Below are positions 1 to 64,000 of a DNA stretch of 64,000 bases, one piece after another. The notes under the pieces were generated by a model. The model was not told where the DNA came from and did not search any database. It worked only from the letters and a program-made list of their open reading frames with translations. Source of the DNA: Candidatus Multivoradales bacterium. GTDB lineage: Bacteria; Acidobacteriota; Thermoanaerobaculia; Multivoradales; JAHEKO01. The stretch covers positions 2,006,695 through 2,070,694 of the forward strand of contig CBDCYF010000005.1 in NCBI GenBank assembly GCA_965224065.1. Reading direction: 5' to 3'. Numbering within the stretch: the stretch's first letter is position 1; each line of letters begins with the position of its first letter. The translations under genes were made by a program, and so were the position numbers.

Positions 1-480
1 AAGCCGCCGCCACCCAAGCAGCAGCAAGAGATCCCCAAGCCGAAGTCGAAGAAGGTGCCGATCCCCGACCCGACGCCGGACGAGCCCGAGCCCATCCGCC
101 TCGAAGAAGACATCGAGCCGGAGCTCGACCTGCCCGACACCGACATCATCTTTGGCATTCCCGAGGGTCCACCGCCGGTCGAGCCAACCGGCCCGGTCCG
201 CGTCGGAGGCGACGTAGCGGCCCCCAAGAAGATCTCCGCGCCGCAGCCTCAATACACCGAGATCGCCCGCAAGGCGCGGATCACCGGTGTCGTGATCGTA
301 GAGGCGATCATCGACAAACAAGGCAACGTCACCAACGTCAAGATCCTCAAGGGTCTACCCATGGGTCTGGATCAGGCGGCCGCCGACGCCATCAAAAAAT
401 GGAAGTTCGAGCCCGCCACGCTCAACGGCAAGCCCGTTGCGGTGATCTACAACCTGACGGTCAACTTCCAACTGCAGTAG
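1..480 (+). CDS. tonB: Energy transducer TonB, C-terminal part; 5' end lies outside the window
   Basis: Frame 1 is open from base 1. The N-terminal half is Pro/Glu-rich (PEPEPIRLEE...). The TonB C-terminal domain signature follows: YPxxARxxxIxGxVxVxxxIxxxGxVxxVxI and KWKFEP. Confidence 0.7.
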   Translation, partial: KPPPPKQQQEIPKPKSKKVPIPDPTPDEPEPIRLEEDIEPELDLPDTDIIFGIPEGPPPVEPTGPVRVGGDVAAPKKISAPQPQYTEIARKARITGVVIVEAIIDKQGNVTNVKILKGLPMGLDQAAADAIKKWKFEPATLNGKPVAVIYNLTVNFQLQ

Positions 481-664
481 CCACGATGTCCTATCGGGAG
501 GTCGCTCCAGGAGCCACCTCGCCGGGTCGCGAGCGAGGGGGGAGGCGTTTTGCCTCAGCCACCCCTGACGCAATGCGCCGCTTACGTCCGAGATTACTGG
601 CACGTTGATTGCTCTTCCAGAGAGTCTCGACGGGAGCGCGGGGCAACGGAAAAGGAGAACCACG

Positions 665-1837
665 ATGACAAAACGACTCAATTATTCTGTGGCGGCTGCG
701 GTTGCAGCGATCGCCTTTCTCGGCGCCGGCGCGGCGCAGGCGGGTTGGGACGAAGGCAAGGCGGCCTTCACCTCCGGCAATCTCTCCGCCGCGGCGCAGG
801 AGTTCCAGGCGGTGGTCAACGCCCAGCCGGAATGGCCGGGTGGCCACTTCATGCTCGGCTGGACCGAGCTCCGGCGCGACAACCCCACCAGGGCGATCGA
901 GCACCTGAGGAAGGCCTACGATCTCGACAAGGCAAACGAGCTGTACCGGCTGCGGCTGGGGCAGGCTTATGTCAACGCCCGGCGCTACGGGGACGCGGTG
1001 GCGTTTCTGAGCAAAATCAACTCCGGCGCGCTGCCCAAAGATCTCCAGGGTCTCCTCGCTCAACTCAAGGCCGTCGCCTACAGCAAGAGTGGCCAGAGTG
1101 GCGCGGCGCTGGCCGAAGTCGCCAAGGCGGCAAAGGCGAGCCCCAATGACGCCGATCTGCAGTACAAGTGGGGCGCCATGGCGGTCAAGGAAGGCGACAT
1201 GACCAGCGGCATCCGCGCGCTCGAAAACGCCGTGCGACTCGACTCGGGCGACATGGACAAGCAGCGAGCTCTGGCCAAGGCGTACCTCAAGATGGGGCGC
1301 ACGACGCGGGGCAGCGGCAAGACCGGCGCCTATCAAAAGGCCGCCAGCGCAGCCCAAAAAGTGGTGGCGAGGAGCGCTTCCTACGACAACCTGATGCTGC
1401 TCGGCGGAGCGCAGTTGGGCGCCAAACAGTACGACGGCGCGATCTCCACGTTCCAACAGGCGTCGGGCAAGTCGTCGGACTGGCTGCCGCAGTTCTACAT
1501 CGGCCAGGCCCACACGGCCAAAGGCTCCTATCGCTCGGCGGAAAGCTCGCTCAAGCAAGCGCTCAACAACACCTCGAGCCCCCAGGACCAGAGGCAGATC
1601 TGGAAACAGCTCGGGTTTGTCTACGAAAAACAGAAGAACTACAACGAGTCGATCGCCTTCTACAACAAGGCCGGCGACTCCGGTAGCGCGGCGCGGGTGC
1701 GGGAAAATCAGGAGACCGAGGAGTACAACCAGAAGGTCCAGGCCGAGAACGAGCAGATCCGCAAGCTCGAAGCGGAGAAGAAGGCCCTCGAGGACGAGCT
1801 CAAGAATCTTCCCGGAGCCTCCAACCCCGGACGCTAG
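665..1837 (+). CDS. Secreted tetratricopeptide-repeat protein with C-terminal coiled coil
   Basis: An AAGGAG RBS lies 6 nt upstream of the ATG at 665. The signal peptide is MTKRLNYSVAAAVAAIAFLGAGAAQA. TPR-like helices recur (AxxxYxKAxxxxP), and a charged EEYNQKVQAENEQIRKLEAEKKALEDELK coiled coil closes the protein. The longer ORF from 605 was rejected as the start. Confidence 0.7.
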   Translation: MTKRLNYSVAAAVAAIAFLGAGAAQAGWDEGKAAFTSGNLSAAAQEFQAVVNAQPEWPGGHFMLGWTELRRDNPTRAIEHLRKAYDLDKANELYRLRLGQAYVNARRYGDAVAFLSKINSGALPKDLQGLLAQLKAVAYSKSGQSGAALAEVAKAAKASPNDADLQYKWGAMAVKEGDMTSGIRALENAVRLDSGDMDKQRALAKAYLKMGRTTRGSGKTGAYQKAASAAQKVVARSASYDNLMLLGGAQLGAKQYDGAISTFQQASGKSSDWLPQFYIGQAHTAKGSYRSAESSLKQALNNTSSPQDQRQIWKQLGFVYEKQKNYNESIAFYNKAGDSGSAARVRENQETEEYNQKVQAENEQIRKLEAEKKALEDELKNLPGASNPGR

Positions 1838-1862
1838 GGACCACTCACCAACGACTCTTTGC

Positions 1863-1888
1863 GGGGACCTCTGGGTCCCCGTTTTTTA
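1863..1888 (+). terminator. Rho-independent terminator after the TPR gene (GGGGACC-tctg-GGTCCCC followed by TTTTTT)
   Basis: A perfect 7-bp GC stem with a T6 run lies 26 nt past the stop. A second small hairpin, GGGGACtgtCCCC, follows at 1890-1905 in the convergent gap before the ftsX 3' end. Confidence 0.55.
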
Positions 1889-1913
1889 TGGGGACTGTCC
1901 CCAGAAGATCAGG

Positions 1914-2800
1914 CTAGATCTCTCGTCGAAGCGAGAGCACCGCTCCGACAAAGCCGGTGCTTGCCCCCAAAACGACCACGCCAAGGAACACCCACGGTGA
2001 CACCGGTCCGAGGGCAAGCGGCCCCCCGGCCAGCAGCGCCGGCCCACGAGCCGCGAGCACGCTGAGCGACAGACCGAGCGCCAAGGCGGCCAGCAGGCCA
2101 CCGAGAAGTCCCTGCAAGACGCCCTCGACGACAAAGGGGCCGCGAATGTAGAACTCGGTGCCGCCGACCAGCCTCTGGACCGAGATCTCCCGCCGGTAAA
2201 CGTGGGCCGTCAAGCGGATGACCGTGGCGGTGGTAAAGATCGCCGCGCTCAGGAGAACGGCTCCGAGAACAAGCCCCAACAGTCGCAGGAGGGCCGCGAA
2301 AACGTCGACCTGCTCCAGCCATCGGCGGTCGTCGTCGACCATGGCAACACCGGACAGCGAGTCGAGCTCCTCGAGCCAGCTCCGGGCTTCGGCGGTCCCG
2401 ACATGCTCGGGCGCCACGGTGAGCTCCAACGACGGGGGCAGGGCTCCCTCGCCTTCCACCTGGACCAGATCCGAGATCTCGGGAAAAGACTCGGCAAATC
2501 GCTCGGCGGCGGCCAACGACGACACCGTTTCGACCTGCATCACCCACGGTGCCGCCTGAGCCAGGCTTCCGATCTCGTCAATTCTCGCCGCCGTGGTCCC
2601 GGGCTCGAGGTACACGACCACCTTGGCGTCTCCCCGCCAGTCCTCGACCGACGTAGAGACACCGCGGGCGAGAACGAGAAAGACACCTCCCACATAGAGG
2701 CTGGCGGCAATCGTCACCACGGCCAGCACGCTCACCCGCCATCCCCGCGCGAGATTGAGGCTCGCCTCTCGGAGAAAGTGGAAGAGAGCCTGGAAGAAGC

Positions 2801-2804
<4 letters not shown>
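1914..2804 (-). CDS. ftsX: Cell-division ABC transporter permease-like protein FtsX
   Basis: 296 aa with 4 TM segments and a large periplasmic loop, in typical FtsX architecture. It overlaps ftsE by 4 nt (ATGA), indicating translational coupling. Confidence 0.8.
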
Positions 2805-3526
<722 letters not shown>

Positions 3527-3596
3527 GGAAGATCAGTCTATCCGAGAGCCGTCTCTCCGGCTCGTTTCTCGAGCCACGGAAGAATAGAATTCCGGG

Positions 3597-4331
3597 ATGC
3601 CTTCTTCCCCATCGCCAACCCAACCGGCCGGCGAACCGGCGGTGTGGCCGGCGCGTCGCGGCACGATCGAGGCGCGATTTTGCGGACGTAGTGTCGGGGC
3701 CAGCCGCGAGTCCCCCCGTGAATCACCCCGCGAATCCCCCCGCGAATCCCCTTCCGAATCCCGTAGCCAGGTCCTGGATCGCGTCGCTCCGGAGTCCATG
3801 GATCTCGCGTGGTTGCGCCAGATTCACTCCAACCGTTGCATCGAGGCGCGCCCCGGGGCGGTGGAAGAGGGGGATGCCTTGTGGACGGACCGACGGGGGA
3901 TCGCCCTTTGTATCGCCACCGCCGATTGCGTCCCGGTGGTGATCGCCGGCAACGGCCGACTCGCGGTGGCCCACGCCGGTTGGCGAGGGATCGTCTCGGG
4001 CGTCGTCGCCTCGGCGCTCGAGGCGCTGGGCCAAAGCGCCGAACCGGTCGGCTGGATTGGGCCCTCGATCGGCGTGTGCTGCTACGAAGTCGGAGACGAC
4101 GTGGCCCGGCGGATCGCGGACTCGTCCAGCGCCGACGTCATTCGAGCGCAGGCCGGCCGGCGTCCCCGGGCCGATCTCGCCGCGGCCGTAGAGGCGCAGC
4201 TAACCGCCGGCGGTGTCCATGACGTGCGCCATCTGGGCGGGTGCACCTCGTGCCAGACCGATCTGCTGTGGAGCTACCGCCGCGAAGGTCCCGGCGGGGG
4301 ACGAAATCTGACCTTCGCCTGGATCGGATAA
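3597..4331 (+). CDS. pgeF: PgeF/YfiH-family purine-nucleoside phosphorylase / polyphenol oxidase (DUF152); start uncertain
   Basis: WLRQIHSNRC aligns with E. coli WLEQVHGKDV. The ATADCVPV...AHAGWRG and GPSIGVCCYEVG...SYRR motifs are present. The N-terminal ~65 aa are low-complexity (ESPR)n. An internal ATG at 3798 would give a truncated domain, so the long ORF is preferred. Confidence 0.6.
   Translation: MPSSPSPTQPAGEPAVWPARRGTIEARFCGRSVGASRESPRESPRESPRESPSESRSQVLDRVAPESMDLAWLRQIHSNRCIEARPGAVEEGDALWTDRRGIALCIATADCVPVVIAGNGRLAVAHAGWRGIVSGVVASALEALGQSAEPVGWIGPSIGVCCYEVGDDVARRIADSSSADVIRAQAGRRPRADLAAAVEAQLTAGGVHDVRHLGGCTSCQTDLLWSYRREGPGGGRNLTFAWIG
3708..3767. repeat. Imperfect 12-bp tandem repeat (GAATCCCCCCGC x ~5) in frame within pgeF
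   Basis: The units are gagtccccccgt / gaatcaccccgc / gaatccccccgc / gaatccccttcc / gaatcccgtagc. They encode ESPRESPRESPRESPSESRS, and the reverse strand reads GDSRGDSRGDSR. Confidence 0.8.
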
Positions 4332-4340
4332 CCGAGCAAC

Positions 4341-5426
4341 TCACCAACTGAGACGGCGACCCCCGCCGCGTGGCTCCCGTTCGCGCGAGCGCAGTTGGCC
4401 GCAGGCCGCGCTGACGTCGTCACCACGGCGACGGCGGACGGTCGTCGGCATCCCCCGGGACTTGAGGCGTCTCCGGAAATCCTCGACCACCGTAGGCGAC
4501 GGCTGCTGCATCCGTTCGCCCAGTACCGGATCGGGATTGATCGGGATCAAGTTCGCCTTGACCTTGAGCTCCGAAAAAACGGACACCAGGCGGTCCGCGT
4601 CCTCGACGCGGTCGTTGAAATCACGGATCATGACGTATTCGAGAGTGATTCGACGCCGGCCCTCGAGCGGGTACCGGCCGAGCGCGTCGACCAGCTCCGA
4701 GAGCGGATAGATACGGTTGATCGGCATGATCCGGCTCCGGCGCTCGTCATCGGGAGCGTGAAGCGAGACCGCCAGGTTGGGGCGACGGCGCCAGGCAGCC
4801 ATCCGTTCGAGCGCCGGCAGGATGCCCACCGTGGAGACCGTGATCCGGCGCCACGAGATCTGCTCGGTGAGGATCTCGAGCGCCACTTCGAGCGCATCCA
4901 GATTGAGCAACGGCTCGCCCATTCCCATAAAGACCAGGTTGAGCCCGGCGAGGCCCCGGCTACCGGGTCGGCGCAGGGCCAGGACCTGTCCGACCATCTC
5001 ACCGGCGGTCAGGTTGCGGCCTCCGCCCCAATAGCCGGTGACGCAAAACGCGCAACCCAGGGCGCAACCCGCCTGACTCGACAGACACAACGTGCGCCGC
5101 TCACCTTCGGGAATATCGACGGTCTCGATCTTGACCCCGTCGCCAAGCAGGAGAAGGGCCTTTTCGGTTCCGTCGCTCGAAACGTGCCGCTCGCTGACCA
5201 CCGGTAGGCCCACCCGGAACTCTTCGGAGAGGGCGCGGCGCAGGTCGAGACTCAGGTCGGTCATCTCGCCAAAGTCGACGATGCCGTGGCGGTAGATGTG
5301 ATCGAAGATTTGATCGGCCCGGTACCGCCGGTCGGAAATCGACGAGATCCGCTCGGCCAGTTGCCCGCGGGTCAGACCGAGCAGATCGAGACGCTGTTCG
5401 GGCTGCTGGTGGCTCGGTCGTTCCAA
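4341..5426 (-). CDS. rlmN: 23S rRNA m2A2503 / tRNA m2A37 methyltransferase RlmN (radical SAM)
   Basis: The radical-SAM cluster CALGCAFC and GMGEPLLN are present, and the length (361 aa) and conserved N-terminus (QIFDHIY) fit RlmN. Confidence 0.9.
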   Translation of the reverse strand: MERPSHQQPEQRLDLLGLTRGQLAERISSISDRRYRADQIFDHIYRHGIVDFGEMTDLSLDLRRALSEEFRVGLPVVSERHVSSDGTEKALLLLGDGVKIETVDIPEGERRTLCLSSQAGCALGCAFCVTGYWGGGRNLTAGEMVGQVLALRRPGSRGLAGLNLVFMGMGEPLLNLDALEVALEILTEQISWRRITVSTVGILPALERMAAWRRRPNLAVSLHAPDDERRSRIMPINRIYPLSELVDALGRYPLEGRRRITLEYVMIRDFNDRVEDADRLVSVFSELKVKANLIPINPDPVLGERMQQPSPTVVEDFRRRLKSRGMPTTVRRRRGDDVSAACGQLRSREREPRGGGRRLSW

Positions 5427-5454
5427 GGCGACGCTATGCTACCCTCCCGCCGCC

Positions 5455-6447
5455 ATGGAAGAGACCGGACGGCGAGAGTGGATCGAGACCCAGGGCTTCG
5501 ACGTCGCGCGTCTCGAGCCGCTCGCCGGTGACGTCTCGCAGCGCCAGTACTATCGCGCTTATCTGGGGGCTCATCTAGCGTCGCCGGCGACCGCCATTCT
5601 CGCCACCTATCCACCGGAGATTCGCGAGAGCTGCCGCCGTTTTGAGATCTCGACGCGCTTGCTCGAACTGAGAAACGTGCGGGTGCCCCGGATTCTCGCC
5701 CGCGACTGCGATCGCGGTTTGGCGCTGCTCGAAGACGTCGGACCGCTGACCCTCTACGATCTCGCCGACCGGGATTGGAGCGAGCTCGCCCCGCACCTTT
5801 TCGCCGCCGTCGAGATGATCGGCTCGATCCAAACCGTGCCCGCCGATGTCGTCGAAGAGCTCAACCCACCGCTGGACGGCGCCCTGCTGCGACGAGAGCT
5901 CGCTCAGACCCGCGAGTTGCTCCTGGACGAGCCACCGCTGCGCGCCCCAACGGCCGAACGGCGACGGCTACGCGAGACCCTGGACGCGCTGTGCGAGCGT
6001 CTTGCCGCCGGCCCCACGGCCGTGTGCCACCGCGACTTCATGGCCCGCAATCTGGTACCCCTCGACGGAGGAGGCCTCGCCGTCCTGGACCATCAAGACC
6101 TCCGCATCGGACCGGCGCACTACGACCTGGCGTCGCTCCTGAACGACAGCCTCTTTGTGCCACCGGAGCTCGAGCGGGAGCTGCTCGACGCCTACGGGGT
6201 GTTAGGAAAAGACAGGGACGAAAACGGGGACGCCGACCTGGATCTTTACCGGGCCTGCGCCGCCCAGCGCACGCTCAAGGCCGCCGGCACCTTCGCGGCC
6301 TTTGCGCGGCGTGGCTTTTCCCGCCACCTTCCCCTGATCCCACCGACCCTGGCGCGAGCCGCGGCGCACCTGCGGCAGCTCCCCGAAGGGGCCGAGCTTC
6401 CGGAAGAGCTGTTCGAGTCGTGGGAACGCTACGGGCAAACTGAGTGA
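5455..6447 (+). CDS. APH/ChoK-family phosphotransferase, AmgK-like (MurNAc/GlcNAc anomeric kinase family)
   Basis: The Brenner catalytic motif HRDFMARNLV and the DHQDLRIGPAHYDLASLL activation segment are present. The N-terminal GDVSQRQYYR phosphate-binding loop is typical of the AmgK subfamily. Confidence 0.6.
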   Translation: MEETGRREWIETQGFDVARLEPLAGDVSQRQYYRAYLGAHLASPATAILATYPPEIRESCRRFEISTRLLELRNVRVPRILARDCDRGLALLEDVGPLTLYDLADRDWSELAPHLFAAVEMIGSIQTVPADVVEELNPPLDGALLRRELAQTRELLLDEPPLRAPTAERRRLRETLDALCERLAAGPTAVCHRDFMARNLVPLDGGGLAVLDHQDLRIGPAHYDLASLLNDSLFVPPELERELLDAYGVLGKDRDENGDADLDLYRACAAQRTLKAAGTFAAFARRGFSRHLPLIPPTLARAAAHLRQLPEGAELPEELFESWERYGQTE

Positions 6448-6615
6448 CGGTCCTGCCATTGGCCTCGCCAGGGCCGTTTGACCGAGCGCACGAAAATGAC
6501 GTTGGAAGTTCGAGCTCGGTTCGGCGCGAGGGAAACCGAGGCGCGAGCTAGATCACCGAAGGCCGAGTTGCTCGCGCCGTGCCCCGGTGAGGCCAATGGC
6601 AGGACCGTCACTCAA
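6440..6615. repeat. Long inverted repeat: 26-bp perfect arms (TGAGTGACGGTCCTGCCATTGGCCTC, 29/30 with one mismatch) flanking a ~122-bp GC-rich spacer that holds nested palindromes
   Basis: The arms lie at 6441-6466 and 6589-6614 in reverse-complement orientation. The first arm starts on the kinase stop codon. The element sits in the convergent gap before the tatA 3' end. Confidence 0.85.
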
Positions 6616-6709
6616 CGAGATGCGGGCTAGGAGCCGGCTCTCGAGAGGGCCTCCGACCAAACCACAATGTGCGCAGCCGGAACGTTTCACCGGCTGCCGG
6701 CAGAACCAG

Positions 6710-6895
6710 CTACGACGAGTTCGCGGTCTCTTCGGCCTTGTCGGCGGAGTCTGCCGAGTCGTCCTTGAGGCCCTTGCGGAAGTTCTTGATGCCTTCCCCG
6801 AACCCGCGGCCCAGTTGTGGGAGCTTCGACGCACCAAAGATCACCACGATGATGAGCAGGATGAGCAACAACTCTGGAACGCCGAAGCCGGCCAT
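6710..6895 (-). CDS. tatA: Twin-arginine translocase subunit TatA
   Basis: 61 aa. An N-terminal TM helix is followed by the FGxxKLPxLGRxxGxxIKxFRKG amphipathic-helix signature and an acidic tail. Confidence 0.85.
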
Positions 6896-6999
6896 GGATC
6901 TCTCCTCGCGTAAGACGGTCTGTTCGGACCGGGAATCAGTCTAGCAGATCGACCTCGGTCGACCGTGCTCGCAAAGGCCGCCGTGTCTGGCGGCGGGGG

Positions 7000-7734
7000 C
7001 TAGTTCGCTACGTGCCAGTCGCGCCGCAAGTGGTCGCGCCACAGCGTCCGGTGGTGCGCGACATAACGGTCGAGGACTCGATCGACGTAGGCCTGGGTCT
7101 CCGGGAAGGGCGGCACCCCGCCAAACCGTAGAACGTTGCCCGGGCCGGCGTTGTACGCCGCCAGAGCGAGCTCGAGGTCCCCACCAAAACGGCTGAGAAG
7201 TTGGCGCAGGTATCGGGTACCGACGTCGACGTTGACGGCGGGGTCCAGAGGATCGTCGGCGCCCAGGAGATCAGCCGTAGACGGCATCACCTGCATCAAG
7301 CCGAGCGCCCCGTCCACCGACACGGCGTAGGGATCGAATCCGGACTCCGCTTCCACCACCGCCGCGATCAGGAGACCGTCCAGCTCGTATCGCTTGGCCG
7401 ATTTCACGATCAGATGGCCGTGCGGCATTCGCCTCAGCAAGCGCCGGCGCTCTCGCTGCGGCAGGTAGTCTCGGAACAGCGTAAAGCTCTCCGGGCGCCG
7501 CCGGATCTCGTCGCCGATCTCGCTCGGGTCGAGAGGCCGCAACTCGACCCCACCCGTCACGCCGTCCACCCACTCGCGCAGCTCGTCGAGAATCACGACC
7601 TCCCTCACCGAGGGTGGCAGCGGACGATTCTCGGGAATCGAGGAAGTCGTCGGAGCGGTGTAGAGGCTGAGTGCCAAAAAGGCGCCAACCCCGACGAGGG
7701 CATTGAATTTCCAACCGGACATCCGGCTCATCAC
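7000..7734 (-). CDS. Lytic transglycosylase (SLT domain) with N-terminal signal/anchor
   Basis: The SLT catalytic region AVVEAESGFDPYAVSVDGALGLMQVMP and the AYNAGPGNV motif are present, with an N-terminal hydrophobic segment. Confidence 0.8.
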   Translation of the reverse strand: MMSRMSGWKFNALVGVGAFLALSLYTAPTTSSIPENRPLPPSVREVVILDELREWVDGVTGGVELRPLDPSEIGDEIRRRPESFTLFRDYLPQRERRRLLRRMPHGHLIVKSAKRYELDGLLIAAVVEAESGFDPYAVSVDGALGLMQVMPSTADLLGADDPLDPAVNVDVGTRYLRQLLSRFGGDLELALAAYNAGPGNVLRFGGVPPFPETQAYVDRVLDRYVAHHRTLWRDHLRRDWHVAN

Positions 7735-7913
7735 AACTCGAAAAAACTCAGATTCTATGGAGAATTACGACTTGTACGGTTTGGCTTTTTCGAGACGTCG
7801 TAACGGCGCGCCGATACGGGTCCGATCAATCCAATCAGTGCCAGCTAGAAAGACAGCAATTTGAATGCCACTCTATCCGGTCCGCCGGAACGGTGGCGAA
7901 CCCGGGGCGGAGG

Positions 7914-8171
7914 TCAGCTTCGCGGGGCGCGCCGGCGCTTTTTTCCCGCGATGTCGGCCGGTCGAATCCTCAGATTACTGACCTTGTTCCGCAGCGTGTT
8001 GCGATGGATTCCCAGGGCTTCGGCGGACCGGGTCAGGTTGCCGTCGTTGCCGCGAAGCGTGGCGACGATGTATTGCTTCTCGAACTCGCGGACTCCCTGG
8101 TTGAGCGTCAAACCACACCCGGCCAGCTTCTCGGCAAGCCGGACCATCTGACCGTTCAGCGTGTCTTTCAT
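7914..8171 (-). CDS. fis: Fis-family DNA-binding protein
   Basis: About 86 aa. The C-terminal HTH GNxxxAAxxLGIxRxTLRxKL is a Fis/NtrC-type HTH. I chose the internal ATG at 8171 (MKDTLNG) over the GTG at 8225. Confidence 0.6.
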   Translation of the reverse strand: MKDTLNGQMVRLAEKLAGCGLTLNQGVREFEKQYIVATLRGNDGNLTRSAEALGIHRNTLRNKVSNLRIRPADIAGKKRRRAPRS

Positions 8172-8263
8172 CCCGACAAGAAACAGAGATCGAAGAGTCG
8201 AAACCATAGCACGGCGCGGGCGCACCGACCAAGCAAAATGTGCCGCGACCCAGCCGGCGGCTG

Positions 8264-9433
8264 CTAGTGCTTGAGCGCCAGCCGGTCGCCCACGTACACC
8301 GCGTAACGCGATTCCAGAACCTTGGCGACCGAGGAGCGTTCGTGCGTCGTCAAGACGCCGACCTCTCCGATCACGACCGGAGGAAGATCGTCGTTGTGCA
8401 ACCGGTATACGGTGAGGATGTCGCCCGGAGTCAGATCGGCGGAGCCGCGATCGAGATACACGACATGATCCTGTCCGACGGTGAAGATACCCGCCTCGGA
8501 GCGCACGATGACCGGCGCGTCTTGCAACTGCTCGCTACCGACGGGATCATTCACCCCGACCATGCCTCCGCGTCTTGCCAGCGGCACCGGGATCGCCTCA
8601 AACGGCCGCAGCCCGTCACCGACGTTGATCGGCATACAACTGTGGGTGATCTCGGCGATCGCGGTGTCGTCTTGCACGCTCAACACCCGCACACGGCCCG
8701 AGAACCGGTAGAACCGGCCAAGCTCGGCTCCGCTGACCGGGTGCGCTACCCGCTCCCGCGGCGTGATCGCCATAAAGGTCATGCCCGGAGTCAACCCGGC
8801 CGCGGCCCCACCGTCCAGATAGACGATATCGCCGGTGGTCAAGTCCACCTTGACCGTCTCACGCGCTCCGAAGGTCGACACACCCGCCAAACCTTCGATG
8901 ACCCGAATCCTCGGCATCAGCGCCTGGAATTCGGAGCCGATGAGCCGCCGCTCGAAAGTCTCATCGACATCGCCGATAAAGCCTGAGCAGTAAACATCGG
9001 ACTCAAACCCGAGGGGCTCCGGGGCAGTGCGCGATCGATCGAGCCTCAGACCGCCGTCTTCCCCGCCACCATCGGTCCCGTCGGCCTTGTCGGTCACCGC
9101 GGCGATGTCTCCGATGGGGGTCACCTGAATGCTGACCAGCAGCGGGTCGCCGGGATAGATCCAGTGGGCGTCCTGCACATACCGGTTGCGCTCCCAGAGC
9201 TGAGGCCACAGATACGGGTCGCCGTAGAAACGCTGGGCGAGATCCCACAGGGTGTCTCCGCGCTGGACGGTGTAGACGTCCGCGCCTTCGGGAAAAGAGG
9301 TCGGTGGATACCACGCGGTCCAATGGTCGCCGACGAGATGCAGGTCGGCCGGTGGCTGATGCGCCGCTATCGACCCCGCGAGCAGAAATATCGCGAGAAA
9401 CGCGGGTACAGTACGGTGGTATCTCATAGGCAC
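8264..9433 (-). CDS. LysM peptidoglycan-binding domain protein, exported
   Basis: An N-terminal signal peptide is followed by a LysM motif, YTVQRGDTLWDLAQRFYGDPYLWPQLWERN. Confidence 0.75.
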   Translation of the reverse strand: MPMRYHRTVPAFLAIFLLAGSIAAHQPPADLHLVGDHWTAWYPPTSFPEGADVYTVQRGDTLWDLAQRFYGDPYLWPQLWERNRYVQDAHWIYPGDPLLVSIQVTPIGDIAAVTDKADGTDGGGEDGGLRLDRSRTAPEPLGFESDVYCSGFIGDVDETFERRLIGSEFQALMPRIRVIEGLAGVSTFGARETVKVDLTTGDIVYLDGGAAAGLTPGMTFMAITPRERVAHPVSGAELGRFYRFSGRVRVLSVQDDTAIAEITHSCMPINVGDGLRPFEAIPVPLARRGGMVGVNDPVGSEQLQDAPVIVRSEAGIFTVGQDHVVYLDRGSADLTPGDILTVYRLHNDDLPPVVIGEVGVLTTHERSSVAKVLESRYAVYVGDRLALKH

Positions 9434-9646
9434 ATCCCGAACCGGATGTTCAAGACAAAAATGCGCTAAGTCGTGAGCTTAGAGTCCTTTCCTTGGACTG
9501 TCAACCTTTAGCACCACATGCTTCATGTGCTACTTGAGGTCTTGCAACCCGTCACCCACCATAGACGCTTGGACCCGAGTTCTCTGTGAAGAACTCCACG
9601 AGACCCCGCGCGCGCCGCGCCGGGAGAATCCACCGCGCGCCACCCG

Positions 9647-10459
9647 CTAGGGGAGCTTCTCGAGCCGCTCGCGGGCCAGTGCGGCCGCCGCCGTGTTCGG
9701 AAATCTGGCGATGATCTCTCGATAGGTCCTGCGGGCGGCCTCGGAGTCCCCGAGCTGCTCGAGGCAGTGACCGGATTTGAGCATCGCGTCCGGGACCTTG
9801 TTTCCCTCCGGGAACCGCTCGATCGTCTCGCGGAAGGCGGCCAGCGCTCCGCGGGTATCGCCGCGCTGAAGACGGGCCGCGCCGATCCAGAATTGGGCGT
9901 TGTCGGCCAAGTCGCTTCCCGAGTGACTTTGCAGAAACTGCTGGAACGCGCTTTCGGAATCCACCAAACGACCCTGGTGGTAGAGCGTGTAGCCCTGGTC
10001 ATAGAGAGCCTGCGCGTTTGGCGACTCCACCGGCGGTCCCGACGCGGCCGATGGCGCTGATGGCGCTGATGGCGCTGATAGCGCCGGTGACACCGGTTCG
10101 CCGGTGTGCTGCTGCGCTATTACCCCGTTCGCCGGTGCCGGCGCTAGCTCCTCCGACTCCACCGACGGCTCGACCATCGGCGGGGCAAGCGGCTTGTTTT
10201 CGGCGGGCGGAACCGGATCCTCGTCGGGCACAGTCACCGGTTGGGTGCCGGTAGAGCCCCGAAGCTCGGCGATCTGGCGCCGGAGCCTCTCGATCTCCAC
10301 CTCGGACATCCGCGCCTGCTGCTGGAGCTCGAGCACCCGCTCTTTGAGCCGCCGGATCTCTTCGGCCCGCCGCGAGCCGGGGGTCTTGGGGAGCCACGAC
10401 GAGGAGCAGGCCGCCGAGAGCGACAGCGCCAGCAGAAGTACGATGAGACGATGGCTCAT
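9647..10459 (-). CDS. cpoB: Tol-Pal system lipoprotein YbgF/CpoB
   Basis: The lipobox is LSAAC. An N-terminal coiled coil (RLKERVLELQQQ...IERLRRQIAELR) is followed by C-terminal TPR repeats (QALYDQGYTLYHQGR...), the classic CpoB architecture. It contains an in-frame 9-bp tandem repeat. Confidence 0.7.
   Translation of the reverse strand: MSHRLIVLLLALSLSAACSSSWLPKTPGSRRAEEIRRLKERVLELQQQARMSEVEIERLRRQIAELRGSTGTQPVTVPDEDPVPPAENKPLAPPMVEPSVESEELAPAPANGVIAQQHTGEPVSPALSAPSAPSAPSAASGPPVESPNAQALYDQGYTLYHQGRLVDSESAFQQFLQSHSGSDLADNAQFWIGAARLQRGDTRGALAAFRETIERFPEGNKVPDAMLKSGHCLEQLGDSEAARRTYREIIARFPNTAAAALARERLEKLP
10050..10085. repeat. 9-bp tandem repeat (GATGGCGCT x3 plus GATAGCGCC) inside cpoB, encoding SAPSAPSAPSA
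   Basis: Read directly from the sequence. The repeat is in frame, within the linker between the coiled-coil and TPR regions. Confidence 0.85.
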
Positions 10460-11274
10460 TGTTTCTTGGCGGCCCTTTTCACCTGTTTCCGGTCCCGCTT
10501 CGCCCGCCGCTTGGCGACGCCGCGGCGCTCGCCCTCGAGTCTCCTGAGGTATTTACTGCCGGTGTACTCGGCCTGGAGTAGGCCCAGCACCTCTTCCGCC
10601 TTCTCGTTCTCGCCGATTTCGAGGTGGGCGATACCGAGAAAATAGTAGATCTTGTCCTTCTCGGGGTAGGCGGGGTACTCATCCAGCACCCGTTGCAAAC
10701 GGATGGTTGCCGCCTTGAAGCAGATGTTGCCGCATTTGGCATAGCGTGCCCGTCTGAAGTTGTAGTGCCCGACCAGAAACTCGGCCTCCGCCAGGCTCGC
10801 GTTGACCTTGTCGATCTGGCGCTGCGTCTCCTCGGTGTATCCGCTGTCGGGAAACAAGTGCAACAGATCCTGATACGCGATGAGCGCCTCCCGGCTGATC
10901 GACTGGTCGCGGTCCGGCCGGCGCATTCTTCCCGCCAGGCTGGATGCGATCTGATACTGCACATAGGCGGCGCGTTCGCTGGTCGGGAACCGATTCTGAA
11001 AGTCGCGGTACTTCGCCTCGGCCTTGATGAAATTCTGCGTCCCTCCCTGCTGAAAATGCGCATCCGCAACCAGCAGCAAGGCCTCGCGCCCGCTGGCGGA
11101 ATTCGGCTCGACCTCGAAGGCGTGGGTCAGGTACTGCCGCGCGCGATAGAACTTCTTGGCGGCCATCAGGGCCTTGCCCTCCGCCAGCGACTCCTGCGCC
11201 GAAAGCCGCAGGATCGGGTCCTCCTTGGGCGCCCCGCAGCCGACCGCGAGCAACGCCAGCGAGAGCAGCCACAT
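10456..11274 (-). CDS. bamD: Outer-membrane protein assembly factor BamD (lipoprotein)
   Basis: I chose the ATG at 11274 (MWLLSLALLAVGCG lipobox) over the 479-aa ORF, whose N-terminal 207 aa are Gly/Arg-rich nonsense. TPR-like repeats are present, and a basic C-terminal tail KRRAKRDRKQVKRAAKKQ ends the protein. It overlaps the cpoB start by 4 nt. Confidence 0.8.
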   Translation of the reverse strand: MWLLSLALLAVGCGAPKEDPILRLSAQESLAEGKALMAAKKFYRARQYLTHAFEVEPNSASGREALLLVADAHFQQGGTQNFIKAEAKYRDFQNRFPTSERAAYVQYQIASSLAGRMRRPDRDQSISREALIAYQDLLHLFPDSGYTEETQRQIDKVNASLAEAEFLVGHYNFRRARYAKCGNICFKAATIRLQRVLDEYPAYPEKDKIYYFLGIAHLEIGENEKAEEVLGLLQAEYTGSKYLRRLEGERRGVAKRRAKRDRKQVKRAAKKQ

Positions 11275-11294
11275 GGCCGATCGACTCCGAAGCC

Positions 11295-11957
11295 TCACGA
11301 CGCCACCCCCACCGCTTGCTGGCGCAGGTCGGCCATCGCCGCCGCCGGATCCGTTCGGCCAAAAACCGCGGAGCCCGCGACACAGAATCCAACACCGGAC
11401 GAGGCCACTTCGGCGATATTGCGCTCGTCGATCCCGCCGTCCATCGCCACGACCAAATCGGGCTTGTGCTCGGCTCGCATCCGGTCGAGGCGCCGCGCCT
11501 TCTCGAGGCTGCGAGGCAAAAAGCTCTGCCCCGCAAAACCGGGATTCACCGACATGATCAACACAAAGTCCAGGCTCGGCAACACGTCGACCAGTACCTC
11601 CACCGGGGTCGCCGGGTTGAGCGCCACTCCCGCCTTCGCCCCGGCCCGCCGAATCCTCTCCACCAGACGGTCGAGATGAGTCGCGGCCTCCCAGTGGACC
11701 GAGACCCAGTCGGCTCCTGCCTCCAGATAATCGTCCAGCAGACGCCCTGGATTCGACACCATCAGATGGACGTCGAGGGGGAGCTGGGTGCGCTGCTTGA
11801 GCGCGCGCACCACCGGGATCCCAAACGTGAGATTGGGCACAAAATGACCATCCATCACGTCCACGTGCAATAAGTCCGCGCCGCCGCGCTCGCAAAGATC
11901 GCAGACACCGCCCAGGTCGGCCAGATCTCCCGCGAGGATGGAAGGTGCGAGCAACAC
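11295..11957 (-). CDS. rpe: Ribulose-phosphate 3-epimerase
   Basis: HVDVMDGHFVPNLTFG, DVHLMV and MSVNPGFAGQSF are present, and the protein is full length at 220 aa. Confidence 0.9.
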   Translation of the reverse strand: MLLAPSILAGDLADLGGVCDLCERGGADLLHVDVMDGHFVPNLTFGIPVVRALKQRTQLPLDVHLMVSNPGRLLDDYLEAGADWVSVHWEAATHLDRLVERIRRAGAKAGVALNPATPVEVLVDVLPSLDFVLIMSVNPGFAGQSFLPRSLEKARRLDRMRAEHKPDLVVAMDGGIDERNIAEVASSGVGFCVAGSAVFGRTDPAAAMADLRQQAVGVAS

Positions 11958-11962
11958 TTGGG

Positions 11963-12706
11963 CTACGCCTCGGCCTCGGACGTCGTTACCACCAGCGAGA
12001 TGACGTCGTTTTTGCGGAGCTGATGACCGGGGAGCGGGTACTGGCGCAGCACCACACCGGCGGCGATTCCCTCATAGGTCTCGAACTTGACACTCCCCAG
12101 GCGAAAATCCAAGGCCTTGAAATAGCCCTCGACCTCGGTGAGCCGCCGGTACACCAGATCGGGCATCATGTAGGTCTCCGACGGATTCTCCGCGCACAGG
12201 TAGACCTCGACCGCGGTGTTCTTGCCCACTTTGGTATGCGCGGTCGGTTTTTGTTGCGCCACGGTTCCCGGGGACGCGCCGGCGGCGTAGATCGCCGCGG
12301 TCCGGCCGAGCGTGAGGCCCGAGGCCGCCAGCGTCACCTGGACGGCTTGCAGGGCCTTGCCCCGCAGATCCGGGACCGACACCAGCTCCTCGCCCAACGA
12401 CCGGACGACGTCGATGGCGCTCCCTCGCTTGACCAGGCTTCCGGACGCGGGCTTTTGGAGCAGTATGTGCCCCGCCGGCACGTCCTCGTCGTAGCGCTCT
12501 TCGCCCTCGCGCCAGCGAAGTCTGAGACCCTGGTCTGTAGCCGCAGCCTCGGCCTGTCCGGCCTCCAGTCCCTCGAGCGCCGGGACCGCCGTCACCCCAC
12601 TGCGCACAAAGAGATTGAACGCAAAGTAGCCCGAGACCGTAAAAGCCACAAGGACCACCGCGGCGTAGACCAGCCAACCCAGAGACCTGATGACGCGCGA
12701 GCCCAT
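11963..12706 (-). CDS. Membrane-anchored stand-alone PASTA-domain protein (two PASTA repeats, no kinase or PBP domain)
   Basis: An N-terminal TM helix is followed by two ~65-aa PASTA-like repeats (VPxLxGxxxxxAxxxLxxxGL...). Confidence 0.6.
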   Translation of the reverse strand: MGSRVIRSLGWLVYAAVVLVAFTVSGYFAFNLFVRSGVTAVPALEGLEAGQAEAAATDQGLRLRWREGEERYDEDVPAGHILLQKPASGSLVKRGSAIDVVRSLGEELVSVPDLRGKALQAVQVTLAASGLTLGRTAAIYAAGASPGTVAQQKPTAHTKVGKNTAVEVYLCAENPSETYMMPDLVYRRLTEVEGYFKALDFRLGSVKFETYEGIAAGVVLRQYPLPGHQLRKNDVISLVVTTSEAEA

Positions 12707-12718
12707 TCGGCTCAGCCC

Positions 12719-13234
12719 TCAGTTGACCCAGAGATCGACCAGGCGATTGATCACCGACCGCGGGTAGTTGGCCGTCGAGGAGGGCAGACTCTTGAGTCGA
12801 CCCCTGATCTCTTCCAGGGCCGTTTCCATCGACTCGAGCGGCTTGGCTTGCCACAGGACCTTCTGGTCGCGGTTGACCAGCACCAGGACCGGAGCCGATT
12901 CACCTTCTTCGGCGTTTTCAAAGCCAAAAAGCCCCGAGAAGCCTCGATCGTCGCTCAACAGGGGAAACGGCAGCTCCAGCTCCCGCTGGAGAGACTTCAG
13001 CTCGTCGAGCTTTGCCGGCGAGACGCCGAGTGCCTTGGCGCCCACGAGCGAGCCCGCGTGGCTTGCGAGAAGGGACAGGTCCCGGCGAGCCCGCTGGTCG
13101 GCGGGAGCCCCAAAGAAGTAAAGCAAAACCGCGGACCGTGGCACTTCGTCGCGGAGCATCAACACCGCGTCCTCGGTCGAAGCCAGGTCGAAATTGGGCG
13201 CCGTGTCGCCTTCCGCCAGTCGTGCCATCAACAC
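12719..13234 (-). CDS. Redoxin/AhpC-TSA fold protein lacking the CxxC/peroxidatic Cys
   Basis: The thioredoxin-fold pattern is GDTAPNFDL...VLLYFFG...ELPFPLLSDD. The position of the catalytic Cys reads FFGAPAD. Confidence 0.5.
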   Translation of the reverse strand: MLMARLAEGDTAPNFDLASTEDAVLMLRDEVPRSAVLLYFFGAPADQRARRDLSLLASHAGSLVGAKALGVSPAKLDELKSLQRELELPFPLLSDDRGFSGLFGFENAEEGESAPVLVLVNRDQKVLWQAKPLESMETALEEIRGRLKSLPSSTANYPRSVINRLVDLWVN

Positions 13235-13268
13235 CGGTCCTTTCGCGAGAGCTCTTCCAACGGTCCCG

Positions 13269-14591
13269 TCAGGAGCCCGAGAGAAGACTCTCGGGGACGT
13301 TCTTGATGACGTCGAAATATAGCACCATGACCATCAGCATCACGATGAGCACAAACCCGACTTGATTGATCCGCTCCTTGAATTTGAGGGACAGATCCCG
13401 CCGAAAAACGGACTCGATGAGAAGCAACGCGATCTGGCCTCCGTCGAGCACCGGGATCGGCAGCAGATTGAGAATGGCGATGGAGATCGAGATCAGACCC
13501 ATCAGATGGAGCAGGTTGCGAAAACCGCTTCGGGCCGCCGCCCCCGACAGCGCGGCGATCTCGATCGGTCCGGACAGCGCGCTCTTAGCGGCCAGCTTGC
13601 CAGTGAAGATCTTCCCGAGAACGCGAAACGTCTGCTGTGTCACGTCCCAGTTGAACCGCACGCTCTGGACCAGGGACTCGACCGGGCCATAGCGCTGAAA
13701 CGCGGTGGCGGCCAGGCTGACGCCGATCCGGCCGCGGCCGTCCTCGAGCGCCGGCACCACGCGCAAATGGACCGGCTGACCGTCGCGCACAACCTCGACG
13801 GCGATCTCGCGCTCGGGATTCTCCGACAGATAGGCCACAAAATCCTGCTGCCCCGCCAACGGCCGGCCATCCACCGCGCGCACCTCGTCTCCGGACCGGA
13901 ACCCGGCCCGCTCCGCCGGGTCGCCCTCGAACACCTCGACGATCCGTGGCAGCACATTGGGGTAGACCCCCGCGTCGCCAAATTCGTAGCGCGGGACCTT
14001 GATCGGAGTGAGAACCGTCTCGAGCGTCTGGTCGCCACGCCGGAACCGCACGGTGAGCTCCTGCTCGGGGGCCGTCATGATCGCGAACCGCGCTTCGTCC
14101 CACCGGGTGATCGCTTGACCGTCGATCTCCAGAACTTCGTCCCCGGGCTCGAAACCGGCAGCGGCGGCCGGACCGTCGGGCCGCACGCTGCCCACCACCG
14201 CCGGGATGTCGGGCGGCGCCGCCACTTCGATTCCAACCATGAAGACCACCGCGATCAACACGATCGCCAGCGCCACGTTCATGACCGGCCCGGCCAGATA
14301 GATCAGGATCCGCTGCCACCGTGGCCGGTTGAGAAACTCCCTTGGATCGTCCGAGGCCTCCGACGGATCCTCTCCGGTCAGTTGGACGTATCCGCCCAGG
14401 GGAACCAGCGCGACGCGGTAATCGGTCCCTCCCCGCTCGAACCCCCACAGCCGCTTGCCGAATCCCAGAGAAAAGACCCTCGCCGGGACGCGAAAAAACT
14501 TCGCCATGAGCAAGTGCCCCAGCTCGTGGATAAAGATGATCACGCCGAGCGCGAACACAAAGGCGGCGGCATTGGTCAACAGATCGATCAT
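13269..14591 (-). CDS. rseP: RIP zinc metalloprotease RseP (site-2 protease)
   Basis: HELGH zinc motif, two PDZ domains and the C-terminal LDGG motif are present; length 440 aa. Confidence 0.9.
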   Translation of the reverse strand: MIDLLTNAAAFVFALGVIIFIHELGHLLMAKFFRVPARVFSLGFGKRLWGFERGGTDYRVALVPLGGYVQLTGEDPSEASDDPREFLNRPRWQRILIYLAGPVMNVALAIVLIAVVFMVGIEVAAPPDIPAVVGSVRPDGPAAAAGFEPGDEVLEIDGQAITRWDEARFAIMTAPEQELTVRFRRGDQTLETVLTPIKVPRYEFGDAGVYPNVLPRIVEVFEGDPAERAGFRSGDEVRAVDGRPLAGQQDFVAYLSENPEREIAVEVVRDGQPVHLRVVPALEDGRGRIGVSLAATAFQRYGPVESLVQSVRFNWDVTQQTFRVLGKIFTGKLAAKSALSGPIEIAALSGAAARSGFRNLLHLMGLISISIAILNLLPIPVLDGGQIALLLIESVFRRDLSLKFKERINQVGFVLIVMLMVMVLYFDVIKNVPESLLSGS

Positions 14592-14691
14592 CGTTCTATG
14601 CGGCTCCCAACCTGGGGGAACGGCCCCCGATCATACTTCACCCTCGCAGAGGCATTGCAGAAAACATGCCGCTGCCCAAGACCCACGGTTC

Positions 14692-15507
14692 TCAGCCCAG
14701 CCCCAGAATCCAGGTCAAAAAAACAAACACCGGTGCGGCCAGGAGGAGGGCGTCGAGGCGGTCGAACATGCCCCCGTGGCCGGGGAGAAGGACGCCCGAG
14801 TCCTTGACTCCGGCCGACCTCTTGATCATCGACTCGATCAGGTCGCCGGCTTGCGCCGCCACCCCCGTCAGCGCCGCCAGCAGCAAAAGCCCTGAGCCGA
14901 TGCCGCCGTGGCGCCACCACCCCCACACGGCGGCGGCGGCCAGGCCGGCCGCCAGACCGGCACCGGCGCCCAGCCACGTCTTGTTGGGGCTGATCTCCGG
15001 CGCCAGCTTGCGCTTTCCCCAGCGGCAGCCGGCATAGTACGCGGCGGAATCGCCGGCCCAGACGATGGCCAAGAGCAGCACGAGCAACCAGGGCCCGGCG
15101 GCGTGGATCCGGTGGAGGCTCGCCACCGCGACCGAAAAGTAGGCGGCGCCAAAGCTCAGCGAGCCGACGGTCAGAAAGGCTTTGTCGACGCCGCCCCGAC
15201 CGGCGAGCGTCGCGATCCCGGCGACACCCGAGAGCAGAAAAGCACAGAGGAGGATGAGCCTCTCGGCCGTCCCGCCCTCCGGCGTCCGCCACAGATCGGC
15301 GCTCATCAGGAGCGCGGCCAGCGCCACGATCGCCGGCAACGTCCAGACGGCTCGGCCGGCCCCGGCCGAGCGCGCGAGCCGGACGTACTCGAACACCGCG
15401 ATCTCGACCGCGGCGAGAAAAAAGAAAAAAGACCACGGGCCCTGCAGCCAGAAGACCGCTGTGGCGACCAAGGGAAGCGCGACCGCGGCGGTCAGAATAC
15501 GCTGCAA
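14692..15507 (-). CDS. cdsA: Phosphatidate cytidylyltransferase
   Basis: A multi-TM protein with the C-terminal CdsA signature SxxKRxxGVKDSGxLLPGHGGxxDRxD. Confidence 0.85.
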   Translation of the reverse strand: MQRILTAAVALPLVATAVFWLQGPWSFFFFLAAVEIAVFEYVRLARSAGAGRAVWTLPAIVALAALLMSADLWRTPEGGTAERLILLCAFLLSGVAGIATLAGRGGVDKAFLTVGSLSFGAAYFSVAVASLHRIHAAGPWLLVLLLAIVWAGDSAAYYAGCRWGKRKLAPEISPNKTWLGAGAGLAAGLAAAAVWGWWRHGGIGSGLLLLAALTGVAAQAGDLIESMIKRSAGVKDSGVLLPGHGGMFDRLDALLLAAPVFVFLTWILGLG

Positions 15508-15517
15508 CGACCGCTCG

Positions 15518-16324
15518 CTATCCGAGACGGCTGCGACCGGCCCGGACGCCGTCCCCGGTGTCGCCGATCCGGCCGAAACGACGGTCGCGCGCCTGAAAGT
15601 CGATCAGCGCCTCCAGCAGATGGCGGCGCCGAAAATCGGGCCACAACACGTCGACAAAGGAGATCTCCGTGTACGCCATCTGCCACAGAAGGAAATTGGA
15701 GACTCTCTGCTCACCGGACGTGCGAATCAGCAGGTCCGGGTCGTGCTGACCGGCGCTGTAGAGATAGCGACCCAGGGTCTCCTCATCGATGTCGGTCCCC
15801 TTGCCCTGCGCCCAGTCGGTGACGATCCGGCGACAGGCGTCGACGATCTCGCAGCGGCCCGAGTAGTTGAGCGCGATGTTGAGCCGCAAGCCGGCGCAAT
15901 CTCGCGTCGCATCGAGCGCCTGTTCGAGAACCCGCACCACCGATGGGTCCAGCTCACGCCAGCGGCCCAGGATCTCGAGGCGGATGTCGTTGTCGACCAG
16001 CGACTCGAGCTCCTTGCGAACATACTCCTTGAGCAGGTTCATCAGGGTCCAGATCTCGTATCGTGGACGGTTCCAGTTCTCCACCGAAAACGCGTAAAGA
16101 GTCAGCGCCTCGAGCCCCAGGGCCGCCGAGGCCTCGATCACGTCGCGCACCGAGTCGACCCCGGCGCGATGGCCTTCGACCCGCGGCCGGCCCTGGGCCT
16201 GAGCCCAGCGTCCGTTGCCGTCCATGATGATGGCGACATGCTTGGGCAGCCGCTCTTCGTCCAGGCGCCGCACCTGCAGCTCCTCAACCGAGCCCGGCTC
16301 GGCCAGCTTTTGGCGATCGATCAT
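15518..16324 (-). CDS. uppS: Isoprenyl transferase (undecaprenyl diphosphate synthase)
   Basis: HVAIIMDGNGRWA and the RTSGEQRVSNFLLWQ motif are present. uppS-cdsA-rseP is the canonical gene order. Confidence 0.9.
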   Translation of the reverse strand: MIDRQKLAEPGSVEELQVRRLDEERLPKHVAIIMDGNGRWAQAQGRPRVEGHRAGVDSVRDVIEASAALGLEALTLYAFSVENWNRPRYEIWTLMNLLKEYVRKELESLVDNDIRLEILGRWRELDPSVVRVLEQALDATRDCAGLRLNIALNYSGRCEIVDACRRIVTDWAQGKGTDIDEETLGRYLYSAGQHDPDLLIRTSGEQRVSNFLLWQMAYTEISFVDVLWPDFRRRHLLEALIDFQARDRRFGRIGDTGDGVRAGRSRLG

Positions 16325-16381
16325 CGAGGAGACCCTCCTGGTCGCCGCTAACCTACCATAGCCAGGCCGTTAAACCCGGTG

Positions 16382-17164
16382 TCAGCGGGGCCTGAGACGG
16401 GTGTCGTACTCGTCCAGCGGTTGCCATCGCTCGGGGTAATCGACGCGCTCGAGAGTGAGCCCATGGGCCGGCGCGGTCGGACCGGCGTCGCTTCGGGGCG
16501 CTCCCTCCAGGAGCGTCAGAAAGGACCGAACCGAACGTCGACCGCCCCCTACTTCGAGAAGGGTCCCGACGAGCGAGCGCACCATCCCGCGCAAGAACCC
16601 CTCACCCTCGAAACTCAGCTCGAGACGCTCTCCGGCCTCGGCGATCTCGGCGCGAAAAATCCGCCGGTACGGGTCGCGATGGGAACCACCGGCGAGCGCG
16701 AACGCGGTGAAGTCGTGACGGCCCACCAGACCGGCCAGCGCGCGCCGCATCGCCTCGACGTCGAGCTCGCGGCTCACCCGCACCGAAAAGGGCGCATCGA
16801 GCGGCGACTGGACCCGCGAGCGCACCAGCCGGTAACAATAGAGCTTGCCGGAGGCGTGTTTTCTGGCGTGGAACCCCTCAGACATCCGGCCGGCGGCGAT
16901 CGCTCGTATGTCCTCCGATAGCACGTGGTTTGTCCCATGAACGAGAGCGCGAAGCGGAAGATCCTTTGACAGCTCCAGATGAGCGGCCTGGGCGCGGGCG
17001 TGCACCCCGGCGTCGGTGCGACCCGCGCCCACGATCCGGACCGGCCGGCGGACCAGTGCGCCGACCGCTTCCTCGACCGCCTGCTGAACGCTCCGCGCGT
17101 CGGGCTGCCGCTGCCACCCGCAGTAGGCGCCGCCCCGATACCCGAGAATCAGCCTGTAGACCAT
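16382..17164 (-). CDS. truA: tRNA pseudouridine(38-40) synthase TruA
   Basis: RTDAGVHA holds the catalytic Asp, and the GxxFLxxMVR and KxYxYR motifs are present. I chose the ATG at 17164 (MVYRL). The 616-aa ORF from 18232 is an artefactual extension across the neighbouring gene. Confidence 0.85.
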   Translation of the reverse strand: MVYRLILGYRGGAYCGWQRQPDARSVQQAVEEAVGALVRRPVRIVGAGRTDAGVHARAQAAHLELSKDLPLRALVHGTNHVLSEDIRAIAAGRMSEGFHARKHASGKLYCYRLVRSRVQSPLDAPFSVRVSRELDVEAMRRALAGLVGRHDFTAFALAGGSHRDPYRRIFRAEIAEAGERLELSFEGEGFLRGMVRSLVGTLLEVGGGRRSVRSFLTLLEGAPRSDAGPTAPAHGLTLERVDYPERWQPLDEYDTRLRPR

Positions 17165-18501
17165 CGCCGGGAACGAAGAAACATCAAGCCAAAGGGCGCC
17201 CAGATGGCCAGATAGACCCACGGCATGAGCGGCGCGCCGGTGAATTGCGGAAGGTAGGAGAGCGGGACCAAGGCCGACAGCAGCAGCCACGCCGGTTGCC
17301 GGGAGATCGCGGCCCAGGGCAGCACCCACAACAGATACCATGGGTACACGGTTGCGGAGCACAGAATGATCGTGCCGAAAACCGCCCCGGTGAGGGGAGC
17401 CACGCGGCCCGGCCGGCTCCGCCAGGTCAGCAACGCGATGCTCCCGGCGGCCAGCACTCCCAGGACGATCTTGGCGAGCAACTGCGGATAGTTGAACGGA
17501 TAGAGACGATTCCACCTGTCGTGCCCGCCCTGGCGCTCTTTGAGGGCGTCGAGCACTCCCTCGATCCAGGCGGTGATCTCCAACCGATCGATCAGCCGCC
17601 ACAGCGGCTCGAACAACGGCCCGTTGAACTCCCACGAAACACCATAGGTGAGATATCCCGGCGGTATCCCGCCCACCGAGTGGACCACCGGCGCAAACGA
17701 GATCGCCGCGACCGCCAGGGCGACGGCCAGAAAGACCAACGGCCGGCCGCTCGAGCGCGCCCAGACCGGCAGCGCGAGCAGCGGAACGACCTTGGCCAGG
17801 ATCGCGGCGCCGGCCGCCACCGCCGCGCCCGTCACCCGCTTCGGCCGGCCGGAGAGCCACAGCACCACCACGGCGACCGCCAAGACCCCGAGGGCGTCGA
17901 CGTGGCCCATCCCGGCGATCTCGAGCACCGGCAGCGGGCTCCACGCATACCAGACCACCCGGCCTACCGGCACGGACAACTTCCGCGCAACCAGCACCAG
18001 CAGATAGCAGACCGCGAGATCGGCCGCCGTCAGGATCGTCTTGAGCACCAGAACCGGCGCCGGGAACCGAGCTGCGAGAGCAAAGACCGAGACCGCCAGC
18101 GGCGGGTAGACCGTCTCGACCTCGCGGTGCGCCAGGCGGTCGTACAGACCGTCCCGCAACGGCTCGAGCTCGGGGTCTTCCGGCGCCACCAGATAGGGGT
18201 TGAGCCCGGCGCCGGCGACGCGACCGTCCCACACATAGCGGTAGACGTCATCCGAGAGGGTCGGCGGCAACGGCAGCGCCAGCAGCCGCAAAGCCGCGGC
18301 CACCAGCAGGATGCCGGCCATCGAGGACTGAGGATCTTTTGCTATCCTCGCCGCCGCCCAGACGAGACCGCAGAAACCGGCCGCCAGCCAGGCCACTGTC
18401 ACCCACGGATGGGCCGCAAGATCGAACGTCACCAGCAACCCCGCCTGAGCCACGAAGAGCGGCGCCGCCGCCACGGCAGCGCGACGAACTGAACGCCTCA
18501 C
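17149..18501 (-). CDS. Polytopic membrane glycosyltransferase, GT87/DUF2029-like (GT-C fold); start uncertain (GTG at 18501, ATG at 18321)
   Basis: About 10 TM helices with periplasmic-loop acidic motifs (SDDVYRYVWDGR), typical of GT-C mannosyl/arabinosyltransferase-like proteins. It overlaps truA by 16 nt. Confidence 0.5.
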   Translation of the reverse strand: MRRSVRRAAVAAAPLFVAQAGLLVTFDLAAHPWVTVAWLAAGFCGLVWAAARIAKDPQSSMAGILLVAAALRLLALPLPPTLSDDVYRYVWDGRVAGAGLNPYLVAPEDPELEPLRDGLYDRLAHREVETVYPPLAVSVFALAARFPAPVLVLKTILTAADLAVCYLLVLVARKLSVPVGRVVWYAWSPLPVLEIAGMGHVDALGVLAVAVVVLWLSGRPKRVTGAAVAAGAAILAKVVPLLALPVWARSSGRPLVFLAVALAVAAISFAPVVHSVGGIPPGYLTYGVSWEFNGPLFEPLWRLIDRLEITAWIEGVLDALKERQGGHDRWNRLYPFNYPQLLAKIVLGVLAAGSIALLTWRSRPGRVAPLTGAVFGTIILCSATVYPWYLLWVLPWAAISRQPAWLLLSALVPLSYLPQFTGAPLMPWVYLAIWAPFGLMFLRSRRWSTG

Positions 18502-18509
18502 CAATCGCA

Positions 18510-20012
18510 ATGGAAGAACTCTTCGCCCAGGCGACGCTCGTGACGTACTACCTGATTCTCGGGATGCTGGCTCTTTTTGGTGGCCACCGGCTCCAGCTAC
18601 TGCGTCTCTACTATCGCACACGGCACGTCGAACCACCCGAGCCCCGGACACCCGAGGAGTGGCCCGACGTCACGGTCCAGCTCCCGCTGTTCAACGAGAT
18701 GTACGTAGCCGACCGGTTGATCCGTTCGGTCTGTGCGCTCGACTACCCGCGCGAGCGTCTGCACGTCCAGGTTCTGGACGATTCCACCGACGAGACCCGC
18801 AAAATCGTCGCGGCGACGGTCGAGGAGTATCGCAACCGCGGGTTCTCGATCGAGCATCTGCACCGCACCGACCGCACCGGTTTCAAGGCCGGGGCGCTGG
18901 AGGCCGGGCTGGCGACTGCCCGTGGCGATCTGATCACCATCTTTGACGCCGATTTTGTGCCGATCCCCGAGTACCTCAAGCGCATCGTTCCCTATTTCAC
19001 CGACCTCGCCACCGGCGAGGAGCTCGGCATGGTGCAGGCGTGCTGGGACCACATCAACCGCGACTACTCTCTGTTGACACGCATCCAGGCGGTCTTTCTC
19101 GACGGCCATTTTCTGATCGAGCACGCGGCGCGCAATCGCTCCGGCCGTTTTTTCAACTTCAACGGCACCGCTGGGATGTGGCGCCGGCAGGCGATCGAGG
19201 ACGCCGGCGGCTGGCAGCACGACACGCTGACCGAGGATCTCGACCTCTCCTACCGGGCCCAGCTCGCCGGCTGGAAGTTCCTGTTCCTCCCCCACCTCAA
19301 AGTGCCCGCAGAGCTGCCGGTCGAGGTCAATGCGTTCAAGCGGCAGCAATTCCGCTGGGCCAAGGGATCGATCCAGACCGGGCGCAAACTGCTGTCCCGG
19401 ATCTTGCGCGCCCGCCTGCCGTGGAAGGTCAAGCTCGAGGCGCTGATTCACCTGACCAACAACGCCAGCTACTTGCTGATGGTGGGGCTGTCGCTTCTGA
19501 TCTTCCCGGCGATGACCGTCCGCCGCGGCAGCGAGGCGTGGAGCCTGTTGACTATCGACTTGCCTCTCTTTTTGTGCGCCACCGTGTCGGTCCTGCTTTT
19601 CTATCTCGCCAGCCAGCTCGCGGCCGGGCGTGGGCTCGGGCGCGGGCTCAAACACTTGGCCCCGCTCATGGGCCTGGGCATCGGCCTGGCGATCAACAAC
19701 TCCCGTGCGGTGATCCAGGGACTGGGCAGAGACGTGGGCGTTTTCGAGCGCACGCCAAAGTACAAGATCGAGCACAGCGGCGACGGCTGGTTTGGCAAGA
19801 AGTACCGCGTGGGCGCCGACCTGTCGACGGTGCTCGAAGGCATCCTCGCCGCCTGGTTTGTGTGCGCGTTTGTGCTGGCGTTCAAGATGGGGATGTGGAT
19901 GTCGCTGCCGTTTCTCTATCTGTTCCTGCAAGGCTTCTGCTACATGTACTTGCTGTCGATGTTCTCCACCGGCCGCGGCCGCTGGCGTCCCACCGAGCCG
20001 GCACCGGGCTAG
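18510..20012 (+). CDS. Family-2 glycosyltransferase, processive beta-glycan synthase type (cellulose-synthase-like)
   Basis: It shows two N-terminal TM segments, a GT2 catalytic domain and C-terminal TM segments. The catalytic-domain motifs are DDSTDET, DAD (FDADF), TED (LTEDLD) and the QxxRW motif FKRQQFRWAKG. Confidence 0.8.
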   Translation: MEELFAQATLVTYYLILGMLALFGGHRLQLLRLYYRTRHVEPPEPRTPEEWPDVTVQLPLFNEMYVADRLIRSVCALDYPRERLHVQVLDDSTDETRKIVAATVEEYRNRGFSIEHLHRTDRTGFKAGALEAGLATARGDLITIFDADFVPIPEYLKRIVPYFTDLATGEELGMVQACWDHINRDYSLLTRIQAVFLDGHFLIEHAARNRSGRFFNFNGTAGMWRRQAIEDAGGWQHDTLTEDLDLSYRAQLAGWKFLFLPHLKVPAELPVEVNAFKRQQFRWAKGSIQTGRKLLSRILRARLPWKVKLEALIHLTNNASYLLMVGLSLLIFPAMTVRRGSEAWSLLTIDLPLFLCATVSVLLFYLASQLAAGRGLGRGLKHLAPLMGLGIGLAINNSRAVIQGLGRDVGVFERTPKYKIEHSGDGWFGKKYRVGADLSTVLEGILAAWFVCAFVLAFKMGMWMSLPFLYLFLQGFCYMYLLSMFSTGRGRWRPTEPAPG

Positions 20013-20116
20013 AAAACCACAACAACGATACGGGCGCCTCGGGGTCGCCCTTCGCTCCAGCTCAAGCAGCATCCGCTCCGGGCGACCCACTCGGCGCCGT
20101 ATGTCGCGACACCCGT

Positions 20117-20196
20117 CTGAAGCGGCCGCCGTCTCTGGCGGCCGATCATCGGTGTTGGAGCGACCAACGGCTGGCAGAGACGCCAGCCGCTTCAGG
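20117..20196. repeat. Pair of REP-like palindromic elements in inverted orientation (TGAAGCGGCCGCCGTCTCTGGCGGCCG and GGCTGGCAGAGACGCCAGCCGCTTCAGG)
   Basis: Each forms a 7-8-bp GC stem around a GTCTCT/AGAGAC loop. The two differ by compensatory stem changes (CCGCC/GGCGG versus CTGGC/GCCAG). The 28-mer recurs identically at 53827-53854. Confidence 0.8.
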
Positions 20197-20553
20197 CCTC
20201 GATTGATGCGGGCGATTCGCCGCCCTCGGCTCGGACAGAGTCCACCGACCCATACCAGCAGAGTCGCGAGCTGCATGATCGCCAAGTCGGGAGCGCCCAG
20301 CCCCAAGCGTAGTGAATAACCTATGTCGGTTGGCGATCAGCGCCGCCTGGTAAACGCCGCGGCTGGAACGCTGGGAGCCCGTGCGCAAGCAAAAATCGTC
20401 GAAGGACTCACACGGTCCGCACGGGCGGACAACGAGGCGCGAGCCCACGTTCGGAGTTTGCAAAGCGAGCGCCGTTTCCAGCCGGGCGTTTCACCGGGCG
20501 GCCGCTACCCAACCGAGTGGGGCGTTCATTACCCCTGGTAGAGTCCTCGACCG

Positions 20554-21111
20554 ATGCAACCCCAAGTCAAGCCCGCCGCGCGCACGGTCTCGGTGCGGCC
20601 GGTCCACCCCGGTGACTCGGTCCTGCTCGACCGCTGGCGCCGCGAGCCCGAGGTGCGCCGACACCAGCCACTCAACGACTCCACCGTCGCGCAGCTCTAC
20701 TCCGAGCTGTCCCACCAGCACGTTAATGACCTCTACCAGGGCCGGGGCGAGAAGTTCCAGTGGGTTGTCCTTGCCGACGGCCACCCCGCCGGGTGGATCA
20801 CCCTGGTGGTGACCAATTGGACCCACGGCCTGGCCGAGATCGGCTACGCGCTCTCGACGGCCTTCCAACGACAGGGCCTGATGCCCCAAGCGCTCCGCAT
20901 CATTCTGCGGGATCTGTTCACCCGGACCGGGCTGCGGCGCATCGAGGCCCGCTGCGCGATCCAGAACGAGGGCTCGTACAAGGTGCTCGAACGGCTCGGC
21001 TTTCACCGCGAGGGCCGGCTGCGCGACTACTTTGTTCTCGACGGTCAAACCGTCGACAACTACCTCTACGCGATCCTGCGGCGCGAATTCCTGCGGATCC
21101 AAAAACGGTGA
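20554..21111 (+). CDS. GNAT-family N-acetyltransferase (RimJ/RimL-like)
   Basis: The acetyl-CoA binding motif RQGLMPQALRIIL fits the Q/RxxGxG/A pattern, and the C-terminal LGFHREGRLRDYF is typical of RimL/RimJ-type GNATs. Confidence 0.75.
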   Translation: MQPQVKPAARTVSVRPVHPGDSVLLDRWRREPEVRRHQPLNDSTVAQLYSELSHQHVNDLYQGRGEKFQWVVLADGHPAGWITLVVTNWTHGLAEIGYALSTAFQRQGLMPQALRIILRDLFTRTGLRRIEARCAIQNEGSYKVLERLGFHREGRLRDYFVLDGQTVDNYLYAILRREFLRIQKR

Positions 21112-21184
21112 CGGGCTTAATTTTGGAGGGATTTCTGGCGCGAGTTGACCCGCGCCAGCGTTTTCAAAATTAAGTACCTGTCAC

Positions 21185-23368
21185 CTAGAGATATTCCAGG
21201 CCCGCGTATTTGGCGATCAGTTTGCGCTTGCCGACGCGGTCGAAGTAGACCGTCAGCTTGGAGTTCTCGCCTTCTCCTTCGGTCGCCACGACGACGCCAT
21301 CGCCCAGCACCGGATGGCGCACCCGCCGGCCTCGCCCGGCTCCGGTTTTCGAGTCGCCGGCCCCGTCGGCAAAGGGAGCCGCGGAGCGAGAACGGCCAAA
21401 AAAAGAGCGTACGCCGGCGCTTCGTGAGTCGGCAAAGAGCTCCGGGCTGTTGGTGATCTCCAGACCGTCGGCCGGAATCTCGTCGAGAAACTGCGACGGC
21501 TCCTGATCCTGGTACCGACCGGCGATCCGGCGCCGGCGGCAGGTGGTCAGAAAGAGCTTTTTTTCGGCCCGGGTCATCCCGACGTAGAGCAGGCGGCGCT
21601 CTTCCTCGAGTCCGTCCGGAGCGCCCTGAGAGTTGAAGTGCGGCAACAGACCGTCTTCGAGCCCGGCGACGGCCACCACCGGGAACTCGAGCCCCTTGGC
21701 GGTGTGGAGCGTCATTAACGATACCCCGCGCTCCTGCTGCCACTGGTCGATGTCGGCCACCAGGGAAGCGTGGTCGAGAAATGCAGTCAGGACGTCCTCT
21801 TCACTCCGTCCCGAGCGCTCCTCGGTGAACTCCTGGGCGGCGGTCAGGAACTCGCGAATGTTCTCCAGCTTGGCCTGCGACTCGGCGTCGTCCTTCTGAT
21901 ACTGCTCGGCATAGTTGGTGCGCTCGAGCAGGCGATCGAGCAGCGCCGGCAGCGGCAGATCGGCCATCGCCTCTTGCAGCTCCAGGATCAGGTCGCGGAA
22001 ACGCACCAGGGCCTGGCCGCCGCGGCGCGGGTAGGCGCTGGGCTCGATATGGAGAAGCCCATCCCACAACGGCTGTTTCTGGGACTCGACCTTCTCCGCC
22101 AGCAATCCGCGAGTCGCCTTGCCGATCCCCCGCGGCGGGCGGTTGAGGATCCGGCCGAGCGAGTAGTCGTCGCGAGGATTCCGCAGGACCCTCAGATAGG
22201 CGACCAGGTCCTTGATCTCGGCGCGCTCGTAAAACCTCATCCCCCCGACCAGCACATAGGGGACCTTCTCTTGCAGCAGGCGCTCTTCCAGAGCGCGGGT
22301 CTGCGCGTTGGTGCGCACCAGCACGGCCATGTCGCTCCAGGAGAACTCGGTGTGGAGCTGCTTCATCGTGTTGACGATCCAGCGCGCCTCGTCGAGCTCG
22401 TCGCGGGCGCGAAATAGCTCGACCGGCTCGCCGGCGCCGGCGTCGGTCCAAAGCCGTTTGCCCCGCCGTCTCTGGTTGTGGGCCACCAGCCCGTCGGCGG
22501 CCGTCAAGATGTTCTGGCTCGAGCGGTAGTTGCGCTCGAGCTTGCGGATCTCGGCACCCGGGAAGAAGGACTCGAACTCGAGCACGTTGTCGAGATCTGC
22601 GCCGCGCCAGCGGTAGATCCCCTGATCTTCGTCCCCCACCGCGGTCAGATTGCCGCCCGCTCCGGCAAGCGTCTGGATGAGCTTCATCTGCGCGTGGTTG
22701 GTGTCCTGAAACTCGTCCACCAGCAGGTAATGGATGCGCGCCCGCAAACGCTCGCGCAGGCTCTCCTCGTCGAGCAGCAACCGAACGGCGAGACGCAGCA
22801 TGTCGTCGAAATCGATGCCCATGCCGGCTTTGAGAAGCCCCTGGTAGCGACGGTAGACCAGCGCGATCTTCTGCTCGTAGAAGTTCGCCGCCTGGCGCTC
22901 GTAGGCCGCCGGCGCCAGCAGCAGGTTCTTGGCGGTCCCGATCGCCGCCAGCACCGCCCGCGGCGGGTACGAGGTCTCAGCCAGTCCTTCGGCGGTCAAC
23001 GCCTTTTTGACCAGCGAGATCTGATCTTCGCGATCGAAGATGACGAAATCCCGCGGCACCCCCACGCGATCGCCGTAGCGCCGCAACAGGTCGAGCGAGA
23101 ATCGATGAAAGGTCCCGACAAAGGTCGGCAGCGGATAGATTCCCACCAGCCGCTCGATGCGCTCGCGCATCTCGCCCGCCGCCTTGTTGGTGAACGTCAC
23201 TGCCACGATCGAGCCCGGGTCGATTCCCAGCTCGCGCACCAGGTAGGCGACCCGGTAGGTGATGACCCGGGTCTTACCCGACCCTGCGCCGGCCAGAACC
23301 AGTTGCGGCCCCTCGCCGTGGGTGACGGCGGCGAGCTGCTGCTCGTTGAGCTCCTGCTCGAGATTCAA
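21185..23368 (-). CDS. uvrD: ATP-dependent DNA helicase, UvrD/PcrA family
   Basis: Motif I is AGAGSGKT. Motif II DEFQDTN, motif III GDEDQGIYRWRGA, motif IV RNYRS and motif VI VGMTRA are all present; length 727 aa. Confidence 0.9.
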   Translation of the reverse strand: MNLEQELNEQQLAAVTHGEGPQLVLAGAGSGKTRVITYRVAYLVRELGIDPGSIVAVTFTNKAAGEMRERIERLVGIYPLPTFVGTFHRFSLDLLRRYGDRVGVPRDFVIFDREDQISLVKKALTAEGLAETSYPPRAVLAAIGTAKNLLLAPAAYERQAANFYEQKIALVYRRYQGLLKAGMGIDFDDMLRLAVRLLLDEESLRERLRARIHYLLVDEFQDTNHAQMKLIQTLAGAGGNLTAVGDEDQGIYRWRGADLDNVLEFESFFPGAEIRKLERNYRSSQNILTAADGLVAHNQRRRGKRLWTDAGAGEPVELFRARDELDEARWIVNTMKQLHTEFSWSDMAVLVRTNAQTRALEERLLQEKVPYVLVGGMRFYERAEIKDLVAYLRVLRNPRDDYSLGRILNRPPRGIGKATRGLLAEKVESQKQPLWDGLLHIEPSAYPRRGGQALVRFRDLILELQEAMADLPLPALLDRLLERTNYAEQYQKDDAESQAKLENIREFLTAAQEFTEERSGRSEEDVLTAFLDHASLVADIDQWQQERGVSLMTLHTAKGLEFPVVAVAGLEDGLLPHFNSQGAPDGLEEERRLLYVGMTRAEKKLFLTTCRRRRIAGRYQDQEPSQFLDEIPADGLEITNSPELFADSRSAGVRSFFGRSRSAAPFADGAGDSKTGAGRGRRVRHPVLGDGVVVATEGEGENSKLTVYFDRVGKRKLIAKYAGLEYL

Positions 23369-23369
23369 G

Positions 23370-25193
23370 CTACTCGACGGTCACGCTCTTGGCGAGATTG
23401 CGCGGTTGGTCGACATCGGCGCCTCGGCGCACGGCGACAAAATAGGCGAAAAGCTGAAGCGGCACGACGTTGACGACCGGCTGGAGAAGCTCCGAGACGC
23501 TCGGCACGGAGATGACATGGTCCGCGGCACCGCCGAGGGCCTCGGGATCGCGGTCGGTCACCGCCAGCACGACGCCGTCTCGGGCGCGCACCTCCTGCAT
23601 GTTGCTCACCACCTTGTCGAAGACCCTCTCCCCGGTGGCGATCGCGACCACCGGCATGGACTGGTCGATCAAGGCGATGGGGCCGTGCTTCATCTCACCG
23701 GCGGGATAGCCCTCGGCGTGGATGTAGGAGATCTCCTTGAGCTTGAGCGCTCCTTCTAAGGCGATGGGGTAATTGGCACCGCGCCCGATGTAGAGAAAAT
23801 CGCTCGCTTCGGCAAACCGGCCCGCCAGCGCCTCGAACTCGGCCTCCCGCATGACGACCTCGTCGATCGACTGGGGCAGGTGGGCCAGATCCGCGAGCAG
23901 CGACTCCTCCACCGGCCGGCCGAGCTGCTGTCTCAGATAGAGGGCCAACAGGTAGAGCGCGATCAACTGCGTCGTAAAGGCCTTGGTCGAGGCCACACCG
24001 ATCTCCGGGCCGGCGTGAGTGTAAATCACCCCTTCGGCCAGCCGGGTCGCCTGGCTTCCGACGACGTTGCAGATCGCCGCCAGCCGGGCTCCGCGCTCAC
24101 CGGCCGCCTCCATGGCCGAGATCGTGTCGGCAGTCTCTCCCGACTGCGAGATCCCCACCGCCAGATCGCCCCGCCGGACCAGCGGGTCCCGGTAGCGGTA
24201 CTCCGATCCGTAGTCCACCGCCACCGGAATCCTCGCCAGCTCCTCGAGCATGAACTTTCCGATCAGGGCCGCATGCCAGGAGGTTCCGCAGGCGAGCAAA
24301 TGGATCCGGCCGATGGCCGCGACATCCTCCTGGGAAAGCTCCAGACCGTCAAAACCGATCTCACCGCTCTCGAAGTCCACCCGGCCGCCAAAGGTGTCCT
24401 GCACCGCCTGCGCCTGGTCGTGAATCTCCTTGAGCATGAAGTGCTTGAAGCCGCCTTTTTCGGTCTGGATGGGGTCCCAGTCGAGTCGCACCGTGGGGCG
24501 CTCGACCGGCTTGCCGGAGCCGTTCCAGACCTCGAGGCCGTCGGCCGTCAGCCGGGCCACGTCCCCGTTCTCGAGAAAAATCACTTCGCGTGTGTGGGCG
24601 AGAACCGCGGTCGGGTCCGACGCCAGAAACTGCTCGTCAGTGCCCCGGCCGAGGACCAACGGTGGCCCACTGCGGGCCGCTACGATCTCCGGCTCCGACG
24701 ACTCGAGCGACAGCACCGCAAATGCGTACATACCCTCGAGATCGGCGACCGTCTTTTGCACCGCGTCCCGGAGATCGCCCTCGAAATGCGAGCTCACCAG
24801 GTTGGCGATGACCTCGGTGTCGGTGTCGGAGACAAACTCCCAGCCATCCTCGACCAGACGCTGTTTGAGGGGCAGAAAGTTCTCGATGATGCCGTTGTGG
24901 ATAAGCGCCAGCCGCTTCCGAGCGTCCAGGAGCGGGTGGGCGTTGCGCTGGGACGGGATGCCGTGGGTGGCCCAGCGGGTGTGGCCGAGTCCGTAGACGC
25001 CGGCCAGCTCGCGGCCTCCGAGCTCCTCGACCAGCCGATCCAGCTTGCCCTCGGCCTTGACGACTTCGAGGCTGCCGTTGACCGGCACCACGATCCCGGC
25101 CGAGTCATAGCCCCGGTACTCGAGCCGCCGGAGCCCGTCCAGAAGCAGCGGCACGGGCGACTTCTCCCCCAGATATCCCACGATGCCGCACAT
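23370..25193 (-). CDS. glmS: Glutamine--fructose-6-phosphate aminotransferase
   Basis: MCGIVGY carries the N-terminal nucleophile Cys, and two SIS domains are present. The C-terminus ends ...AKSVTVE, over 607 aa. Confidence 0.95.
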   Translation of the reverse strand: MCGIVGYLGEKSPVPLLLDGLRRLEYRGYDSAGIVVPVNGSLEVVKAEGKLDRLVEELGGRELAGVYGLGHTRWATHGIPSQRNAHPLLDARKRLALIHNGIIENFLPLKQRLVEDGWEFVSDTDTEVIANLVSSHFEGDLRDAVQKTVADLEGMYAFAVLSLESSEPEIVAARSGPPLVLGRGTDEQFLASDPTAVLAHTREVIFLENGDVARLTADGLEVWNGSGKPVERPTVRLDWDPIQTEKGGFKHFMLKEIHDQAQAVQDTFGGRVDFESGEIGFDGLELSQEDVAAIGRIHLLACGTSWHAALIGKFMLEELARIPVAVDYGSEYRYRDPLVRRGDLAVGISQSGETADTISAMEAAGERGARLAAICNVVGSQATRLAEGVIYTHAGPEIGVASTKAFTTQLIALYLLALYLRQQLGRPVEESLLADLAHLPQSIDEVVMREAEFEALAGRFAEASDFLYIGRGANYPIALEGALKLKEISYIHAEGYPAGEMKHGPIALIDQSMPVVAIATGERVFDKVVSNMQEVRARDGVVLAVTDRDPEALGGAADHVISVPSVSELLQPVVNVVPLQLFAYFVAVRRGADVDQPRNLAKSVTVE

Positions 25194-25196
25194 TGC

Positions 25197-26606
25197 CTAG
25201 CCCTTTTTCGCCTTTCTTTTCTTGCGCTCGGCCCACCCGTCGATCGTGCGCTGCCGCGCCCGCCCCACTCCCAGGCCGCCGTCGGGGACATCGGCCGTGA
25301 TCACCGAGCCCGCCGCGGTCACGGCCTCGTCGCCGAGGCGAACCGGCGCCACCAACATCGTATCGCTGCCGACAAACGCCCCGGAACCGATCTCGGTGCG
25401 GTGCTTGTTCTCACCGTCGTAGTTGCAGGTCACGGTGCCGGCGCCGATGTTGGCTCCGGGGCCGATCTGGGCGTCTCCCAGATAAGCCAGGTGCCCGGCC
25501 TTGACCCCGGCCTCGAGCCGTGAGTTTTTGACCTCGACGAAGTTTCCGATCTTGGACGCCGGTCCGATCACCGTTCCGGGTCGCAGCCGGGCAAACGGGC
25601 CCACCCGCGCCTCGGTCTCCACCTCGGCTCCGTCCAGGACCGAATGGGGCTCGAGGACGACCCCGTCCTCGATGACGCTGTCGCGCACCCACACCCCCGG
25701 GTGGAGCACGCAGCCCTCGCCGATGCGGGTCCGTCCGCAAAGCGTCACCCCCGCGTGAATCTCGGTGTCGGCTCCGACCTCGACCGAGGGCTCGATCCAG
25801 AGCCGGTCGGGATCCCAGACCGTCACCCCGGCGTCCTGAAGCTCCTGGGCCCGCCGGCGGGAGAAGGCTTCGCGGGCCCGCGTCAGGTCGGCCCTTCGAT
25901 TGACCCCGAGGGCCTCGGCGGTGTCCGCGAGCCGCTGGAGACGGATGCCGGCGCCGCCACGGGCCGCCGCGGTCAACGCGTCGGTCAGATACAGCTCGCC
26001 CTGGGCGTTGTCGGGACGCAGCCGCTCGAGCTCGGAGAAGATCTCCGGTACGGGCAGCACATAGGTCCCGGCGTTGACCGTCCGGATGGCGAGCTCCTCG
26101 GCGTCGGCGTCGGCGGCCTCGACGATCCGCTTCAAGGTCCCGTCGGGCCGTTCGATGACCCGGCCAAAGGAGCCCGGGTCTTCGAGATCGGCTACGGCCA
26201 TGGACCCCCAGCCCTCTGTGCCGGCGTCGATCAGCGACTCGAGGGTGGCCGGCGTGACCAGGGGCACGTCGCCGGACAGCACCAGCACACGGGACGGCCC
26301 CAGCCGCTCGACCGCCGGTCGAGCCTGCGCCAGCGCGTGACCGGTCCCGCGTTGTTCCTCCTGCACCACCCAGTCGACGCCGTCACCCGGCGTCGACTCC
26401 CGGACGCGATCGGCCTGGTGACCGATCACGCAGACGATGCGCCGGCATCCGCTCGCGCGGGCGGCCTCGAAGACCCACTCGAGGAGGGTGCGGCCTAAAA
26501 CGCGGTGCAGAACCTTGGGCGTCGAAGAGCGCATCCGGGTCCCCTGCCCGGCGGCCAGGACCACGGCGACCGGGCCGTTCCCGGCCTTTTCACCGCCCGG
26601 GCTCAC
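25197..26606 (-). CDS. glmU: Bifunctional UDP-GlcNAc pyrophosphorylase / GlcN-1-P acetyltransferase
   Basis: LAAGQGTRM is the uridylyltransferase motif, and the C-terminal left-handed beta-helix carries hexapeptide repeats. Confidence 0.95.
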   Translation of the reverse strand: MSPGGEKAGNGPVAVVLAAGQGTRMRSSTPKVLHRVLGRTLLEWVFEAARASGCRRIVCVIGHQADRVRESTPGDGVDWVVQEEQRGTGHALAQARPAVERLGPSRVLVLSGDVPLVTPATLESLIDAGTEGWGSMAVADLEDPGSFGRVIERPDGTLKRIVEAADADAEELAIRTVNAGTYVLPVPEIFSELERLRPDNAQGELYLTDALTAAARGGAGIRLQRLADTAEALGVNRRADLTRAREAFSRRRAQELQDAGVTVWDPDRLWIEPSVEVGADTEIHAGVTLCGRTRIGEGCVLHPGVWVRDSVIEDGVVLEPHSVLDGAEVETEARVGPFARLRPGTVIGPASKIGNFVEVKNSRLEAGVKAGHLAYLGDAQIGPGANIGAGTVTCNYDGENKHRTEIGSGAFVGSDTMLVAPVRLGDEAVTAAGSVITADVPDGGLGVGRARQRTIDGWAERKKRKAKKG

Positions 26607-27655
26607 GGATCACCGCCCCCGTGGTCATCTTCGTCGTCGTCGTCTTCTTTCTGGGCCTCGGCTCGCCCGTCCGTTTGGGCCCCGGTCCGGAGCGTCGCCG
26701 TGGCCATCGCGAGCACCGCGCGCCGCAGCTTGGCCGGGTCGTGCCGGATCAGCTCCCCCGACGCCAGCAGATCGGCCGAGGTCACCTCGACTCCCAGACG
26801 GCCCAGGGCCTCGGGATCGACGTGTACCGGCACCGAGCCGACGTCGGCATAGTGGGCCAGCAGACGATCCGGATACGCACCATGGTGCACCAGCACGGTG
26901 TCCACCAGATCGTCTCCGGTGTGCCGGCTCAGAGCTTCCAAATGGTCCACCGCGGTCATGTCTTCGGTCTCGCCGGGCTGGGTCATCAGGTTGAGTGGCA
27001 GGAGGACCCGCGCCTTGCTCGATCGGATCGCTTCGAGGATACCTGGGATCAGCAGATTGGGGAGAATCGAGGTATAGAGAGAGCCCGGCCCCAGGATCAC
27101 CAGATCGGCGTCCCGAACGGCCGAGGCCGCCCGCGGAAAGGCCGCGACCCGCGCCGGCTCGAGCTCCAACCGCTCGATCGGCTCCCCCGAGCCACCGACC
27201 TCCGATTCTCCGTCGTAGAACCGGCCGGATCGTCCCCACGCCTTGAGACGCACGTCGCTCAGAGTTGCGGGCAGGATCCGGCCCCGGACCGAGAGCAGCT
27301 CCTCGGCGGTCAGAATGGCCTGGTAGAAGTCGCCGGTGATGCCGGTGAGTGCCGTCAGAAAGAGATTGCCGAAGGAATGACCGGCCAGCCCCTCGCCGTC
27401 GGCAAACCGGTACTGAAAGAGCTTGGCGACGAGATCCTCGTCGCGGGCCAGAGCCACCAGACAGTTTCGAATGTCTCCAGGTGGCAGCACGCCGAAGTCT
27501 CGCCGCAGGCGGCCCGACGAGCCGCCGTCGTCACTCACGGTGACGATCGCCGTCAGCCCACCGAGCTGGCGTCCGAGAGTGGGTTTGAGCGTCCGCAGGA
27601 GCACGGACAGGCCGCTACCCCCGCCGACAGCGACGACGCGGGGCTTGCTGATCAA
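26603..27655 (-). CDS. yvcK: Gluconeogenesis factor / GlmR (YvcK, UPF0052/CofD-like)
   Basis: VVAVGGGSGLSVLLR and TAIVTVSDDGGSSGRLR are the YvcK/CofD family signatures. It overlaps glmU by 4 nt. Confidence 0.85.
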   Translation of the reverse strand: MISKPRVVAVGGGSGLSVLLRTLKPTLGRQLGGLTAIVTVSDDGGSSGRLRRDFGVLPPGDIRNCLVALARDEDLVAKLFQYRFADGEGLAGHSFGNLFLTALTGITGDFYQAILTAEELLSVRGRILPATLSDVRLKAWGRSGRFYDGESEVGGSGEPIERLELEPARVAAFPRAASAVRDADLVILGPGSLYTSILPNLLIPGILEAIRSSKARVLLPLNLMTQPGETEDMTAVDHLEALSRHTGDDLVDTVLVHHGAYPDRLLAHYADVGSVPVHVDPEALGRLGVEVTSADLLASGELIRHDPAKLRRAVLAMATATLRTGAQTDGRAEAQKEDDDDEDDHGGGDP

Positions 27656-27663
27656 GGCGGGGC

Positions 27664-28296
27664 TCAGGGCTGTTCGAACAAGCCAGCGTACTCTTCGCTG
27701 CCCCGCAGCTCGCCGAAATCGGAGTCGTGGAAGGCGTAGACCCGGTTTTTCGGGTTCATCTCGATCGCGGCCCGTAGCGAGTGTGCAGCGGCCTCGTGAT
27801 CGCCCTGGAGCGCGTGGAGCGAAGCCGCCAGATAGGCGAACCGCTCGTCCTTGCCCTCACGCCCGCCGCGGCGACAGATCTCCAGAGCCTCTTCGAGATT
27901 GCCCCGGTTGCGCTCATAGACGGCGTGCAGAAACGGATCCTCCGGCCCCGACGGGCCCTTCGACGCTTTTTGCTCGGCGAGCAGCAGAAACCCCCGCGCG
28001 CGCTGCGCCAACTGCGGAAAGTCGGTCTCGTCGACGACCCTCTGCAACTGTTTCGCCGCTTGCCGGTAGTCGCCTTTTTGAATCGCCTTGAGACCGCTCT
28101 CGAACACCTTCACCAGCGGGTCGTTCTCGATCCGCATCGGCGTGATGGTGTCCTTGGCCTCGAGCGCCATCTGCTCGAGCTTCTCGGCAACGGTCTCCGA
28201 GTCGGTCTTGAAGCGCTCGGCCAGCTCCTCCAGGCGCTTGATCTTGGCGTATCTTTTGAGATACGTCTCTTCTTCTTTCTTCCAGCGTTTTGCCAT
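27664..28296 (-). CDS. Soluble TPR-like helical-repeat protein of unknown function, encoded directly downstream of mglA
   Basis: 210 aa, all-helical with TPR-like repeats (AAHSLRAAIEMNPKN...). It lies 23 nt after the mglA stop on the same strand. Confidence 0.5.
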   Translation of the reverse strand: MAKRWKKEEETYLKRYAKIKRLEELAERFKTDSETVAEKLEQMALEAKDTITPMRIENDPLVKVFESGLKAIQKGDYRQAAKQLQRVVDETDFPQLAQRARGFLLLAEQKASKGPSGPEDPFLHAVYERNRGNLEEALEICRRGGREGKDERFAYLAASLHALQGDHEAAAHSLRAAIEMNPKNRVYAFHDSDFGELRGSEEYAGLFEQP

Positions 28297-28319
28297 TGAT
28301 TTAAACCTCTATTGCAGGA

Positions 28320-28904
28320 CTAGCGCTTGCGGAGCTCGATGAGAATCTGCTTCGCCACCGATTTCAAGGTGTCGAACACTCCGACCCCCTCCGGAGCGAC
28401 CGCTTCGAAGGTTGGTTCGCGCTTGTAATTCAGCATCCGGTACATCTCGTCGACCGGCATCGCATTGGGCAGGTCCCGTTTGTTGAACTGCAGAGCGAAT
28501 GGGACCGTCAGCAGCTCGAACCCGTGCTCCCTGAGGTTGGCCTCCAGGTTGCGGATCGACTCGACGTTCGCCTCCATCCGCTCCCTCTGACTGTCGGCGA
28601 CAAAGACCACGCCGTCGACCCCCTTGAGTATCAGCTTGCGGCTGGCGTCGTAAAAGACCTGGCCGGGCACCGTATAGAGGTGAAAGCGCGTGGTGAAACC
28701 GCGGATCGATCCCAGGTCGAGGGGCAGAAAGTCAAAAAAAAGCGTCCGGTCCGCCTCGGTCGCCAGCGAGATCATCTTCCCCTTCGCAGCGGGAGGGGTC
28801 TTGTTGTAGATGTACTGCAGATTGGTCGTCTTGCCCCCGAGCCCGGGGCCGTAGTAGACGATCTTGCAGTTGATCTCTTTGGCGGCGTAGTTGATGAAGG
28901 TCAT
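28320..28904 (-). CDS. mglA: Ras-like polarity GTPase MglA
   Basis: The sequence is near-identical in motif content to Myxococcus MglA. The P-loop is [20 protein letters not shown], and the switch/[11 protein letters not shown] and NKRDL G4 motifs are present. Confidence 0.85.
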
Positions 28905-29380
28905 TCGCTAAAAAGAGCGTCGATGTCTTCGTCCGTGATCTCCGAGAACGGGCTCGCTTCGGCTCGGGCGTCCGGGCCGCGCTCGGTCTTGTCCGCCATC
29001 TGATCGAAGACTTTTTCGAGCTCCGCGCTCGCCCTCTTGACCCTCAGTCGTACCAGACCCAAAGACGAGCGCTCATCGAAGATCACCAGCAGGATCGCCC
29101 GCCGAGCGACGATCGAGATGTGGATGTGATCTCTCTGGCCCTCGTGGAAAAGCACCGAGAACTCGCGCTCGCCGATGAGCTTCGCCAGCCCGTCGGTGGC
29201 CGCGACATTGCCGGCGGTTAGCGAAGCCAGCGAGGTCGAATCGAACTCGTCAACATCGCCGGCGGCGGCGATGTGCTGGCCGTTCTTGTCGATCAAGAAG
29301 ACGGCTTTTGCGTTCGAGTCGTGGCGCAGCCGCCGGAGCGCCTCCTCCAGGCGGTCGAACTCTTGTTGGAAGACTTCCAT
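28901..29380 (-). CDS. mglB: MglB, roadblock/LC7-family GAP for MglA
   Basis: Roadblock/LC7 fold length and composition. It lies immediately upstream of mglA with a 4-nt overlap. I chose the internal ATG at 29380 (MEVFQQEF). Confidence 0.75.
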
Positions 29381-29573
29381 CAGCGTCCCGAGATGCGCTC
29401 CACCTGGCCCGCGCAAGATATCACAGAGACAGCAGCGCTCCTGTTGCGGACGCTACAGCGGCAGGGCTTCACGCGACCGCGACACCAGTGGTGCACAGGC
29501 CGTTGATAGTATGCCAATTGCGCCGAAAAACCAGCCGATGTGACGCCCTCCGGCCCCTGAGAATCACGCTCCG

Positions 29574-31229
29574 ATGCGCGCCCTCGTTCCGCCCCGCTCG
29601 ACGGCCGCGCGGCGGGAGGCGCTCTCCCGGCTGGGCGACCGGGAGTGGGACCTTCTGGTCGTCGGGGGCGGAATCAGCGGCATGGCGGTGGCGCGAGACG
29701 CGGCGCTGCGGGGGCTCTCGACCGCCCTCATCGAGCGAGAGGACTTCGCTTTCGGGACCTCCAGCCGCTCGTCGCGACTCGTGCACGGCGGGCTGCGGTA
29801 CCTCAAGAACTTCGACTTCAGCCTGGTGCGCGAGGGTCTCGTCGAACGGCGCCGGCTGCTGGATGGCGCGCCCGGGCTGGTCCGGCCGGCCCGCTTTGTC
29901 TACCCGGTCTACCGGCAGGACCCCGACTCGCTGTGGAAAGTGGCCCTCGGCGTGCGTGTCTACGAGACCCTTTCCTTCGGCTACCGGTTGGGTCGCGGTC
30001 GCCGCTATCGCAAACGGGGCCTGATGGGCGTGATGCCGGGTCTGCGGCGGGACTCGCTGGTGGGGGGTGTTGCCTATACCGACGCGGCGACTCACGACAC
30101 CCGTCTGACCCTGGCCGTCGGGCTGGGAGCCGCCGGCGCCGGTGCCCACCTGGTGTCGCGCTGCGGCGCGGTGCGGCTCGAGCAAACCGACGGCGTGGTC
30201 ACCGGTGTGCTGGCCGAGGACCGCATCTCGGAGCGTGAGTTTCCGATCTCGGCGCGCGCGGTCGTGCTGTGCTGCGGTCCATGGCAGAAGCTCTACGCCC
30301 AGACCCCCGTCAAGCTGCGCACCGCGCGCGGCACCCATCTGAGCGTGCGCTGTCGCCGTCTGCCGCTCGACTGTTTTGTGGCGCTCCGCTCACCCCGCGA
30401 CGGCCGGCTGGCCTTTGCCATGCCGGTTGGCCGGTATGTGGTCCTGGGAACCACCGATGACGACGACGCCACCGAGCCGGGCCGGGTCAGGCCCACCCGT
30501 GACGACAGCGACTATCTTCTCGAGCTGGCCAACCACGCCTTCCCGGCCGTAGACGTCACCCGGTCGGACATCGCCGGCGCCTGGGCCGGGCTGCGGCCGT
30601 TGGTCGCCGACGGATCGGGCGATGATGCCGACAAGCTTTCGCGTAGCCACACCGTCGCCGCGGGCCCCCCGGGGTTGTGGATCCTGACCGGCGGCAAGCT
30701 CACCACCCACCGCCGGATGGCCGAAGATTGCCTGGACGAGGTGGCACCGTACCTGGAGGCTATGGGTGTGGCCTCGCTGCCGTGCTCCACTCACCAGCGA
30801 ACCCTCCTCGATGGCGACCTCGGCCGCGGCCGCGCCCTCCTCACCGAGGGTGGTCTATCGCCCGAGCGGATCGCGGCCTTTGAAGCGCTCTACGGCAGCC
30901 GGCTGGAGCGGCTTGCCGTCAAGGCCAGCGAGCACGCCGGCCGAAACACCATCACCGGCGACGCGTTGCTCGAAGCTCAGATCGAGCTGGCCGTCGAGGA
31001 GGAATGGGCCCTGTCGCTCGACGACCTGTTGCTACGCCGGATCGGGTCGGGGCAGCTCGACTTGAGAGCGGTCTGGAGCCTGGCTCCGGCCAGCGCGGCC
31101 AAGCTGGGCGATCTGCTGGGCTGGAGCGCCGAGGAAACCGCCGAGGAGGTCCGCGAGCTTCGCGCCGGTGTGGCGCGAGACCTGGTGGCCGCGGGCGCCG
31201 AGGGGCTGGATTTCCCGGCCGGCGCCTAG
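29574..31229 (+). CDS. glpD: FAD-dependent glycerol-3-phosphate dehydrogenase
   Basis: The FAD-binding motif is DLLVVGGGISGMAVARDAALRG, with SSRSSRLVHGGLRYL after it. The C-terminal alpha-helical GlpD domain is present; length 551 aa. Confidence 0.85.
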   Translation: MRALVPPRSTAARREALSRLGDREWDLLVVGGGISGMAVARDAALRGLSTALIEREDFAFGTSSRSSRLVHGGLRYLKNFDFSLVREGLVERRRLLDGAPGLVRPARFVYPVYRQDPDSLWKVALGVRVYETLSFGYRLGRGRRYRKRGLMGVMPGLRRDSLVGGVAYTDAATHDTRLTLAVGLGAAGAGAHLVSRCGAVRLEQTDGVVTGVLAEDRISEREFPISARAVVLCCGPWQKLYAQTPVKLRTARGTHLSVRCRRLPLDCFVALRSPRDGRLAFAMPVGRYVVLGTTDDDDATEPGRVRPTRDDSDYLLELANHAFPAVDVTRSDIAGAWAGLRPLVADGSGDDADKLSRSHTVAAGPPGLWILTGGKLTTHRRMAEDCLDEVAPYLEAMGVASLPCSTHQRTLLDGDLGRGRALLTEGGLSPERIAAFEALYGSRLERLAVKASEHAGRNTITGDALLEAQIELAVEEEWALSLDDLLLRRIGSGQLDLRAVWSLAPASAAKLGDLLGWSAEETAEEVRELRAGVARDLVAAGAEGLDFPAGA

Positions 31230-31248
31230 CAGCCTTCTCACCTGCCGG

Positions 31249-32079
31249 CTACTGCGCCGCGGCCTTTGCGACGGCCTTCTTGGCCGTCTTTTTGCGCCCA
31301 CGCCCGCCACCGCGGCGGCGGCGTGAGACCAGCGCCACGGTGTAGGTGCCCGAGCGCTCGTCCTTCTCCAGCTTGATGATCTTCTGTTGCTCGGCGTCTT
31401 CGAGAAGGTCGGTAAAGGTCGAATAACCGTAGTAGCCCTCATTGAACGACGGCCGCTTGCGCTGCATCGTCTGCTTGACCATCGAGCCCCAGAGGATGTC
31501 CTTGTTTTCGCGCTTGAGCGCGTGGATGGCATCGACCATCAGCTCGAACGCCTCGGCGTTCTTGCTTTTGCCGACGCCGGTGAGCTTGGGGGCTTTCTTG
31601 GCCTGGGCCTTATCGCGCCAGACATCCTCGTAGAAGATGAACTCGTCGCAGTTGTCGATCAACAGCGCCGACGAAGAATTCTTGACCCCGACGCCGATGA
31701 CGCTCTTGTTGTTCTCCTTGAGCTTCGAGACCAGCGGCGAGAAATCGCTGTCCCCCGACAACACCACAAAGGTATCCAGGTGCTCCTTTGAGTAACAAAG
31801 CTCCATGGCGTCGACCGCCATCTTCAAGTCCGCCGAGTTTTTTCCCGAATAGCGCCGTTGGGGGATGTCGATCATCTCGATCCCGGACTCGTGGAACGGG
31901 CGCTTGAACTCACTGTAGCGTTCCCAGTCGCAGTAGGCCTTCTTGACGATGATCTTGCCCTTCTCGAGCAGACGCTCGAGCACCAGCTTGATGTCGAATT
32001 TTTTGATCTCGGAATCGCGTACACCGAGCGCCACGTTCTCGAGATCACAGAACAGCGCGATTTTTCGTTCGTCGTTCAA
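31249..32079 (-). CDS. NYN (LabA-like PIN-related) domain protein with C-terminal OST-HTH/LOTUS-like domain and basic tail
   Basis: IALFCDLENV...VVLSGDSDFSPLV carries the NYN acidic residues. The C-terminal ~80 aa match the LOTUS pattern (MVKQTMQRKRPSFNEGYYGYSTFTDLLE). Confidence 0.75.
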   Translation of the reverse strand: MNDERKIALFCDLENVALGVRDSEIKKFDIKLVLERLLEKGKIIVKKAYCDWERYSEFKRPFHESGIEMIDIPQRRYSGKNSADLKMAVDAMELCYSKEHLDTFVVLSGDSDFSPLVSKLKENNKSVIGVGVKNSSSALLIDNCDEFIFYEDVWRDKAQAKKAPKLTGVGKSKNAEAFELMVDAIHALKRENKDILWGSMVKQTMQRKRPSFNEGYYGYSTFTDLLEDAEQQKIIKLEKDERSGTYTVALVSRRRRGGGRGRKKTAKKAVAKAAAQ

Positions 32080-32306
32080 AGGACGGATTTCCTTTCAGCA
32101 AGTGCGACAACGCCGGGCCAAACGCCGGCGCAAGAGTCTGTTTTCCTGGAAATGCCAGGCAGGTAAGGGGTTGGAGGATGGATCAGAAGCTCTTGGGGCG
32201 CGGGTAGTGAAGGCCCCAACCTCGTTTTGCGGGTGGAATTGTAGCATCCAAGCCGGCTGTGCCGAGATAAAATCCACCGCCGCCGTCCGGCCAACCCACT
32301 TTCCGC

Positions 32307-32936
32307 ATGGCACACCGCGTCGCACTGCTCGTCACCGGGGCTTCCGGAATGGCCCTGCCGCGGCACCTCTTGGCGACGCTGACACGGGTCGAGGAGGTCG
32401 AGCGGGTTCACCTGGTGGTGTCCCGCGGCGCCAGCCAGGTTTTGCGGCACGAGCTGGGAGCCGAACAAACCGGCGCCGCCGATCTGGTCGAAGCGGCCGG
32501 TCTGGCGGCTCCACAACGCGACAAGATCGTCACGCACCGCGACGGCGAGCTCGACGCTCCAATCGCGTCCGGGTCTTACCGGCTCACCGGCACGGCGATC
32601 GTGCCGTGCAGCGCGGGCACACTCGGCGCCTTGGCCACCGGCGGCGCCCGCACCCTCGTCCATCGGGCCGGCGCGGTGGCACTCAAGGACGGCTGGCCGC
32701 TGGTGCTCGGGTTTCGCGAGACCCCGTACTCGGTCGTGCACCTCGAGAATTTGAGACGGCTCGCCCACCTCGGCGCGGTGATCCTGCCGCCGGTCCCCGC
32801 TTTTTACATCGGCGGCGAATCGATGGAGCGCTTTCTGGATCACTACGCCATGCGGGTGCTCGACCGGCTGGGGATCGCCATCCCTCAAAGCACCGGGCTG
32901 CGCTGGCCCCCGAGATCGGGTCAAAAAAGCAGTTAA
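32307..32936 (+). CDS. ubiX: UbiX-family flavin prenyltransferase
   Basis: The flavoprotein fold opens VALLVTGASGMALP, with SYRLTGTAIVPCSAGTLGALATG downstream. Confidence 0.85.
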   Translation: MAHRVALLVTGASGMALPRHLLATLTRVEEVERVHLVVSRGASQVLRHELGAEQTGAADLVEAAGLAAPQRDKIVTHRDGELDAPIASGSYRLTGTAIVPCSAGTLGALATGGARTLVHRAGAVALKDGWPLVLGFRETPYSVVHLENLRRLAHLGAVILPPVPAFYIGGESMERFLDHYAMRVLDRLGIAIPQSTGLRWPPRSGQKSS

Positions 32937-32954
32937 GGGAGCCGGCCGCCGGCC

Positions 32955-33551
32955 TCAAACTCGGCCGAAGGCCCGATCGGTCAGAGCCCGAGCCGCCTCC
33001 AGCATGGCTTCTTCCTCGGCGCCACCCGCCAGCGTCAAACCGATCACCGCATCGTCGTCGCAGGTCCAAAGCTGCCCCGTGTTGAGGGCCGAAGCCGAAC
33101 TGAAGGCCCACCACGCCTCGCTGCCGAGGTCGGCGATGTTCTTGGGGGCCGCACCGGTTCCATCCCGGGCCGCGCGCATGTCTCGGCAGATCTCGGACAT
33201 CTTCCGCGCTCCCTCCTGCTTGACAAAAGCTGTCAGGCTGAGGCTCGTCTGGTCCAGCTCGTCGGTGTCCCACAGGCAGTACATCGAGCCCATGGCGCGA
33301 CCAGCCTGAACCGGGTTTCCCACCAGCTCCGACACCTCGGTGTCCTCGATCAGGCCGCAGACGTCGACTCCGAGCTTGCGCCCCGCCCGCTTTGTCTCGG
33401 CGGTGGCGACGATCTCTGAGAGAGCCGGTGAGAGACCCGGCTCACCCTCCGTTGCGGCGTCCTTGTCGGATCCCCCGCATGCGGCCAGCAAGAGGACCAC
33501 GCCCACCGTCGACGCAGCGACCCGCCAGCGTTGTTGCATTCCTAGTCTCAT
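32955..33551 (-). CDS. Cys-containing lipoprotein of unknown function (last gene of the surface-module operon)
   Basis: The lipobox is LLLAACGG, with four Cys in the mature part. It lies 50 nt downstream of the giant ORF on the same strand. Confidence 0.5.
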   Translation of the reverse strand: MRLGMQQRWRVAASTVGVVLLLAACGGSDKDAATEGEPGLSPALSEIVATAETKRAGRKLGVDVCGLIEDTEVSELVGNPVQAGRAMGSMYCLWDTDELDQTSLSLTAFVKQEGARKMSEICRDMRAARDGTGAAPKNIADLGSEAWWAFSSASALNTGQLWTCDDDAVIGLTLAGGAEEEAMLEAARALTDRAFGRV

Positions 33552-33600
33552 CTTCTCTACCTCCCGAGCTCTCTTTTGCGTCCGCCGCGCCGGGACCCCC

Positions 33601-36600
33601 TCACGGCCTCGACCCCAGTGTGAGGGTCTTTCGCTTCTCGCCGACGACCCGCACCTGTTCGAAGATCTCGGCCGGGGCCCCCTTCACTCGCACCGTGTAA
33701 ACACCCGCCGGAACCGCCACCGGATCCCCACCGACCGCGCCGGTCGCCAGCACCGCCCCGTCGTGGTCCACGACGTCAAACGAGCGGCTGACGGCTGCCA
33801 CCATCGATTCCTCGAGCGAGCGAGCATCGCCGGCATCGTAATACCGCCCGCCGCCCAGTTCGGCCCATCGCCGAAATCGCGCCCGGGCGGCTTCCCGGTC
33901 GCTAGCGTCGACATCGAAGCCGACGATGTTGAGCTCCACGTCGTATCCGCGCCGGCGGAGCGCCTCGATCGCCGCCTCCACGTCGCCGCCGCACGACTCC
34001 TCGCCGTCGGTGACCAAGACCACCCTCTTGGGCCCGGGCCCCTCTCCGAGGTCGCTTCCGACCAGCTCCAGCGAGGCGGCAATCGGTGTCCCCGAGAACG
34101 GCTTGGGCTCGACCGCCGCCAGCACGCGGGCGGTCTCCGCGGCATCGAGCGGCCCGAGCGGCATCTCGAGATCGGTCCGGCAGGCTTTGGCTTTCCGATT
34201 GCCGAACACTCGCAGCGCGAACGGCGTTCCGGGGGAGAGCACATCGCTGACGAGCTGACGAAGCACCCGTTTGGCGACGTCGATGCGAAGCACGCCCCCG
34301 ACCTTTCGATACATGCTCCCGGAGGCATCGAAGATTACCTCGACCGATTCTCCGGCCGTGCCCGGCGCGGCACCATCGGTGGCAGCGGCGACGACCTCGA
34401 TGCTCCCCGGCCCCGCCGGCTCCTCAAACCCGGTCTCTACGAGAACGCGGTAGCTCTTGGGCCGGCGCAAGTAGCACGACGCTCGGGCAAAGCCGACATC
34501 AAAATGGCCGATGGTCCGGGCCGAATCATAGAAACCGCCCCCGACACCCGCCCAGCTCTGCATCAGATCCTGGCTGGCGGCCGACCTCGGCGAATCGTGC
34601 TCGATCGAGGGTGTGTGCATGGTGAAGATCTGCGGCGAGGTCTGTGCGAACGTCTTCCAGAGATCCGTCGTAAGCGCGTAGCCGTTGCTGAAAGCATCGG
34701 TAATGAGCACGATCGCCCTGGCGCCCGGCCTCTTCTCCAGTGCGACCCCGGCGGTCAACAGGGCCAGCTCCGAGTTGCTGGAGAAGGCCTTGGCCGTGTC
34801 GTGCCGGTTAAGCGCCGACATCACCTCTGCTGGATCGCCCGACCATTCCTCGAGCAGAAATCGCGGCGGCTTGTCGAACGGCAGCAAGTTGACGACCTCC
34901 CGGCCGGGCTTGACGGCGCGCGCGAACTGAGTCGCCGCGGCACGGATAAAGTCAGTGTACGGGCCGATGCTGGCGCTGGTGTCCCAGGCAAGCACAACCG
35001 AGCGCGGTGGCTCCTCCAGCCGCAGGTAGTAGCTGCCCGGGGCGACATCAGCGGTCAGCTCGACCCGCTGGTAGGACCGTTCGGACTCGCTCTCCACCGG
35101 GCGTCCGCGCGGGTCTTGCAGACTCCACGAGAACGCGACCGCCGGATCGCCTTGCAGGGTGATGCGAATGGCGTTGTGGCCTTCAGGAACCTCCACCCGG
35201 TACCAGTCCACGTCCTCCTCCACAAGCACCCGCCCCGACAACGCCCGGCCTGGCGACAGCGGCTGAGCCCGCTCCCGGCTGTCGTTGTGATCGGCCTCGG
35301 CGAGAACGGACGTTCCCGAAGCCGGCCGGCCGGCCTCGAAGATCGCGCGGCGGCTCATGAATCCCCACTCGCCGAGGATGGACCTGTAGTCGGCGTCCGC
35401 CCCCTGCTCGAAGATCCTCAGGGTCTCCGGGTACCGGTAAGGTGTCTGCGGCCGCAGATCCCCGGCGGTGAATCGAACAAAGCGCGCCCATGCCGGCTCG
35501 CCGAGCGTCAGGCGCTCGACACCGTCGCCTCCGAGCCGCCAGGTAGCCAGCGTCTCCCAGGGCCCCAACGGGCTCTCCGTCGAAGCGGCCACCTCGATCT
35601 CCTCAAAGCCCAGAGCCCTCGAGCTCCGGCTCTCCGACGGGACCCACTCGAAGCCGGTGATCCTGGCCGCCCGATCGTGGTGAAAGCCCACCACCCAGCT
35701 CGCGGTGTCCTGGTCGTCGGCCGTAGTCGCAAACGTCCGCTCCGCTGCGACCGAGAGGATCGGGTGCTCGGCCGATCCGACACCGATGACGGTCCCGAAC
35801 TCCTCGGTCCCAATCAGCGGATCGGACCAAGCGACATGGCCGCCGAGCGACGGCTGGGCAATGTCCCAGGGTTCGGAGCGCAGCCTGGTCCCGGCAGCGG
35901 CGACGAGCTTCCACTCCCCGAGCGCCACCCCGCGCCCTCCGCCGTGGCTGCTGCCGAGCACAAGTCTCGCGAACCGGGCCTCGACCGGCTCTTCGAACGC
36001 AAAAACCTGCTCGCCAGGAAGCGGCTCGAGACGGCCGGTGAGGACCTCCTCGAAACGCTTGCCGTCGAGCGATGTCGAGACGGAGAATTCGGCAAGCTGC
36101 TCAGTCGCGCCTTCGATCGAGCGCCCCAGCGGATGGAGCAGCGCTCCCCACAGCTCCACCGGTTCTTCCCCGGCCAGATCGACCGTGATCGCCTGCTCCG
36201 TCTCGAACCGAGTCCGGTCTCGCAGCGGGATCGCGAGCCCATCGAAAAGCTCCCCCACAAAACGATCCTCGCCTTCCGCCGCCGCCCCCAGCGCCGGCCA
36301 AGCGACGTTGAGCCCTCCCAGCAGGCGGTCGGGCAGGGGCCACGCCTCGCCGGCCGCGCGGGGCTCCGCCCCGCACTCCGGCTGCAGCTCCACCGAAGCG
36401 GTCGCGACCGCGCCGCTTGCGGTCCGGGCGGCAACCGTCAGCAGAACCGGCTGGTCGTCCCGGGCGTCCGGCAGGATCTCCACCTGCAGCGGAATCGCCG
36501 CCGACTGGGCGGGCCCGACCTCGACCACCTCGCGTAGCAACCGACCCTTCCATGCAGCATCGCTGGTGGCGACTTCAAAACGCAGCGTCTGTATCGTCCC

Positions 36601-38343
36601 GGTCAGATTCTGGACCCAGAGACCGAGGTCGAGGACCTGGGACTGTTGCCAGTAGGCGGCGGCTGAATCGATTCGCCCTTTGATCCCCATCACCACCGCC
36701 GGGGCAACGTCGCCGGCTTCCGCTTTCGACACCCGGTCGACATCCGCCATTTTCTCGGCCGGGGTCAGAAAGGGATCGAGCTGCTCGAGCCCTACTTGAT
36801 AGAAACCTTCGAAGGGTTCTCGTGGCCGGACCGAGATCCAGTGATCGCCGGGAAGCAGCCATCCTTCAAAAATCGCCGGTTCGCCGGGCGCGGAGCTCTC
36901 CGACCGGGTTCCGCCAGTCACGTCGAAGACCACGCGGCCGTCTTCCGGCGGTTCCACCCGGACCCGCACCGGTTGCTCGGCGGCCAGGTGAAAACGGTAC
37001 TGATCGACATCCCTCGGATCCGTCAGCAGCCCGATGCGTGGAGCGCCAACGCGCAAGGTGCCGGCCTGAGCGGGCAGGTGATTGGGCTCGAACTCGCTCA
37101 AACCGGGCGGACGCACGCCGGGGATCTCCACATCGCCCGCAAGGTGCCGCGACGCTTCGAGTCCGGCTTTGGAATCCGCCGGCCCGATGGCCACGATCTT
37201 GAGCAGATACTCCGAGTCCTCTCCCTCGACGGCGATGAAGTGCTCGCCGGGAAGAAGCAGAAGGTTGTCCAGCCGCACCCGGCGCTCACCCGAGGCGCCG
37301 GCGCTCGAACCGGCATTGCCCCCCGCATCGTAGTGGCGCATCGCCCGGACCGGCTGGTCTCTCGCCAGCACCTGCGCACGCCAGAGCATCGGCTCACCCT
37401 CGACCTCGAAACGGTAGACGTCGGTTTCAGCACCCACCAGTCGCCCACGGACCGTCCGTTTCTCATCGAGCGGAAACGCCCCCGCGATGGTGTCGTTCGG
37501 TTCGAGCTCGCGGCCGTCTTCTCCCTCGCCCGCCGCCTCGACTCGCAGGAGGTACGGCGCGGGGGTTCGGTCGGCACGGGCCAGCTCGATCACCAGCTCC
37601 CCGGCCGGCGAGGACAAGTCGTCGAGAACCATCCGGCCGGCCGCATCGGGCTTGCGCTCGGCCAACAGGCTCCCCTCAGCGTCCAGGACCTTGAGGCTGG
37701 TTCGCAAACCCAGAATGGTTTGCGCGGACAGGCGCCACGTGTGGGGTGCCTCCCCGGGCGGCACCGACCACCGGATGGCGTCGGAGGAGCCGGTCAGGTC
37801 CCCGGACAAGACGAACGCGCCGATCCGCGCGACCGCCTCTTGCGCCGGATCGCCGGGCTCTCCGCCGACCGCCTCCGGCAGCGCCCCGGCCAGCCTCAGG
37901 TCGAAACGGTAGGGACCTTCGCCGCTCCCGCCGACGCCGAGCAGGTAGCGGCCGGGCGCGAACAGCAGCGGCCCCGACTCCATCGACCGGACTCCCTGGA
38001 CATCCAGAGTAAAGACCTTGCTCACCGCCCCGCCGGGTTCGCCGGCCAAAAGGACATCCAGCTTTGTTCGCTGGCCCGGAACGCCCTCGAGCTCGAGCGT
38101 CCACAGCGCGGGGCTCTCGCCGGCGACAGTCCACCAGAAAAGATCTTGATCGCCGCTGCCGAGCTCTCCGGTGACGCACATGGCGACTTCGAGGCGCTGC
38201 CCCTCGTCGGGCGTGTTGTTGGGCTCGGTGTCGGCCGCGCAATCGGCGACTTGCCCCGCCGCCAAGCCCGGCGCGAGCACAAGCGCCAAAAGGCAGACCG
38301 ACATTCGGAGACCGCCCGGGAACCTCGCTGCGGGCCGAAACAC
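33601..38343 (-). CDS. 1580-aa secreted multidomain protein: N-terminal PPC-type repeats, two galactose-binding-like (F5/8 type C) domains, a further PPC repeat, and tandem C-terminal vWA domains
   Basis: The signal peptide is MSVCLLALVLAPGLAAGQ. Repeated E(P/F)N(N/D/H)T...D(V/Q)YRF modules are present. WxRFVRF/GEWKL patterns indicate the galactose-binding fold. The two vWA cores are VLAWDTSASIGPY... and VIFDASGSMYRKVGG...VVLVTDGEE. Confidence 0.7.
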   Translation of the reverse strand: MFRPAARFPGGLRMSVCLLALVLAPGLAAGQVADCAADTEPNNTPDEGQRLEVAMCVTGELGSGDQDLFWWTVAGESPALWTLELEGVPGQRTKLDVLLAGEPGGAVSKVFTLDVQGVRSMESGPLLFAPGRYLLGVGGSGEGPYRFDLRLAGALPEAVGGEPGDPAQEAVARIGAFVLSGDLTGSSDAIRWSVPPGEAPHTWRLSAQTILGLRTSLKVLDAEGSLLAERKPDAAGRMVLDDLSSPAGELVIELARADRTPAPYLLRVEAAGEGEDGRELEPNDTIAGAFPLDEKRTVRGRLVGAETDVYRFEVEGEPMLWRAQVLARDQPVRAMRHYDAGGNAGSSAGASGERRVRLDNLLLLPGEHFIAVEGEDSEYLLKIVAIGPADSKAGLEASRHLAGDVEIPGVRPPGLSEFEPNHLPAQAGTLRVGAPRIGLLTDPRDVDQYRFHLAAEQPVRVRVEPPEDGRVVFDVTGGTRSESSAPGEPAIFEGWLLPGDHWISVRPREPFEGFYQVGLEQLDPFLTPAEKMADVDRVSKAEAGDVAPAVVMGIKGRIDSAAAYWQQSQVLDLGLWVQNLTGTIQTLRFEVATSDAAWKGRLLREVVEVGPAQSAAIPLQVEILPDARDDQPVLLTVAARTASGAVATASVELQPECGAEPRAAGEAWPLPDRLLGGLNVAWPALGAAAEGEDRFVGELFDGLAIPLRDRTRFETEQAITVDLAGEEPVELWGALLHPLGRSIEGATEQLAEFSVSTSLDGKRFEEVLTGRLEPLPGEQVFAFEEPVEARFARLVLGSSHGGGRGVALGEWKLVAAAGTRLRSEPWDIAQPSLGGHVAWSDPLIGTEEFGTVIGVGSAEHPILSVAAERTFATTADDQDTASWVVGFHHDRAARITGFEWVPSESRSSRALGFEEIEVAASTESPLGPWETLATWRLGGDGVERLTLGEPAWARFVRFTAGDLRPQTPYRYPETLRIFEQGADADYRSILGEWGFMSRRAIFEAGRPASGTSVLAEADHNDSRERAQPLSPGRALSGRVLVEEDVDWYRVEVPEGHNAIRITLQGDPAVAFSWSLQDPRGRPVESESERSYQRVELTADVAPGSYYLRLEEPPRSVVLAWDTSASIGPYTDFIRAAATQFARAVKPGREVVNLLPFDKPPRFLLEEWSGDPAEVMSALNRHDTAKAFSSNSELALLTAGVALEKRPGARAIVLITDAFSNGYALTTDLWKTFAQTSPQIFTMHTPSIEHDSPRSAASQDLMQSWAGVGGGFYDSARTIGHFDVGFARASCYLRRPKSYRVLVETGFEEPAGPGSIEVVAAATDGAAPGTAGESVEVIFDASGSMYRKVGGVLRIDVAKRVLRQLVSDVLSPGTPFALRVFGNRKAKACRTDLEMPLGPLDAAETARVLAAVEPKPFSGTPIAASLELVGSDLGEGPGPKRVVLVTDGEESCGGDVEAAIEALRRRGYDVELNIVGFDVDASDREAARARFRRWAELGGGRYYDAGDARSLEESMVAAVSRSFDVVDHDGAVLATGAVGGDPVAVPAGVYTVRVKGAPAEIFEQVRVVGEKRKTLTLGSRP

Positions 38344-38352
38344 GACCGCTCC

Positions 38353-40758
38353 TCAGTGGCTGGCCGCCAAAGAGGCGCCCAGGACCCGGAGGAGGATCCC
38401 GACGATCCCCCGGATAATCCTCGAAAGCAGCATCATGGAGCCGCCGTAGGCGCCGACGCCGGTCACGGTCCCGGCAACACACAAACCCGCAGCGATCATG
38501 TCGAGAGACCGTGCGCTCGAGTAGACGCACAAGGCCCCGCTGATCAGATTCGCGACGATCAAATACTCGGTGATGCTCGCGCCCCAGCCGTTTTCGCCGA
38601 TGGCCAGGATCTCGCCGGTTGCGGGATCGAATCGCCACCACCCCCGGTCGCCGGTTCCTCCTCCAGCGTCCGTCTGGGGTGCGACGAGCCAGAATCCCCT
38701 CGCCGTTTCCCCCTCCGCGCGCGCCAACGTGTCCGGCGGAAACCGGGAGCCCTGGCTCCGAACGTCGTCCTCGTCGCGAAGCAGGACCCACGCATCAGCG
38801 CCGAGAGACGTCGAGAGCCGATCCGCCAGGTTGTCGTAGGTCCGGCATGGCAGCATCCCGCTGGTCGGATCGCAGGCCTCGTCGCCCAACAGCGCTTCCA
38901 GGTTCGAGTCGGCGACTCCCTGAAAGAGGGCCTGCCGGCCGTCGGCCGGCAGGGACGCCACGCGATTGGCCACGATGTCAAAAGCCTCCAGGCGCACCGG
39001 ATTGCCAGACGCATCCGTCCTTAGTTGCTGATGGAACGAGAAGACATTCGGCGAGCCCAGAAAAACGGACTCCCCCTCGCCGGACACCCCGTGCCGCAAA
39101 GCCTCGAGAGACAGAAGATCCTGGCGCGGCATTTCAGGCTCCCGACCGGCGTTCGGGTCGCGCGGCGCGCCTGCCGGACCCCTGACCGCGTCCAGGATCG
39201 CCTGCCGCTGTTCGAGCACCCTGCGGGTCACGAGATCGGATACATAGGCTTCGGACAGCCGCGAACCGACGATCAGGATCTCGGTCGTCCCCAGGACCGC
39301 CAGCCGCCATAACGCCCGATCCGTTTCGGTCTCGGCGGACCCGGGTCGGCCGCCGCTCCGGCGCGTGGCGGCTCCGATGAGATCGAAGATCTGCCGGCGG
39401 GTCACCTCCGGTTTCTCCCCAGGCACACGGATCTCATACTCGATCCACTCGGCCGTCAGCCGGCCCGGTTCCTTCACCACACCGGCCCCCTCCCCAGCTA
39501 CCCCACCCAGCCCGGCAATGGCGCCCGCCAGACCACCCGCCTTGCGCTCCAACGCCTTCCCGACCTGGGCCGTGGCGTTGAGCGCCTCTCTCGCCGGACT
39601 CAGCTCGCAGGTGTCCCTGTATGCCTGACTCATCACAGCCTGGGAGCCGATGTCCAGTACGGGGACCCAGAGGTCCTGCTCGCCCACGGTCTCCACGAGA
39701 CGCCGGCCCGGGTCCGCGGCGCTCGACAGATTCAGATCGGACGGCCAGCTCGCCGGAACGTGTCTCAGGGTCACGGGGCGGCCGACGAGCTCGGCGGGGG
39801 TCAGGGGCGCGCTCTGCAGCAAGGTGTGCTCCACCAGCGCCTCGCCGTTCCAACACTCGAGAATCAGCCGAATCCGGACTGTGTGCAGCACGTCCCCTCC
39901 GAGTTGGGAGAGCCTCTCGATTTCGACCGTTCGGTGAGCCGCGGTGGCCGCCCAGCCGACCGGTGCGTTGGGATAGCTCGGATCCAGATCGATCCATCGC
40001 CTGCCGTCCTGCACCCGTACCCACCAGTGGTCCTCGAGGGCGCCGATCTGGCGGCGGCGAAGACCTTCGGCGGCGCCTTCGGGCAGCGGACCGATGACCT
40101 CCGCCAGGAACTTCGCCTGTTCTCGCGTACGTTTCCGCGCCTCGGTCCGCAAACGTTCCACCGCCTCGGCGGTTTGCCGGCCGGCGTCGAGCAATCGAGG
40201 TTCGTCCAGACCGAACTCGGCGGAGTAGCGGTGCAGCTCGGCGAGGGCTGGCCCATCCGAACCATCCGCCTGGTTCCCGGCTCCGCCGGCCGGAACGGGC
40301 CGCGCGAAGGCCATCAGGTCGCTGGCCGCCTCGGGCAGCAGCCGACCGTTGGCGAGCCTCGTTTCATAGCCCACCTGCCGGAGCAGGGTGCTGAGCAGCA
40401 GGGCCCGATCGAGACTGTTGCCTCTGCGGTCCATCAACACACCCACCGGCCCGCGTAGAGCGCCACGGTAGGGCACGAGATGGGTGTTGTCGCGCACCCA
40501 TTCGAACAGCGGCTCGACCTCCGGATCGACCAGGTCCAGAATCGCCTCCGGATCGAAAGTGTCCCGCGGGATCTCCGCGGCTGCTTTTTCCAAAGCGTCA
40601 AAAACACGCTCGGTTTGCGTGACCCGAGCTTCGGTGGCCGCTGCGGCCTGCGCCTGCGCGACCCGAGCCGCCACCGGCCCCGGGACCAGAGCAACGTTCA
40701 AAGTCAGGAGACACAGCACCACGTGGCTGGTGAATCTGGACGCGATCGAGTGGTTCAT
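38353..40758 (-). CDS. 801-aa membrane-anchored transglutaminase-like-fold protein with Ser replacing the catalytic Cys; C-terminal TM helices
   Basis: An N-terminal signal/anchor is followed by GNSLDRALLLSTLLRQVGYETRLANG. This matches the transglutaminase-like core G-C-x-x-x-A-x-L-x-x-x-L-R-x-x-G-I-P-A-R-x-V-x-G, but with Ser at the nucleophile position. A large helical extracellular region follows, then 2-3 TM helices at the C-terminus. Confidence 0.55.
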   Translation of the reverse strand: MNHSIASRFTSHVVLCLLTLNVALVPGPVAARVAQAQAAAATEARVTQTERVFDALEKAAAEIPRDTFDPEAILDLVDPEVEPLFEWVRDNTHLVPYRGALRGPVGVLMDRRGNSLDRALLLSTLLRQVGYETRLANGRLLPEAASDLMAFARPVPAGGAGNQADGSDGPALAELHRYSAEFGLDEPRLLDAGRQTAEAVERLRTEARKRTREQAKFLAEVIGPLPEGAAEGLRRRQIGALEDHWWVRVQDGRRWIDLDPSYPNAPVGWAATAAHRTVEIERLSQLGGDVLHTVRIRLILECWNGEALVEHTLLQSAPLTPAELVGRPVTLRHVPASWPSDLNLSSAADPGRRLVETVGEQDLWVPVLDIGSQAVMSQAYRDTCELSPAREALNATAQVGKALERKAGGLAGAIAGLGGVAGEGAGVVKEPGRLTAEWIEYEIRVPGEKPEVTRRQIFDLIGAATRRSGGRPGSAETETDRALWRLAVLGTTEILIVGSRLSEAYVSDLVTRRVLEQRQAILDAVRGPAGAPRDPNAGREPEMPRQDLLSLEALRHGVSGEGESVFLGSPNVFSFHQQLRTDASGNPVRLEAFDIVANRVASLPADGRQALFQGVADSNLEALLGDEACDPTSGMLPCRTYDNLADRLSTSLGADAWVLLRDEDDVRSQGSRFPPDTLARAEGETARGFWLVAPQTDAGGGTGDRGWWRFDPATGEILAIGENGWGASITEYLIVANLISGALCVYSSARSLDMIAAGLCVAGTVTGVGAYGGSMMLLSRIIRGIVGILLRVLGASLAASH

Positions 40759-40935
40759 GATCGTCTCCCCATAGCTTCCGAGTCCACGCCGCGCGCTCGC
40801 CGACCCCTACTATGTCAACGCAAAGAACAGCCAAACCGGGTCACGCGCGACCGCGTGGGTCGGCGAGAGACTCGGGTGATCGCAAGCTCGAACGGTATAT
40901 TCTGACACGAACCGTCCCCCCGAGAGGCCACCCCG

Positions 40936-41580
40936 ATGACGCTTGTGCTCTCGATCGCAACTCTCGTTGCCGCCGTGCTGGGTATCTGGGGTCACTACAC
41001 AACCGAGTCCCGGCGCTGGCTGGCCTACGTCTTCCGGCCGCTGGCCGGGATCTTGATTCTCTGGCTGGCCCTGCTCGGCAACGAGGCCGCCGATCCACGC
41101 TATTACTGGGCAATCGCCGCCGGTCTCTTGTTCGCGCTCGTCGCCGACATCCTGCTGATGGTGCCGCGCGATCTCTTCGTCTACGGCCTGCTCGGGTTTG
41201 CGGCCACCCACGTCTGCTTTCTCTATGCCTTCACATCGGGAGTCGACTTCGCCGCCCACAAGTCGCCGTTTGCGCTCTTCGCCCTGGTCGCGGTGGGGCT
41301 CGTCGCCTTCATCTGGTCGGGCGTGGGCGTTTTGCTCCGGCTGCCGGTCGTCCTCTATGTCGCGCTGCTGGTGTCGATGGCCTCCCAGGCCTGGAGCCGC
41401 CACGCCGACTTGGCGACCGGCGCGACCCTTCTCGCGGCGATTGGGGGAGCGCTCTTCCTGAGCTCGGACGCGGTGCTGTCGGTCGACCACTTCAAGAAGC
41501 CGTTCCAGGCCGCGCGGCTCGCGGTGCTGTCGACGTTCTACGCCGCCGACTGGCTGATCGCGCTCTCGGTCAGCGGGTGA
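40936..41580 (+). CDS. YhhN-family membrane protein (lysoplasmalogenase/TMEM86-like)
   Basis: About 8 TM helices over 214 aa. YhhN-family patterns recur (LLGFAATHVCFLYAF...LFLSSDAVLS). Confidence 0.7.
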   Translation: MTLVLSIATLVAAVLGIWGHYTTESRRWLAYVFRPLAGILILWLALLGNEAADPRYYWAIAAGLLFALVADILLMVPRDLFVYGLLGFAATHVCFLYAFTSGVDFAAHKSPFALFALVAVGLVAFIWSGVGVLLRLPVVLYVALLVSMASQAWSRHADLATGATLLAAIGGALFLSSDAVLSVDHFKKPFQAARLAVLSTFYAADWLIALSVSG

Positions 41581-41660
41581 AGCGCTCGCCGCCGTACAAT
41601 CGGCCGGTGTCCACGTTCGGCCGTACATCCGAAGACGCACCACCGAGGCTCGGGCTGCCG

Positions 41661-41978
41661 ATGGCGGGCGCCGTCGCGCTGCTCGCCATGGCGTGCGGCG
41701 GAGCCAGCTCCGGCGAGACCGTCTACCGCCAAGTCTGCGCCTCCTGCCACGGCATGGACGGCGCCGGCGTCGCCGGCTCGGGCCGAGCCTTGCAAAACAA
41801 CGCCTGGATCCAGAGCCACACGGACACCGAGGCCGTAGAGTTGATCCTCGACGGCCGGCCCGCGGATCACCCCGAGAACGAGCTGGGAGTCGACATGCCG
41901 CCCCGGGGCGGTGACCCGTCGCTCAGCCACGCCGAAGCCCGCGCCATCGTGGCCTACCTCCGCACGCTGCAACCATGA
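41661..41978 (+). CDS. Small mono-haem c-type cytochrome, lipoprotein-anchored
   Basis: The lipobox LLAMACGG and the haem-binding CASCHG are present, and the distal Met lies in GVDMPP. I chose the ATG at 41661 inside the longer ORF. It overlaps the sulfatase start by 4 nt. Confidence 0.7.
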   Translation: MAGAVALLAMACGGASSGETVYRQVCASCHGMDGAGVAGSGRALQNNAWIQSHTDTEAVELILDGRPADHPENELGVDMPPRGGDPSLSHAEARAIVAYLRTLQP

Positions 41979-43408
41979 CGAGAAATCGAGTCCCGATCTG
42001 GACGATCCTGACGATCGTGGGGCTGCTCGGCGGCTGCTCGGCGCCACCGCCCGAGGCCCCCAACATCATTCTGATCCTGGTCGACGACCAGGGCTGGGGG
42101 GGCACCTCGGTGCCCATGCACCCGGAGATCGAGGGGTCCTATAGCGATTTCTACGAAATGCCCAACCTCGAAAAACTCGCCGAGGAAGGGATGCGCTTCT
42201 CCAACGCCTACGCCGCCCACCCCATGTGCTCTCCGACCCGGGCGGCCATCCAGACCGGGAAAGAACCCTCCCGGCTCGGCATGACCGACATCATCAACCG
42301 TCACGGCGCGTTCCGCGAGGGCAACCCGCTGATCCCGCCGCAAAGCCTCAAGGAGCTGCCCGCAGACGAGCTCACCATCGCCGAGCTGATCCAGCGCGAG
42401 CGTCCCGAGTACGCGACCGCCCACTTTGGCAAATGGCATCTCCGTGGCGGGGGTCCCGGCGCCAACGGCTACGACGAGCACGACGGCGACACCGGCAACA
42501 ACAGCTCGCCGCGCGGCCGCTCGCAGACCACACCCAACCCCAAGGACCTCTTCGGCATCACCGAACGCGCCAACGACTTCATGGCCCGTCAGGTCGAGGC
42601 GGGGCGGCCCTTCTATCTCCAGGTGTCCCACTACGCGCTCCACTTGCGGGTCCGGTCGCTCGCCTCGACGCGCGCCAAATACGAGAGCAAGCCCCGGGGC
42701 CGCTATCACTGGGACCCCGGTTACGCCGCCATGACCGAAAACCTCGACACGGCGGTGGGCCAGTTACTGGCCAAGCTCGACGAGCTCGGCATCGCCGAGC
42801 AGACCTATGTCGTCTACACCTCGGACAACGGCGCGATCCTGTCGTCCCCCGCGGGCCGGCAAATCAACGACAACTGGCCGCTGTCGGGCGAAAAGACCCA
42901 GGTGCGCGAGGGTGGGATCCGTGTTCCGCTGATCGTCCGCGGACCCGGAGTCGAGCCGAGCTCTTTCCACCACGGACCGGTGGTGAGCTACGACTTCTAT
43001 CCGACGGTGTGCGACTGGTTGGACCTCGATCCCGAGACCTGCGGCGACGTCGACGGTGGCTCGCTCGAAAGCGTTCTGACTGCGGGTGGACGGGGCACGG
43101 TTCGGCGTCCCCGCGAAGAGCTGGTCTGGCACTATCCCCACTACCAGCCGGAGCGGGGCACGACCCCCCAGACCGCCATCCGGCTCGGCGATCTCAAGCT
43201 CATCCGATACTATTTTCCGCCGGTCGAGATGCTGTTCGATCTGGCCAGCGACCCGGGGGAATCGTACGATCTGACCGCCCAAGATCCCCAGATGGGAAAC
43301 GAGCTCGGCCGACGCCTGGACAGCTATCTCGAGGACGTCGGCGCGCCCATGGTCCGGACGAACCCACAGTACACACCCCCCGCCGGCGAAGAGCCCGAGG
43401 CCGGCTGA
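41975..43408 (+). CDS. Type I (formylglycine-dependent) sulfatase, lipoprotein
   Basis: The lipobox is LLGGCS. The sulfatase signature CSPTRAAIQTG follows a metal-binding DDQGWGG, and the GKWHL motif is present. Confidence 0.85.
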   Translation: MTRNRVPIWTILTIVGLLGGCSAPPPEAPNIILILVDDQGWGGTSVPMHPEIEGSYSDFYEMPNLEKLAEEGMRFSNAYAAHPMCSPTRAAIQTGKEPSRLGMTDIINRHGAFREGNPLIPPQSLKELPADELTIAELIQRERPEYATAHFGKWHLRGGGPGANGYDEHDGDTGNNSSPRGRSQTTPNPKDLFGITERANDFMARQVEAGRPFYLQVSHYALHLRVRSLASTRAKYESKPRGRYHWDPGYAAMTENLDTAVGQLLAKLDELGIAEQTYVVYTSDNGAILSSPAGRQINDNWPLSGEKTQVREGGIRVPLIVRGPGVEPSSFHHGPVVSYDFYPTVCDWLDLDPETCGDVDGGSLESVLTAGGRGTVRRPREELVWHYPHYQPERGTTPQTAIRLGDLKLIRYYFPPVEMLFDLASDPGESYDLTAQDPQMGNELGRRLDSYLEDVGAPMVRTNPQYTPPAGEEPEAG

Positions 43409-43415
43409 GAACGCG

Positions 43416-44855
43416 ATGACGATCACCCGCCGCGGCTTTCTCGCCGGCGCCGGGGCCCTGGCCGCGTCCGCCTTGGGCTGCCGGAGCCCCGAGCGGCGCT
43501 GGGATGTGTGCATCATCGGGTCGGGGTTTGCCGGCACATTCCTGGGGCTCAGGACCGCGGCCGGCGGTCTCGATACCGTCATCCTCGAGGCCGGGACCAA
43601 GGGTGCGAGACCCCGCAGAGGGGCGGCCGGTGAGTTCTTCAAGTACCGGACCAGCGGCGAGATCGATTATTCGGTCAACGCCACCCGCGCCATCGTGGTC
43701 GGCGGGACGAGCACGCTCTGGGGCGGAGTGACCACCCGGCTCTGGCCGAGCGATTTTCGGCTCCAAACCGAGCACGGCCTGTGGGTCGACTGGCCGATCG
43801 GCTATCGGGATCTCGAGCCCTACTGGTGTGAGGCCGAAGAGCTCCTGAAAACAAGAGGCGGCGCCGTGGCGCCGGAGGCCGAGCCGCCGAGAGACTGCGA
43901 CTACCCCACGGGCTTCGAGCAGAGCCTGGAGAGTCCCGCGGTCGAGATCGAGGGCGCGGTGCGGCCGTTCTTTCGTATCGCCCGGTCGAAACGAAACGGC
44001 CGGGCCTTGAGGCTCGACGAGGGAGAGACCGAGGCCTTTGAGACCCACCGCTTGGGGACACTGCTTTCCGACCTTCAGGTCACCCGCATCGTGACCCTCG
44101 ACGGCACCTCGATCGACCACGTCGAAGCCCTGCCGATGAAGGGCGGCGAGCCGCAGATAATTCGCGCCCGCTACTTTGTCGTGGCCGCGGGTGTCATCGA
44201 GAGCGCCAGGCTTCTGCTGATGTCGCGCTCCCAGTGGTTCGAGAACGGCCTCGGCAACCAGCACGGCGAAGCCGGTCGCTACTTCACCGTCCACCCGAGC
44301 TATCAAACGCGCTTCCGCACCACCCGACCGATCAACGTCGGGGGCGGCCAGTTCAGGACCTGCGCGCTCAACGACGACTACAGACGCCGCGGCCTCAATG
44401 CCACCCAATTCCAGCTAGACGTCCAGCGGGCCGACGACCTGCGGTGGCGGGTCCAGCCCGAGATTGAGCCGCAGAGCGACAATCGGGTCACGTTGAGCGG
44501 CGCCACGGATTCCAGAGGAGTGCCCTTCCCCGATATTCGACTCACCTATTCCGATCGCGATCGGGAGACCTTCCGGCGCTGCCGAGCCTTTCTCGACGAG
44601 ACGCGGGCGGATCTGGGCGCGGTCGAGAGCACGGTTCGCGACCACGACCGCTGGCGCGCTCACCCCTCAGGGACCTGCCGCATGGGGTTCGACCCGACCA
44701 ACGGCGTCGTCGATGCCGACAACCGGGTCTTTGGTCTGAGCAATCTCTTTGTCTCGGGCGCATCGACCTTCCCCACCGCCGGCACCGCCAACCCGACCAA
44801 CACCGTCGTCGCCATGACCCTGCGTCTCGGCGACCACCTGTTGCGCCTCGCCTAG
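43416..44855 (+). CDS. GMC-family flavin oxidoreductase with Tat signal
   Basis: The Tat motif is TRRGFLAGAGALAASALGC, and the FAD-binding motif is VCIIGSGFAG. The C-terminal GMC signature is AHPSGTCRMG...VFGLSNLFVSGASTFP. Confidence 0.8.
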   Translation: MTITRRGFLAGAGALAASALGCRSPERRWDVCIIGSGFAGTFLGLRTAAGGLDTVILEAGTKGARPRRGAAGEFFKYRTSGEIDYSVNATRAIVVGGTSTLWGGVTTRLWPSDFRLQTEHGLWVDWPIGYRDLEPYWCEAEELLKTRGGAVAPEAEPPRDCDYPTGFEQSLESPAVEIEGAVRPFFRIARSKRNGRALRLDEGETEAFETHRLGTLLSDLQVTRIVTLDGTSIDHVEALPMKGGEPQIIRARYFVVAAGVIESARLLLMSRSQWFENGLGNQHGEAGRYFTVHPSYQTRFRTTRPINVGGGQFRTCALNDDYRRRGLNATQFQLDVQRADDLRWRVQPEIEPQSDNRVTLSGATDSRGVPFPDIRLTYSDRDRETFRRCRAFLDETRADLGAVESTVRDHDRWRAHPSGTCRMGFDPTNGVVDADNRVFGLSNLFVSGASTFPTAGTANPTNTVVAMTLRLGDHLLRLA

Positions 44856-45724
44856 GATCTCAACGACACGGCCCACGCCGAAGGAAGCCACCTCGGATCG
44901 AAGACAAACAGGTGAGCCAGGATCATTCCCAACGTGAGGTCCGCGAAGTCCACCACGAGGGCAATCCCGAGATGCATCACCAGCATCCACACCCACGCAA
45001 TCCGTCGGCCGGCCCGAAAAAGAGCAAGCGGCAAGGCCGCCAGCTCGCCCACCAGCGCGAACCAGGTCATCCCGGCGAGTATTGGGGCGGGCAAGCCCAC
45101 TAGCAGGTCGCGCACAAACCAGTCGCGAGCCAGCGGATTGGTAACCAGCATCGCCATTGCCTCACCGTTGAGCCAGGATGGCGCGGTCAACTTCATCACG
45201 CCGCTGTACGTATAGCCTGCCATCAGCGCGACAAACCCGGCGCGCCAGAGCCAGCGCGGCATCTGCCAAGATTCTCTGGGTCGACAGTGGCCCGGTGAAA
45301 GACCTTCGCCGGGTGGAACCAGCGCCACGAGCACCAAGAGAAGGCCCACATAGGGCAGTGCGGGGTTGGCAATCAGCAGGTTGCGGTTAAAAAGACACGT
45401 CCAGCCGTACCACAGCACAAGCGCGGTCACCGGACGCCAGTAACCCGCTGCGAACACCAGGGCGAGGAGACAAAGCAGCACCAAGGCCGCCTGGATCACT
45501 CCCGGCCCGTCCAGCACGGCAAGAAGGTTCGGGAACAGTCCGTGGATCGGGCTGACCGAGGGATCGGGGTAGACACCACGGTCGCTGAAAAGCTCGCTCC
45601 CCCACGGCACGAGGTGGGCGAAATGAACCGCCAGATAGAGACCCAGCAGCCAGCGAAACAACGCGAATTGATAGGCCGATTGTGGGACGGGAGCGCTCAC
45701 GAACATTCCGGCCGGAGTACCCAT
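44852..45724 (-). CDS. HTTM-domain membrane protein (vitamin-K-dependent gamma-carboxylase-like)
   Basis: A multi-TM protein whose N-terminal FRWLLGLYLAVHF region matches HTTM-domain proteins. I chose the start at the internal ATG (MGTPAGMF), which has a GGAG RBS. Confidence 0.6.
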   Translation of the reverse strand: MGTPAGMFVSAPVPQSAYQFALFRWLLGLYLAVHFAHLVPWGSELFSDRGVYPDPSVSPIHGLFPNLLAVLDGPGVIQAALVLLCLLALVFAAGYWRPVTALVLWYGWTCLFNRNLLIANPALPYVGLLLVLVALVPPGEGLSPGHCRPRESWQMPRWLWRAGFVALMAGYTYSGVMKLTAPSWLNGEAMAMLVTNPLARDWFVRDLLVGLPAPILAGMTWFALVGELAALPLALFRAGRRIAWVWMLVMHLGIALVVDFADLTLGMILAHLFVFDPRWLPSAWAVSLRS

Positions 45725-46176
45725 CGGTCGCTCCGTCCGCGGGTACGCGTAACGATCTCGACGGCAAGGTCCTCGGTTCGAGCCGGCAGGCCCAGCTCGC
45801 GGCGAAGTGGCCCGTCCGACGTCAGGCCATAGCAGTACACCGGTTGCCAAAGCTCCTCGGAGAGGCGTGGCGCATAGGCCAGTGCCGCTCCATAGACGTT
45901 CCGCCGGTTGTACGGACCCTTCAGGCGCGAGTAGACCTCCGGCGTGATCTCCAACCGTTTCTCATCGTTCTCGTCGCGCCAGACAAACGCGAAGCTCGAC
46001 GAGAAGGTCTCCAGACCCTCGACGTCGCTGAACACTTTTGGCCTCGGAGAGACACCCCAGGCCGCCGCGACACCCACCAACGGCCGCCATCCCGCGACGT
46101 CTCCGATCATCTGGGCCAACGCTACGACCAGCAGCGCTATGCCAGCCAGGTCACGCCAGCTCGTTTCAGACTTCAC
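45697..46176 (-). CDS. Membrane-anchored protein of unknown function (GTG start)
   Basis: The ORF has high GC3 bias and a single N-terminal TM helix (LAGIALLVVALAQMIG). It is bracketed by the HTTM and hydroxylase genes on the same strand. Boundaries are uncertain. Confidence 0.35.
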   Translation of the reverse strand: MKSETSWRDLAGIALLVVALAQMIGDVAGWRPLVGVAAAWGVSPRPKVFSDVEGLETFSSSFAFVWRDENDEKRLEITPEVYSRLKGPYNRRNVYGAALAYAPRLSEELWQPVYCYGLTSDGPLRRELGLPARTEDLAVEIVTRTRGRSDRWVLRPECS

Positions 46177-46993
46177 GGCGCGCTTCTCTTTCCCGAGATT
46201 CCTGACATGCCCAGCGTTTGGAACAACCGATGCAGGTCGGCAGAAAATGCAGTGGTGGGCGGCCGTCGGCACGCTTGCCGTTGACGTTGCGAAACACCAG
46301 CATGTCCTCGAACCGGTCCTCACGCCACGAGTCAAAGCCACAAAGCCGAGGGGATCGCCGGGCGTTCGCAAACGTCCCGAACATCATGTCGAAGACCGGC
46401 AGGTCGGCGAAGTTGTTGGTGTGGAAGCGGTACTTGTGATGGATACGGTGCGACTCCGGCCGCTGGATCAAATAACCGACCCAGTACGGCGTACGGATGT
46501 TCCAGTGGTAGAAAAACTCAGCCAGGGCGGTCATCAACGTGTACCAGGCCCCCGCTTGGATACCGCACCCGAGCAGGGTGTAGACAATCGCCGAGCTGAG
46601 AATCGAATTCGCCCAGATCTCCACCGGGTGTTTATAAAAAGACGTTAAGAGCTCGATGCGCCTGGGCGAGTGGTGCAGTTGATGAAAGACGTTCCAGACC
46701 CATCGCGATTCGTGACGCAGCCGGTGCCACCAGTAGTAGACAAACGTCGAGACGAGATAGGCGACAAGTGCCTGCGGGATGACACCGAGCCGCTCTTCCA
46801 GATGGAACAACGACGCTCGATCGAGCCACCGATCCCACGTCAGACCCGCCAGTAGAACGATCCCAAGCTGGACGAGATTGACGACGATGACTCGTGGGTA
46901 CCAAGCTCGAATCTTGGGAAGATCGTTGGCGGGCCAAAGCCGTTCGGTCACCCAGCAGCCGGCCGCGACGAGGATGACGAGCACGAGCGTCAT
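46166..46993 (-). CDS. Fatty-acid hydroxylase superfamily di-iron membrane enzyme (sterol desaturase/C-5 sterol desaturase family)
   Basis: Three histidine boxes, HRLRH, HQLHH and HRIHH, are present, in a 4-TM topology. Confidence 0.75.
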   Translation of the reverse strand: MTLVLVILVAAGCWVTERLWPANDLPKIRAWYPRVIVVNLVQLGIVLLAGLTWDRWLDRASLFHLEERLGVIPQALVAYLVSTFVYYWWHRLRHESRWVWNVFHQLHHSPRRIELLTSFYKHPVEIWANSILSSAIVYTLLGCGIQAGAWYTLMTALAEFFYHWNIRTPYWVGYLIQRPESHRIHHKYRFHTNNFADLPVFDMMFGTFANARRSPRLCGFDSWREDRFEDMLVFRNVNGKRADGRPPLHFLPTCIGCSKRWACQESREREARREV

Positions 46994-47093
46994 CTCGGCC
47001 GCTCTCTACAAAGAGACGCTCGTATACTGCGAGCCGGGACGATACGAGACACCGCACCCACAATATCGCGACCCCCAAACAAACGCGCTGTCG

Positions 47094-47966
47094 ATGAAGA
47101 AGGAACCGAGCATAGGCGAGCTCCGCACGGTGCTCGAAATGATCAAGTTCGAGCACACGCTCTTTGCGCTGCCGTTTGCGTTTCTGGGGATGCTCTTGGC
47201 AGCCGGCGGATGGCCCTCCTGGCGCGTGGTCGGTTGGATCGTGGTGGCGATGGTGGGGGCCCGGAGCGCGGCCATGGGGTTCAACCGGCTGGCCGATCGC
47301 CGGATCGACGCCACCAATCCCCGCACCGCCGACCGTGCCCTGCCCACCGGCCGCGTCAGCGCTCCCTTTGTTGCGGTGTTTGTCGCCGCCAGCGCCGGGC
47401 TTTTGATCCTGGCGGCGTGGCAACTCAACCCGCTGGCGCTCAAACTCTCGCCGCTCGCCCTGGCGATCGTGTTTTTCTATTCCTACACCAAGCGCTTTAC
47501 CCCGCTGTCGCATCTGGTCCTCGGTCTGGCCATCGCCGGCGCGCCGCTGGGCGCGTGGATCGCGGTCCGTGGCGACGTCACGCCCACTCCTCTGGTGCTC
47601 GCCGGAGCGGTCCTGCTCTGGGTCGCGGGGTTCGACGTCCTGTACGCGCTCCAGGACCGCGAGCACGATGTGCGCTCGGGGCTTCATTCGATCCCGGCAC
47701 GCCTGGGCGAGCGAGGGGCGCTGTGGGTCTCGGCGCTCTTCCACGCCGGGATGCTGGCGCTGCTCTGCCTCATACCGTGCATCTATCCGGCCCTCGGCGC
47801 CTGGTACTGGGTCGGAGTGGCGGGCTGCGCGGCGCTGCTCGTCTACCAGCACTGGATCGTCCGCCCGGGAGACCTGTCGAGACTCGACGCGGCGTTTTTC
47901 CGCGCCAACGGGATCCTCGCGCTGTGGCTTTTTGCCGCGACCGCGATCGATCTGTGGCGGGCATGA
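47094..47966 (+). CDS. UbiA-superfamily aromatic prenyltransferase (UbiA/MenA/MqnP-like)
   Basis: NRLADRRIDA is the first Asp-rich motif. The second, DVLYALQDREHD, is present, with ~8 TM helices. I chose the ATG at 47094 inside the longer ORF. Confidence 0.8.
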   Translation: MKKEPSIGELRTVLEMIKFEHTLFALPFAFLGMLLAAGGWPSWRVVGWIVVAMVGARSAAMGFNRLADRRIDATNPRTADRALPTGRVSAPFVAVFVAASAGLLILAAWQLNPLALKLSPLALAIVFFYSYTKRFTPLSHLVLGLAIAGAPLGAWIAVRGDVTPTPLVLAGAVLLWVAGFDVLYALQDREHDVRSGLHSIPARLGERGALWVSALFHAGMLALLCLIPCIYPALGAWYWVGVAGCAALLVYQHWIVRPGDLSRLDAAFFRANGILALWLFAATAIDLWRA

Positions 47967-49552
47967 GCCGCACCCCGCCCCACGCCGCTACCGAGCAGGG
48001 CCGCTACGAAGGGTCCTGGACCGACGGTGTAGCGGTCTTCCGCGGCATCCGTTTCGCCACGGCGCCGACAGGACCGCTTCGCTGGGCGCCGCCGGTCGCA
48101 CCGGAACCGTTCGCCGGAACCAAGGGGGCCGTCGAGTTCGGCCCCGCTTGCCCGCAGACTCCGGATTGGGACGCGCCCAACCGAGCGGCCGCCCGGGCCG
48201 CGGGCGTCGACCCCGCCCGCGTCGCCATGGAGGCGGGCTCGACCGGCGAGGACTGTCTGTCTCTCAACATCTGGACGCAGGCGCCCGATGACGGCCGCCG
48301 CCCGGTGATGGTGTGGATCCACGGCGGGGCTTCGAGCTGGGGCTCGGGGTCGGCGGCGCTCTTCGACGGCTCCCGGCTGGCCGCCGAACATGACGTCGTG
48401 GTAGCGACCATCAACTACCGTCTCGGCGCGCTCGGTTTCCTCGCCCACCCCGAACTCGCCCAGGAGAGCCCTCTGTCGACCGCCGGCAACTACGGCTTTC
48501 TCGACCAGGTGCAAGCCCTTCGTTGGGTGCGGGCCAACATCGCCGGGTTCGGCGGCGACCCGGCCGCGGTCACCGTCTTTGGCGAGTCGGCCGGCGGCCG
48601 GAGCGTGTTCGAGCTGCTCGCCCACCCGCCCGCCCGCGGACTCTTCCACCGCGCCATTGCCCAAAGCCCGTGGGAGGAGATCCACCACAGTCGCCGGCTC
48701 GGCGAGCCGTACGCGGGCGTCGAGTCCGCCTTCGACCTGGGCGAACGGCTGGTGGGCGAACTGGGTCTCGGCCGAGACCGGGTGGTCGAGCGGCTGCGCT
48801 CGGTCCCGGCCAACGAGCTCGTCGAGGCGTCGCTGCCGCTGGGCAATCCCGGCACGACGTGGGGACCGGTGGTCGACGGCACGGTCTTCCAAGACAACCC
48901 GCTCGCCACCCTCTTGCGCGGCGAGGGTCACCGGGTACCCTTGATGCTCGGGTTCAACCGAGACGAGGGTACGATCTTTTTTCTCGACCCGGATTTCCCC
49001 CTTCTGGACCCCGGACGCTATGGCGACTATGTCCGGGGCCTTTGTGGCGACGCGGCGGCCGAGGTCCTCGGCCGCTACCCCGGCTCGGACGATCGGGTGG
49101 CAGCCCACCGGTCGTTCTCGGAGCTCTACGGCGACCGGGTGTTTTCGCTGCCCTCGGTCGCCGCCGCCAACCGGATGGGCGCCTCGCACCCGGTCTATCT
49201 GTATCGCTTCTGCCACGCTCACCCGCCCCTGTCGGCCGCCCAGGACGGCCGCCGGATCGGTTGTTTCCACGGCTCCGAGATCCCCCTCCTTTTTGGCACG
49301 ACGGCCGAGGCCTTCGACCCGGCCGACGAGCCGTTGGGCGCGACGATGCGGGCACAGTGGGCCCGCTTTGCGCGCTCCGGCTCGCCCAACGGCGAGGACC
49401 TTCCGGTGTGGCCGCGGTACGAAGCGGACGGGGGCACGTATCTAGAGCTGGACGAGGAGATCCGCACGGCGAGAGACCCTCTGGACGGTCGGTATTCCCT
49501 TTTGGCCGCCGAACTCGAGGGGAGGCTCGGCCTTCGGACCGGAGCTCTCTAG
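47963..49552 (+). CDS. Type-B carboxylesterase (para-nitrobenzyl esterase-like)
   Basis: EDCLSLNIW carries the oxyanion-region Cys, the catalytic-Ser motif is GESAGG, and the C-terminal FxxSEIPLLFG motif is present. Its start overlaps the UbiA stop (ATGA). Confidence 0.85.
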   Translation: MSRTPPHAATEQGRYEGSWTDGVAVFRGIRFATAPTGPLRWAPPVAPEPFAGTKGAVEFGPACPQTPDWDAPNRAAARAAGVDPARVAMEAGSTGEDCLSLNIWTQAPDDGRRPVMVWIHGGASSWGSGSAALFDGSRLAAEHDVVVATINYRLGALGFLAHPELAQESPLSTAGNYGFLDQVQALRWVRANIAGFGGDPAAVTVFGESAGGRSVFELLAHPPARGLFHRAIAQSPWEEIHHSRRLGEPYAGVESAFDLGERLVGELGLGRDRVVERLRSVPANELVEASLPLGNPGTTWGPVVDGTVFQDNPLATLLRGEGHRVPLMLGFNRDEGTIFFLDPDFPLLDPGRYGDYVRGLCGDAAAEVLGRYPGSDDRVAAHRSFSELYGDRVFSLPSVAAANRMGASHPVYLYRFCHAHPPLSAAQDGRRIGCFHGSEIPLLFGTTAEAFDPADEPLGATMRAQWARFARSGSPNGEDLPVWPRYEADGGTYLELDEEIRTARDPLDGRYSLLAAELEGRLGLRTGAL

Positions 49553-49634
49553 GGGCTCCAAAAGCGCAAAAAATTGCGGTCGGCTGTCAGAAACACGGCG
49601 CGAGCGGCATATTTAGGGCGAGGAGGCCCTACAC

Positions 49635-49862
49635 GTGCTACTCGACAACGTCGTTTCCTGGTTGTTGATCAGTCTGGTGACCGTAGCGACCCTGACCTTG
49701 GGCGCCGCCGTCGCCCGCCTGGTCTTTCCCGAGCTGCGCCCTCTTCGACTGGACCGGTCGGAAAGCAGCGCGCTGGTTCAGGCCCTCGTCATTGTTGGCG
49801 CGGCCCTGCTGGCGCTGACGTTTGTCGTGTTCGCGCTCCGCTCCTTCGCGGCGGGCCTCTGA
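49635..49862 (+). CDS. Small two-TM membrane protein (75 aa), GTG start with AGGAGG RBS
   Basis: A perfect AGGAGG sits 8 nt upstream of the GTG. Two hydrophobic helices flank a charged loop, which reads [13 protein letters not shown]. Confidence 0.4.
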
Positions 49863-49975
49863 GCCCAGGGGCTCGCTGAAGGACTCCAGCCAAGCGCGTA
49901 CTCTTCCCCATCCACGCCGAAAACTCCGGGGGTATGATCCGCTCGCCCGACGGGCTGACGCGCCCGGAGTCACCC

Positions 49976-51838
49976 ATGGCCACTCCACCCCCCGAAGAGC
50001 TCAGAGAAGATCTGAGGACCGATCTCCGAGGCGATCTCAGAAACTTGGCGATCATCGCCCACGTCGACCACGGCAAGACGACCCTGGTCGACGCGATGCT
50101 GTGGCAGAGCGGGATCTTCCGTTCCAACGAAGAGGTGCAGACGCGGGTGATGGACTCCAACGACCTGGAGCGCGAAAAGGGCATCACGATCCTCGCCAAG
50201 AACACCGCGGTCGAATACCAAGGCGTCCACATCAACATCGTGGACACCCCCGGCCACGCCGATTTCGGCGCCGAGGTCGAACGAACGCTCAAGCTGGTCG
50301 ACGGTGTCCTGTTGCTGGTCGACGCCAGCGAAGGCCCGCTGCCGCAGACGCGATTCGTGCTGCGCAAGGCGCTCGACGATGCTCTCGAGCCCATCGTGGT
50401 GATCAACAAGATCGATCGCCCGGACGCCCGCGCCGACGAGGTGCTCAACGAGATCTACGATCTCTTTATCGATCTCGACGCCGAGCCCGAGCAACTCGAG
50501 TTTCCGGTGCTCTATGCCAACGCTAAGGCCGGCACCTGCCGCACCGAGCCCGACGGTGAGGACCACGACCTCCGGCCGCTCTTCGACCAGATCCTCGAGA
50601 CGGTTCCCGCTCCACGCCACCATCCCGGCGCGCCGCTCCAGATGCTGGTCACGACCCTCGACTACGACGACTATGTCGGCCGCCTGGCGATCGGGCGGGT
50701 GTGCGAAGGGACTCTGCGCAAGGGCGAGACCGTCGCCCGGTGCCGCCTCGACGGCGCGACCGAGACCGCGACGGTTACCAAGCTCTACGGCTTCCGGGAC
50801 CTCAAAAGACACGAGATCGAACGGGCGGGCGCCGGTGAGATCGTCGCCGTCGCGGGTCTCGATGAGATCGCGATCGGCGAGACCCTGTCCGATCCCGACG
50901 ACCCGCAGCCGCTCCCGCCGATCCACGTCGACGAGCCGACGCTCGCGATGAGTTTTTCGATCAACGATTCGCCGCTCGCCGGCACCGCGGGCACCGGCGG
51001 CAAGTTCCTGACCATGCGTCATCTGCGGGACCGGCTCCACCGCGAGACGCTGACCAACGTGGCCCTTCGGGTCGAAGAGGCCCAGAAATCCCAAACAGCG
51101 GCAAACGAGATTCAGGTGGTCGGCCGGGGCGAGCTGCAGCTCGCGATCCTGATCGAGACCATGCGCCGTGAGGGCTACGAGTTCTCGGTCGGCCGCCCGC
51201 GGGTGCTCACCCGGACCGACAACGGCGCCGTGCTCGAGCCGATGGAGCTTCTGAGCGTCGATTGCCCCGAAGAGTTCATCGGCGCGGTCACCCAGAAGCT
51301 CGGCCCGCGCAAGGGGCGGATGAACAAGATGGTCAATCACGGCGGCGGCCGCGTCAGGATGGAGTTCTCGATCCCGGCACGCGGGCTGGTCGGCTTTCGT
51401 TCCGAGTTTCTGACCGAGACCCGCGGCACCGGCCTCTTGAACCATCTCTTCGATGGTTACGGCCCGTGGCAAGGCGACATCCCAAAACGCGCCAACGGCG
51501 CCCTGCTCGCCGACCGCGCCGGCAAGGTGACGTCCTTTGCGGTGGACCACCTCCAGGCGCGAGGCGTCTTTTTTGTCGCGCCCGGTGACGAGGTCTACGA
51601 GGGCATGATCGTCGGCGAGCACTGCCGGCCCCAGGATCTCGACGTCAACATCACCAAGGAGAAAAAGCTCACCAACATGCGCGCCGCCTCGGCCGACGAC
51701 TTTGTGCGCCTAGTGCCGCCGCGCGTCCTCAGCCTCGAGCAGGCGATCGAGTTCCTGGACGACGACGAGCTGCTCGAGGTGACGCCAAAGATCTTCCGCC
51801 TGCGGCACCGAACGCTGGCGGCCAACCGCAGAAAATAG
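49976..51838 (+). CDS. typA: Translational GTPase TypA/BipA
   Basis: G1 [10 protein letters not shown]3 DTPGH and G4 NKID are present, with the BipA-specific C-terminal domain. I chose the start at the ATG with a GGAG RBS (an alternative lies at 49934). Confidence 0.9.
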
Positions 51839-51921
51839 TCGCCCGCGGAGCCCACGGCCCCGGATTTCGCCGGTTCGCGGCGGGATATACTCACGGCCCC
51901 GGAAGCGCTCGAAGAGCGAGA

Positions 51922-53058
51922 ATGACGACGCGGAAGCCCATGATCCAGCCCGAGCGATTCCCCGAGGAGCTCCGCGGCCTGGCCCGCAAGGTCCGCGACG
52001 GCGCGCGTCTCTCGGGCGACGACGCGCTGCTCTGTTTCACCACGCCCCACCTGCTCCACCTGGGGCGGCTGGCGGATTCGGTGCGCCGGGGTCGGCACGG
52101 CAACACGGCCTACTTCAACATCAACCGCCACATCAATCCGACCAACATCTGTGTCTACACCTACGACTGCAAGTTCTGCAGCTTTGCGGCGCTGCCGGGA
52201 GAAGACCACGCCTGGAAGATGACCCACGAGGAGGTCTACGAGCACGCCGCCAAACAGGGGGGCGACCGGGTCACCGAGTTCCACATCGTCGGCGGGCTCC
52301 ACCCCGAGCTGTCGCTCGACTGGTATCTCGAGATGATGCGGGGCCTGAAGGAGCGGTTCCCCAGCGTCCACCTCAAGGCGTTTACCGCGATCGAGATCGG
52401 CTGGTTCGCCCAGCACGAGAAGATCTCGATCCGGGAGGTGCTCGAGCGGCTGCGCGAGGCGGGTCTCGGCTCGCTACCCGGCGGTGGCGCCGAGATCTTC
52501 CACTCCGAGGTGCGCGAGATCATCTGCAACGGCAAACTCGATGCCGCGGAATGGATCGAGGTCCACCGCACCGCGCACCAGATGGGGATCCCCTCCAACG
52601 CCACAATGCTCTACGGGCACGTCGAGAAACCCGAGCACAAGGTCGACCACCTGCTGCGTCTGCGCGAGCTCCAGGACGACACCGGCGGCTTCAACACCTT
52701 TATCCCGCTGGCCTACCACCCCGAGAACAACTACATGGGGCTCGAGTACCACACCACCGGCACCGAGGACCTGCGGCACCTGGCCACCTCGCGTCTGGTG
52801 CTCGACAATTTCCCGCACATCAAGGCCTACTGGATCATGATCAGCCCCAAGCTGGCGCAGGTGGCGATGAGCTTTGGCGCCGACGATTTCGACGGCACCG
52901 TGGTCGAGGAGACGATCTACCACATGGCCGGTGCAGAGACCGAGCAGCATCTGACCCGCGCCGAGCTCGAGCGCATTCTGCGCGAGGCCGGATGCGTGCC
53001 GGTCGAGCGCGACACTCTCTACAACCCCCTCGAACGACCCGCGGCGGCGACCGCATAA
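51922..53058 (+). CDS. Radical-SAM enzyme of the futalosine menaquinone pathway (MqnE aminofutalosine synthase / MqnC cyclic DHFL synthase family)
   Basis: CVYTYDCKFCSFA matches the Cx5CxxC cluster typical of MqnC/MqnE. The length and the conserved YGH and IPLAYHPEN regions also fit. Confidence 0.75.
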   Translation: MTTRKPMIQPERFPEELRGLARKVRDGARLSGDDALLCFTTPHLLHLGRLADSVRRGRHGNTAYFNINRHINPTNICVYTYDCKFCSFAALPGEDHAWKMTHEEVYEHAAKQGGDRVTEFHIVGGLHPELSLDWYLEMMRGLKERFPSVHLKAFTAIEIGWFAQHEKISIREVLERLREAGLGSLPGGGAEIFHSEVREIICNGKLDAAEWIEVHRTAHQMGIPSNATMLYGHVEKPEHKVDHLLRLRELQDDTGGFNTFIPLAYHPENNYMGLEYHTTGTEDLRHLATSRLVLDNFPHIKAYWIMISPKLAQVAMSFGADDFDGTVVEETIYHMAGAETEQHLTRAELERILREAGCVPVERDTLYNPLERPAAATA

Positions 53059-53065
53059 ACAGCCC

Positions 53066-53713
53066 GTGGCCGACCCTCTTCCCGTCAACTACATCGCGGT
53101 GGACGGCCCGATCGGGGTCGGCAAGACCACGCTGGTCGAGTTGCTGGCCGAGCGCTTCGACGGGGTCAAGATCTTAGAAGACGTCTCCAACCCGTTTCTG
53201 CCCTCGTTCTACGAAGACCGGCCCGGCTCCGCCTTCCAAACCGAACTCTATTTCCTGCTGTCGCGCTACAAACAGCAACAGGACATCGCCCAGCGCGAGC
53301 TCTTCGACCGTCTGCTGGTCGCCGACTACACCTTCCCGAAGAATCGAATCTTTGCGTACCTCAACTTGTCGGACGACGAGTTGATGCTTTTCGACAAGCT
53401 CTACACGCTGCTCGAGCCCAACCTGGCGGTGCCCGATCTGGTCATCTACCTGGTCGCCAATCTCGAGACCTGTATGCAGCGCATCGGGCGGCGCGATCGC
53501 ACGTTCGAGCGCGAGATGTCCGAGGACTACATGCGCGAGCTGATCGACGCCTACAACCACTACTACCACTACTACAACCGCTCTCCACTGATGGTCGTCG
53601 ACACCCGGGAGCTCAACTTCGCCGACCGGCCCGACGACTTCGACGACCTGGTGCAGCGGATCTCCAAGCCCATCAAGGGAACCCAGTACTACGTGCCGCT
53701 GGGCTCGCGCTGA
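53066..53713 (+). CDS. Deoxynucleoside kinase (dCK/dGK/dAK family)
   Basis: The P-loop DGPIGVGKTT is followed by ERF/xxSxxYxDRLF-type motifs and a LID region. Confidence 0.8.
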   Translation: MADPLPVNYIAVDGPIGVGKTTLVELLAERFDGVKILEDVSNPFLPSFYEDRPGSAFQTELYFLLSRYKQQQDIAQRELFDRLLVADYTFPKNRIFAYLNLSDDELMLFDKLYTLLEPNLAVPDLVIYLVANLETCMQRIGRRDRTFEREMSEDYMRELIDAYNHYYHYYNRSPLMVVDTRELNFADRPDDFDDLVQRISKPIKGTQYYVPLGSR

Positions 53714-53854
53714 AGCGGCCCGCTCAGAACTTGAAGCGGCCGTCGTCCCTGGCGGCCGGGTGGTGGTGTCGCGACTACGGCTGGCAGAGGCGCCAGCCGC
53801 TTCAAATTGGGTCACCCGCCCGGCGTTTGAAGCGGCCGCCGTCTCTGGCGGCCG
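53708..53854. repeat. Cluster of four REP-like palindromic elements (same family as 20117-20196), forming a BIME-like array between dNK and thiG
   Basis: A partial copy overlaps the dNK stop at 53708-53727. A variant, TTGAAGCGGCCGTCGTCCCTGGCGGCCG, lies at 53731-53758. An inverted copy, CGGCTGGCAGAGGCGCCAGCCGCTTCAA, lies at 53778-53805. An exact 28-mer copy lies at 53827-53854. Confidence 0.8.
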
Positions 53855-53942
53855 GGCCTCTTAGAGTAGAGGTAGGGGCGGGGCTTGCCCCCGCCCGAAC
53901 AACCGCAAAAATCACACGGTTCCCGGATACAATCCCCTTCCC

Positions 53943-54749
53943 ATGACCACCACCGCCCCAACCGACACGTCGCTCGCCGTCGAACCCCTGACGATCGCCG
54001 ACCGCACGTTTACGTCGCGGCTGATCCTCGGCACGGGCAAGTACGACGACTCAGAGACCATGCTCCGGGCCTTCGAGGCCTCGGGCACCGAGATGATCAC
54101 CGTGGCGCTCCGACGGGTGCCGCTCGACGAAATCGGCAAGGGCTCGCTGATCGATCAAATCGACCAGAAAAAGTTCCTGCTGCTGCCCAACACCGCCGGC
54201 TGCTATACCGCCGAAGACGCCGTGCGCACCGCCCGGCTGGCGCGTGAGCTGGGCGGCTGGAGCTGGGTCAAGCTCGAAGTCATCGGGGACGAAAAAACCC
54301 TGTTCCCCGACAACGTCGCGACCTTAGAAGCCGCCGAGACCCTCATTGCCGAGGGATTCACCGTCCTGCCTTACACCAGCGACGACCCGATCGTGTGCAA
54401 AAAACTCGAGGAGCTGGGTTGCGCCGCGGTCATGCCGCTGGCGGCACCGATCGGCTCCGGGATGGGGGTCCGCAACCCCGCCAACATCCGGATCATCGTC
54501 GAGCAGTCGGAGGTGCCGGTGATCGTCGACGCCGGGGTCGGCACGGCCTCCGACGCCGCCGTCGCCATGGAGCTCGGTGTCGACGGCGTGCTGATGAACA
54601 CCGGCGTCGCGGGCGCAAAAGACCCGGTGCGGATGGCACGCGCGATGAAGCTGGCGGTCGAAGGCGGGTGGCTCGCCGCCCACGCCGGCCGGATCCCGAA
54701 AAAACTCTACGCCACCGCTTCCTCGCCGCTCGAAGGCCTGATCGAGTAG
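53943..54749 (+). CDS. thiG: Thiazole synthase
   Basis: The ThiG TIM-barrel opens [12 protein letters not shown], the Schiff-base Lys lies in VKLEVIGD, and [13 protein letters not shown] is present. Confidence 0.9.
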
Positions 54750-54772
54750 CGGCCCGTCGCCCGCAGTCGAGC

Positions 54773-54796
54773 GAAAAACGGGGAGGGGCGCCCCGC
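54773..54796 (-). terminator. Rho-independent terminator for the small minus-strand membrane-protein gene
   Basis: The palindrome CGGGGAGGGGCGCCCCG is followed, on the minus strand, by TTTTT (AAAAA on the plus strand at 54774-54778). Confidence 0.5.
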
Positions 54797-54799
54797 TTC

Positions 54800-55117
54800 C
54801 TAGTCCTTGGCTGTTTCGAAAAGGGCTTTCAACGCCACGACGAGCACCGCGGCACTGATGAAAGCCACAACGTTTCCGAGGATGGCGGACGCGCTCTCCC
54901 CGATATAGGGGATACCTCGCGCCGCCGACGCCGACACAATCAAACCGATTGCCGCGAGCAGGAACCCGTGCGTTTCGCCGCCGGTCACATTCAAGAAGCC
55001 GACGACCAGCCCGAGCAGAATCAGCACCCAGCTAAACCAGCTCTGATCAACCCCCAGCCCACCCAGGACGGCAATCACCAGGCCCACGATAAAGGCCCAC
55101 TTACCGACTTGTCCCAT
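54800..55117 (-). CDS. Small (105 aa) 3-4-TM membrane protein of unknown function
   Basis: A GGGAGG RBS lies 6 nt upstream of the ATG at 55117. The sequence is hydrophobic throughout. The longer 179-aa ORF was rejected because its 5' part is antisense noise across the tRNA promoter. Confidence 0.5.
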   Translation of the reverse strand: MGQVGKWAFIVGLVIAVLGGLGVDQSWFSWVLILLGLVVGFLNVTGGETHGFLLAAIGLIVSASAARGIPYIGESASAILGNVVAFISAAVLVVALKALFETAKD

Positions 55118-55187
55118 AGTCCTCCCTTCTCGGATTCGACTTGTGGAGATCTGGGGCGCCCCGAGCCTCGAGCTTATCAGGCCGCGC

Positions 55188-55216
55188 TTGCGACGGGATC
55201 GCGCCTGTCCTAGAAT
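55188..55216 (+). promoter_or_regulatory. Sigma70-like promoter for tRNA-Arg (TTGCGA - 17 nt - TAGAAT)
   Basis: The hexamers are near-consensus with optimal 17-nt spacing. They lie about 33 nt upstream of the tRNA 5' end. Confidence 0.45.
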
Positions 55217-55248
55217 CCCCCTCCCATACGCGCTCCTGCGCGGCACGT

Positions 55249-55325
55249 GCACCGATAGCTCAATTGGATAGAGCACCTGACTACGGATCAGGAGGTTGGG
55301 GATTCGAGTTCTCCTCGGTGCACCA
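55249..55325 (+). tRNA. tRNA-Arg (anticodon ACG), with encoded CCA
   Basis: The 7-bp acceptor stem is GCACCGA/TCGGTGC. The D-arm is AGCTCAATTGGATAGAGC. The anticodon stem CCTGA/TCAGG encloses loop CTACGGA. The T-arm is GGGGATTCGAGTTCTCC, and the 3' end is ACCA. It closely resembles E. coli tRNA-Arg(ACG). Confidence 0.85.
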
Positions 55326-55439
55326 TTTGTTTCAATCACTTACGGCTTCGTTGAACGTCGGCGTCAGCACTCGCCGGTGGAGCCCGAGGGTGCCAAAAAG
55401 TCAGCCGACTAGCTTAGCCTCCCTTTATACGGGCCGCGC

Positions 55440-55740
55440 GACATCGATTTCGCCTTCTGGATCACATCCGGTGTGGGCTCGTAGGCTTTGGCGATCTCGC
55501 ACTCTCTCTTGTTTCTCGTCTTCACAAGTCGCCGGATAAGCTGAACCATCAGCAGCAGGATCTGATCGACTACCTGCGAGAAAAGAATCGGATCCTGCGG
55601 AAGCATCTTGGCTCCAGCGTCTTCGGCTCACGGATGAGCAGTGCCGTCGCCTTGCCGTTCGAGGCAAGGTGCTCGGACGCAAGCGCCTTGACGAGACCGC
55701 CGGACCCCAATCTAGACCCCCAGTGTCCCAAGCGTGTCGG
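55440..55740 (+). pseudogene. Frameshifted N-terminal remnant of a DDE (integrase-core) transposase
   Basis: One frame reads DLIDYLREKNRILRKHLG. A +1 frame continues KRLRLTDEQCRRLAVRGKVLGRKRLDETAG. Together these match the conserved N-terminal HTH/leucine-zipper region (…LRHQL.VL.RQ…RPRLRPADRALLAAL…) of a widespread transposase family. No catalytic domain follows. Confidence 0.45.
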
Positions 55741-55913
55741 CGGATTGCTCAGCTACTACCGGCGCGAGGCCGCGCCACCTGAGCTGTGGGCCGATTTATT
55801 TGCGCCCTGCGGACGGCGACGCTGTTGAGCGCAGTTGGGAAGGAAGATGCTAGACTCCCTCTGACTCCTATACAGATAAGGTCTTCCTAACCGCCCGAGG
55901 AGGTGCAACAGGA

Positions 55914-56699
55914 ATGAGATCCGCGACATTTACGCTGGCGCGACCTTCAGAAGAGTGTGTGTACCGAACCGCCGCTCTGTTTGTGCTTGCAGCACTCATC
56001 TTGCCCGTTCAGGTCTCCGCGAGACCCAAGAGGAATCTGCCAGACAATTCTCCTTTATTGTGGACCTTGACAGACGAAATAAGCCCAACGGAACTTCGCC
56101 GTGCTAGAAACGACCCTCAAGCAGTGCGATTGAGAGCCAAGGCTTCTCGGATGGCCCCGGAAGCAAGATCTCGACTAACCGACTTTGTAGATGGCAGAGC
56201 GACACCCGCTCTGGTCACAATGGCTGAAGCCTTAACAGGTTTTGCGGGTTACTTTGATAGCGATGTGGCGGGCGAGGCCAGCATAGGCAAGCTTGTTGCG
56301 TGGTATCAACACTTCCATATTTCTACGGATGGCGCGGACAGGCTTACAGAGTTTATGGTCAGAATGGACAAAACCTACAAAAGGCACCAATCGCTGGTGG
56401 GTACCGATCACGTCGATATCGCCAAGTCAATTGCCAGACTAGAAGAGCAGACTAAGAAGAGTCATCCGAAGCTGTGGATCGCTTTCGAGACGAACGATCT
56501 CAAGACGCTTTCTAAAGGCTTGGATATGCCGATCAGAAAACTGCGCAAGAAGCTCCGCTATAACTACGATCCATGGGACCGGTATCTAAGCAACAACCTA
56601 CCTCAATTGCGCAGCGACCTTTCACCATACGATTGGAAAGGACTTAGAACTATGTTGTACGAAGTCGTGGTTCCGGGTTTTTCCTCGATATCCCAATAG
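55914..56699 (+). CDS. Exported protein of unknown function (island gene 1)
   Basis: GC is about 50% against about 68% in the flanks. An N-terminal hydrophobic signal/anchor (AALFVLAALILPVQVSA) is present. I recognise no domain. Confidence 0.5.
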   Translation: MRSATFTLARPSEECVYRTAALFVLAALILPVQVSARPKRNLPDNSPLLWTLTDEISPTELRRARNDPQAVRLRAKASRMAPEARSRLTDFVDGRATPALVTMAEALTGFAGYFDSDVAGEASIGKLVAWYQHFHISTDGADRLTEFMVRMDKTYKRHQSLVGTDHVDIAKSIARLEEQTKKSHPKLWIAFETNDLKTLSKGLDMPIRKLRKKLRYNYDPWDRYLSNNLPQLRSDLSPYDWKGLRTMLYEVVVPGFSSISQ

Positions 56700-56714
56700 A
56701 GTAAGGCAACGGTT

Positions 56715-57764
56715 ATGACAACAAGGGTCCGTTACCTCGTCAGTGCCGCAGCACTAGCAACAACCTTCACCACGGTGGTCGCACCGCTGAATGCGGGAAC
56801 AATTTCTATCTGGGCTTACATGGATATCAACTTGGCTACCCACCCGGAGAAAGATTGGGTAATCGCGGGGCACCGAGCTACCTACAATAATTTCGCTGGT
56901 AAGGACTATTACCAGTATAACTTTTCTGCAGACGAGAATAATTATTGTTTCGACGCTACGGACGGCTGGGACTCCGGGTTCATCAACCATAACGCATCCC
57001 AATTCGGGGCCATTACATCCAATAGTTTTGTAAAGAGGGCTGACAAATCTAACGGGAGCGATGCCTCTGCGTTGTGTTGGAGCTGCCTGGGCGACAGAGA
57101 TCCAAATGAGTATGTGGCAACGGGCTTTGCACACGTCTTCAGGGGCACCAAGCTAATTGCCTCGCTTTCAAAGTCGTACGCAAGAGACAGCGGCAGTCTT
57201 TGTTTGTGGAGTATCGAGCCGCCGCAAAGTCCGATTATTCTCGACATGGGTGGAGACAACATCAGACTTTCCGGTCCGAGCGTAGAGTTTGATATTGACG
57301 CAGATGGTGATTTAGAGCTTGTTTCCTGGGTCAAGAAAGCCGATGATGTTTTCTTAGCCTTTGATAGGAATGGCAACGGAACTGTGGACAACGGGGCAGA
57401 ACTGCTCGGTGACTCTACTCCGCTGCTTAACGGAGCGACAGCAGAACATGGCTTTCAGGTGCTAGCTGAATTGGACTTGCCTGAGAACGGGGGAAACGGT
57501 GATGGGTATTTTACTGAAGAAGATTCTACTTTCGGGGAACTTCTTCTTTGGTCAGACAGCAATCGAGATGGATTTGGGGGCAGCGGTGAACTTCAACCGG
57601 CAAGCAGCGCGGGATTGGTGTCGATCGATCTCGACTATGTTGAAAGCCGGCGGCGGGACCGCCACGGCAATGAGTTCCGCTATAACACCAAGGCTGCGAT
57701 CATAATAGACGGTAAAACCGGGATCCGCCATGCAAGCGATGTGTTTCTGGTAACCATCGAGTAA
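56715..57764 (+). CDS. Exported protein with EF-hand-like Ca-binding loops (island gene 2)
   Basis: The signal peptide is LVSAAALATTFTTVVAPLNAG. Three D-x-[DN]-x-[DN]-G loops are present (DIDADGDLE, DRNGNGTVDNGAE, DSNRDGFGGSGE). The region is low in GC. Confidence 0.5.
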   Translation: MTTRVRYLVSAAALATTFTTVVAPLNAGTISIWAYMDINLATHPEKDWVIAGHRATYNNFAGKDYYQYNFSADENNYCFDATDGWDSGFINHNASQFGAITSNSFVKRADKSNGSDASALCWSCLGDRDPNEYVATGFAHVFRGTKLIASLSKSYARDSGSLCLWSIEPPQSPIILDMGGDNIRLSGPSVEFDIDADGDLELVSWVKKADDVFLAFDRNGNGTVDNGAELLGDSTPLLNGATAEHGFQVLAELDLPENGGNGDGYFTEEDSTFGELLLWSDSNRDGFGGSGELQPASSAGLVSIDLDYVESRRRDRHGNEFRYNTKAAIIIDGKTGIRHASDVFLVTIE

Positions 57765-57803
57765 TGGCCTCGAATTACCTTGCCGCAGTTTTTTGATGGA
57801 GAA

Positions 57804-58400
57804 TTATTCCAGGCCACGGGGAACTCTAGCGAGAGTTCCCATAAAGTTTTCGTCTACTTTCCAGCCATTGTTGGTCGGGTGAACTCGTAGCTGACCCTCG
57901 AGTCGGCGTGCGACGAGGTTCTCGTGTCTGGAGGCAGTTTTTTGCAACGCTGGGTGCTCGATCCAGTTCTTTGTGACCTCTGCCCAGTATTCGAACTTCA
58001 CGTCTGAGTAAACCTTCCCAGGACGGACCGGCTCGGTGAAGTCCTTAATCTGTATGCGGGACTCTCCAAAGATCAGGCAGTCGCCAAGGAAGTTTTTCTT
58101 GTTGAATGACTCCCCCTTTTCTGTGAGTACATAAGTGACCTTGGTTTTTTTATTGGGTTTCTGATCCGCTGTTGGATCCCAGGGCATTTCCGGAGCGTTA
58201 ACGACTTCGATCTTCTTCTCCATCATGCCTGCCTGTACCAAGGAATCTTCATTCCCAAGTGTTCCAAGACAGGCGGTGTGGTTATCCGCTAAGAACGCTT
58301 CTATGGCATCGGTAAGCTCCGCCTCCGAGACCCCTACAGCGCAGCCGAATGAGAATCCACAGGCAAACAGCAGTACAACAGCCCAACACTGGTTTCTCAT
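57804..58400 (-). CDS. Probable lipoprotein of unknown function (island gene 3)
   Basis: I chose the ATG at 58400 (MRNQCWAVVLLFACGFSFGCAVG, hydrophobic with Cys). It is low in GC and convergent with island gene 2. Confidence 0.45.
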   Translation of the reverse strand: MRNQCWAVVLLFACGFSFGCAVGVSEAELTDAIEAFLADNHTACLGTLGNEDSLVQAGMMEKKIEVVNAPEMPWDPTADQKPNKKTKVTYVLTEKGESFNKKNFLGDCLIFGESRIQIKDFTEPVRPGKVYSDVKFEYWAEVTKNWIEHPALQKTASRHENLVARRLEGQLRVHPTNNGWKVDENFMGTLARVPRGLE

Positions 58401-58827
58401 CGGCTCTTCTTTAGTAGGTTCGGCGTCGCCAATAACTACCGCGTCCACGTGCTTCATGACACGCAAAAAGGCCCTGTGTCAAGAGATCTGCGCTGTGCGT
58501 GCTCCCGTCCTATCCGAAAATTGGATCATGCATAACTTGTTCTCTCGCCCGCGACCCGAAAACTCCGGCGCCCCGCCTCTTCAGGCCGGTTGAGTCTTAC
58601 GTTTATTGACGGCTCTCCGCGTCGAGGCTAATCTGTCGTCAGATATCCGACCCTTCTAGAGGAGACGGAGATGAGGCTCTGTGGCGGAGTCTCCGCTGTA
58701 GAGCCTGCTGGTTTTTGGGATCGCGTCCGCGCCGGGACACTGTAAACGACCGTCGCTGTTCGACGCTTGCCCGACAGAACCCCGCCGGCTGGTCCGTCTA
58801 ACCCCAGAGAGGAGGCAAAGCAAAATC

Positions 58828-60615
58828 ATGAAAGCCAAGCGCACGGTTTTAGACGCAGAGCTCCTGTCAATGGCCGACCGCATGGCGCCCGACGCGCCCG
58901 ACAGAGCCGAGCTTCTTTCCGAAGCTGTGGTTCGGAGGGGTCTGGTGGCCACCGACGCGGCTCCGGCGCCCCCCGAGGGAATCACGATCAAGTTGGTCTG
59001 TCGCGCTGGCGAGAGCGAGGCCGGAGCGGCCTGGGTCCGTGAGGCTGGCGGCGACGTGGTCTCGACCGCCGGCGAGGTCCTGGTGGCCAACGTTCCCTCA
59101 GCCCAGCTTGGGGCGCTCGAGAGCATGTCGTGGATCCGGCGCGCCGAGGCGCCCCGCTATCTGATGCCCAAGCTCGACGAGGCTCGTGCGGTCTCGGGTC
59201 TCGACGCCGCTCTCAACGAGCACACTCTCACCGGCAACGGGGTTCTTCTGGGTGTGGTCGACACCGGGGTCGACTGGGGCCATCAGGACTTTCAGAACGA
59301 CGACGACACCACCCGGTTCGAGCTCTTTGTCCACGCCTTTGTGCCACCTGGCCAGGAGGTCTCGCAGATCGACGAGTTCGATGCCGCGGCGATCAACGCC
59401 ACGCTCCAAGGCAACGGCAACGCGCCGCAAGGTGACCCGAACGGGCACGGTACCCACTGCGCCTCGATTGCCGCCGGTAACGGCCGCTCGATCAACGGCA
59501 ATCCGTTCCGAGGGGTGGCCCCCGGTGCGGCCCTGGTGGGTGTCCGCAGCGAGCCCTTGCTCGACACCCACACAATCTTCGGAATCCGTCGCACTTTCGA
59601 GCTGGCCGGCAACCGCCCCGCAGTGGTGAGCCTGAGCCTGGGCGGGCATCTCGGTGCCCACGACGGCACCACCGCCCTCGAGAACGCCATCGCACGCGAA
59701 TCGGGACCGGGCCGGATCGTAGTCATCGCGGCCGGCAATGAGGGCGGCGACGGGATCCACTTCGCCGGCGAGATGGAAGAAGGCGTAGATCTCGAGATCC
59801 CGGTCCGGAACAGCGACCCCAACCTGCAGTTCATAGACGTGTGGATCGAGCGTGGCGACGAGGTCGACGTGGTGATCGAGTCACCCGACGGCGTCCAGCA
59901 CCCCGCGGATGGCACCGTCCAGGAAACCGATTTCGGTTTCTTCCGTGCCGATTTCCGAGAGGATTCGATCAACCGCGACCAGAACTTGACGCTGGCTATG
60001 GCCGGAGGCCAGGCCAATGACATTTGGACGATCCGTATTCAGCCACAAGTGGTTCGGCATGGGATGGTCCACGCCTGGGGCGCTACTCGTGACGCCTCCA
60101 CCTCGCGCCAGTTCTTCCCTGGATCGACCGACCCGTCATTTTCGATCGGGATGCCGGCCACCGAGGAGCGCGCGATCTCGGTGGGCTCGCTGGTCAGCCG
60201 CACAAGCTTTCAGACCGTCAACGGCACGGTCAATACGACATTGAGCAACGGCCAGCTCTCGAGCTTCTCGAGCCACGGACCGACTCGCTATGGGGCCCTC
60301 AAGCCCGATCTCGCCGCACCCGGGCAATTCGTGACCGCGGCCCTATCGGCGAACTCGGATCTGGACAACAACGTGGCGCAGCGCCACCACCCCAACGGGC
60401 CATACGTGACCATTCAGGGGACCAGCATGGCGACCCCGTTCGTCGCCGGTGTCGTGGCACTGTTGCTGGAGCGCGAGCCGAACCTGACCCCGGAGGAGGT
60501 TCAACAACGCCTGCGCATCACCTGTCGGCGCGACGGCAACACAGGGCGCGTGTGGGGCGGAGGCTTTGGTTTCGGGAAGCTCGACGTGGAAGCCCTACTC
60601 AATTATCAGGGCTGA
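58828..60615 (+). CDS. Subtilisin-like serine peptidase (S8 family) with N-terminal I9-like propeptide and no signal peptide
   Basis: The catalytic triad motifs are VVDTGVDWGH (Asp), HGTHCASIAAG (His) and GTSMATPFVAG (Ser), with an oxyanion Asn in AAGNEG. The N-terminal 100 aa show a β-α-β propeptide-like pattern. Confidence 0.85.
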   Translation: MKAKRTVLDAELLSMADRMAPDAPDRAELLSEAVVRRGLVATDAAPAPPEGITIKLVCRAGESEAGAAWVREAGGDVVSTAGEVLVANVPSAQLGALESMSWIRRAEAPRYLMPKLDEARAVSGLDAALNEHTLTGNGVLLGVVDTGVDWGHQDFQNDDDTTRFELFVHAFVPPGQEVSQIDEFDAAAINATLQGNGNAPQGDPNGHGTHCASIAAGNGRSINGNPFRGVAPGAALVGVRSEPLLDTHTIFGIRRTFELAGNRPAVVSLSLGGHLGAHDGTTALENAIARESGPGRIVVIAAGNEGGDGIHFAGEMEEGVDLEIPVRNSDPNLQFIDVWIERGDEVDVVIESPDGVQHPADGTVQETDFGFFRADFREDSINRDQNLTLAMAGGQANDIWTIRIQPQVVRHGMVHAWGATRDASTSRQFFPGSTDPSFSIGMPATEERAISVGSLVSRTSFQTVNGTVNTTLSNGQLSSFSSHGPTRYGALKPDLAAPGQFVTAALSANSDLDNNVAQRHHPNGPYVTIQGTSMATPFVAGVVALLLEREPNLTPEEVQQRLRITCRRDGNTGRVWGGGFGFGKLDVEALLNYQG

Positions 60616-61099
60616 GGCTCGGCAGTTTAAGTTCCATTCGCCGCGGCTCCTCGAGGGCGACGAGCCATTCCAGCTCGGCGACGAGTTCGAGGGCCGCCGC
60701 GTCGGCCTGTATGGTGATCGCGCCCGCCCCGGCGCTCTCTACCACGGCGCCGCATTCCTCTAGCTCGTGCACCGCCTGATCGATATCGGCCGAATACGCT
60801 GGTCGCGCAATAGCCGTGCGCGGCCGGTCGGTGTCGCTGTTTTCCACGACCCAGGTCCTTAGACCGGGCGCCATCTTGTCGGCCGTCTTCTCAGTGTCGG
60901 TTGGCACGTTCGTCTCCTCGGAGGATGCTAGCACCGTGTCCGTGGGCTTCTCGTCGCCGTCCATGCTGGGCACGCTGGGCGACGAACCGTGTTGCTCGGC
61001 TGGCGGGGCCGAGGTGGGCTCGGGCGGCGGAACGCAGCCGAGTGCCGCGATGAGCAGCACCGCTACGAGGATGCCAGCCTGAGACGAACGTGTGTGCAC
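60599..61099 (-). CDS. Lipoprotein of unknown function
   Basis: The lipobox is LLIAALGC. A Pro/Ser/Thr-rich linker precedes a small C-terminal domain. It overlaps the S8 peptidase 3' end convergently by 17 nt. Confidence 0.45.
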   Translation of the reverse strand: MHTRSSQAGILVAVLLIAALGCVPPPEPTSAPPAEQHGSSPSVPSMDGDEKPTDTVLASSEETNVPTDTEKTADKMAPGLRTWVVENSDTDRPRTAIARPAYSADIDQAVHELEECGAVVESAGAGAITIQADAAALELVAELEWLVALEEPRRMELKLPSLSPDN

Positions 61100-61234
61100 T
61101 TGTTTGGAACGGCCGTAGGCCAGTTTATCACGACGAAATTTCCCGCTCGTCGAGCGCTTTCAGCGCCAGAGGCTCGGCCCGTCAAGCTGCCGCAGGCCGC
61201 CTGGACGAGCCCTACACCACGCGCCGACCACGGA

Positions 61235-62194
61235 TCAGGAGGTTGGGGGCAGCGCCGCCAGGGCGTCGGCAAACACCTTGGTGACCGCATCGAACCCTTT
61301 TCGGGTCGGATGGAGCTCGTTCGCCCACCAGTCCTCCCAGGTCTCGTCATTGGGGAGAACGGGGCGGAGGTTGACGTGGCCGACATGTTCGAAGTCGTCG
61401 AGCTTGGTGGTCGCGATCAACATCTTGTTGAAACGATCGATCAGCTTTTTCACCATGGCGGTCCGTTTCGAAAGCGGCTCGTCGGGGAATCCTTTTCTGC
61501 GGAAGCCGGGCCGCAGCCACGGACCCGGCAGCGGCCCCCACCCGCCCCAGTAGCCTCGACCGTCGGGGACGGCGTGAGCGTAGCCATGCAGGAGGATGGG
61601 GATCTTGCGCCCGAATCGTCGCTTGCACAGCATCGTGATCGCGGTCAGCAGGGTGACGTAGGCGTGATGCAGCCGGCGATCGATAATGCCTGACACGACT
61701 TCCTCGTTGAGGCCGGGCCGCGGCGACAGGGCGTGATCGAGCAGGAGTGCAAACTCGTCTCCGGCGATGTCGTTGCCACCGCCCGAGAGAAGCACGGCCC
61801 GGGGCACGATGCCTCTTCTCGCCAGCTTTTCGACCACGCGGGCCAAGCGGTCGAACTGCTTCCGGCTGTAGGCCATGTCTTCCAAGCGATCGCCCCGATG
61901 CGCCACCGACTCCACGTCGTAGCCGTGGTCGTCCTCGAGGGCGTCGAGGATGTCCTTGCCCGGATAGTGGAACCATGAGTCGCCCTCGGCGACAAGCGTT
62001 CCGGCCCGGACGTCGCCACCCGCGGCCCTGACGAGCCGAGCGGGCATGAGCTGGGGCAGGGCGAGCCCGGCCTCGACCTCCTGGGCCATCGCCCGGCGCC
62101 GCTTCAGCGCCTCTTCGCGCGCCTTCAATCCCTCCCTGGCGAGCCGCCTTCCGGCCGCTACCGCCTTCCGCATCTGGGCTTCCGAGCTACTCAT
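61235..62194 (-). CDS. SGNH/GDSL-family hydrolase
   Basis: Block I is EGDSWF (GDS(W)). Block II is LLSGGGNDI, and block V is NELHPT with the DxxH catalytic His. Confidence 0.75.
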   Translation of the reverse strand: MSSSEAQMRKAVAAGRRLAREGLKAREEALKRRRAMAQEVEAGLALPQLMPARLVRAAGGDVRAGTLVAEGDSWFHYPGKDILDALEDDHGYDVESVAHRGDRLEDMAYSRKQFDRLARVVEKLARRGIVPRAVLLSGGGNDIAGDEFALLLDHALSPRPGLNEEVVSGIIDRRLHHAYVTLLTAITMLCKRRFGRKIPILLHGYAHAVPDGRGYWGGWGPLPGPWLRPGFRRKGFPDEPLSKRTAMVKKLIDRFNKMLIATTKLDDFEHVGHVNLRPVLPNDETWEDWWANELHPTRKGFDAVTKVFADALAALPPTS

Positions 62195-62270
62195 ACGGTA
62201 GATGGGACGGACACGGCGCGTGGGTTACCGGCAAGGAGGCGGACCGCCTCCTCGCCGGCAGTCGGTGTCT

Positions 62271-63122
62271 TTACTCGACCAGCGTGTAGACGGTCTCGGC
62301 ACGCTCGGGCCACTGGATCGCGAACTGCTTTCCCGGTTCGATCCAGCGCACCTGGACCCGCGAACGCACCCAGAACGGGTTGGTATAGCCCTCTTCGGCA
62401 TTCTGCAAGCCGGCGTCGCAGGTACGGGGGTGAACGTAGAAGTTGATCTTCCCCGCCGGCACCTGGCGGCTGCCCCGGGTCTTGGTGGCGGTGACGAAGT
62501 AGCCATTGGCGGCGACGTCGAGCACCTCCGGGCTGGAGCCGATCTGCCACTTGCCGGGCGGCACGTAGCAAGCACCCTGCGGGTAGGCGGGCGATCCGCT
62601 CACCGGCTGGGTGGCCGCCTGCCGCTGAGCGCGATACTCGGCCAGCCAGCTCTCGGTCATCTTGGCGGTGCGCTTGAGCTTGCGGTGGAGGGCGGCCGTC
62701 GCCTCCTGATGCTCCGCGCCATGGGCCTCGGCCCACTCACGGACGAGCCGCTTTGCCGGCCGGTCGGGGCTGCCCTTGGCCGCCTCCACCAACTCGGCGG
62801 GTAGCGTGAGCCCGGCGATGCGACCGGTCCGGTCCTTGCCGTCCGGCCGTGTGGCGGCGAGCTGCACAAAGGCCACCTCGTCGATCAACTGGCTCGTGGG
62901 GGCCGAAGCCCACCCGTTGGCGGTCGGCCAGACGACGACCTCGGGTGAGGCCATCCCCTGCTCGATCGCCGCCAGCTCCCCCGCTACCCGCTTGTGGGTG
63001 GCTTCGAGGACGGCGATTCCGCTGTCGAGCCGGCCCAGCTCGTCCGGATCGACCTGGGCGGCCAGGGGTACTACGACGCACGCCAGCGTCATCAGCATCA
63101 ATGTGTTTCTTACGGCTTTCAT
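62271..63122 (-). CDS. Secreted protein of unknown function
   Basis: The signal peptide is MKAVRNTLMLMTLACVVVPLAAQ. I recognise no motifs, and codon bias is consistent with the genome. Confidence 0.45.
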   Translation of the reverse strand: MKAVRNTLMLMTLACVVVPLAAQVDPDELGRLDSGIAVLEATHKRVAGELAAIEQGMASPEVVVWPTANGWASAPTSQLIDEVAFVQLAATRPDGKDRTGRIAGLTLPAELVEAAKGSPDRPAKRLVREWAEAHGAEHQEATAALHRKLKRTAKMTESWLAEYRAQRQAATQPVSGSPAYPQGACYVPPGKWQIGSSPEVLDVAANGYFVTATKTRGSRQVPAGKINFYVHPRTCDAGLQNAEEGYTNPFWVRSRVQVRWIEPGKQFAIQWPERAETVYTLVE

Positions 63123-63235
63123 ATCGAAATCTCCCTTGAAATAGTTGACTATTCCGCCCCCCCATCGTATCCCGGAAAGCGACGGGCGGTGGAGATTTGT
63201 CGGCCTCAGATATCCCGACTAACGATCGGCTGGCG

Positions 63236-64000
63236 TCAGCGGCGCCAGCTCCGGCGTCCGGGCCGCCTTCCCCAACGACGGTCGATGACCCGCACCCGAT
63301 CGGCACCCTCGAAGTACCGGCCGTCGGTCGTGCGGCCACTCACGACGACCCGCTCGACGCCGGGTTGCAGCTCGGTGTCTCGGGTCCTGAACCGCAGCAC
63401 CAGGTCCCGGCGGCCGTCCCGGTTGACGTCGAACCGCAGTGAGCCCCGCCACCGGCGGCCGGGCGCGCTACCGGGATCGAGACGCACGGTCCCGGCGTCG
63501 ACGTCCCGCGCTGCGAGACTCCCAAATTCGCCGGCCGTGCTCAGGATGGCGACCGAGAACCCTCGGCTCCTCGTGTTGACCACGTTTCTCCAGGAGAACG
63601 GCCGCAGGTCGATCTCGATCGGCAGCGCCTCGACAGTGAGGTTAAACGACCCTCCGCCGACTCCCCCGTCGTCGTCCAGGACGTTTACGGCCACGGTGTA
63701 GGTCCCTGGCTCGTAGTACACGCGGCTCGCACTGGCCGTTCCGACGCCCCCTGTTTCCTCGACCAGGCCGTCGGCGCTCTCCCCGTCTCCCCAGTCGAAG
63801 GTCGCTCCGTGGGTGTCGACCACTCCGGGGTCGGTGAACGACGCGGTGACGCTGAGCGTGTCGCCCGAATAGATGGTCCGGTCGGCCAGCGGCATCACCA
63901 CTGGAGCGGCGTTCGAGATGACGGCCTCCACCGTCGCGGTGGCCGCGTTGCTCTCGCCGTCGGTCAGGGCGAGGGCCACCGAGTAGACCCCGTCATCGTC
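63236..64000 (-). CDS. PKD-domain surface protein, C-terminal part; gene continues beyond the window end
   Basis: The PKD-domain motif is FDWGDGESADG...YYEPGTYTVAVNVLDDDGG. The ORF is open to the window edge. Confidence 0.6.
   Translation of the reverse strand, partial: DDDGVYSVALALTDGESNAATATVEAVISNAAPVVMPLADRTIYSGDTLSVTASFTDPGVVDTHGATFDWGDGESADGLVEETGGVGTASASRVYYEPGTYTVAVNVLDDDGGVGGGSFNLTVEALPIEIDLRPFSWRNVVNTRSRGFSVAILSTAGEFGSLAARDVDAGTVRLDPGSAPGRRWRGSLRFDVNRDGRRDLVLRFRTRDTELQPGVERVVVSGRTTDGRYFEGADRVRVIDRRWGRRPGRRSWRR

Follow-up and report, generated by a model that had tools for sequence, protein, structure and literature searches.

A long inverted repeat between a kinase gene and tatA as a probable member of a dispersed, hairpin-forming repeat family in Acidobacteriota

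Described palindromic repeats and the kinase–tatA element

REPINs, which are doublets of REP sequences that form hairpins, occur in Pseudomonas and Enterobacteria and are thought to be mobilised by RAYT transposases. The element studied here lies between a kinase gene and tatA in a 64-kb stretch of DNA (the window, by which we mean the whole stretch that was analysed), and together with its homologues it resembles REPINs and BIMEs in several ways: all are interspersed, non-coding and strictly intergenic, with tens of copies or more per genome; all form long hairpins in which pairing is kept by compensated changes, as well as mosaics with other repeats; and neither group has target-site duplications. 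On the other hand, a REPIN conserves two terminal REPs of 20–40 nt with a GTAG/CGTC tag around a variable middle, while the family described here does the reverse, and no such tag is conserved among its copies at the foot of the stem. GTAG does occur inside the P3 loop of many copies, where it is unconserved, reading GTTG in the window and GAAG in the syntenic relative (L001). No RAYT gene was present among the 27 loci.

ERIC or IRU elements (about 127 bp), which have been suggested to affect mRNA stability in an orientation-dependent way, offer a second comparison, since they too are imperfect palindromes of 100–200 nt in intergenic, probably transcribed regions and are conserved across species at different loci. 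They are unrelated in taxon and sequence, however, and the family here is longer (about 180–240 nt), with a three-way junction and a copy-specific outer stem where ERIC is a simple hairpin. The Correia or NEMIS elements of Neisseria and other IS-derived MITEs fall in the same size class, are likewise bounded by long inverted repeats (26 bp in Correia), are intergenic and form RNA hairpins in read-through transcripts, but in Correia the terminal inverted repeats are conserved and a TA target is duplicated, neither of which holds for the family here. Finally, integron attC sites are likewise hairpins in which the pairing of the arms, not their sequence, is maintained, and they too have a conserved stem mismatch and a tip that is branched or variable; unlike the present copies, which are scattered singly and conserve a core of about 60 nt, they belong to ordered arrays of cassettes beside an integrase and conserve short R and L boxes only.

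The element is probably a copy of a dispersed, non-coding, hairpin-forming intergenic repeat family of Acidobacteriota, of the REPIN/BIME, ERIC and MITE-like kind. The family is previously undescribed: neither Rfam nor the literature that could be searched yielded an interspersed repeat of this type, and literature queries by topic and by sequence words returned nothing relevant. It inverts the logic of MITEs and REPINs in that its centre is conserved and its ends are free yet strictly complementary, and it occurs in a phylum that is abundant and poorly studied.

Geometry, fold and conserved core of the window element

The features of the locus, together with a second member of the superfamily, are as follows.

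5455–6447, + strand: APH-family phosphotransferase gene, N-acetylmuramate kinase-like (Pfam APH, E = 2.4e-22)
6441–6474: 5' arm, the 5' strand of stem P1; 26 nt perfect at 6441–6466; homologous to the variable outer and the inner P1 of the family
6469–6490, + strand: conserved block 1, CAGGGCCGTTTGACCGAGCGCA; inner P1, junction J1/2 (TTTGA) and 5' strand of P2 (CC-GA-GCGC)
6491–6521, + strand: hypervariable P2 apex, containing the CGAGCTCG palindrome
6522–6540, + strand: conserved block 2, CGGCGCGAGGGAAACCGAG; 3' strand of P2 (GCGC-GA-GG), junction J2/3, ACCGAG
6541–6577, + strand: P3 hairpin, GCGCGAGC...GCTCGCGC; nested palindrome with covariation
6578–6586, + strand: conserved block 3, CGTGCCCCG; junction J3/1 and 3' strand of inner P1
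6581–6614: 3' arm, the 3' strand of P1; reverse complement of the 5' arm (32/34)
6710–6895, − strand: tatA (Pfam TatA_B_E, E = 1.2e-17)
20352–20493, + strand: second, distant superfamily member (A-type); 34.4 bits with model R1 over its full length

The exact 26-nt arm TGAGTGACGGTCCTGCCATTGGCCTC at 6441–6466 (+) has its reverse complement at 6589–6614, and the perfect inverted repeat with a 122-nt spacer reported in the initial annotation is real: no such arm match appeared in 100 dinucleotide-preserving shuffles of the window, even with three mismatches allowed, and the inverted repeat at 6441–6614 is the longest and best in the 64 kb. The annotation had the match reaching 29/30, which is right in that it passes 26 nt, but its true extent is slightly greater, with arms of 34 nt each (6441–6474 and 6581–6614) that are 32/34 complementary (94%), mismatched at one G.T and one A.C, and separated by 106 nt. 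The flanks read ...GGGCAAAC before the first arm and ACGAGATG after the second and, as already noted there, hold no target-site duplication. Sub-palindromes inside each arm (GCCATTGGC, GGAGGCTCC) were also considered and dismissed, being out of register between genomes and within chance.

The kinase gene, homologues of which are named N-acetylmuramate 1-kinase by JGI, faces tatA across a gap that is convergent, as annotated, and tatA lies 95 nt from the 3' arm. The arm was previously said to begin on the kinase stop codon, which it does not: the in-frame stop is the TGA at 6445–6447, inside the arm, and the TGA at 6441–6443 is out of frame, so that the 5' arm overlaps the final four coding bases and the stop codon of the gene.

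The predicted fold of the element is one long hairpin with a branched tip, at −116.5 kcal/mol (z = −10.5) for RNA of the plus strand, −114 kcal/mol (z = −11.8) for the minus strand and −64 kcal/mol (z = −8.9) for DNA. What had been regarded as a spacer is the conserved part of the element, and the arms are less informative: the 106 nt between the extended arms make up a conserved core consisting of CAGGGnCGTTTGACCGAGCGCA, a variable apex, CGGCGCGAGGnnnACCGAGG, a covarying hairpin and CCGTGCCCnG. The anatomy is modelled as a long closing stem P1 (30–45 bp) with a three-way junction at its tip and conserved junction sequences. The nested palindromes reported earlier are present in this core, CGAGCTCG at 6511–6518 and GGCGCGAG...CTCGCGCC at about 6540–6578.

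Within the core, the 22 nt of block 1 are identical in the syntenic relative and nearly or fully invariant in the 23 aligned copies, block 2 is invariant in every copy including a divergent variant, CCGTGCCCTG of block 3 is nearly invariant, and GACCGAG and GCGCGAGG are the invariant blocks of the core. The six P2 pairs do not vary in any copy. The P2 apex, 31–32 nt long, is about 47% identical among copies and no fold common to the apices was found; coding is ruled out, since the length differences between copies are not multiples of three. Such site-specific conservation of a core beside a randomised apex is the pattern expected of a functional RNA or of a protein-binding site. Several motifs in the core recall known elements and were rejected: UGACCGA...GAAAC resembles a hammerhead by eye but has extra bases and no Rfam match, the tandem GA in P2, again judged by eye, lacks the 3-nt bulge of a kink-turn, and the TTGACC of block 1 is not followed by the conserved −10 element of a sigma-70 promoter.

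Position and stability might suggest a bidirectional terminator that evolved locally for the convergent kinase and tatA genes, given that the hairpin is extremely stable and that the gap holds no other terminator-like site. This is extremely improbable, because the same element is found at 26 further sites, some of them between divergent or tandem genes, because there is no T-tract on either side, and because a 34-bp stem is far beyond the stems of terminators and its 106-nt tip is branched. An intrinsic (Rho-independent) terminator was likewise rejected, with no terminator-like site called and no T run after the stem on either strand. The earlier remark that such arms are unusual for a simple terminator was sound, and a local terminator is refuted as the origin of the element.

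Copies in relatives and maintenance of pairing

In a relative whose kinase is 63% identical, the same core occupies the same kinase–tatA gap, and its arms differ in sequence but still pair. A tight pattern scan of the metagenome collection gave 27 matches, 25 of them on contigs of metagenome Ga0224508, in which model R1 returned 26 matches above 100 bits on 25 contigs; this metagenome matches the MAG of the syntenic relative, and among the matches listed at least four of its loci are also in MAG JAOTZA01. A first, looser pattern applied to genome contigs (wide gaps and 23 specified bases) lacked the specificity that G+C-rich genomes require, the matches listed comprising about 110 chance ones in coding DNA and six true ones. 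A divergent variant is present, again among the matches listed, in at least four other Acidobacteriota assemblies, with 82–87% identity in the element alone and unshared flanking genes.

The second member in the window (E = 1.8e-07 with model R1 over the whole window, filters off) has long imperfect arms reaching out to about 20332–20517 and shares 71–79% BLASTN identity with the related genome's A-type repeats, which are distant homologues in inverse orientation. The window thus contains one C-type and one A-type copy, and in the relative each of the two is matched by an element of its own type in the corresponding gap between genes, which points to long residence rather than rapid turnover. 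Additionally, other long-hairpin repeat families (A and B) directly adjoin many copies, forming BIME-like mosaics. The copy-number test proposed in the initial annotation therefore supports a repeat family, with 26 copies in the related genome, a divergent variant elsewhere and a second member in the window.

Identity between copies is about 86% in the core outside the P2 apex and about 53% in the outer 5' strand of P1; in this strand the window sequence ...CGGTCCTGCCATTGGCCTC aligns to the family consensus CGGCCCGGnCGGAGGCTCC. Arm specificity was measured by duplex energies: outer arms pair with their own partner at a mean of −23.8 kcal/mol, against −13.3 (sd 4.9) across copies, and in 15 copies none of the 26 possible partners pairs better than the copy's own. 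In the window copy, the outer 16 nt of the 3' arm find their best partner among the 26 copies in their own 5' arm. Column-wise comparison of own and cross pairing was abandoned, as differing internal loops throw it out of register and it yields 0.4 for the perfectly paired window copy. Covariation was counted on helices set by hand, RNAalifold on the raw MAFFT alignment having mis-drawn P2 and P3. It is present in P1 and P3: 47 cells are altered on both sides versus 15.1 ± 3.6 in shuffles, and 89.9% of cells are paired versus 32–52% when the partners are slid. In P3 alone 95% of cells are paired and four pairs are altered on both sides, one of them reading CG in 13 copies, UG in six, UA in three and AU in one. 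Lack of arm conservation in relatives had been named beforehand as a sign against the element; the arm sequence is indeed not conserved but its pairing is, so that this sign fits the family poorly.

These data bear on the possibility of a family of functional structured RNAs, whether trans-acting sRNAs, protein-sequestering RNAs or cis-acting 3'-UTR modules, in which the three-way junction would serve as an active site or as a platform for protein binding, and the long P1 as a stem for processing or stability. The conserved junction nucleotides with an apex free to vary, the covariation of P1 and P3, the GGAGUCC motif found repeatedly, in most copies, in the loops of P2 and P3, the occupation of the same gaps in two diverged genomes, and the compensated changes in the P2 apex of the divergent variant (CCGCGCG/CGCGCGG versus CCACGCG/CGCGTGG) all agree with it. 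So does an excess of G.U over A.C pairs on the modelled strand (43 versus 23; 15 versus 5 in P3), which hints that one strand in particular is constrained, as RNA or as DNA, although a bias of 2:1 is modest and the copies are not independent. We nevertheless regard this reading as doubtful. The 26 copies are randomly oriented (with gene calls from a codon-usage model trained on the same contigs, downstream genes are in the same orientation in 12 cases and opposite in 12, upstream genes in 12 and 11), their neighbours are unrelated housekeeping genes of every functional class, the minus strand folds equally well, and the clustering with other palindromic repeat families is REP/BIME-like. A cruder GC3 gene finder gave spurious ORFs and was replaced by the codon-usage model. 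Moreover, no promoter-like or T-tract terminator signal was found at the window copy or is visible in the flanks of the others.

Nor does the element have a relative in Rfam, which holds no family for the element, for the whole window or (E ≤ 1) for seven loci with other copies. The covariance models of 6S RNA, Y RNA/YrlA, riboswitches, ribozymes, Acido-1, Acido-Lenti-1 and other families were unmatched, and a hit to plant MIR918, at 38 bits where the gathering score is 268, is an artefact of the kind that long hairpins give in general. A riboswitch or leader was discarded because the element does not lie upstream of a conserved gene, and 6S RNA, Y RNA, retron msr-msd and omega or bridge RNAs because no partner gene is nearby. 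The earlier suggestion of a large structured sRNA thus holds for the structure, with its P1 and P3 covariation and conserved three-way junction, but random orientation beside unrelated genes is unlike an ordinary sRNA gene or cis-regulator. A functional RNA role may still apply to the family.

Mobility, recombination and possible roles

A classical MITE would be an internally deleted IS whose terminal inverted repeats are moved by a transposase supplied in trans. Small size, lack of coding capacity, multiple copies in the relative and long inverted termini all suit this idea, and the window arm starts with TG and finishes with CA; IS3-family ends begin and finish in the same way, so the arm may recall them. 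It is nonetheless highly unlikely here: conservation is lowest at the termini, which differ even between copies within a single genome, and highest at the centre, the reverse of what a deletion derivative would show, and no transposase adjoins any of the 26 copies. Phage, plasmid and viral-contig searches gave no matches, and no consistent direct repeat was found at the stem feet among the 26 copies, where the ends are defined by pairing alone, so that a 2-bp duplication could be present. The label MITE-like accordingly holds for a small, non-coding element with many copies, but not for conserved terminal arms (about 53% identity, copy-specific) or a target-site duplication. No mobilising enzyme, empty site or base-resolution insertion polymorphism was found.

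The gene tatA is inverted in the window and the L001 lineage relative to four more distant relatives, with the element at the junction. The arms might have mediated this inversion, or the element might be an attC-like hairpin for a tyrosine or HUH recombinase. In the GT2–GNAT gap, the A-type element has opposite orientations in the two genomes, as flipping of the core between its own inverted arms would produce. Extrahelical or mismatched bases mark strand choice in attC sites, and the G.A mismatch of P1, conserved in 16/23 copies, may be analogous to them. A recombination or inversion site, the former among the options named in the initial annotation, is very improbable all the same: no recombinase gene lies near the window element or the loci of the copies, there is no cassette-like array, the link to inversion is a single event, and attC conserves structure and not sequence, whereas here the sequence of the core is conserved.

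Under our preferred reading of a dispersed intergenic repeat family, the conserved junction core, and not the termini, would be what is recognised by whatever propagates or uses the element, for example a host protein or an enzyme that binds hairpins or ssDNA, and the arms would need only to pair. Their complementarity could be kept because the hairpin is under selection, because the quasi-palindrome is corrected from an intrastrand template, or for both reasons, and such upkeep would account for a perfect stem of 26 bp in a copy that is old. The family could serve as a natural test case for whether long palindromes are kept by RNA or ssDNA hairpin selection or by templated quasi-palindrome correction, and, secondly, for what reads the conserved junction. 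Read-through transcripts of the kinase gene and tatA would end in a very stable hairpin (about −116 kcal/mol), which, lying between the two genes, could serve as a barrier or a stabiliser. More generally, repeats at gene ends, here over a stop codon, may shape the 3'-end stability of neighbouring transcripts.

A bolder proposal, which we hold to be rather unlikely, is that the family and its A-type relatives form a new class of element recognised at the apex with its three-way junction and not at the ends. It could then be a structured, multi-copy RNA or ssDNA module that purifying selection preserves across Acidobacteriota, with dozens of loci in each genome, possibly as a protein-binding or processing platform. 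Alternatively, it could be a non-autonomous mobile element whose enzyme reads the branched hairpin tip and tolerates any paired stem. Should the family be only a selfish repeat, its description would be a useful annotation without surprise. As a minor observation, one metagenomic contig terminates in a repeat-bearing gap, which suggests that these repeats may break assemblies.

The hairpin at the kinase–tatA junction

The inverted repeat lies between a kinase gene and tatA, in the following gene order:

5455–6447, + strand: gene for an APH-family phosphotransferase (kinase)
6441–6614: studied element
6710–6895, − strand: tatA, the 3' neighbour of the element
7000–7734, − strand: lytic transglycosylase gene, next after tatA

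As the initial annotation described, the window sequence carries a perfect 26-bp inverted repeat, with the 26-nt arm TGAGTGACGGTCCTGCCATTGGCCTC at 6441–6466 and its reverse complement at 6589–6614; such a match was absent from 100 shuffles, and no further copy of the arm occurs in the 64-kb window at up to three mismatches. The first arm had been read as beginning on the kinase stop codon, but the in-frame TGA is at 6445–6447, inside the arm, the TGA at 6441–6443 being out of frame. Extended to 34 nt each (6441–6474 and 6581–6614), the arms are complementary at 32 of 34 positions, the mismatches being one G.T and one A.C, and the element ranks best among the inverted repeats of the 64-kb window. 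Folding gives a single long stem with a branched tip over 185 nt, with predicted RNA energies of −116.5 kcal/mol on the plus strand (z = −10.5) and −114 kcal/mol on the minus strand (z = −11.8), and a predicted DNA fold of −64 kcal/mol (z = −8.9).

The closest non-identical relative of the kinase (63% identity) belongs to an Acidobacteriota MAG, JAOTZA01 (loci L001 and L002), where the gene order is that of the window and the kinase–tatA gap measures 268 bp. When the L001 gap is compared with the window, the centre is conserved and the arms are not: a 22-nt block, CAGGGCCGTTTGACCGAGCGCA, is identical, as are GGCGCGAGG, ACCGAGG and CGCGCCGTGCCC, and the hairpin between the conserved blocks shows compensated changes. 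The closing stem of L001 is also long, with a sequence unrelated to that of the window. The central part, initially taken for a spacer, is in fact the conserved portion.

In four more distant relatives (L003–L006) the kinase is followed by tatA, both on the plus strand, with a gap of about 50–70 bp and no element, while in the window/L001 lineage tatA and the transglycosylase gene both lie on the strand opposite to the kinase. Compared with these relatives, tatA is therefore inverted in the window/L001 lineage. The element is located at the junction made by this inversion.

A multi-copy family with paired arms and a conserved core

When species-representative genomes were scanned with a loose pattern, most matches were chance ones in G+C-rich coding DNA; among the matches listed were at least four further copies on other JAOTZA01 contigs and a divergent variant in at least two other Acidobacteriota MAGs. 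A tighter pattern gave 27 matches in metagenome contigs, none an obvious chance one, of which 25 fall on separate stretches of metagenome Ga0224508, whose contigs agree in length with those of JAOTZA01, and the other two are copies of the divergent variant. We built a covariance model, R1, on 23 copies (143 positions, 33 pairs; its E-values are rough), and it found 26 matches above 100 bits in Ga0224508, one of them overlooked by the pattern. The four loci of the divergent variant have the element alone in common, at 82–87% identity, and differ in their flanks.

The consensus of the related genome (the JAOTZA01 and Ga0224508 copies) comprises a long closing stem, P1, and two helices, P2 and P3, at a three-way junction:

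outermost stem: GCGAGCC paired with GGCTCGC, in many copies
next inward: stem of about 15 nt, variable yet paired
inner stem: GGAGGCTCC-AY-CAGGGACG paired with CGT-G-CCCTG-C-GGAGACTCC
junction after the inner stem: TTTGA
P2: CC-GA-GCGC paired with GCGC-GA-GG, with tandem G.A and a poorly structured apex of 31–32 nt
junction after P2: GAAA and CCGAG
P3: GCGCGNGC paired with GCNCGCGC

In 16 of 23 copies a G.A mismatch interrupts the inner stem. The motif GGAGTCC occupies the P2 and P3 loops in most copies of the related genome and is degenerate in the window copy. The window arms are a diverged form of the consensus stem, with CGGTCCTGCCATTGGCCTC aligned to CGGCCCGGnCGGAGGCTCC, and every arm difference from the consensus is compensated on the opposite arm. 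A sub-variant of the family is formed by L134, L142 and L148, in which the conserved GCGCCGTGCCCTG of the 3' junction is changed to GCGCAGTCTnnnnGAnnAGACTCCCTG, adding a small hairpin between P3 and P1.

The arms are complementary copy by copy. Across the 23 copies, 89.9% of cells are paired, against 32–52% with partners slid; both partners differ in 47 cells, where shuffles give 15.1 ± 3.6. Double changes occur at 15 pairs, concentrated in outer P1 and P3 (one outer P1 pair is CG in seven copies, GC in seven and UA in seven), and the six P2 pairs are invariant and therefore uninformative on structure. Duplexes of the outer 16-nt arms average −23.8 kcal/mol with their own partner and −13.3 kcal/mol (s.d. 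4.9) with partners taken from other copies. In 15 copies, the window copy included, a copy's own partner is the best of 26. On the modelled strand there are 43 G.U pairs to 23 A.C pairs (15 to 5 in P3); this excess, counted on copies that are not independent observations, is a moderate hint of strand-specific constraint.

Related-genome copies share 86% identity outside the P2 apex and 47% inside it, which shows that they did not arise in a recent burst; changes in the core are filtered by something, competence for spread and host function being the candidates. The copy in the syntenic L001 gap is 85% identical to its paralogues, as close as these are to one another, and the window copy is equidistant from all related-genome copies (mean 76%; 73% to L001), so that each genome has its own consensus.

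Surroundings of the copies and nature of the family

Every copy at the metagenome loci is intergenic, according to approximate gene calls based on the codon usage of the same contigs. The downstream gene shares the orientation of the copy 12 times and opposes it 12 times; for the upstream gene the counts are 12 and 11. Convergent, tandem and divergent gene pairs are all represented. Neighbours, their functions read by eye, include leuA/leuB-like genes, topoisomerase I, trmFO, a TonB-dependent receptor, a proton pyrophosphatase, ribosomal proteins S6 and L35, dUTPase and nuoF, with no transposase or recombinase genes among them. The family is dispersed and indifferent to orientation and neighbouring gene. 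Mosaics with other repeats also occur, many copies having on their 5' side long hairpins of family A (about 190 nt) or family B (about 260 nt). Both stand beside the element in the Ga0224508 loci L124–L150, for example at about 9.5–10.3 kb of L131, frequently in the order B-A-C (C being the studied family) with fixed relative orientation, like a BIME mosaic. The end of ENA contig k141_868288 falls within such a repeat-bearing gap.

We think it probable that the element belongs to a new family of structured palindromic repeats, interspersed in the genome and comparable in kind to REPIN/BIME, ERIC or MITE-like elements. The main rival, a functional RNA family, draws support from covariation, from the bias towards G.U and from the fact that the same gaps have long been occupied; the random orientation of copies, the lack of transcription signals (no promoter-like site or T-tract terminator at the window copy) and the BIME-like clustering make it unlikely. 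No Rfam family truly matches the element, the only match, plant MIR918, being a hairpin artefact, and phage, plasmid and viral sequences gave no match. A coding sequence is ruled out because apex length differs by 1 nt among copies, and a tagged REP was ruled out on the copy alignment. Of the MITE-like element first proposed, the multi-copy, dispersed character holds; a classical MITE does not, since conservation is lowest at the termini, no cognate IS turned up and, as already noted in the initial annotation, no flanking target-site duplication is seen.

If the family is indeed of the palindromic-repeat kind, the recognised part would be the core, read by a propagating enzyme or a host factor, and the arms would need only to pair, being kept so by selection for the hairpin, by templated quasi-palindrome correction, a process established in E. 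coli genetics, or by both. Either would explain why a copy 24–27% diverged from its relatives still has a perfect 26-bp stem. Mobility is a candidate property of the family. In the window, read-through RNA of the kinase or tatA would end in a very stable hairpin.

Other repeats in the window

The studied family has a distant homologue in family A, which lies in inverse orientation. R1 scores the A-type repeats beside the studied copies at 23–39 bits on the opposite strand, the weakest being borderline given a chance level of up to about 25–27 bits in unrelated G+C-rich genomes. One A-type member lies in the window:

18510–20012: GT2 glycosyltransferase gene
20352–20493, + strand: A-type repeat (R1 34.4 bits, E = 1.8e-07), arms extending to about 20332–20517
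20554–21111: acetyltransferase gene

Its gap measures 541 bp. The corresponding gap of the related genome (L152) holds an A-type element at 1943–2088, on the opposite strand and at a different position in the gap, and that of one more distant relative holds none. A perfect small hairpin at 6673–6697, GCAGCCGG-AACGTTTCA-CCGGCTGC, 12 nt past the tatA stop codon, is similar to the A-type arm (AGCCGGGCGTTTCACCGGGCG, 20480–20500) and to hairpins on the 3' side of several related-genome copies of the studied family.

Another family, of short palindromic repeats resembling REPs, consists of (T)TGAAGCGGCCGCCGTCTCTGGCGGCCG and its complement. It is represented only in intergenic gaps, by one unit pair at 20117–20195 (20.1 kb) and by three units in alternation at 53728–53854 (53.7 kb). 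Finally, a tRNA-Arg(ACG) gene at 55249–55325 opens a region of about 3.5 kb (55249–58830) with gaps of 291, 613, 1104 and 361 bp and ORFs of weak coding score under the codon-usage model, which may be foreign DNA, integrated or degraded.

Follow-up and report, generated by a model that had tools for sequence, protein, structure and literature searches.

A probable lineage-specific family of GAAG-tagged extragenic palindromes in Thermoanaerobaculia-type Acidobacteriota

The pair of inverted hairpins at positions 20118-20194 raises the question of whether they are a local feature of one spacer or copies of an element that is dispersed through the genome and its relatives. The window, by which we mean the whole 64,000-nt stretch of DNA that was analysed, has a G+C content of 65.5% and carries similar hairpins at a second place, 53732-53854. 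An earlier note on this DNA had read the structures as a dispersed, REP/BIME-like palindromic family with compensatory stem variants. That core reading holds, given the dispersal of the copies among related genomes, their extragenic position with a 3' bias, their arrangement in doublets and arrays, and their turnover between relatives. We consider it probable, at roughly 75%, that the window elements belong to a lineage-specific family of REP/REPIN/BIME-type repetitive extragenic palindromes. The type of element is familiar, but this family of it, from little-studied soil and sediment bacteria, had not been described; the searchable literature contained neither a description of a GAAG-tagged family nor relevant work on REPs of Thermoanaerobaculia.

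Hairpins and gene context at the two window loci

The first locus is the 541-nt spacer that separates a family-2 glycosyltransferase (GT2) gene, whose end is at 20012, from the gene for a GNAT acetyltransferase (20554-21111). The two genes are on the plus strand, and 3' of the GNAT gene there is a UvrD/PcrA gene on the minus strand. Hairpin A (20118-20144, plus strand) opens with the tag TGAAG (20118-20122) and continues with an 8-bp stem, CGGCCGCC/GGCGGCCG, around the 6-nt loop GTCTCT, the stem length and the loop being as the earlier note had described; it scores 50.7 bits with R1, a covariance model built from 65 distinct copies of the family. An inner linker of 23 nt (ATCATCGGTGTTGGAGCGACCAA, 20145-20167), which is partly self-complementary and can be aligned with the linkers of other doublets, separates it from the inverted hairpin B (20168-20194, minus strand; tag TGAAG at 20194-20190, stem CGGCTGGC/GCCAGCCG, loop GTCTCT; R1 54.1 bits). 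On the plus strand hairpin B reads CGGCTGGC, AGAGAC, GCCAGCCG and then CTTCA. The inverted variant around AGAGAC had thus been recognised correctly, but its stem, previously given as 7 bp, is 8 bp long when the outer C-G pair is counted, and the distance between the two hairpins is not 30 nt: it is 24 nt between the strings that had been quoted and 23 nt between the stems.

Two stem pairs distinguish hairpin B from hairpin A: where A has C-G, B has U-A in one and G-C in the other. Both changes are compensatory, as had been claimed for the stem variants. When folded as RNA, the locus-1 doublet forms one long hairpin of -55.8 kcal/mol (z = -5.3), and as DNA it reaches -31.8 kcal/mol (z = -4.9), so that the folding check proposed earlier found a strongly stable structure; the z-scores of the window elements range from -4.3 to -5.3. 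In the long-hairpin fold the differences between A and B become internal mismatches, so that what the compensatory changes maintain is the pair of small hairpins and not the long one.

The second locus is the 229-nt spacer between a deoxynucleoside kinase (dNK) gene ending at 53713 and thiG, which starts at 53943, again with both genes on the plus strand; both window loci are thus intergenic and lie between co-directional genes. Hairpin A' (53732-53758, plus strand; stem CGGCCGTC/GGCGGCCG with one G-U/G-T pair, loop GTCCCT; R1 47.1 bits) differs from hairpin A by two mismatches. It is followed by a 19-nt inner linker (53759-53777) and by hairpin B' (53778-53804, minus strand; stem CGGCTGGC/GCCAGCCG, loop GCCTCT on the minus strand; R1 49.9 bits), which is of the same arm subtype as hairpin B at the first locus; the 28-mer of hairpin B has a three-mismatch match here, at 53779-53806. 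A second hairpin A lies at 53828-53854 (plus strand, R1 49.2 bits) and is an exact copy of 20118-20144. The exact repeat reported between the two loci is therefore real for this 27-mer but not for a 28-mer, since one more base on either side breaks the identity. Locus 2 as a whole consists of a doublet and one further hairpin, A'(+) B'(-) A(+), in an alternating cluster. In both window doublets the left arm is of the CG(C/T)C type (A) and the right arm of the TGGC type (B), and their linkers can be aligned; the doublet consequently appears to be the unit that is copied.

A scan of the whole window with R1, with filters off, returned exactly five copies, at 47-54 bits, and the next match scored 15.9 bits; 100 dinucleotide shuffles gave no repeat matches. 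What is visible in these 64 kb of the source genome is thus five hairpins at two loci. A candidate degenerate remnant of the element ends, CTGAAGCGGCCCGCTCAG (53710-53727, plus strand), overlaps the TGA stop codon of the dNK gene. Its assignment is uncertain: it has no R1 score, and the dNK stop codon is in the same place in one relative (L102).

No sigma-70-like promoter was found at either window locus in a promoter scan, and a consensus scan for intrinsic terminators (hairpin plus U-tract) likewise found none at either; the bases 3' of the family hairpins are G/T-mixed. At the gathering score, Rfam identified nothing in the window except a tRNA, and at an E-value threshold the two loci gave only sub-threshold matches to hairpin-like miRNA models. 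The tRNA gene (55249-55322; Rfam RF00005, 64.7 bits) lies about 500 nt 3' of thiG.

Two other structured regions of the window are recorded here in their own right. A separate G+C hairpin, GGGGCGGGGCTTGCCCCCGCCC, is found at 53876-53897, just 5' of thiG, without a U-tract; in the closest relative, the equivalent place is occupied by another hairpin, GGGGACACCATGCAGCATGGTGTCCCC, with a T-rich run after it. Far from both loci, at 6441-6614, is a near-perfect long palindrome of 174 nt, with 34-nt arms that are 94% complementary and an RNA fold of -116.5 kcal/mol (z = -10.5). It starts at the TGA stop codon of an ORF at 5455-6447 (plus strand) and lies between convergent ORFs. Its sequence is unrelated to the REP family, and no copies of it occurred in the 229 loci examined.

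Definition, host range and turnover of the family

Across its copies, the unit is about 27 nt long and has the tag (Y)TGAAG on one side, a stem of 8 bp of the form CGGCnnnC/GnnnGCCG and a 6-nt loop belonging to one of two classes, GYCYCT or CWCCGT. A hairpin search that did not require the tag found (Y)TGAAG on exactly one side of every family hairpin; among 133 hairpins, the tag bases were present in the following numbers: T 127, G 133, A 128, A 130 and G 132.

Genomes, one per GTDB species, were scanned with the pattern TGAAGCGGC-N4-GYCYCT-N4-GCC, in which the core of the stem is left free. At least 99 stretches match, dominated by metagenome-assembled genomes (MAGs) of Thermoanaerobaculia and other Acidobacteriota; 57 of the 99 listed stretches come from a handful of Acidobacteriota/Thermoanaerobaculia MAGs. 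Megablast found no match between the window and any of the 99, so that the source genome is not one of those listed. Copies are present in at least 22 separate 8-kb blocks of OZ245024.1, a complete genome of 5.05 Mb (Ca. Multivoradales, class Thermoanaerobaculia), and two genes of the window are about 76% identical in amino-acid sequence to genes of this genome. The claim of a dispersed family, not confined to the two loci, is thereby borne out at the level of the family, with the unit present in many related genomes. In almost all Acidobacteriota/Thermoanaerobaculia copies, the N4/N4 positions left free are complementary to each other (the main types being CGGC/GCCG, CGCC/GGCG, CGTC/GGCG and CGAC/GTCG); in the single matches from unrelated taxa, the 'stems' are unpaired, as expected by chance. 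Judged by these sequence matches, the family is specific, among the matches listed, to a clade of Thermoanaerobaculia-type Acidobacteriota. Perfect family copies were also seen on a contig binned as Myxococcales (L096) and on one binned as Planctomycetaceae (L047), which suggests that these are mis-binned Thermoanaerobaculia contigs or, less likely, that the host range is wider.

Metagenome contigs scanned with the commonest stem gave at least 120 further stretches. In a search anchored on the tag, with the stem left free, the family loci (1.12 Mb) yielded 255 hairpins and the other loci (0.30 Mb) yielded 8, four of them on two contigs that should probably be counted with the family. The stem CGGCCGGC/GCCGGCCG makes up 200 of the 255 tagged hairpins, a share that is inflated because the metagenome pattern fixed that stem, while the B-type stem CGGCTGGC/GCCAGCCG is found among the 255 only in the window. 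Over 65 distinct copies, 97.9% of the stem cells are paired and double-sided changes occur at two of the eight pairs; controls in slid registers were all far lower. Because the search pattern prescribed several columns of the stem, their invariance is uninformative. The compensatory stem changes mark sub-families. The earlier note had argued from such changes for selection on the structure rather than on the sequence. The compensatory pairs do exist, but the family is mostly conserved in sequence, as the 200 identical stems illustrate, and copying rather than structure-only selection explains most of the similarity.

The copies occur most commonly as singlets, which account for 60 of 82 clusters. 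There are 25 tail-out inverted doublets, both window doublets included, with a length of about 73-77 nt and linkers of mostly 18-23 nt (43 nt in two cases). Larger arrays are also seen: one (L006) has an 87-nt unit repeated 6.9 times, as head-to-tail doublets, and another (L067) is a run of 14 hairpins that switch both orientation and loop class (CWCCGT or GYCYCT) from one to the next. By crude GC3-based gene calls, 56 of the 63 scorable clusters are intergenic (20 between convergent, 29 between co-directional and 7 between divergent genes), which places the copies mostly 3' of genes and few of them between divergent genes. Contigs of short-read MAGs often end within about 100 nt of a copy (L004, L012, L036, L038, L075, L077, L097 and others), because a dispersed repeat breaks assemblies.

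The spacers that correspond to the two window loci differ in content between relatives. The dNK-thiG spacer, with its 229 nt and three hairpins in the window, measures 77, 163, 8 and 91 nt in four relatives with conserved synteny (dNK identity 83-94%), and none of these has a copy. In a fifth relative (L103, at 3674-4414 and 5284-5401), an enoyl-CoA hydratase gene lies between dNK and thiG, and a diverged doublet, scoring 27 and 21 bits with R1, is found 3' of thiG. The GT2-GNAT spacer of the closest relative (L107, 89% identical) has one copy, of another subtype and about 400 nt from the stop codon, around which the spacer is otherwise not alignable with the window. In the more distant L108 and L109, this spacer has no copy, and in one of them the genes overlap. 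Syntenic spacers that are empty or differently filled thus indicate that copies have been gained and lost over the divergence time of these genomes. In three further cases (L016 at 1464, L067 at 5574 and L030 at 1044), the TGA of the tag TGAAG coincides with the stop of the neighbouring gene (distance -3), and an empty site in L102 has TGAGGTTCAGAAGCGGGG, which resembles the tag and the start of the stem, its tag-like part being CAGAAGCGG. Together, the stop-codon overlaps and this empty site may hint at a target preference.

Origin of the copies and rival explanations

Both the mobilisation of the family and its function at the RNA level are inferred. New copies would arise from other copies, with the doublet as the unit copied, most likely via single-stranded DNA. 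A trans-acting transposase of the HUH/Y1 (RAYT-like) type could recognise the hairpin together with its 5' tag, as the RAYT of E. coli does with GTAG REPs, and the compensatory changes between sub-families would then have been kept because the small individual hairpin is needed for this recognition. Where the element is transcribed in the 3' UTR of the upstream gene, the structure of about -56 kcal/mol probably acts as a barrier to exonucleases at the 3' side or as an attenuator of read-through. Such an element between co-directional genes (GT2 to GNAT, dNK to thiG) would be an RNA barrier or attenuator and not a canonical intrinsic terminator.

In the described systems, GTAG-type REPs go together with RAYTs (HUH/Y1 transposases), no transposase is known for CGTC REPs, and the only tyrosine transposases reported from Acidobacteria are flanked by terminal inverted repeats (TIRYTs) and not by REPs (PMC3733652). 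A profile HMM covering RAYTs and TIRYTs was built from 30 published sequences (supplement of PMC3733652) and recovered the E. coli rayT control at 7e-39. In six-frame searches, it found no RAYT or TIRYT in the window and 105 genome loci (797 kb), nor in 120 metagenome stretches (597 kb), and neither tblastn with E. coli RayT nor a scan for the HUH and NPV(K/R)AG motifs gave a match to a RAYT in the repeat-bearing DNA searched. These searches covered the window and 225 stretches, about 1.39 Mb in total, to be read against the fact that a RAYT (Pfam PF01797-type) is normally a single-copy gene in its genome, usually with REPs on its flanks. Clustering of the 776 ORFs within 1.5 kb of copies revealed no recurrent transposase-like family; the clusters comprised kinases, sigma factors, peptidases and the like. 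The genes lying between nearby REP pairs (L094, L067, L044, L024 and L031) proved on inspection to be ordinary ones.

A more ambitious version of the REP reading would make the GAAG elements a third lineage of tagged REPs, restricted to Thermoanaerobaculia-type Acidobacteriota, moved by a RAYT of altered specificity or by a non-RAYT enzyme, and copied as a doublet with two deliberately different arms. The non-RAYT enzyme is considered because no RAYT was found beside some 180 repeat-bearing stretches. We put this version forward only tentatively, as a possible but rather doubtful one.

Three other explanations were weighed against copies of a REP-type family. The near-perfect inverted ends of the 73-77 nt doublet, its dispersal and its polymorphism between relatives are what would be expected of a MITE, that is, what deletion has left of a DDE-type insertion sequence, with the CTGAAGCGGCCG... 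ends serving as terminal inverted repeats for the transposase of the parent element. However, no target-site duplication was present at any of the 25 doublets, where the palindrome simply continues for 1-3 nt into the flanks. The two ends are tagged hairpins in their own right, singlets are the commonest form and alternating arrays are unusual for MITEs, and no IS-like gene recurs near the copies; a MITE origin is accordingly improbable. A degenerate or miniature CRISPR array would account for the regular spacing of 77-89 nt at some related loci. However, singlets and doublets make up most of the copies, cas genes were not seen beside them, and where repeats do follow one another they alternate in orientation and the 'spacers' are conserved linkers. 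The last two features exclude a CRISPR array, an origin to which we attach next to no weight.

The strong bias towards the 3' sides of genes, the very stable structures and the compensatory pairs could be read as the marks of host regulatory hairpins, such as terminators, attenuators or sites for gyrase or nucleoid proteins, selected site by site and not mobile. Against this stands the near identity of tag, stem and loop across unrelated intergenic sites and genomes, which is accompanied by tandem arrays of up to 14 units and by the lack of a U-tract; moreover, the syntenic spacers of close relatives are without the element or have it elsewhere. Hairpins selected in this way at each site are thus an unlikely explanation; a copied element could still have taken on a host regulatory role secondarily, by exaptation.

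Relation to known palindromic repeats

To our knowledge, nearly all work on REP/REPIN systems concerns Proteobacteria. The family described here, which is easily recognised and has a tag that is one base off, widens the known host range of REP-like elements to a class of Acidobacteriota made up largely of uncultured members, and it leaves the understanding of what REPs are unchanged. If a cognate transposase exists, the GAAG family would be a natural test of how tag and hairpin are recognised together. In practical terms, the repeat accounts for breaks in short-read MAG contigs of these organisms, and it is usable as a marker for binning and strain typing.

The described REP super-families are tagged GTAG or CGTC (PMC3733652). 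Like the CGTC REPs (Rickettsia RPE-like elements, Caulobacter; Di Nocera et al., 2013), the GAAG elements are tagged palindromes with no dedicated transposase gene found to date. They differ in the tag; the CGTC that is seen here is a chance occurrence within the stem of a single variant. The BIMEs of E. coli are unrelated in sequence, and the subtypes are differently defined here, by the loop class (GYCYCT as opposed to CWCCGT) or, in the window, by two stem pairs. Their architecture is nevertheless the same: two subtypes alternate in opposite orientation, joined by short conserved linkers, in groups of two to more than ten units.

The closest parallels are with the GTAG REPs and REPINs of E. 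coli and of the REPIN/RAYT system of Pseudomonas fluorescens. The differences are that the tag (T)GAAG stands here in the position of GTAG, so that the tag is not literally the same, that the host belongs to the Acidobacteriota (Thermoanaerobaculia), and that no flanked RAYT gene is seen in the roughly 1.39 Mb of repeat-bearing DNA. In other respects the two agree. Both are short, G+C-rich, imperfect palindromes with an unpaired tag on one side only; both are extragenic and biased towards 3' positions, and occur as singlets and as inverted doublets able to form a single long hairpin; and in both, sub-families differ by compensatory stem changes and the content of copies varies between relatives.

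Follow-up and report, generated by a model that had tools for sequence, protein, structure and literature searches.

MglA and MglB form the model bacterial Ras-like polarity switch; to our knowledge, nearly all that is known of its function comes from Myxococcus, Bdellovibrio and Thermus. TPR proteins that bind MglA have been described in two of these: in SgmX of M. xanthus, the three-repeat TPR unit TPR12-14 is enough for GTP-dependent MglA binding (PMC7668184), and pull-down, two-hybrid and co-purification experiments showed binding of MglA by Bd2492 of Bdellovibrio bacteriovorus (PMC3983030). RomY interacts with MglB as well as with MglA-GTP (PMC9481161), and during M. xanthus spore germination MglA/MglB restrict peptidoglycan assembly (PMC8144978). 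Whether GlmR partners with YvcJ or with GlmS depends on the UDP-GlcNAc level (PMC7525490), and in enterococci glmR lies within a yvcJ-glmR-yvcL operon (PMC10986989). A survey of Group 1 mglA genes found that their neighbourhoods vary widely, with none that is conserved (PMC4316618). The literature that we searched made no mention of MglA together with GlmS or YvcK.

We analyzed a 64,000-nucleotide stretch of DNA (the window) from Candidatus Multivoradales bacterium, in which a preliminary description had proposed an mglB-mglA polarity module extended by a TPR-like gene, here called tpr (Table 1). The mglB-mglA pair is genuine, and the likeness to Myxococcus MglA that had been read from the P-loop and switch regions held on alignment. 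MglA matched M. xanthus MglA (6hjh_A) with an E-value of 1.4e-94 and 74% identity over 193 residues; the P-loop is GPGLGGKTT, compared with GPGLCGKTT in M. xanthus, switch I (DRTLFFDF) and switch II are identical in the two proteins, and the P-loop and switch motifs, including YTVPGQ, align without gaps. The protein carries the Group 1 features GxxxxGKT (P-loop), R53/T54 (switch I) and PGQ (switch II, Q82), and its gene adjoins a cognate mglB, the roadblock-fold gene noted earlier as preceding mglA with a 4-nt overlap (ATGA, 28901-28904). MglB matched Robl_LC7 (E 5.5e-14; 52 bits, cutoff 23) and the M. xanthus MglB chains 6h5b, 6hjm and 6izw (E ~5e-52; 5.3e-52 for 6h5b_B, residues 9-171). The match to 6h5b_B covers the C-terminal tail, so the features of characterized MglB, including the C-terminal helix, are present; against the Thermus-type NCBIfam MglB equivalog the protein scored 79.9, under the cutoff of 200. 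ATG 29380 is the plausible mglB start because the upstream TTG (29416) falls within a conserved extended -10 element.

Table 1. Genes, protein domains and promoter-like element, in the direction of reading (positions are those of the window)
Feature	Position	Strand	Description and basis
Extended -10-like element TGTGATATCTT	29415..29425	-	34 nt 5' of mglB ATG; read from sequence
mglB	28901..29380	-	Roadblock/LC7 GTPase-activating protein; 159 aa if begun at ATG 29380; ORF 28901..29416
mglA	28320..28904	-	Ras-like small GTPase, 194 aa; match to M. xanthus MglA
tpr	27664..28296	-	210 aa, HTH-like head, linker and TPR core; ORF, TPR profiles, AlphaFold2 model
N-terminal three-helix domain of tpr product	28162..28296	-	Residues 1-45; helices 7-16, 22-29, 33-42
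TPR core of tpr product	27676..28122	-	Residues 59-207; kept family-wide (alignments A1-A3)
glmR/yvcK	26603..27655	-	CofD-related UDP-GlcNAc-binding protein; begins 8 nt past tpr stop
glmU	25197..26606	-	ORF; 4-nt overlap with glmR; identified from own sequence and homologues
glmS	23370..25193	-	ORF with MCGIVGY start; 3 nt past glmU; position kept in relatives
uvrD/pcrA helicase	21185..23368	-	1 nt past glmS stop; UvrD-helicase E 4e-80, PcrA_UvrD_tudor

The three clustered genes open a longer, closely spaced unit, of which they are the 5' half and which continues through glmR-glmU-glmS(-uvrD), so the module as first described was correct in its members but not in its extent. All seven genes are co-directional, with gaps or overlaps from mglB to uvrD of -4, 23, 8, -4, 3 and 1 nt; the 210-aa TPR-like gene indeed begins 23 nt past the mglA stop, as had been stated. 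GlmR matched the CofD-related subfamily TIGR01826 (E 5.4e-104; 348 bits, cutoff 196) and CofD (E 1.6e-100). In two related loci (L161 and L162), the glmU homologue has NTP_transferase and Hexapep domains and the glmS homologue has a GATase and two SIS domains; the position of glmU is kept in related loci. It is possible that uvrD is the last gene of the unit.

An element of the form TGTGATAYYTT / TGTTGTATCTT, usually with a -35 element GCTTTGACGG, is found upstream of mglB in most of 83 related loci, and in one locus where mglBA is not adjacent (L031) the same extended -10 element lies ~100 nt upstream of tpr. A generic sigma-70 scan made no call at 29415..29425, and the promoter activity that we infer for this element is read from its sequence. 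A single conserved promoter 5' of mglB probably serves the whole mglB-to-glmS(-uvrD) unit, which would then be co-transcribed. No terminator-like site was found in any gap of the unit, including both flanks of tpr. Upstream of mglB we found no conserved operator-like repeat beyond the promoter hexamers; one palindrome was rejected as an operator, as it spans the promoter spacer and its spacing is lost in L001, the closest relative. An Rfam scan of the whole window returned one tRNA only, with no glmS ribozyme and no riboswitch, and control of glmS by such an element was dropped.

The preliminary description expected tpr to keep its place beside mglA in relatives, and it does. Among 79 informative species-level Thermoanaerobaculia loci, mglA is immediately 5' of tpr in 76, with a median gap of ~14 nt (at most 30 nt in 63 of these loci), and an independent, MglA-seeded sample had tpr after mglA in 13 of 14 informative close relatives. 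The next gene 3' of tpr is glmR in 65 Thermoanaerobaculia loci and glmU in 13. The gene does belong to the mglBA locus, as had been claimed; the usual adjacency nevertheless breaks down in both directions. Two of the three loci without adjacent mglBA (L031 and L045) keep tpr 5' of glmR-glmU-glmS although mglBA is not adjacent; the third, L042, has tpr without adjoining mglBA or glm genes and with uvrD directly next. In Pyrinomonadaceae, independent gene calls gave the arrangement mglA<-mglB <-> tpr->CofD->glmU->glmS, in which tpr is the first gene of a tpr-glmR-glmU-glmS operon on the strand opposite mglBA. The usual place of tpr is directly 5' of glmR or glmU, adjoining mglBA, and tpr is tied to the glm genes at least as tightly as to mglA. 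Of the 41 informative distant loci in the MglA-seeded sample, 15 had mglBA joined to glm genes. L092 and 8 distant loci have mglBA directly beside glmR, glmU or glmS without tpr, and the linkage therefore does not depend on tpr. The neighbourhood persists, rearranged, across two classes in which GlmS is only ~50-55% identical.

The tpr product is a cytoplasmic, two-domain protein. It passed the Pfam thresholds for TPR_2 (28.1 bits, cutoff 27) and TPR_19 (26.5 bits, cutoff 25) and the NCBIfam threshold for TPR_END_plus (44.9 bits, cutoff 32), and its AlphaFold2 model, with 13 helices and a mean pLDDT of 90, contains the helical hairpins of TPR repeats. The earlier reading of an all-helical TPR-like protein was thus correct, but the statement that there is no other domain was not. 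A flexible linker joins the TPR core (~150 residues, ~3-4 repeats and a capping helix) to an N-terminal head that, judged from the model, is a GcrA/Myb-like three-helix domain of the DNA-binding type, matching by fold the DNA-binding domain of Caulobacter crescentus GcrA (PDB 5yiu). A Pfam search of the head gave sub-threshold HTH matches only and no GcrA even at E <= 10, so the head was not assignable to a Pfam family. SANT-type three-helix domains can bind proteins instead of DNA. Relatives have Lys/Ala/Pro tails in place of, or besides, the HTH head, and one relative with both head and tail weakly matched HC2, a Pfam histone H1-like family.

Twelve residues of the TPR core are invariant across classes (A80, V126, N130, R131, G132, A137, R146, Y155, L174, R185, A188 and D193), and therefore the core is under selection. 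A Foldseek search of the PDB with the core found generic TPR domains only (FKBP51/52, PcrH and MamA), none at E <= 1e-3, and a PDB sequence search with the tpr product found no specific relative. All members of the family that carry names are Acidobacteriota. A TPR-GlmU fusion (P0316), initially considered as Rosetta-stone evidence, was reduced to a hint, because it is a single case, its contig spans only 4 kb and its C-terminus is garbled.

Mirror-tree analysis gave a residual correlation between the TPR core and MglB of r 0.45 overall and 0.73 in the HTH subfamily; the positive controls behaved as expected (0.44 for MglB-MglA and 0.35-0.61 for the glm trio). No rate covariation with MglB was detected in the tail subfamily, in which the TPR core instead covaried with GlmR (r 0.61), a change of partner between subfamilies that is confounded by phylogeny. 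Position 37 of MglA alone separates groups with and without tpr in both tpr-bearing lineages, a pattern that follows phylogeny, and M. xanthus MglA carries the residue typical of the tpr-bearing lineages. This position was the only one to emerge from a comparison of MglA and MglB residues with tpr presence, and no MglA residue goes with tpr beyond what phylogeny accounts for. The acidic GlmR tail KEDDDDEDDH was dropped as a candidate ligand of the TPR core or the basic tail because it is not kept in relatives.

We tentatively favor the explanation that the tpr product is an adaptor linking the MglA/MglB switch with the provision, by GlmR and GlmS/GlmU, of UDP-GlcNAc to the cell envelope. The partner of the TPR core would come from one flanking module (MglA-GTP/MglB, or GlmR), and DNA or some other polyanion would be the ligand of the basic N-terminal module, which is the HTH here and in relatives a Lys/Ala/Pro tail like that of histone H1. 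In favor of such an adaptor are the tight packing without terminator-like sites, the conserved promoter-like element, the synteny in two arrangements, the GcrA-like head or basic tails, the covariation of the TPR core with both MglB and GlmR, and the precedents of SgmX, Bd2492, GlmR partner-switching and M. xanthus spore germination. Several observations weigh against it. The gene persists without adjacent mglBA in L031 and L045 and without either module in L042, and mglBA-glm joining occurs without it. Adjacency within one phylum could reflect inheritance, and the divergent Pyrinomonadaceae arrangement requires just one small inversion. The covariation switches partner between subfamilies and is phylogeny-confounded, and the head, which has no significant Pfam match, may be of a kind that binds proteins rather than DNA.

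A somewhat less probable explanation is that the tpr product is a DNA-binding regulator of the glm operon, or a GlmR partner, that makes no physical contact with MglA/MglB. The HTH or basic tail would bind DNA, the TPR core would sense GlmR or a pathway protein, tpr would occupy a yvcJ/whiA-like place around glmR, and mglBA would simply be co-regulated or inherited alongside. This explanation accounts for the place of tpr as the gene just 5' of glmR or glmU, and as the first of the Pyrinomonadaceae operon, but not for L042, which keeps tpr without adjoining glm genes, nor for the 13 loci without glmR beside tpr, and it leaves the mglBA adjacency in two arrangements unexplained. The GcrA-like fold of the head is consistent with a regulator; however, exchange of the HTH for low-complexity Lys/Ala/Pro tails would be unusual for an operator-binding protein, and the region upstream of mglB holds no conserved operator-like repeat beyond the promoter hexamers. 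The GlmR covariation in the tail subfamily and the possible fusion P0316 point in the same direction as the fold, as do the precedents for GlmR partner-switching (PMC7525490) and for a yvcJ-glmR-yvcL operon in enterococci (PMC10986989). That the window holds no glmS ribozyme or other Rfam control element, which leaves control of glmS unexplained, also speaks for this explanation.

It is unlikely that the tpr product serves polarity and motility alone, as a dedicated effector of MglA-GTP or an adaptor like SgmX or Bd2492, with the glm genes as mere downstream neighbours. The tiny gaps that separate tpr from mglA in the 76 loci, and its place after mglA in the MglA-seeded sample, argue for such an effector, but Pyrinomonadaceae have tpr on the glm strand opposite mglBA, and L031 and L045 keep it with glmR-glmU-glmS. 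Although the TPR core-MglB covariation equals the MglB-MglA control and is stronger in the HTH subfamily, the tail subfamily shows no covariation with MglB, and no MglA residue follows tpr presence independently of phylogeny. A three-repeat unit suffices in SgmX to bind MglA-GTP (PMC7668184), yet the tamAB setting typical of SgmX and Bd2492 was not seen in those ORFs within ~15 kb that were scanned, and a pure effector role would leave the DNA-binding-type head unexplained. It is very unlikely that there is no functional link at all, tpr being a lineage-specific gene in a synteny block from an acidobacterial ancestor and the packing only genome compaction: the evidence comes entirely from genomic context, all named members belong to one phylum, L042 holds tpr without either module and Group 1 mglA neighbourhoods vary widely (PMC4316618), but the neighbourhood persists, rearranged, in two classes despite the divergence of GlmS, the overlapping stop and start codons, together with a conserved promoter common to the unit, speak for co-expression, and the TPR core is under selection.

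The conserved acidobacterial neighbourhood thus joins mglBA, an uncharacterized protein that combines a TPR core with a head of the DNA-binding type, and the GlmR-GlmU-GlmS pathway. Its arrangement hints that the MglA/MglB switch is tied to cell-envelope synthesis, a testable hypothesis, and the adaptor that we favor offers one candidate coupling protein, with the 12 invariant residues as mutation targets. A broader and doubtful proposal is that in Acidobacteriota MglA/MglB primarily regulates the supply or placement of envelope precursors (UDP-GlcNAc via GlmR, GlmS and GlmU) and not motility, with the HTH/basic-tail TPR protein as the physical coupler. If true, the ancestral role of MglAB would lie in cell-wall synthesis, and the spore-germination role in M. 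xanthus would be a remnant.

Among known systems, the tpr product can be likened by analogy to SgmX and Bd2492. SgmX (MXAN_5766) is also a cytoplasmic TPR protein, and the tpr core is about the size of its TPR12-14 unit; however, SgmX has 14 TPRs only, in 1031 residues as annotated (PMC3983030), whereas the tpr product has 210 residues and an HTH-like head. The SgmX gene is located away from mglA in a tamAB-like cluster, whereas tpr lies between mglA and glmR. The gene for Bd2492 (353 aa) shares a transcript with tamAB-like genes and does not adjoin mglA, no glm linkage is reported for it, and Bdellovibrio is without mglB, which the window carries. A scan for tamAB-like genes (DUF490, surface antigen) found no TamB-like gene among the ORFs that it covered within ~15 kb. 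The precedent invoked by the preliminary description stands in that TPR proteins binding MglA-GTP exist, but with tamAB synteny absent here the link to tpr is one of analogy. RomY and RomX of the M. xanthus polarity module are likewise small cytoplasmic proteins co-occurring with MglA/MglB; RomY, though, was discovered by phyletic profile and tpr by adjacency, and RomY is encoded away from the mgl locus and has an uncharacterized N-terminal domain (residues 8-89). The possibility that the tpr product is RomY was rejected on the described architecture of the latter (188 aa, no TPR; PMC9481161).

GcrA has a C-terminal sigma-70-binding domain where the tpr product has TPRs instead, which places the latter outside the GcrA family. 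The RRNPP regulators (Rgg, PlcR, NprR and PrgX) share with it the order of an HTH at the N-terminus and a TPR domain at the C-terminus, which in these regulators binds ligands. They are Firmicutes proteins of ~280-300 aa or more with an XRE-type HTH and 5-9 TPRs, and they bind peptide pheromones; the tpr product differs in that its head is GcrA/Myb-like and not XRE, its TPRs number ~3-4, and in relatives Lys/Ala/Pro tails stand in for the head. In the Firmicutes yvcJ-glmR(yvcK)-yvcL arrangement, YvcJ is a RapZ-related P-loop NTPase, and yvcL encodes the DNA-binding protein WhiA, which combines a homing-endonuclease-like fold with an HTH. Neither flanking protein is a TPR protein and mglBA is not nearby, but in both cases the genes beside glmR encode partners or regulators, or candidates for such, and tpr fills the slot directly 5' of glmR.

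The window holds a genuine mglB-mglA (mglBA) polarity pair (table). Its MglA was 74% identical to Myxococcus xanthus MglA over 193 residues, with one residue different in the P-loop and switch I (DRTLFFDF) and switch II the same residue for residue, and its MglB matched the solved M. xanthus MglB chains (E ~5e-52) along almost all of its length, acidic C-terminal tail included. The two genes overlap by 4 nt in an ATGA motif. ORFs together with domain and homologue matches bore out the coordinates, overlap, spacing and gene identifications of the preliminary description, which had joined this pair to a downstream TPR gene (tpr) as a three-gene module. Those three genes stand as described, but the co-directional cluster runs on past 27664 into glmR (yvcK), glmU and glmS. 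The start that it had chosen for mglB, ATG 29380, is also the likelier one, because the alternative TTG 29416 falls within a conserved −10-like element.

Features of the window and of two related loci, L031 and L042, with positions in the window unless stated
Feature	Position	Strand	Remarks
rseP	13269-14591	−	cell envelope
cdsA	14692-15507	−	cell envelope
uppS	15518-16324	−	cell envelope
family-2 glycosyltransferase	18339-20012	+	cell envelope
uvrD/pcrA helicase	21185-23368	−	start 1 nt past glmS stop
glmS	directly after glmU	−	gap to glmU 3 nt
glmU	directly after glmR	−	4-nt overlap with glmR
GlmU C-terminus	25197-25240	−	basic tail ERKKRKAKKG
glmR/yvcK	26603..27655	−	TIGR01826, 348 bits (cutoff 196); start 8 nt past tpr stop
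GlmR C-terminus	26603-26700	−	acidic tail KEDDDDEDDH
tpr	27664..28296	−	210 aa; start 23 nt past mglA stop; TPR_2, TPR_19, NCBIfam TPR end-of-group
mglA	28320..28904	−	M. xanthus MglA match, E 1.4e-94
mglB	28901..29416 (ORF)	−	Roadblock/LC7 domain, E 5.5e-14
−10 element	29415-29425	−	TGTGATATCTT, upstream of mglB
glpD-like and NYN/LOTUS neighbours	29574-32079; L031 3276-5932; L042 27-2648		kept even without mglBA
1580-aa ORF and 801-aa protein	33601-40758	−	C-terminal VWA_2 domain in the 1580-aa ORF; transglutaminase core in the 801-aa protein
tRNA-Arg(ACG)	55249-55325		followed by low-GC stretch
low-GC3 ORF	55914-56699	+	no Pfam match
low-GC3 ORF	56942-57391	−	no Pfam match
low-GC3 ORF	57804-58466	−	no Pfam match

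Since uvrD begins immediately after glmS, the run of co-directional genes may comprise seven members. No terminator-like site was found in the gaps of the cluster through uvrD, all four minus-strand candidates lying within coding sequence, and an Rfam search of the window returned no ribozyme and no riboswitch; the unit is probably co-transcribed. The acidic tail of GlmR was considered as a clue to the partner of the TPR protein and discarded, the tail not being conserved in relatives. Cell-envelope genes lie at most 15 kb from the mgl-glm unit. Elsewhere in the window, the 1580-aa ORF adjoins an 801-aa transglutaminase-core protein, neither being otherwise annotated, and in the region 55249-58500 the tRNA gene precedes a stretch with a GC content of 0.51 against ~0.66, which contains the three low-GC3 ORFs of the table and may be an integrated island.

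The tpr product cleared the Pfam cutoffs for both TPR_2 and TPR_19 and matched the NCBIfam "TPR end-of-group" model. The AlphaFold2 model was helical throughout (mean pLDDT 90) and consisted of a three-helix N-terminal bundle (helices 7-16, 22-28 and 33-42) and ten stacked helices, separated by a low-confidence linker (residues 43-58). The preliminary description had seen no other domain in this protein; the model and its fold matches show instead an HTH-like head preceding the TPR core. The head is similar to the DNA-binding domain of GcrA, though in fold alone, with Myb, SANT, Tc3-transposase and homeodomain folds ranking next, and because Pfam gave it only sub-threshold matches to assorted HTH families, the assignment holds at the level of fold, not family. 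For the TPR core, Foldseek returned generic TPR folds only.

A homologue search yielded 411 proteins, the best 120 of which were 50-75% identical, ~210 aa long and, wherever the source was named, from Acidobacteriota/Thermoanaerobaculia. Two N-terminal versions occur in Thermoanaerobaculia, the HTH head and a disordered Lys/Pro/Ala-rich tail starting MAKAKPKPQPK, and they have only the TPR core (residues 59-207) in common. One homologue (P0260) combines HTH head, Lys/Ala/Pro linker and TPR core in a single protein. Twelve residues of the core were invariant in a cross-class alignment. Among 1.84 billion cluster representatives, 176 clusters matched at E <= 1e-30, and of the 150 listed, 149 have the core at the C-terminus. 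All named members were from Acidobacteriota, the only phylum in which the family has been seen. The N-terminal module is predicted to bind DNA or another polyanion, and the TPR core to bind protein.

A genome scan seeded with the TPR protein, with one genome per species, gave 80 loci, almost all of them bearing the label Acidobacteriota, Thermoanaerobaculia or Holophagales, in which all six proteins were placed by tblastn. The position of tpr proved to be fixed between mglBA and glmR/glmU: mglB-mglA lay directly upstream in 76 of the 79 informative loci, the mglA-tpr gap having a median of ~14 nt (<=30 nt in 63 of the 76), and the next gene was glmR in 65 loci and glmU in 13. Three loci departed from this order. 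L045 has tpr-glmR-glmU-glmS with no mglBA upstream; L031 also lacks mglBA, its tpr-glmR-glmU-glmS following directly on the glpD intergenic region; and L042 has neither mglBA nor glm genes, uvrD coming directly after tpr. The upstream neighbours in L031 and L042 are those of the window, namely a divergent gene for a glpD-like FAD oxidoreductase and one for an NYN + OST-HTH/LOTUS protein with a basic Lys/Arg/Gly tail.

A promoter-like element upstream of mglB is conserved across the class; its −35 is GCTTTGACGG, and its extended −10 reads TGTGATAYYTT or TGTTGTATCTT. Because L031 carries a matching element ~100 nt upstream of tpr without mglBA, these data suggest that all genes of the unit share one promoter and that the leading pair, mglBA, is optional.

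Scanning metagenomes with the window MglA gave a further view of the neighbourhood (80 loci, 72-91% identity, classified by tblastn and a TPR-core HMM). Among close relatives (MglA at least 85% identical), tpr came right after mglA in 13 of 14 informative loci; in L092, whose MglA is 89% identical, glmR follows mglA directly. Another 41 more distant loci were at least partly informative. Eight joined mglBA directly to a glm gene without tpr, the order being mglBA-glmR-glmU in L103, L113 and L116, mglBA-glmU in L107, L119, L122 and L128, and mglBA-glmS in L120. Their MglA proteins were 77-80% identical to that of the window, and some MglA clusters of these lineages carry NCBI names from Thermoanaerobaculia. 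Given these eight loci and L092, the mglBA-glm linkage is wider than the TPR family.

In six other distant loci, tpr-glmR-glmU-glmS is encoded on the other strand and diverges from mglBA. A second homologue search assigned this type to Pyrinomonadaceae, which the NCBI taxonomy lists under class Blastocatellia, and independent gene calls in a MAG (GCA_036389675.1; L161/L162) gave mglA<-mglB <-> tpr (270 aa)->CofD->glmU->glmS. The same arrangement, with a shared intergenic region of ~500 nt, occurs in L125, L145, L146 and L157-L159, and the TPR proteins of this family have, where the head would be, 100-260 residues of histone-H1-like Lys/Ala/Pro tail. Another class thus has the neighbourhood in a divergent form. 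One distant locus had tpr after mglA and then the contig end, and 26 had none of the three arrangements, Kofleriaceae (Myxococcota)-type loci being among them. In two of the latter (L144 and L149), MglA is 83% identical to M. xanthus MglA, and the gene after mglA codes for a protein of 600-730 aa (starting ...PRFRQDLVAE...), with neither tpr nor glm genes following.

Our best reading, a tentative one, is that the TPR protein acts as an adaptor, which would join the MglA/MglB switch to the UDP-GlcNAc synthesis module. Mirror-tree residual correlations over 38 non-redundant loci gave 0.45 for TPR core-MglB, with positive controls of 0.44 for MglB-MglA and 0.35-0.61 for the glm trio. This rate covariation would fit a bridge between two modules, yet it is inconsistent between subfamilies and confounded by phylogeny. 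In the tail subfamily, TPR core-GlmR reached 0.61 and TPR core-MglB −0.03; the HTH subfamily gave 0.73 for TPR core-MglB. The MglA/MglB residues that track the presence of tpr follow phylogeny. Among the rival readings, a DNA-binding regulator or GlmR partner having no contact with MglAB is rather unlikely; a pure MglA effector, in line with the preliminary description, we consider unlikelier still; and inherited synteny with no functional link is improbable. In one homologue (P0316; 403 aa, on a 4.1-kb JGI contig), the TPR core (3-205) is continued, in the same reading frame, by the nucleotidyltransferase domain from the N-terminus of GlmU; this protein is a singleton whose C-terminus is garbled, so that it represents either a genuine fusion or an artefact of a frameshift. 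The pattern itself is robust, but the evidence for it is entirely comparative.

Published work makes the link that the adaptor would provide, between a GTPase switch and UDP-GlcNAc synthesis, a plausible one: TPR units of SgmX and Bd2492 bind MglA-GTP (PMC7668184, PMC3983030), GlmR switches partners with the UDP-GlcNAc level (PMC7525490), and peptidoglycan assembly is restricted by MglA/MglB while M. xanthus spores germinate (PMC8144978). The tpr product cannot be grouped with SgmX or Bd2492, from which it differs in size, architecture and tamAB context, and it is also unlike RomY in architecture, going by the account in PMC9481161. The neighbourhoods of Group 1 mglA genes were reported to "vary widely" in a survey of small GTPases from prokaryotes (PMC4316618), and in the literature searched no paper names both MglA and either GlmS or YvcK. 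Relative to glmR, tpr holds the position that yvcJ holds in Firmicutes. The folds of YvcJ and the tpr product are unrelated. Compared with these systems, the unit is an MglAB module that has gained an accessory protein specific to the lineage and a metabolic linkage not described before, and the mglBA-tpr-glm pattern yields testable hypotheses.

Follow-up and report, generated by a model that had tools for sequence, protein, structure and literature searches.

A pair of genes in the 64-kb stretch of DNA analysed here (the window) probably represents a new cell-envelope system, the function of which we infer. Gene A encodes a membrane protein in which a transglutaminase-like (TGL) core carries serine in place of the nucleophilic cysteine, and gene B encodes a giant exported protein that ends in a vWA-containing tail module. 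The pairing is not confined to this locus: an A-family gene adjoins a same-strand partner bearing the tail module in 50 of 78 loci, which come from more than 10 phyla.

The pair belongs to a set of three co-directional minus-strand genes with the layout of an operon, and the ORFs are exactly those reported in the first-pass annotation: gene A (38353-40758; 801 aa, ATG start), gene B (33601-38343; 1580 aa, GTG start) and gene C (32955-33551; 198 aa, ATG start), with gaps of 9 nt from A to B and 49 nt from B to C. A Shine-Dalgarno-like motif lies upstream of each start (GGGGAG for A, GAGGAG for the GTG of B, GGGAGG for C), and a scan for promoters and terminators within the operon gave nothing informative. 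The GC3 of A and B (0.80-0.81) is typical for genes of the window, whose overall GC content is 66%, and because both have large homologue families they are real genes, not chance ORFs. Neighbouring genes for a cytochrome c, a sulfatase and a GMC oxidoreductase were considered as partners and set aside, being divergently transcribed and missing from the closest relative (L001) and from all other loci. The idea of a defence system was dropped because PADLOC returned no match for A, B or C.

Protein A is predicted to expose an ectodomain of ~700 aa on the outer side of the membrane. Its N-terminus is a hydrophobic signal peptide or signal-anchor by hydropathy scan (residues 9-31, 40666..40734, here and below on the minus strand; helix 7-23 in the AF2 model), and residues 736-801 (38356..38553) hold the C-terminal TM helices seen in both the model and the hydropathy scan. 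The modelled helices, at low pLDDT, span 736-750, 754-767 and 773-798, and this hydrophobic stretch (736-798) agrees with the C-terminal membrane tether proposed earlier; within it Cys744 and Cys760 are conserved in at least 90% of the family. The TGL core is split. Its first half (residues 83-144, 40327..40512) contains the GNSLDR motif, and the second half (residues 241-262, 39973..40038), DHWWVRVQDGRRWIDLDP, contains His244 and Asp259; in the model a long helical insertion (residues 145-240, 40039..40326; helices 142-151, 169-182, 186-222 and 229-242) separates the nucleophile helix from the strand that carries His. Residues 263-735 (38554..39972) make up a beta-rich ectodomain with no recognisable solved relative, in which the motifs FDIVxN, QGVxDTNxE and WWRxDPxTGxxLGxG (residues 707-727, nt 38578-38640) are conserved and W364, W438, D594, G614, E621, W707, W708, G715 and G726 are invariant. 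The AF2 model as a whole has a pLDDT of 82.7 and a pTM of 0.87, and a Foldseek search of the PDB found no match for the non-TGL ectodomain at E<=0.001.

The A family is large, with at least 403 full-length homologues and 6134 clusters at 50% identity, none of them named by its sources. NCBIfam has no family for A, Pfam gives nothing beyond the TGL core, and the PDB, searched by sequence with a whole-A profile, a profile of the TGL region and the 67-aa core, gave nothing but spurious coiled-coil matches and sub-threshold matches to an N-acetyltransferase and DRC7. In long-form homologues a 6-7 TM N-terminal domain replaces the signal/anchor region. The thought that long forms might hide a fused vWA domain or the accessory protein c4, considered below, was abandoned, their extensions being 6-7 TM N-terminal domains or Pro-rich tails.

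The TGL call is borne out by Pfam: Transglut_core (PF01841, clan CL0125) covers residues 83-144 with 29.5 bits against a curated cut-off of 23 (E 1e-6). The AF2 model has the papain/TGL arrangement, with the nucleophile at the N-terminus of a helix that packs on a sheet carrying His and Asp: helix 115-128 begins with Ser115, His244 lies in a strand, and Asp259 comes after the next strand (codons: Ser115, AGT, 40414-40416; His244, 40027-40029; Asp259, 39982-39984). The site is not a Cys-His-Asp triad; Ser replaces Cys, and His and Asp are kept. Within the motif GNSLDRALLLSTLLRQVGYETRLANG (residues 113-138), the R/G/R/G landmarks fall 12, 15, 19 and 23 residues after Ser115. This is the spacing of the canonical TGL motif, GxCxxFA...R..G...R...G, with Ser115 at the position of its Cys. 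The substitution, noted in the first-pass annotation for this one protein, proves to be family-wide: Ser occupies the nucleophile position in 216 of 222 members and Cys in none, while His is kept in 222 of 223 and Asp likewise in 222 of 223.

Protein B is an exported multidomain vWA protein with 72 homologues of ~1700-1900 aa. Read from the sequence, residues 1-30 (38254..38343) form a Sec-type signal peptide with a charged n-region and the hydrophobic core LLALVLAPGLAAG. There follow four beta-sandwich modules of the PPC type (pre-peptidase C-terminal / collagen-binding-type; residues 35-525, 36769..38241), which align by hhalign at 98-99% to each other and at 96.7-98.5% to the module that hits PPC, and of which the fourth has a high-confidence model. 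Residues 545-657 (36373..36711) are an Ig-like beta-sandwich, all-beta in the model, with a weak FixG_C match that also appears among precomputed annotations of homologues. Two discoidin / F5/8 type C-like (galactose-binding-like) domains (residues 665-985, 35389..36351) and a fifth PPC-type module (1012-1112, 35008..35310) lead to vWA domain 1 (1113-1300, 34444..35007), and the tail module (1330-1580, 33604..34356) comprises vWA domain 2 and a C-terminal beta-sandwich. In total B carries five PPC-type, one Ig-like, two discoidin-type and two vWA domains before that sandwich. Profile or structure confirmed all of the domain calls originally made for the giant, with matches to PPC (PF04151) and F5/8 type C (PF00754), and with a vWA fold and a DxSxS...T...D MIDAS motif, a predicted metal site. 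The MIDAS residues are D1121, S1123, S1125 and T1215-D1216 in vWA1, which has an alpha/beta fold in the model and aligns to vWA2 at 97.9% by hhalign, and D1339, S1341, S1343, T1419 and D1446 in vWA2, which also has a Cys1388-Cys1451 pair. Both MIDAS sets are invariant in the B family, and across 54 partner tails the conservation of the vWA2 residues and of the Cys pair is at least 90%. A search of NCBIfam with B gave only a weak vWA match (TIGR03436).

The loci represent Acidobacteriota, Deinococcota, Planctomycetota, Synergistota, Gemmatimonadota, Methylomirabilota, Chloroflexota, Alpha- and Gammaproteobacteria and other groups. In 44 of the 50 the gap is below 600 nt, often with an overlap of a few nt, and the order of the A and partner genes flips between lineages while the linkage persists. 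The window and the closest relative have only A, B and C in common; the flanking genes differ. The feature constant to all partner classes is the last vWA domain with the C-terminal beta-sandwich, corresponding to B ~1330-1580, and the N-terminal heads vary. The suggestion that a vWA giant is the partner of the TGL protein thus holds for the tail, which pairs with A, but not for the giant as a whole, whose heads are interchangeable. In three loci (L027, L033 and L038) a single A-family gene precedes two or three paralogues that have the tail in common but differ in their heads, an arrangement compatible with a dock or processing enzyme that they share. When the partner was taken as the starting point, four of eight loci had an A-family gene next to it (Wenzhouxiangella L081, Thioalkalivibrio denitrificans L082, Bauldia MAG L084, and L087); in the other four (L085, L086, L088 and L089) a tail-module protein occurs with no A nearby. 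Conversely, the tail-module partner is absent within 10 kb in about a third of A-family loci, mainly Gemmatimonadales/Acidobacteria types with OmpA-like neighbours. In other lineages A-family genes have CsgG-like and OmpA-like neighbours.

These neighbours, together with the signal/anchor and TM helices of A and the signal peptide of B, point to an envelope setting. We propose that A and B would form a two-component module acting outside the cytoplasmic membrane. A would be held in the membrane by its N-terminal signal/anchor and C-terminal TM helices with the ectodomain outward, and B, once exported by Sec, would use its variable PPC/discoidin-type head to bind glycans, proteins or other polymers. 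The TGL cleft of A would engage the B tail or an adjoining segment, the physical contact being suggested by gene linkage. A would then act on the tail as a hydrolase with a Ser-His-Asp triad, in the manner of a peptidase or isopeptidase, and would thereby determine whether the binder remains on the envelope or undergoes release or maturation; both catalysis and biological role are predictions. The logic would be one of "tether and cut" like that of LapG/LapA, in a membrane-bound form without a c-di-GMP receptor, T1SS or ATPase. That A is an outward-facing dock and probable Ser-His-Asp processing enzyme for the vWA tail is our leading reading, held tentatively and at rather less than an even chance. 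Its wider form is more doubtful, namely that the A family would be new extracytoplasmic papain-fold Ser-His-Asp enzymes that cut or covalently transfer vWA-tailed binders, an ATP- and c-di-GMP-independent "dock and process" route to adhesin display or release in thousands of lineages from more than 10 bacterial phyla.

A non-catalytic anchor is nearly as likely as a processing enzyme, and so likewise only a tentative possibility. Here a dead TGL domain would bind the vWA tail of B and tether it to the cytoplasmic membrane without cleavage, perhaps by contact between an acidic residue and the MIDAS, to give a non-covalent membrane hook with an interchangeable binder. The invariant acidic residues D594 and E621, outside the TGL core, could feed the partner's invariant MIDAS, and many conserved Trp/Gly motifs of A lie far from the triad. 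Moreover, conservation is lower for Ser than for His and Asp: where Ala, Gly, Asn or His takes its place ("ANALDQ" in L087, GNA in L070, GNG in L068 and L075, GSH in Wenzhouxiangella), His and Asp are kept, and some of these members keep a vWA partner, which argues that Ser is not indispensable. Against a dead site, Ser, His and Asp are jointly near-universal in more than 200 diverse members, which is unusual for such a site; TGL domains without activity, such as those of CC2D2A/CEP76, as a rule retain none of the triad (PMC3495828). In addition, a bulky or hydrophobic residue never replaces Ser in the core family. If the triad is active, A might instead be a cross-linking or transacylating enzyme that joins B covalently to an envelope polymer or to another B in a surface matrix. 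A TGL fold with an intact triad, the abundance of polymer-binding-type domains in B and the OmpA-like, peptidoglycan-associated neighbours in some lineages would accord with this, but the heads of the partners vary freely, so that a common acceptor is not evident, and no Ser-type transglutaminase is known to us; we consider it improbable.

A direct link between A and B may also be questioned, as the two could be independent envelope proteins that are syntenic, for instance as co-regulated surface genes; the third of A-family loci without a partner and the partners without A speak for this. It, too, seems unlikely, since all 50 of 50 partners are on the same strand with short or overlapping gaps, and the two genes stay linked in more than 10 phyla even where their order is inverted, with different flanks in the two closest genomes. 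The least probable alternative, to which we give little credence, is that the pair is a remote member of the MoxR-vWA-TGL group with its AAA+ ATPase (and DUF58 protein) encoded elsewhere in the genome, of which only 64 kb is visible. In that three-gene system, of wide and patchy distribution, a YebA-like TGL membrane protein and a vWA protein form an operonic pair with MoxR (Zhang & Aravind 2012; PMC3495828), a likeness to A and B. Pfam scans of most flanking genes within ~15 kb on each side found no AAA+/MoxR gene, as the first-pass annotation had stated for this locus, and no DUF58 gene; neither MoxR, DUF58 nor GGDEF/EAL is among the recurrent neighbour families annotated across 80 loci. Outside the cell an ATPase could not function, and by predicted topology the TGL domain of A and protein B are both exported, beyond the reach of a cytoplasmic one. 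In the MoxR systems an 8-TM protein carries the TGL domain, with Cys, on a cytoplasmic loop, whereas that of A has Ser and is predicted to face outward; B is an exported multidomain binder whose vWA domains are neither of DUF58 type nor fused to MoxR.

The MoxR-vWA-TGL and Lap systems are the closest known, yet defining features of both are lacking here. The Lap system consists of LapG, a periplasmic TGL cysteine protease, the giant adhesins LapA/CdrA and the c-di-GMP receptor LapD (PMC3032545, PMC4359373, PMC4694147). LapG is small and soluble with a Cys nucleophile, whereas A, an integral membrane protein of 801 aa, has Ser and ~470 extra residues with no recognisable solved relative; Pfam assigns A only PF01841 and no LapG-type family, and the similarity is at the level of fold only. 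No LapD-like HAMP-GGDEF-EAL receptor lies near A and B, no GGDEF/EAL protein being found among the scanned genes (21 to 63 kb of the window), and flanking-gene scans found no T1SS genes near A, B or C. In addition, LapA-type substrates are RTX adhesins that leave the cell by T1SS and bear an N-terminal retention module and a di-alanine cleavage site. B, in contrast to such T1SS-exported RTX proteins, starts with a Sec signal peptide, and Pfam finds no RTX repeats in it. Ser-containing TGL domains are known in menin and a subset of CCDC135/DRC7 (PMC3495828). Those proteins are eukaryotic, cytoplasmic or nuclear, have no vWA partner or membrane anchor, and show no detectable sequence relationship to A beyond fold. 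They act as scaffolds. The pseudomurein endoisopeptidases PeiW/PeiP and other bacterial TGL cysteine peptidases (3isr, CPR-C4) are small Cys-His-Asp enzymes without a membrane anchor or vWA partner, at 15-18% identity. On the partner side, B differs from the surface vWA proteins BatB and Mfa5 and the pilus tip adhesins RrgA/GBS104/SpaC in that neither a sortase motif nor pilin domains nor Bat operon partners (MoxR, DUF58, TPR) turned up in Pfam scans. The combination of five PPC, two discoidin-type and two vWA domains is peculiar to the A-B system, as is its linkage to a membrane protein with a Ser-type TGL core. The initial impression that the architecture is unlike any described system is upheld by NCBIfam, PADLOC and PDB sequence searches and by the literature, including PMC5898192, in which no description of the A-B pair was found.

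If the pairing is functional, it would constitute a very large unnamed envelope system, with over 6000 sequence clusters. It is common in little-studied phyla of soil and sediment, among them Acidobacteriota, Planctomycetota, Gemmatimonadota and Aminicenantes, and has cultured carriers in Mesorhizobium, Thiofilum, Thioalkalivibrio and Wenzhouxiangella. The TGL-vWA link, so far known from cytoplasmic MoxR systems and LapG/LapA, would then reach the cell exterior, and the pair would offer a natural test case for a serine nucleophile in the papain/TGL fold. A constant tail with exchangeable heads suggests a general means of displaying different polymer-binding or enzymatic modules on the cell surface, with a bearing on how abundant environmental bacteria attach, build matrix and capture substrates.

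Gene C encodes, as first read, a predicted lipoprotein; its 198 aa include the lipobox LLAAC with Cys25 and give a DUF3558 match below cut-off. Its only homologue is in the closest relative, a Thermoanaerobaculia "Multivoradales" MAG. The three-gene module of TGL(Ser) protein, giant vWA protein and lipoprotein envisaged in the first-pass annotation is therefore not conserved as a triad in gene-neighbourhood comparison: the unit kept across phyla is of two genes, A and a B-type partner, and C is a local accessory outside this core. An unrelated third component, c4, of ~470 aa and with no Pfam match, was looked for in the window without success; it is other lineages that add it.

Three co-directional minus-strand genes encode a transglutaminase-like (TGL) membrane protein, A (38353-40758, 801 aa, ATG start), a giant vWA protein, B (33601-38343, 1580 aa, GTG start), and a predicted lipoprotein, C (32955-33551, 198 aa, ATG start). 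The ORF list places all three exactly where the first-pass annotation had put them. Gaps of 9 nt (A/B) and 49 nt (B/C) separate the genes, and their starts are preceded by the purine-rich ribosome-binding motifs GGGGAG (A), GAGGAG (B) and GGGAGG (C). GC3 is 0.80-0.81 for A and B, matching other genes of the window, which has a GC content of 66%. Because the genes upstream of A (cytochrome c, sulfatase and GMC oxidoreductase) run on the opposite strand, and the UbiX gene downstream of C is convergent, A-B-C is a self-contained transcription unit.

The conserved unit is smaller than this row of genes. C has a counterpart only in the nearest relative, locus L001 from a 'Multivoradales' MAG (10001-17693), where identity to the window is 68% for B, 50% for A and 46% for C. 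Since no flanking genes besides A, B and C are shared between the two within 10 kb either side, the three are either transferred or maintained as a cassette over this evolutionary distance. The initial interpretation of a three-gene surface module therefore stands for the genes and the domain calls, but not for the module, of which two genes are conserved.

A belongs to a large family, for which no source of its homologues supplies a functional name. A word-indexed search returned at least 403 full-length homologues, and an exhaustive profile search 6134 clusters at 50% identity, 2733 of them with E<=1e-30. Loci were then scanned with one genome per species, giving 80 loci, in 78 of which a clustered A-family ORF was obtained. 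They are spread over Acidobacteriota (Thermoanaerobaculia, Vicinamibacteria, Aminicenantes and Terriglobales), Deinococcota, Methylomirabilota, Planctomycetota, Synergistota, Gemmatimonadota, Chloroflexota and the Alpha-, Gamma- and 'Delta'-proteobacteria, and include the cultured Mesorhizobium prunaredense and Thiofilum flexile.

When the last vWA domain and C-terminal sandwich of B (residues 1330-1580) served as the search profile, a partner bearing this tail module turned up no more than ~2 kb from the A-family gene in 50 of the 78 loci, without exception on the same strand. The intervening gap is below 600 nt in 44 loci, overlaps of a few nucleotides are frequent, and the order alternates between A-then-B, as in the window, and B-then-A. 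The search from the partner side likewise found an A-family gene after a giant homologue in Wenzhouxiangella, Thioalkalivibrio denitrificans, a Bauldia MAG and a further locus (L087); in four other tail-module loci, some of them IS-disrupted, no A gene was found. A and B are a conserved gene pair, probably with translational coupling. Several short entries named 'VWA domain-containing protein' (240-450 aa; L085-L088, gene at 8001 in each) look like the C-terminal remains of giants broken by frameshifts or IS elements rather than small stand-alone proteins.

Among the partners, the tail alone is constant. Head types include those of B-like giants with PPC (pre-peptidase C-terminal-type) and discoidin modules, PPC with an alpha/alpha-toroid-like region, and discoidin-only and beta-propeller-containing forms, and in three loci (L027, L033, L038) a single A-family gene is followed by two or three tail-bearing paralogues with different heads. 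Over 54 partner tails, the residues of the metal-ion-dependent adhesion site (MIDAS) and a Cys pair are at least 90% conserved. In B, Pfam detects VWA_2 in two stretches and VWA, with F5_F8_type_C and PPC near threshold; the identical families score above threshold in its homologues. When the B family alignment was split into segments and the segment profiles were compared pairwise, the four N-terminal modules proved mutually homologous (98-99%) and matched the PPC-hit module at 1012-1112 (96.7-98.5%), while the two discoidin-type domains matched each other at 97% and the two vWA domains at 97.9%. The MIDAS motifs (DxSxS...T...D) of both vWA domains and the Cys pair of the second are invariant in the B family. 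Pfam, segment profiles and MIDAS conservation thus bear out every domain assigned to B at first reading, to which a single Ig-like domain and, at the C-terminus, a small beta-sandwich can be added.

In the structure model of A, residue 115 starts a helix (115-128), His244 lies within a strand (243-251) and Asp259 falls just after another (254-258), an arrangement that is, in the model, as expected for a papain/TGL triad; the halves of the core are split by a helical insertion of ~100 residues. Ser115 is present in 99 of 100 aligned homologues, and His244 and Asp259 in 100/100. Among 223 members of a larger set, Ser is found in 216/222, His and Asp each in 222/223, and Cys in none. Across these alignments serine at the nucleophile position is family-wide and no local mutation. 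The exceptions read GSN and GSH, with Ser shifted one position earlier, or GNT, GNA, GNG and a divergent ANA, and several of these proteins retain His, Asp and a vWA partner. Hydropathy and the model place a hydrophobic segment at the N-terminus of A and two or three TM helices at its C-terminus, from which the ectodomain is predicted to face outward. Long-form homologues carry a 6-7 TM domain in place of the N-terminal segment, or Pro-rich tails past the last TM helix. A Gemmatimonadales/Acidobacteria subtype of 1100-1350 aa, beginning with a multi-TM domain or ending in a Pro-rich tail (L043, L046, L058, L066, L070-L072, L077), had no detectable vWA-tail partner; its recurrent neighbours are an OmpA-like family (c10) and two uncharacterised families (c11 and c14).

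Both A and B carry export signals, and the constant element of the B-family partner is a MIDAS-competent vWA domain with a beta-sandwich. We infer that A would be the docking site in the membrane for the tail of its partner, and that its cleft may act on the partner as a hydrolase of peptidase or isopeptidase type, with a Ser-His-Asp triad, governing retention or release of the binder. The hydrolase reading is favored because Ser, His and Asp are conserved together in over 200 diverse sequences, and because the nearest structural relatives of A are enzymes, including LapG, which by hydrolysis controls retention or release of a vWA-bearing giant adhesin (PMC3032545, PMC4359373). Nearly as likely, A would be a pseudo-enzyme anchor: the members that lack Ser but keep His, Asp and the partner show that Ser is dispensable in some lineages. 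There is also a parallel in menin and DRC7, whose Ser-type TGL domains are scaffolds. Both proteins are named as having such domains in the account of the MoxR-vWA-YebA system (PMC3495828).

Other readings are less likely. One is that A is a cross-linking enzyme of transglutaminase type, and another that a MoxR lies hidden elsewhere in the genome. No MoxR, DUF58, GGDEF/EAL or T1SS genes occur among the flanking genes scanned in the window or among the annotated recurrent neighbour families. Less likely, too, is that A and B have no direct link.

The putative dock and hydrolase resembles the Lap system in logic and folds, but the defining features of Lap, namely a Cys BTLCP protease, the LapD receptor and an RTX/T1SS substrate, are missing in A/B. 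Like the MoxR-vWA-YebA system, A/B couples a TGL protein of the membrane with a vWA protein, but without the ATPase, with opposite predicted topology and with Ser in place of Cys (PMC3495828). The A-B pair is a TGL-vWA partnership, a theme with precedent, and it centres on a very large, previously unnamed protein family; literature searches found no published description of the pair. The finding is both well founded and wide in scope, and raises the questions of whether a papain/TGL fold can operate with serine and of what serves as the envelope dock for modular vWA binders.

Other lineages add further proteins to the pair. The window lacks the c4 family (~450-500 aa, secreted, without Pfam match), a third conserved family that sits next to the TGL/vWA pair in ~24 loci, among them L004 (4990-6408), L006, L011-L013, L015, L016, L021, L022, L024, L027, L029, L033-L035, L038, L041, Wenzhouxiangella L081 (17748-19196) and T. 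denitrificans L082 (17930-19429), and is fused into the vWA partner in L044, L052 and L017. Elsewhere OmpA-like or CsgG-like envelope proteins are added. A lipoprotein of the CsgG-like (curli secretion channel) family adjoins the A-family gene in five loci (L010:8813-9775, L017, L019, L040 and L052), of which three carry Planctomycetota or Phycisphaerales labels and the others are a Tepidisphaeraceae MAG and one from the PVC group. Some copies have a C-terminal zinc ribbon, and a CsgG-like gene also adjoins the partner giant in L088 (9026-9667). The CsgG-like neighbours hint that some lineages have a dedicated route of export through the outer membrane.

Around A-B-C, a gene for an NYN ribonuclease-domain protein with OST-HTH/LOTUS lies just downstream (31249-32079, minus strand) and upstream an ORF (44852-45850, minus strand) carries an HTTM (vitamin K-dependent carboxylase-like) domain; in the window no link of either to A-B-C was seen. 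About 4 kb away, a minus-strand row of four genes (26603-29416), located upstream of GlmU, GlmS and UvrD/PcrA, encodes an MglB-like Roadblock/LC7 protein (28901-29416), an MglA/Arf-like small GTPase (28320-28904), a TPR protein (27664-28296) and a CofD/YvcK-like protein (26603-27655). Elsewhere in the window, a plus-strand tRNA-Arg(ACG) (55249-55325) is followed by a low-GC stretch (0.51 at 56-58 kb, against 0.66 for the window) with three ORFs lacking a Pfam match (55914-56699, 56715-57764 and 57804-58466) and then by a subtilase S8 gene (58828-60615); the interval 55249-60615 looks like a small island inserted beside the tRNA.
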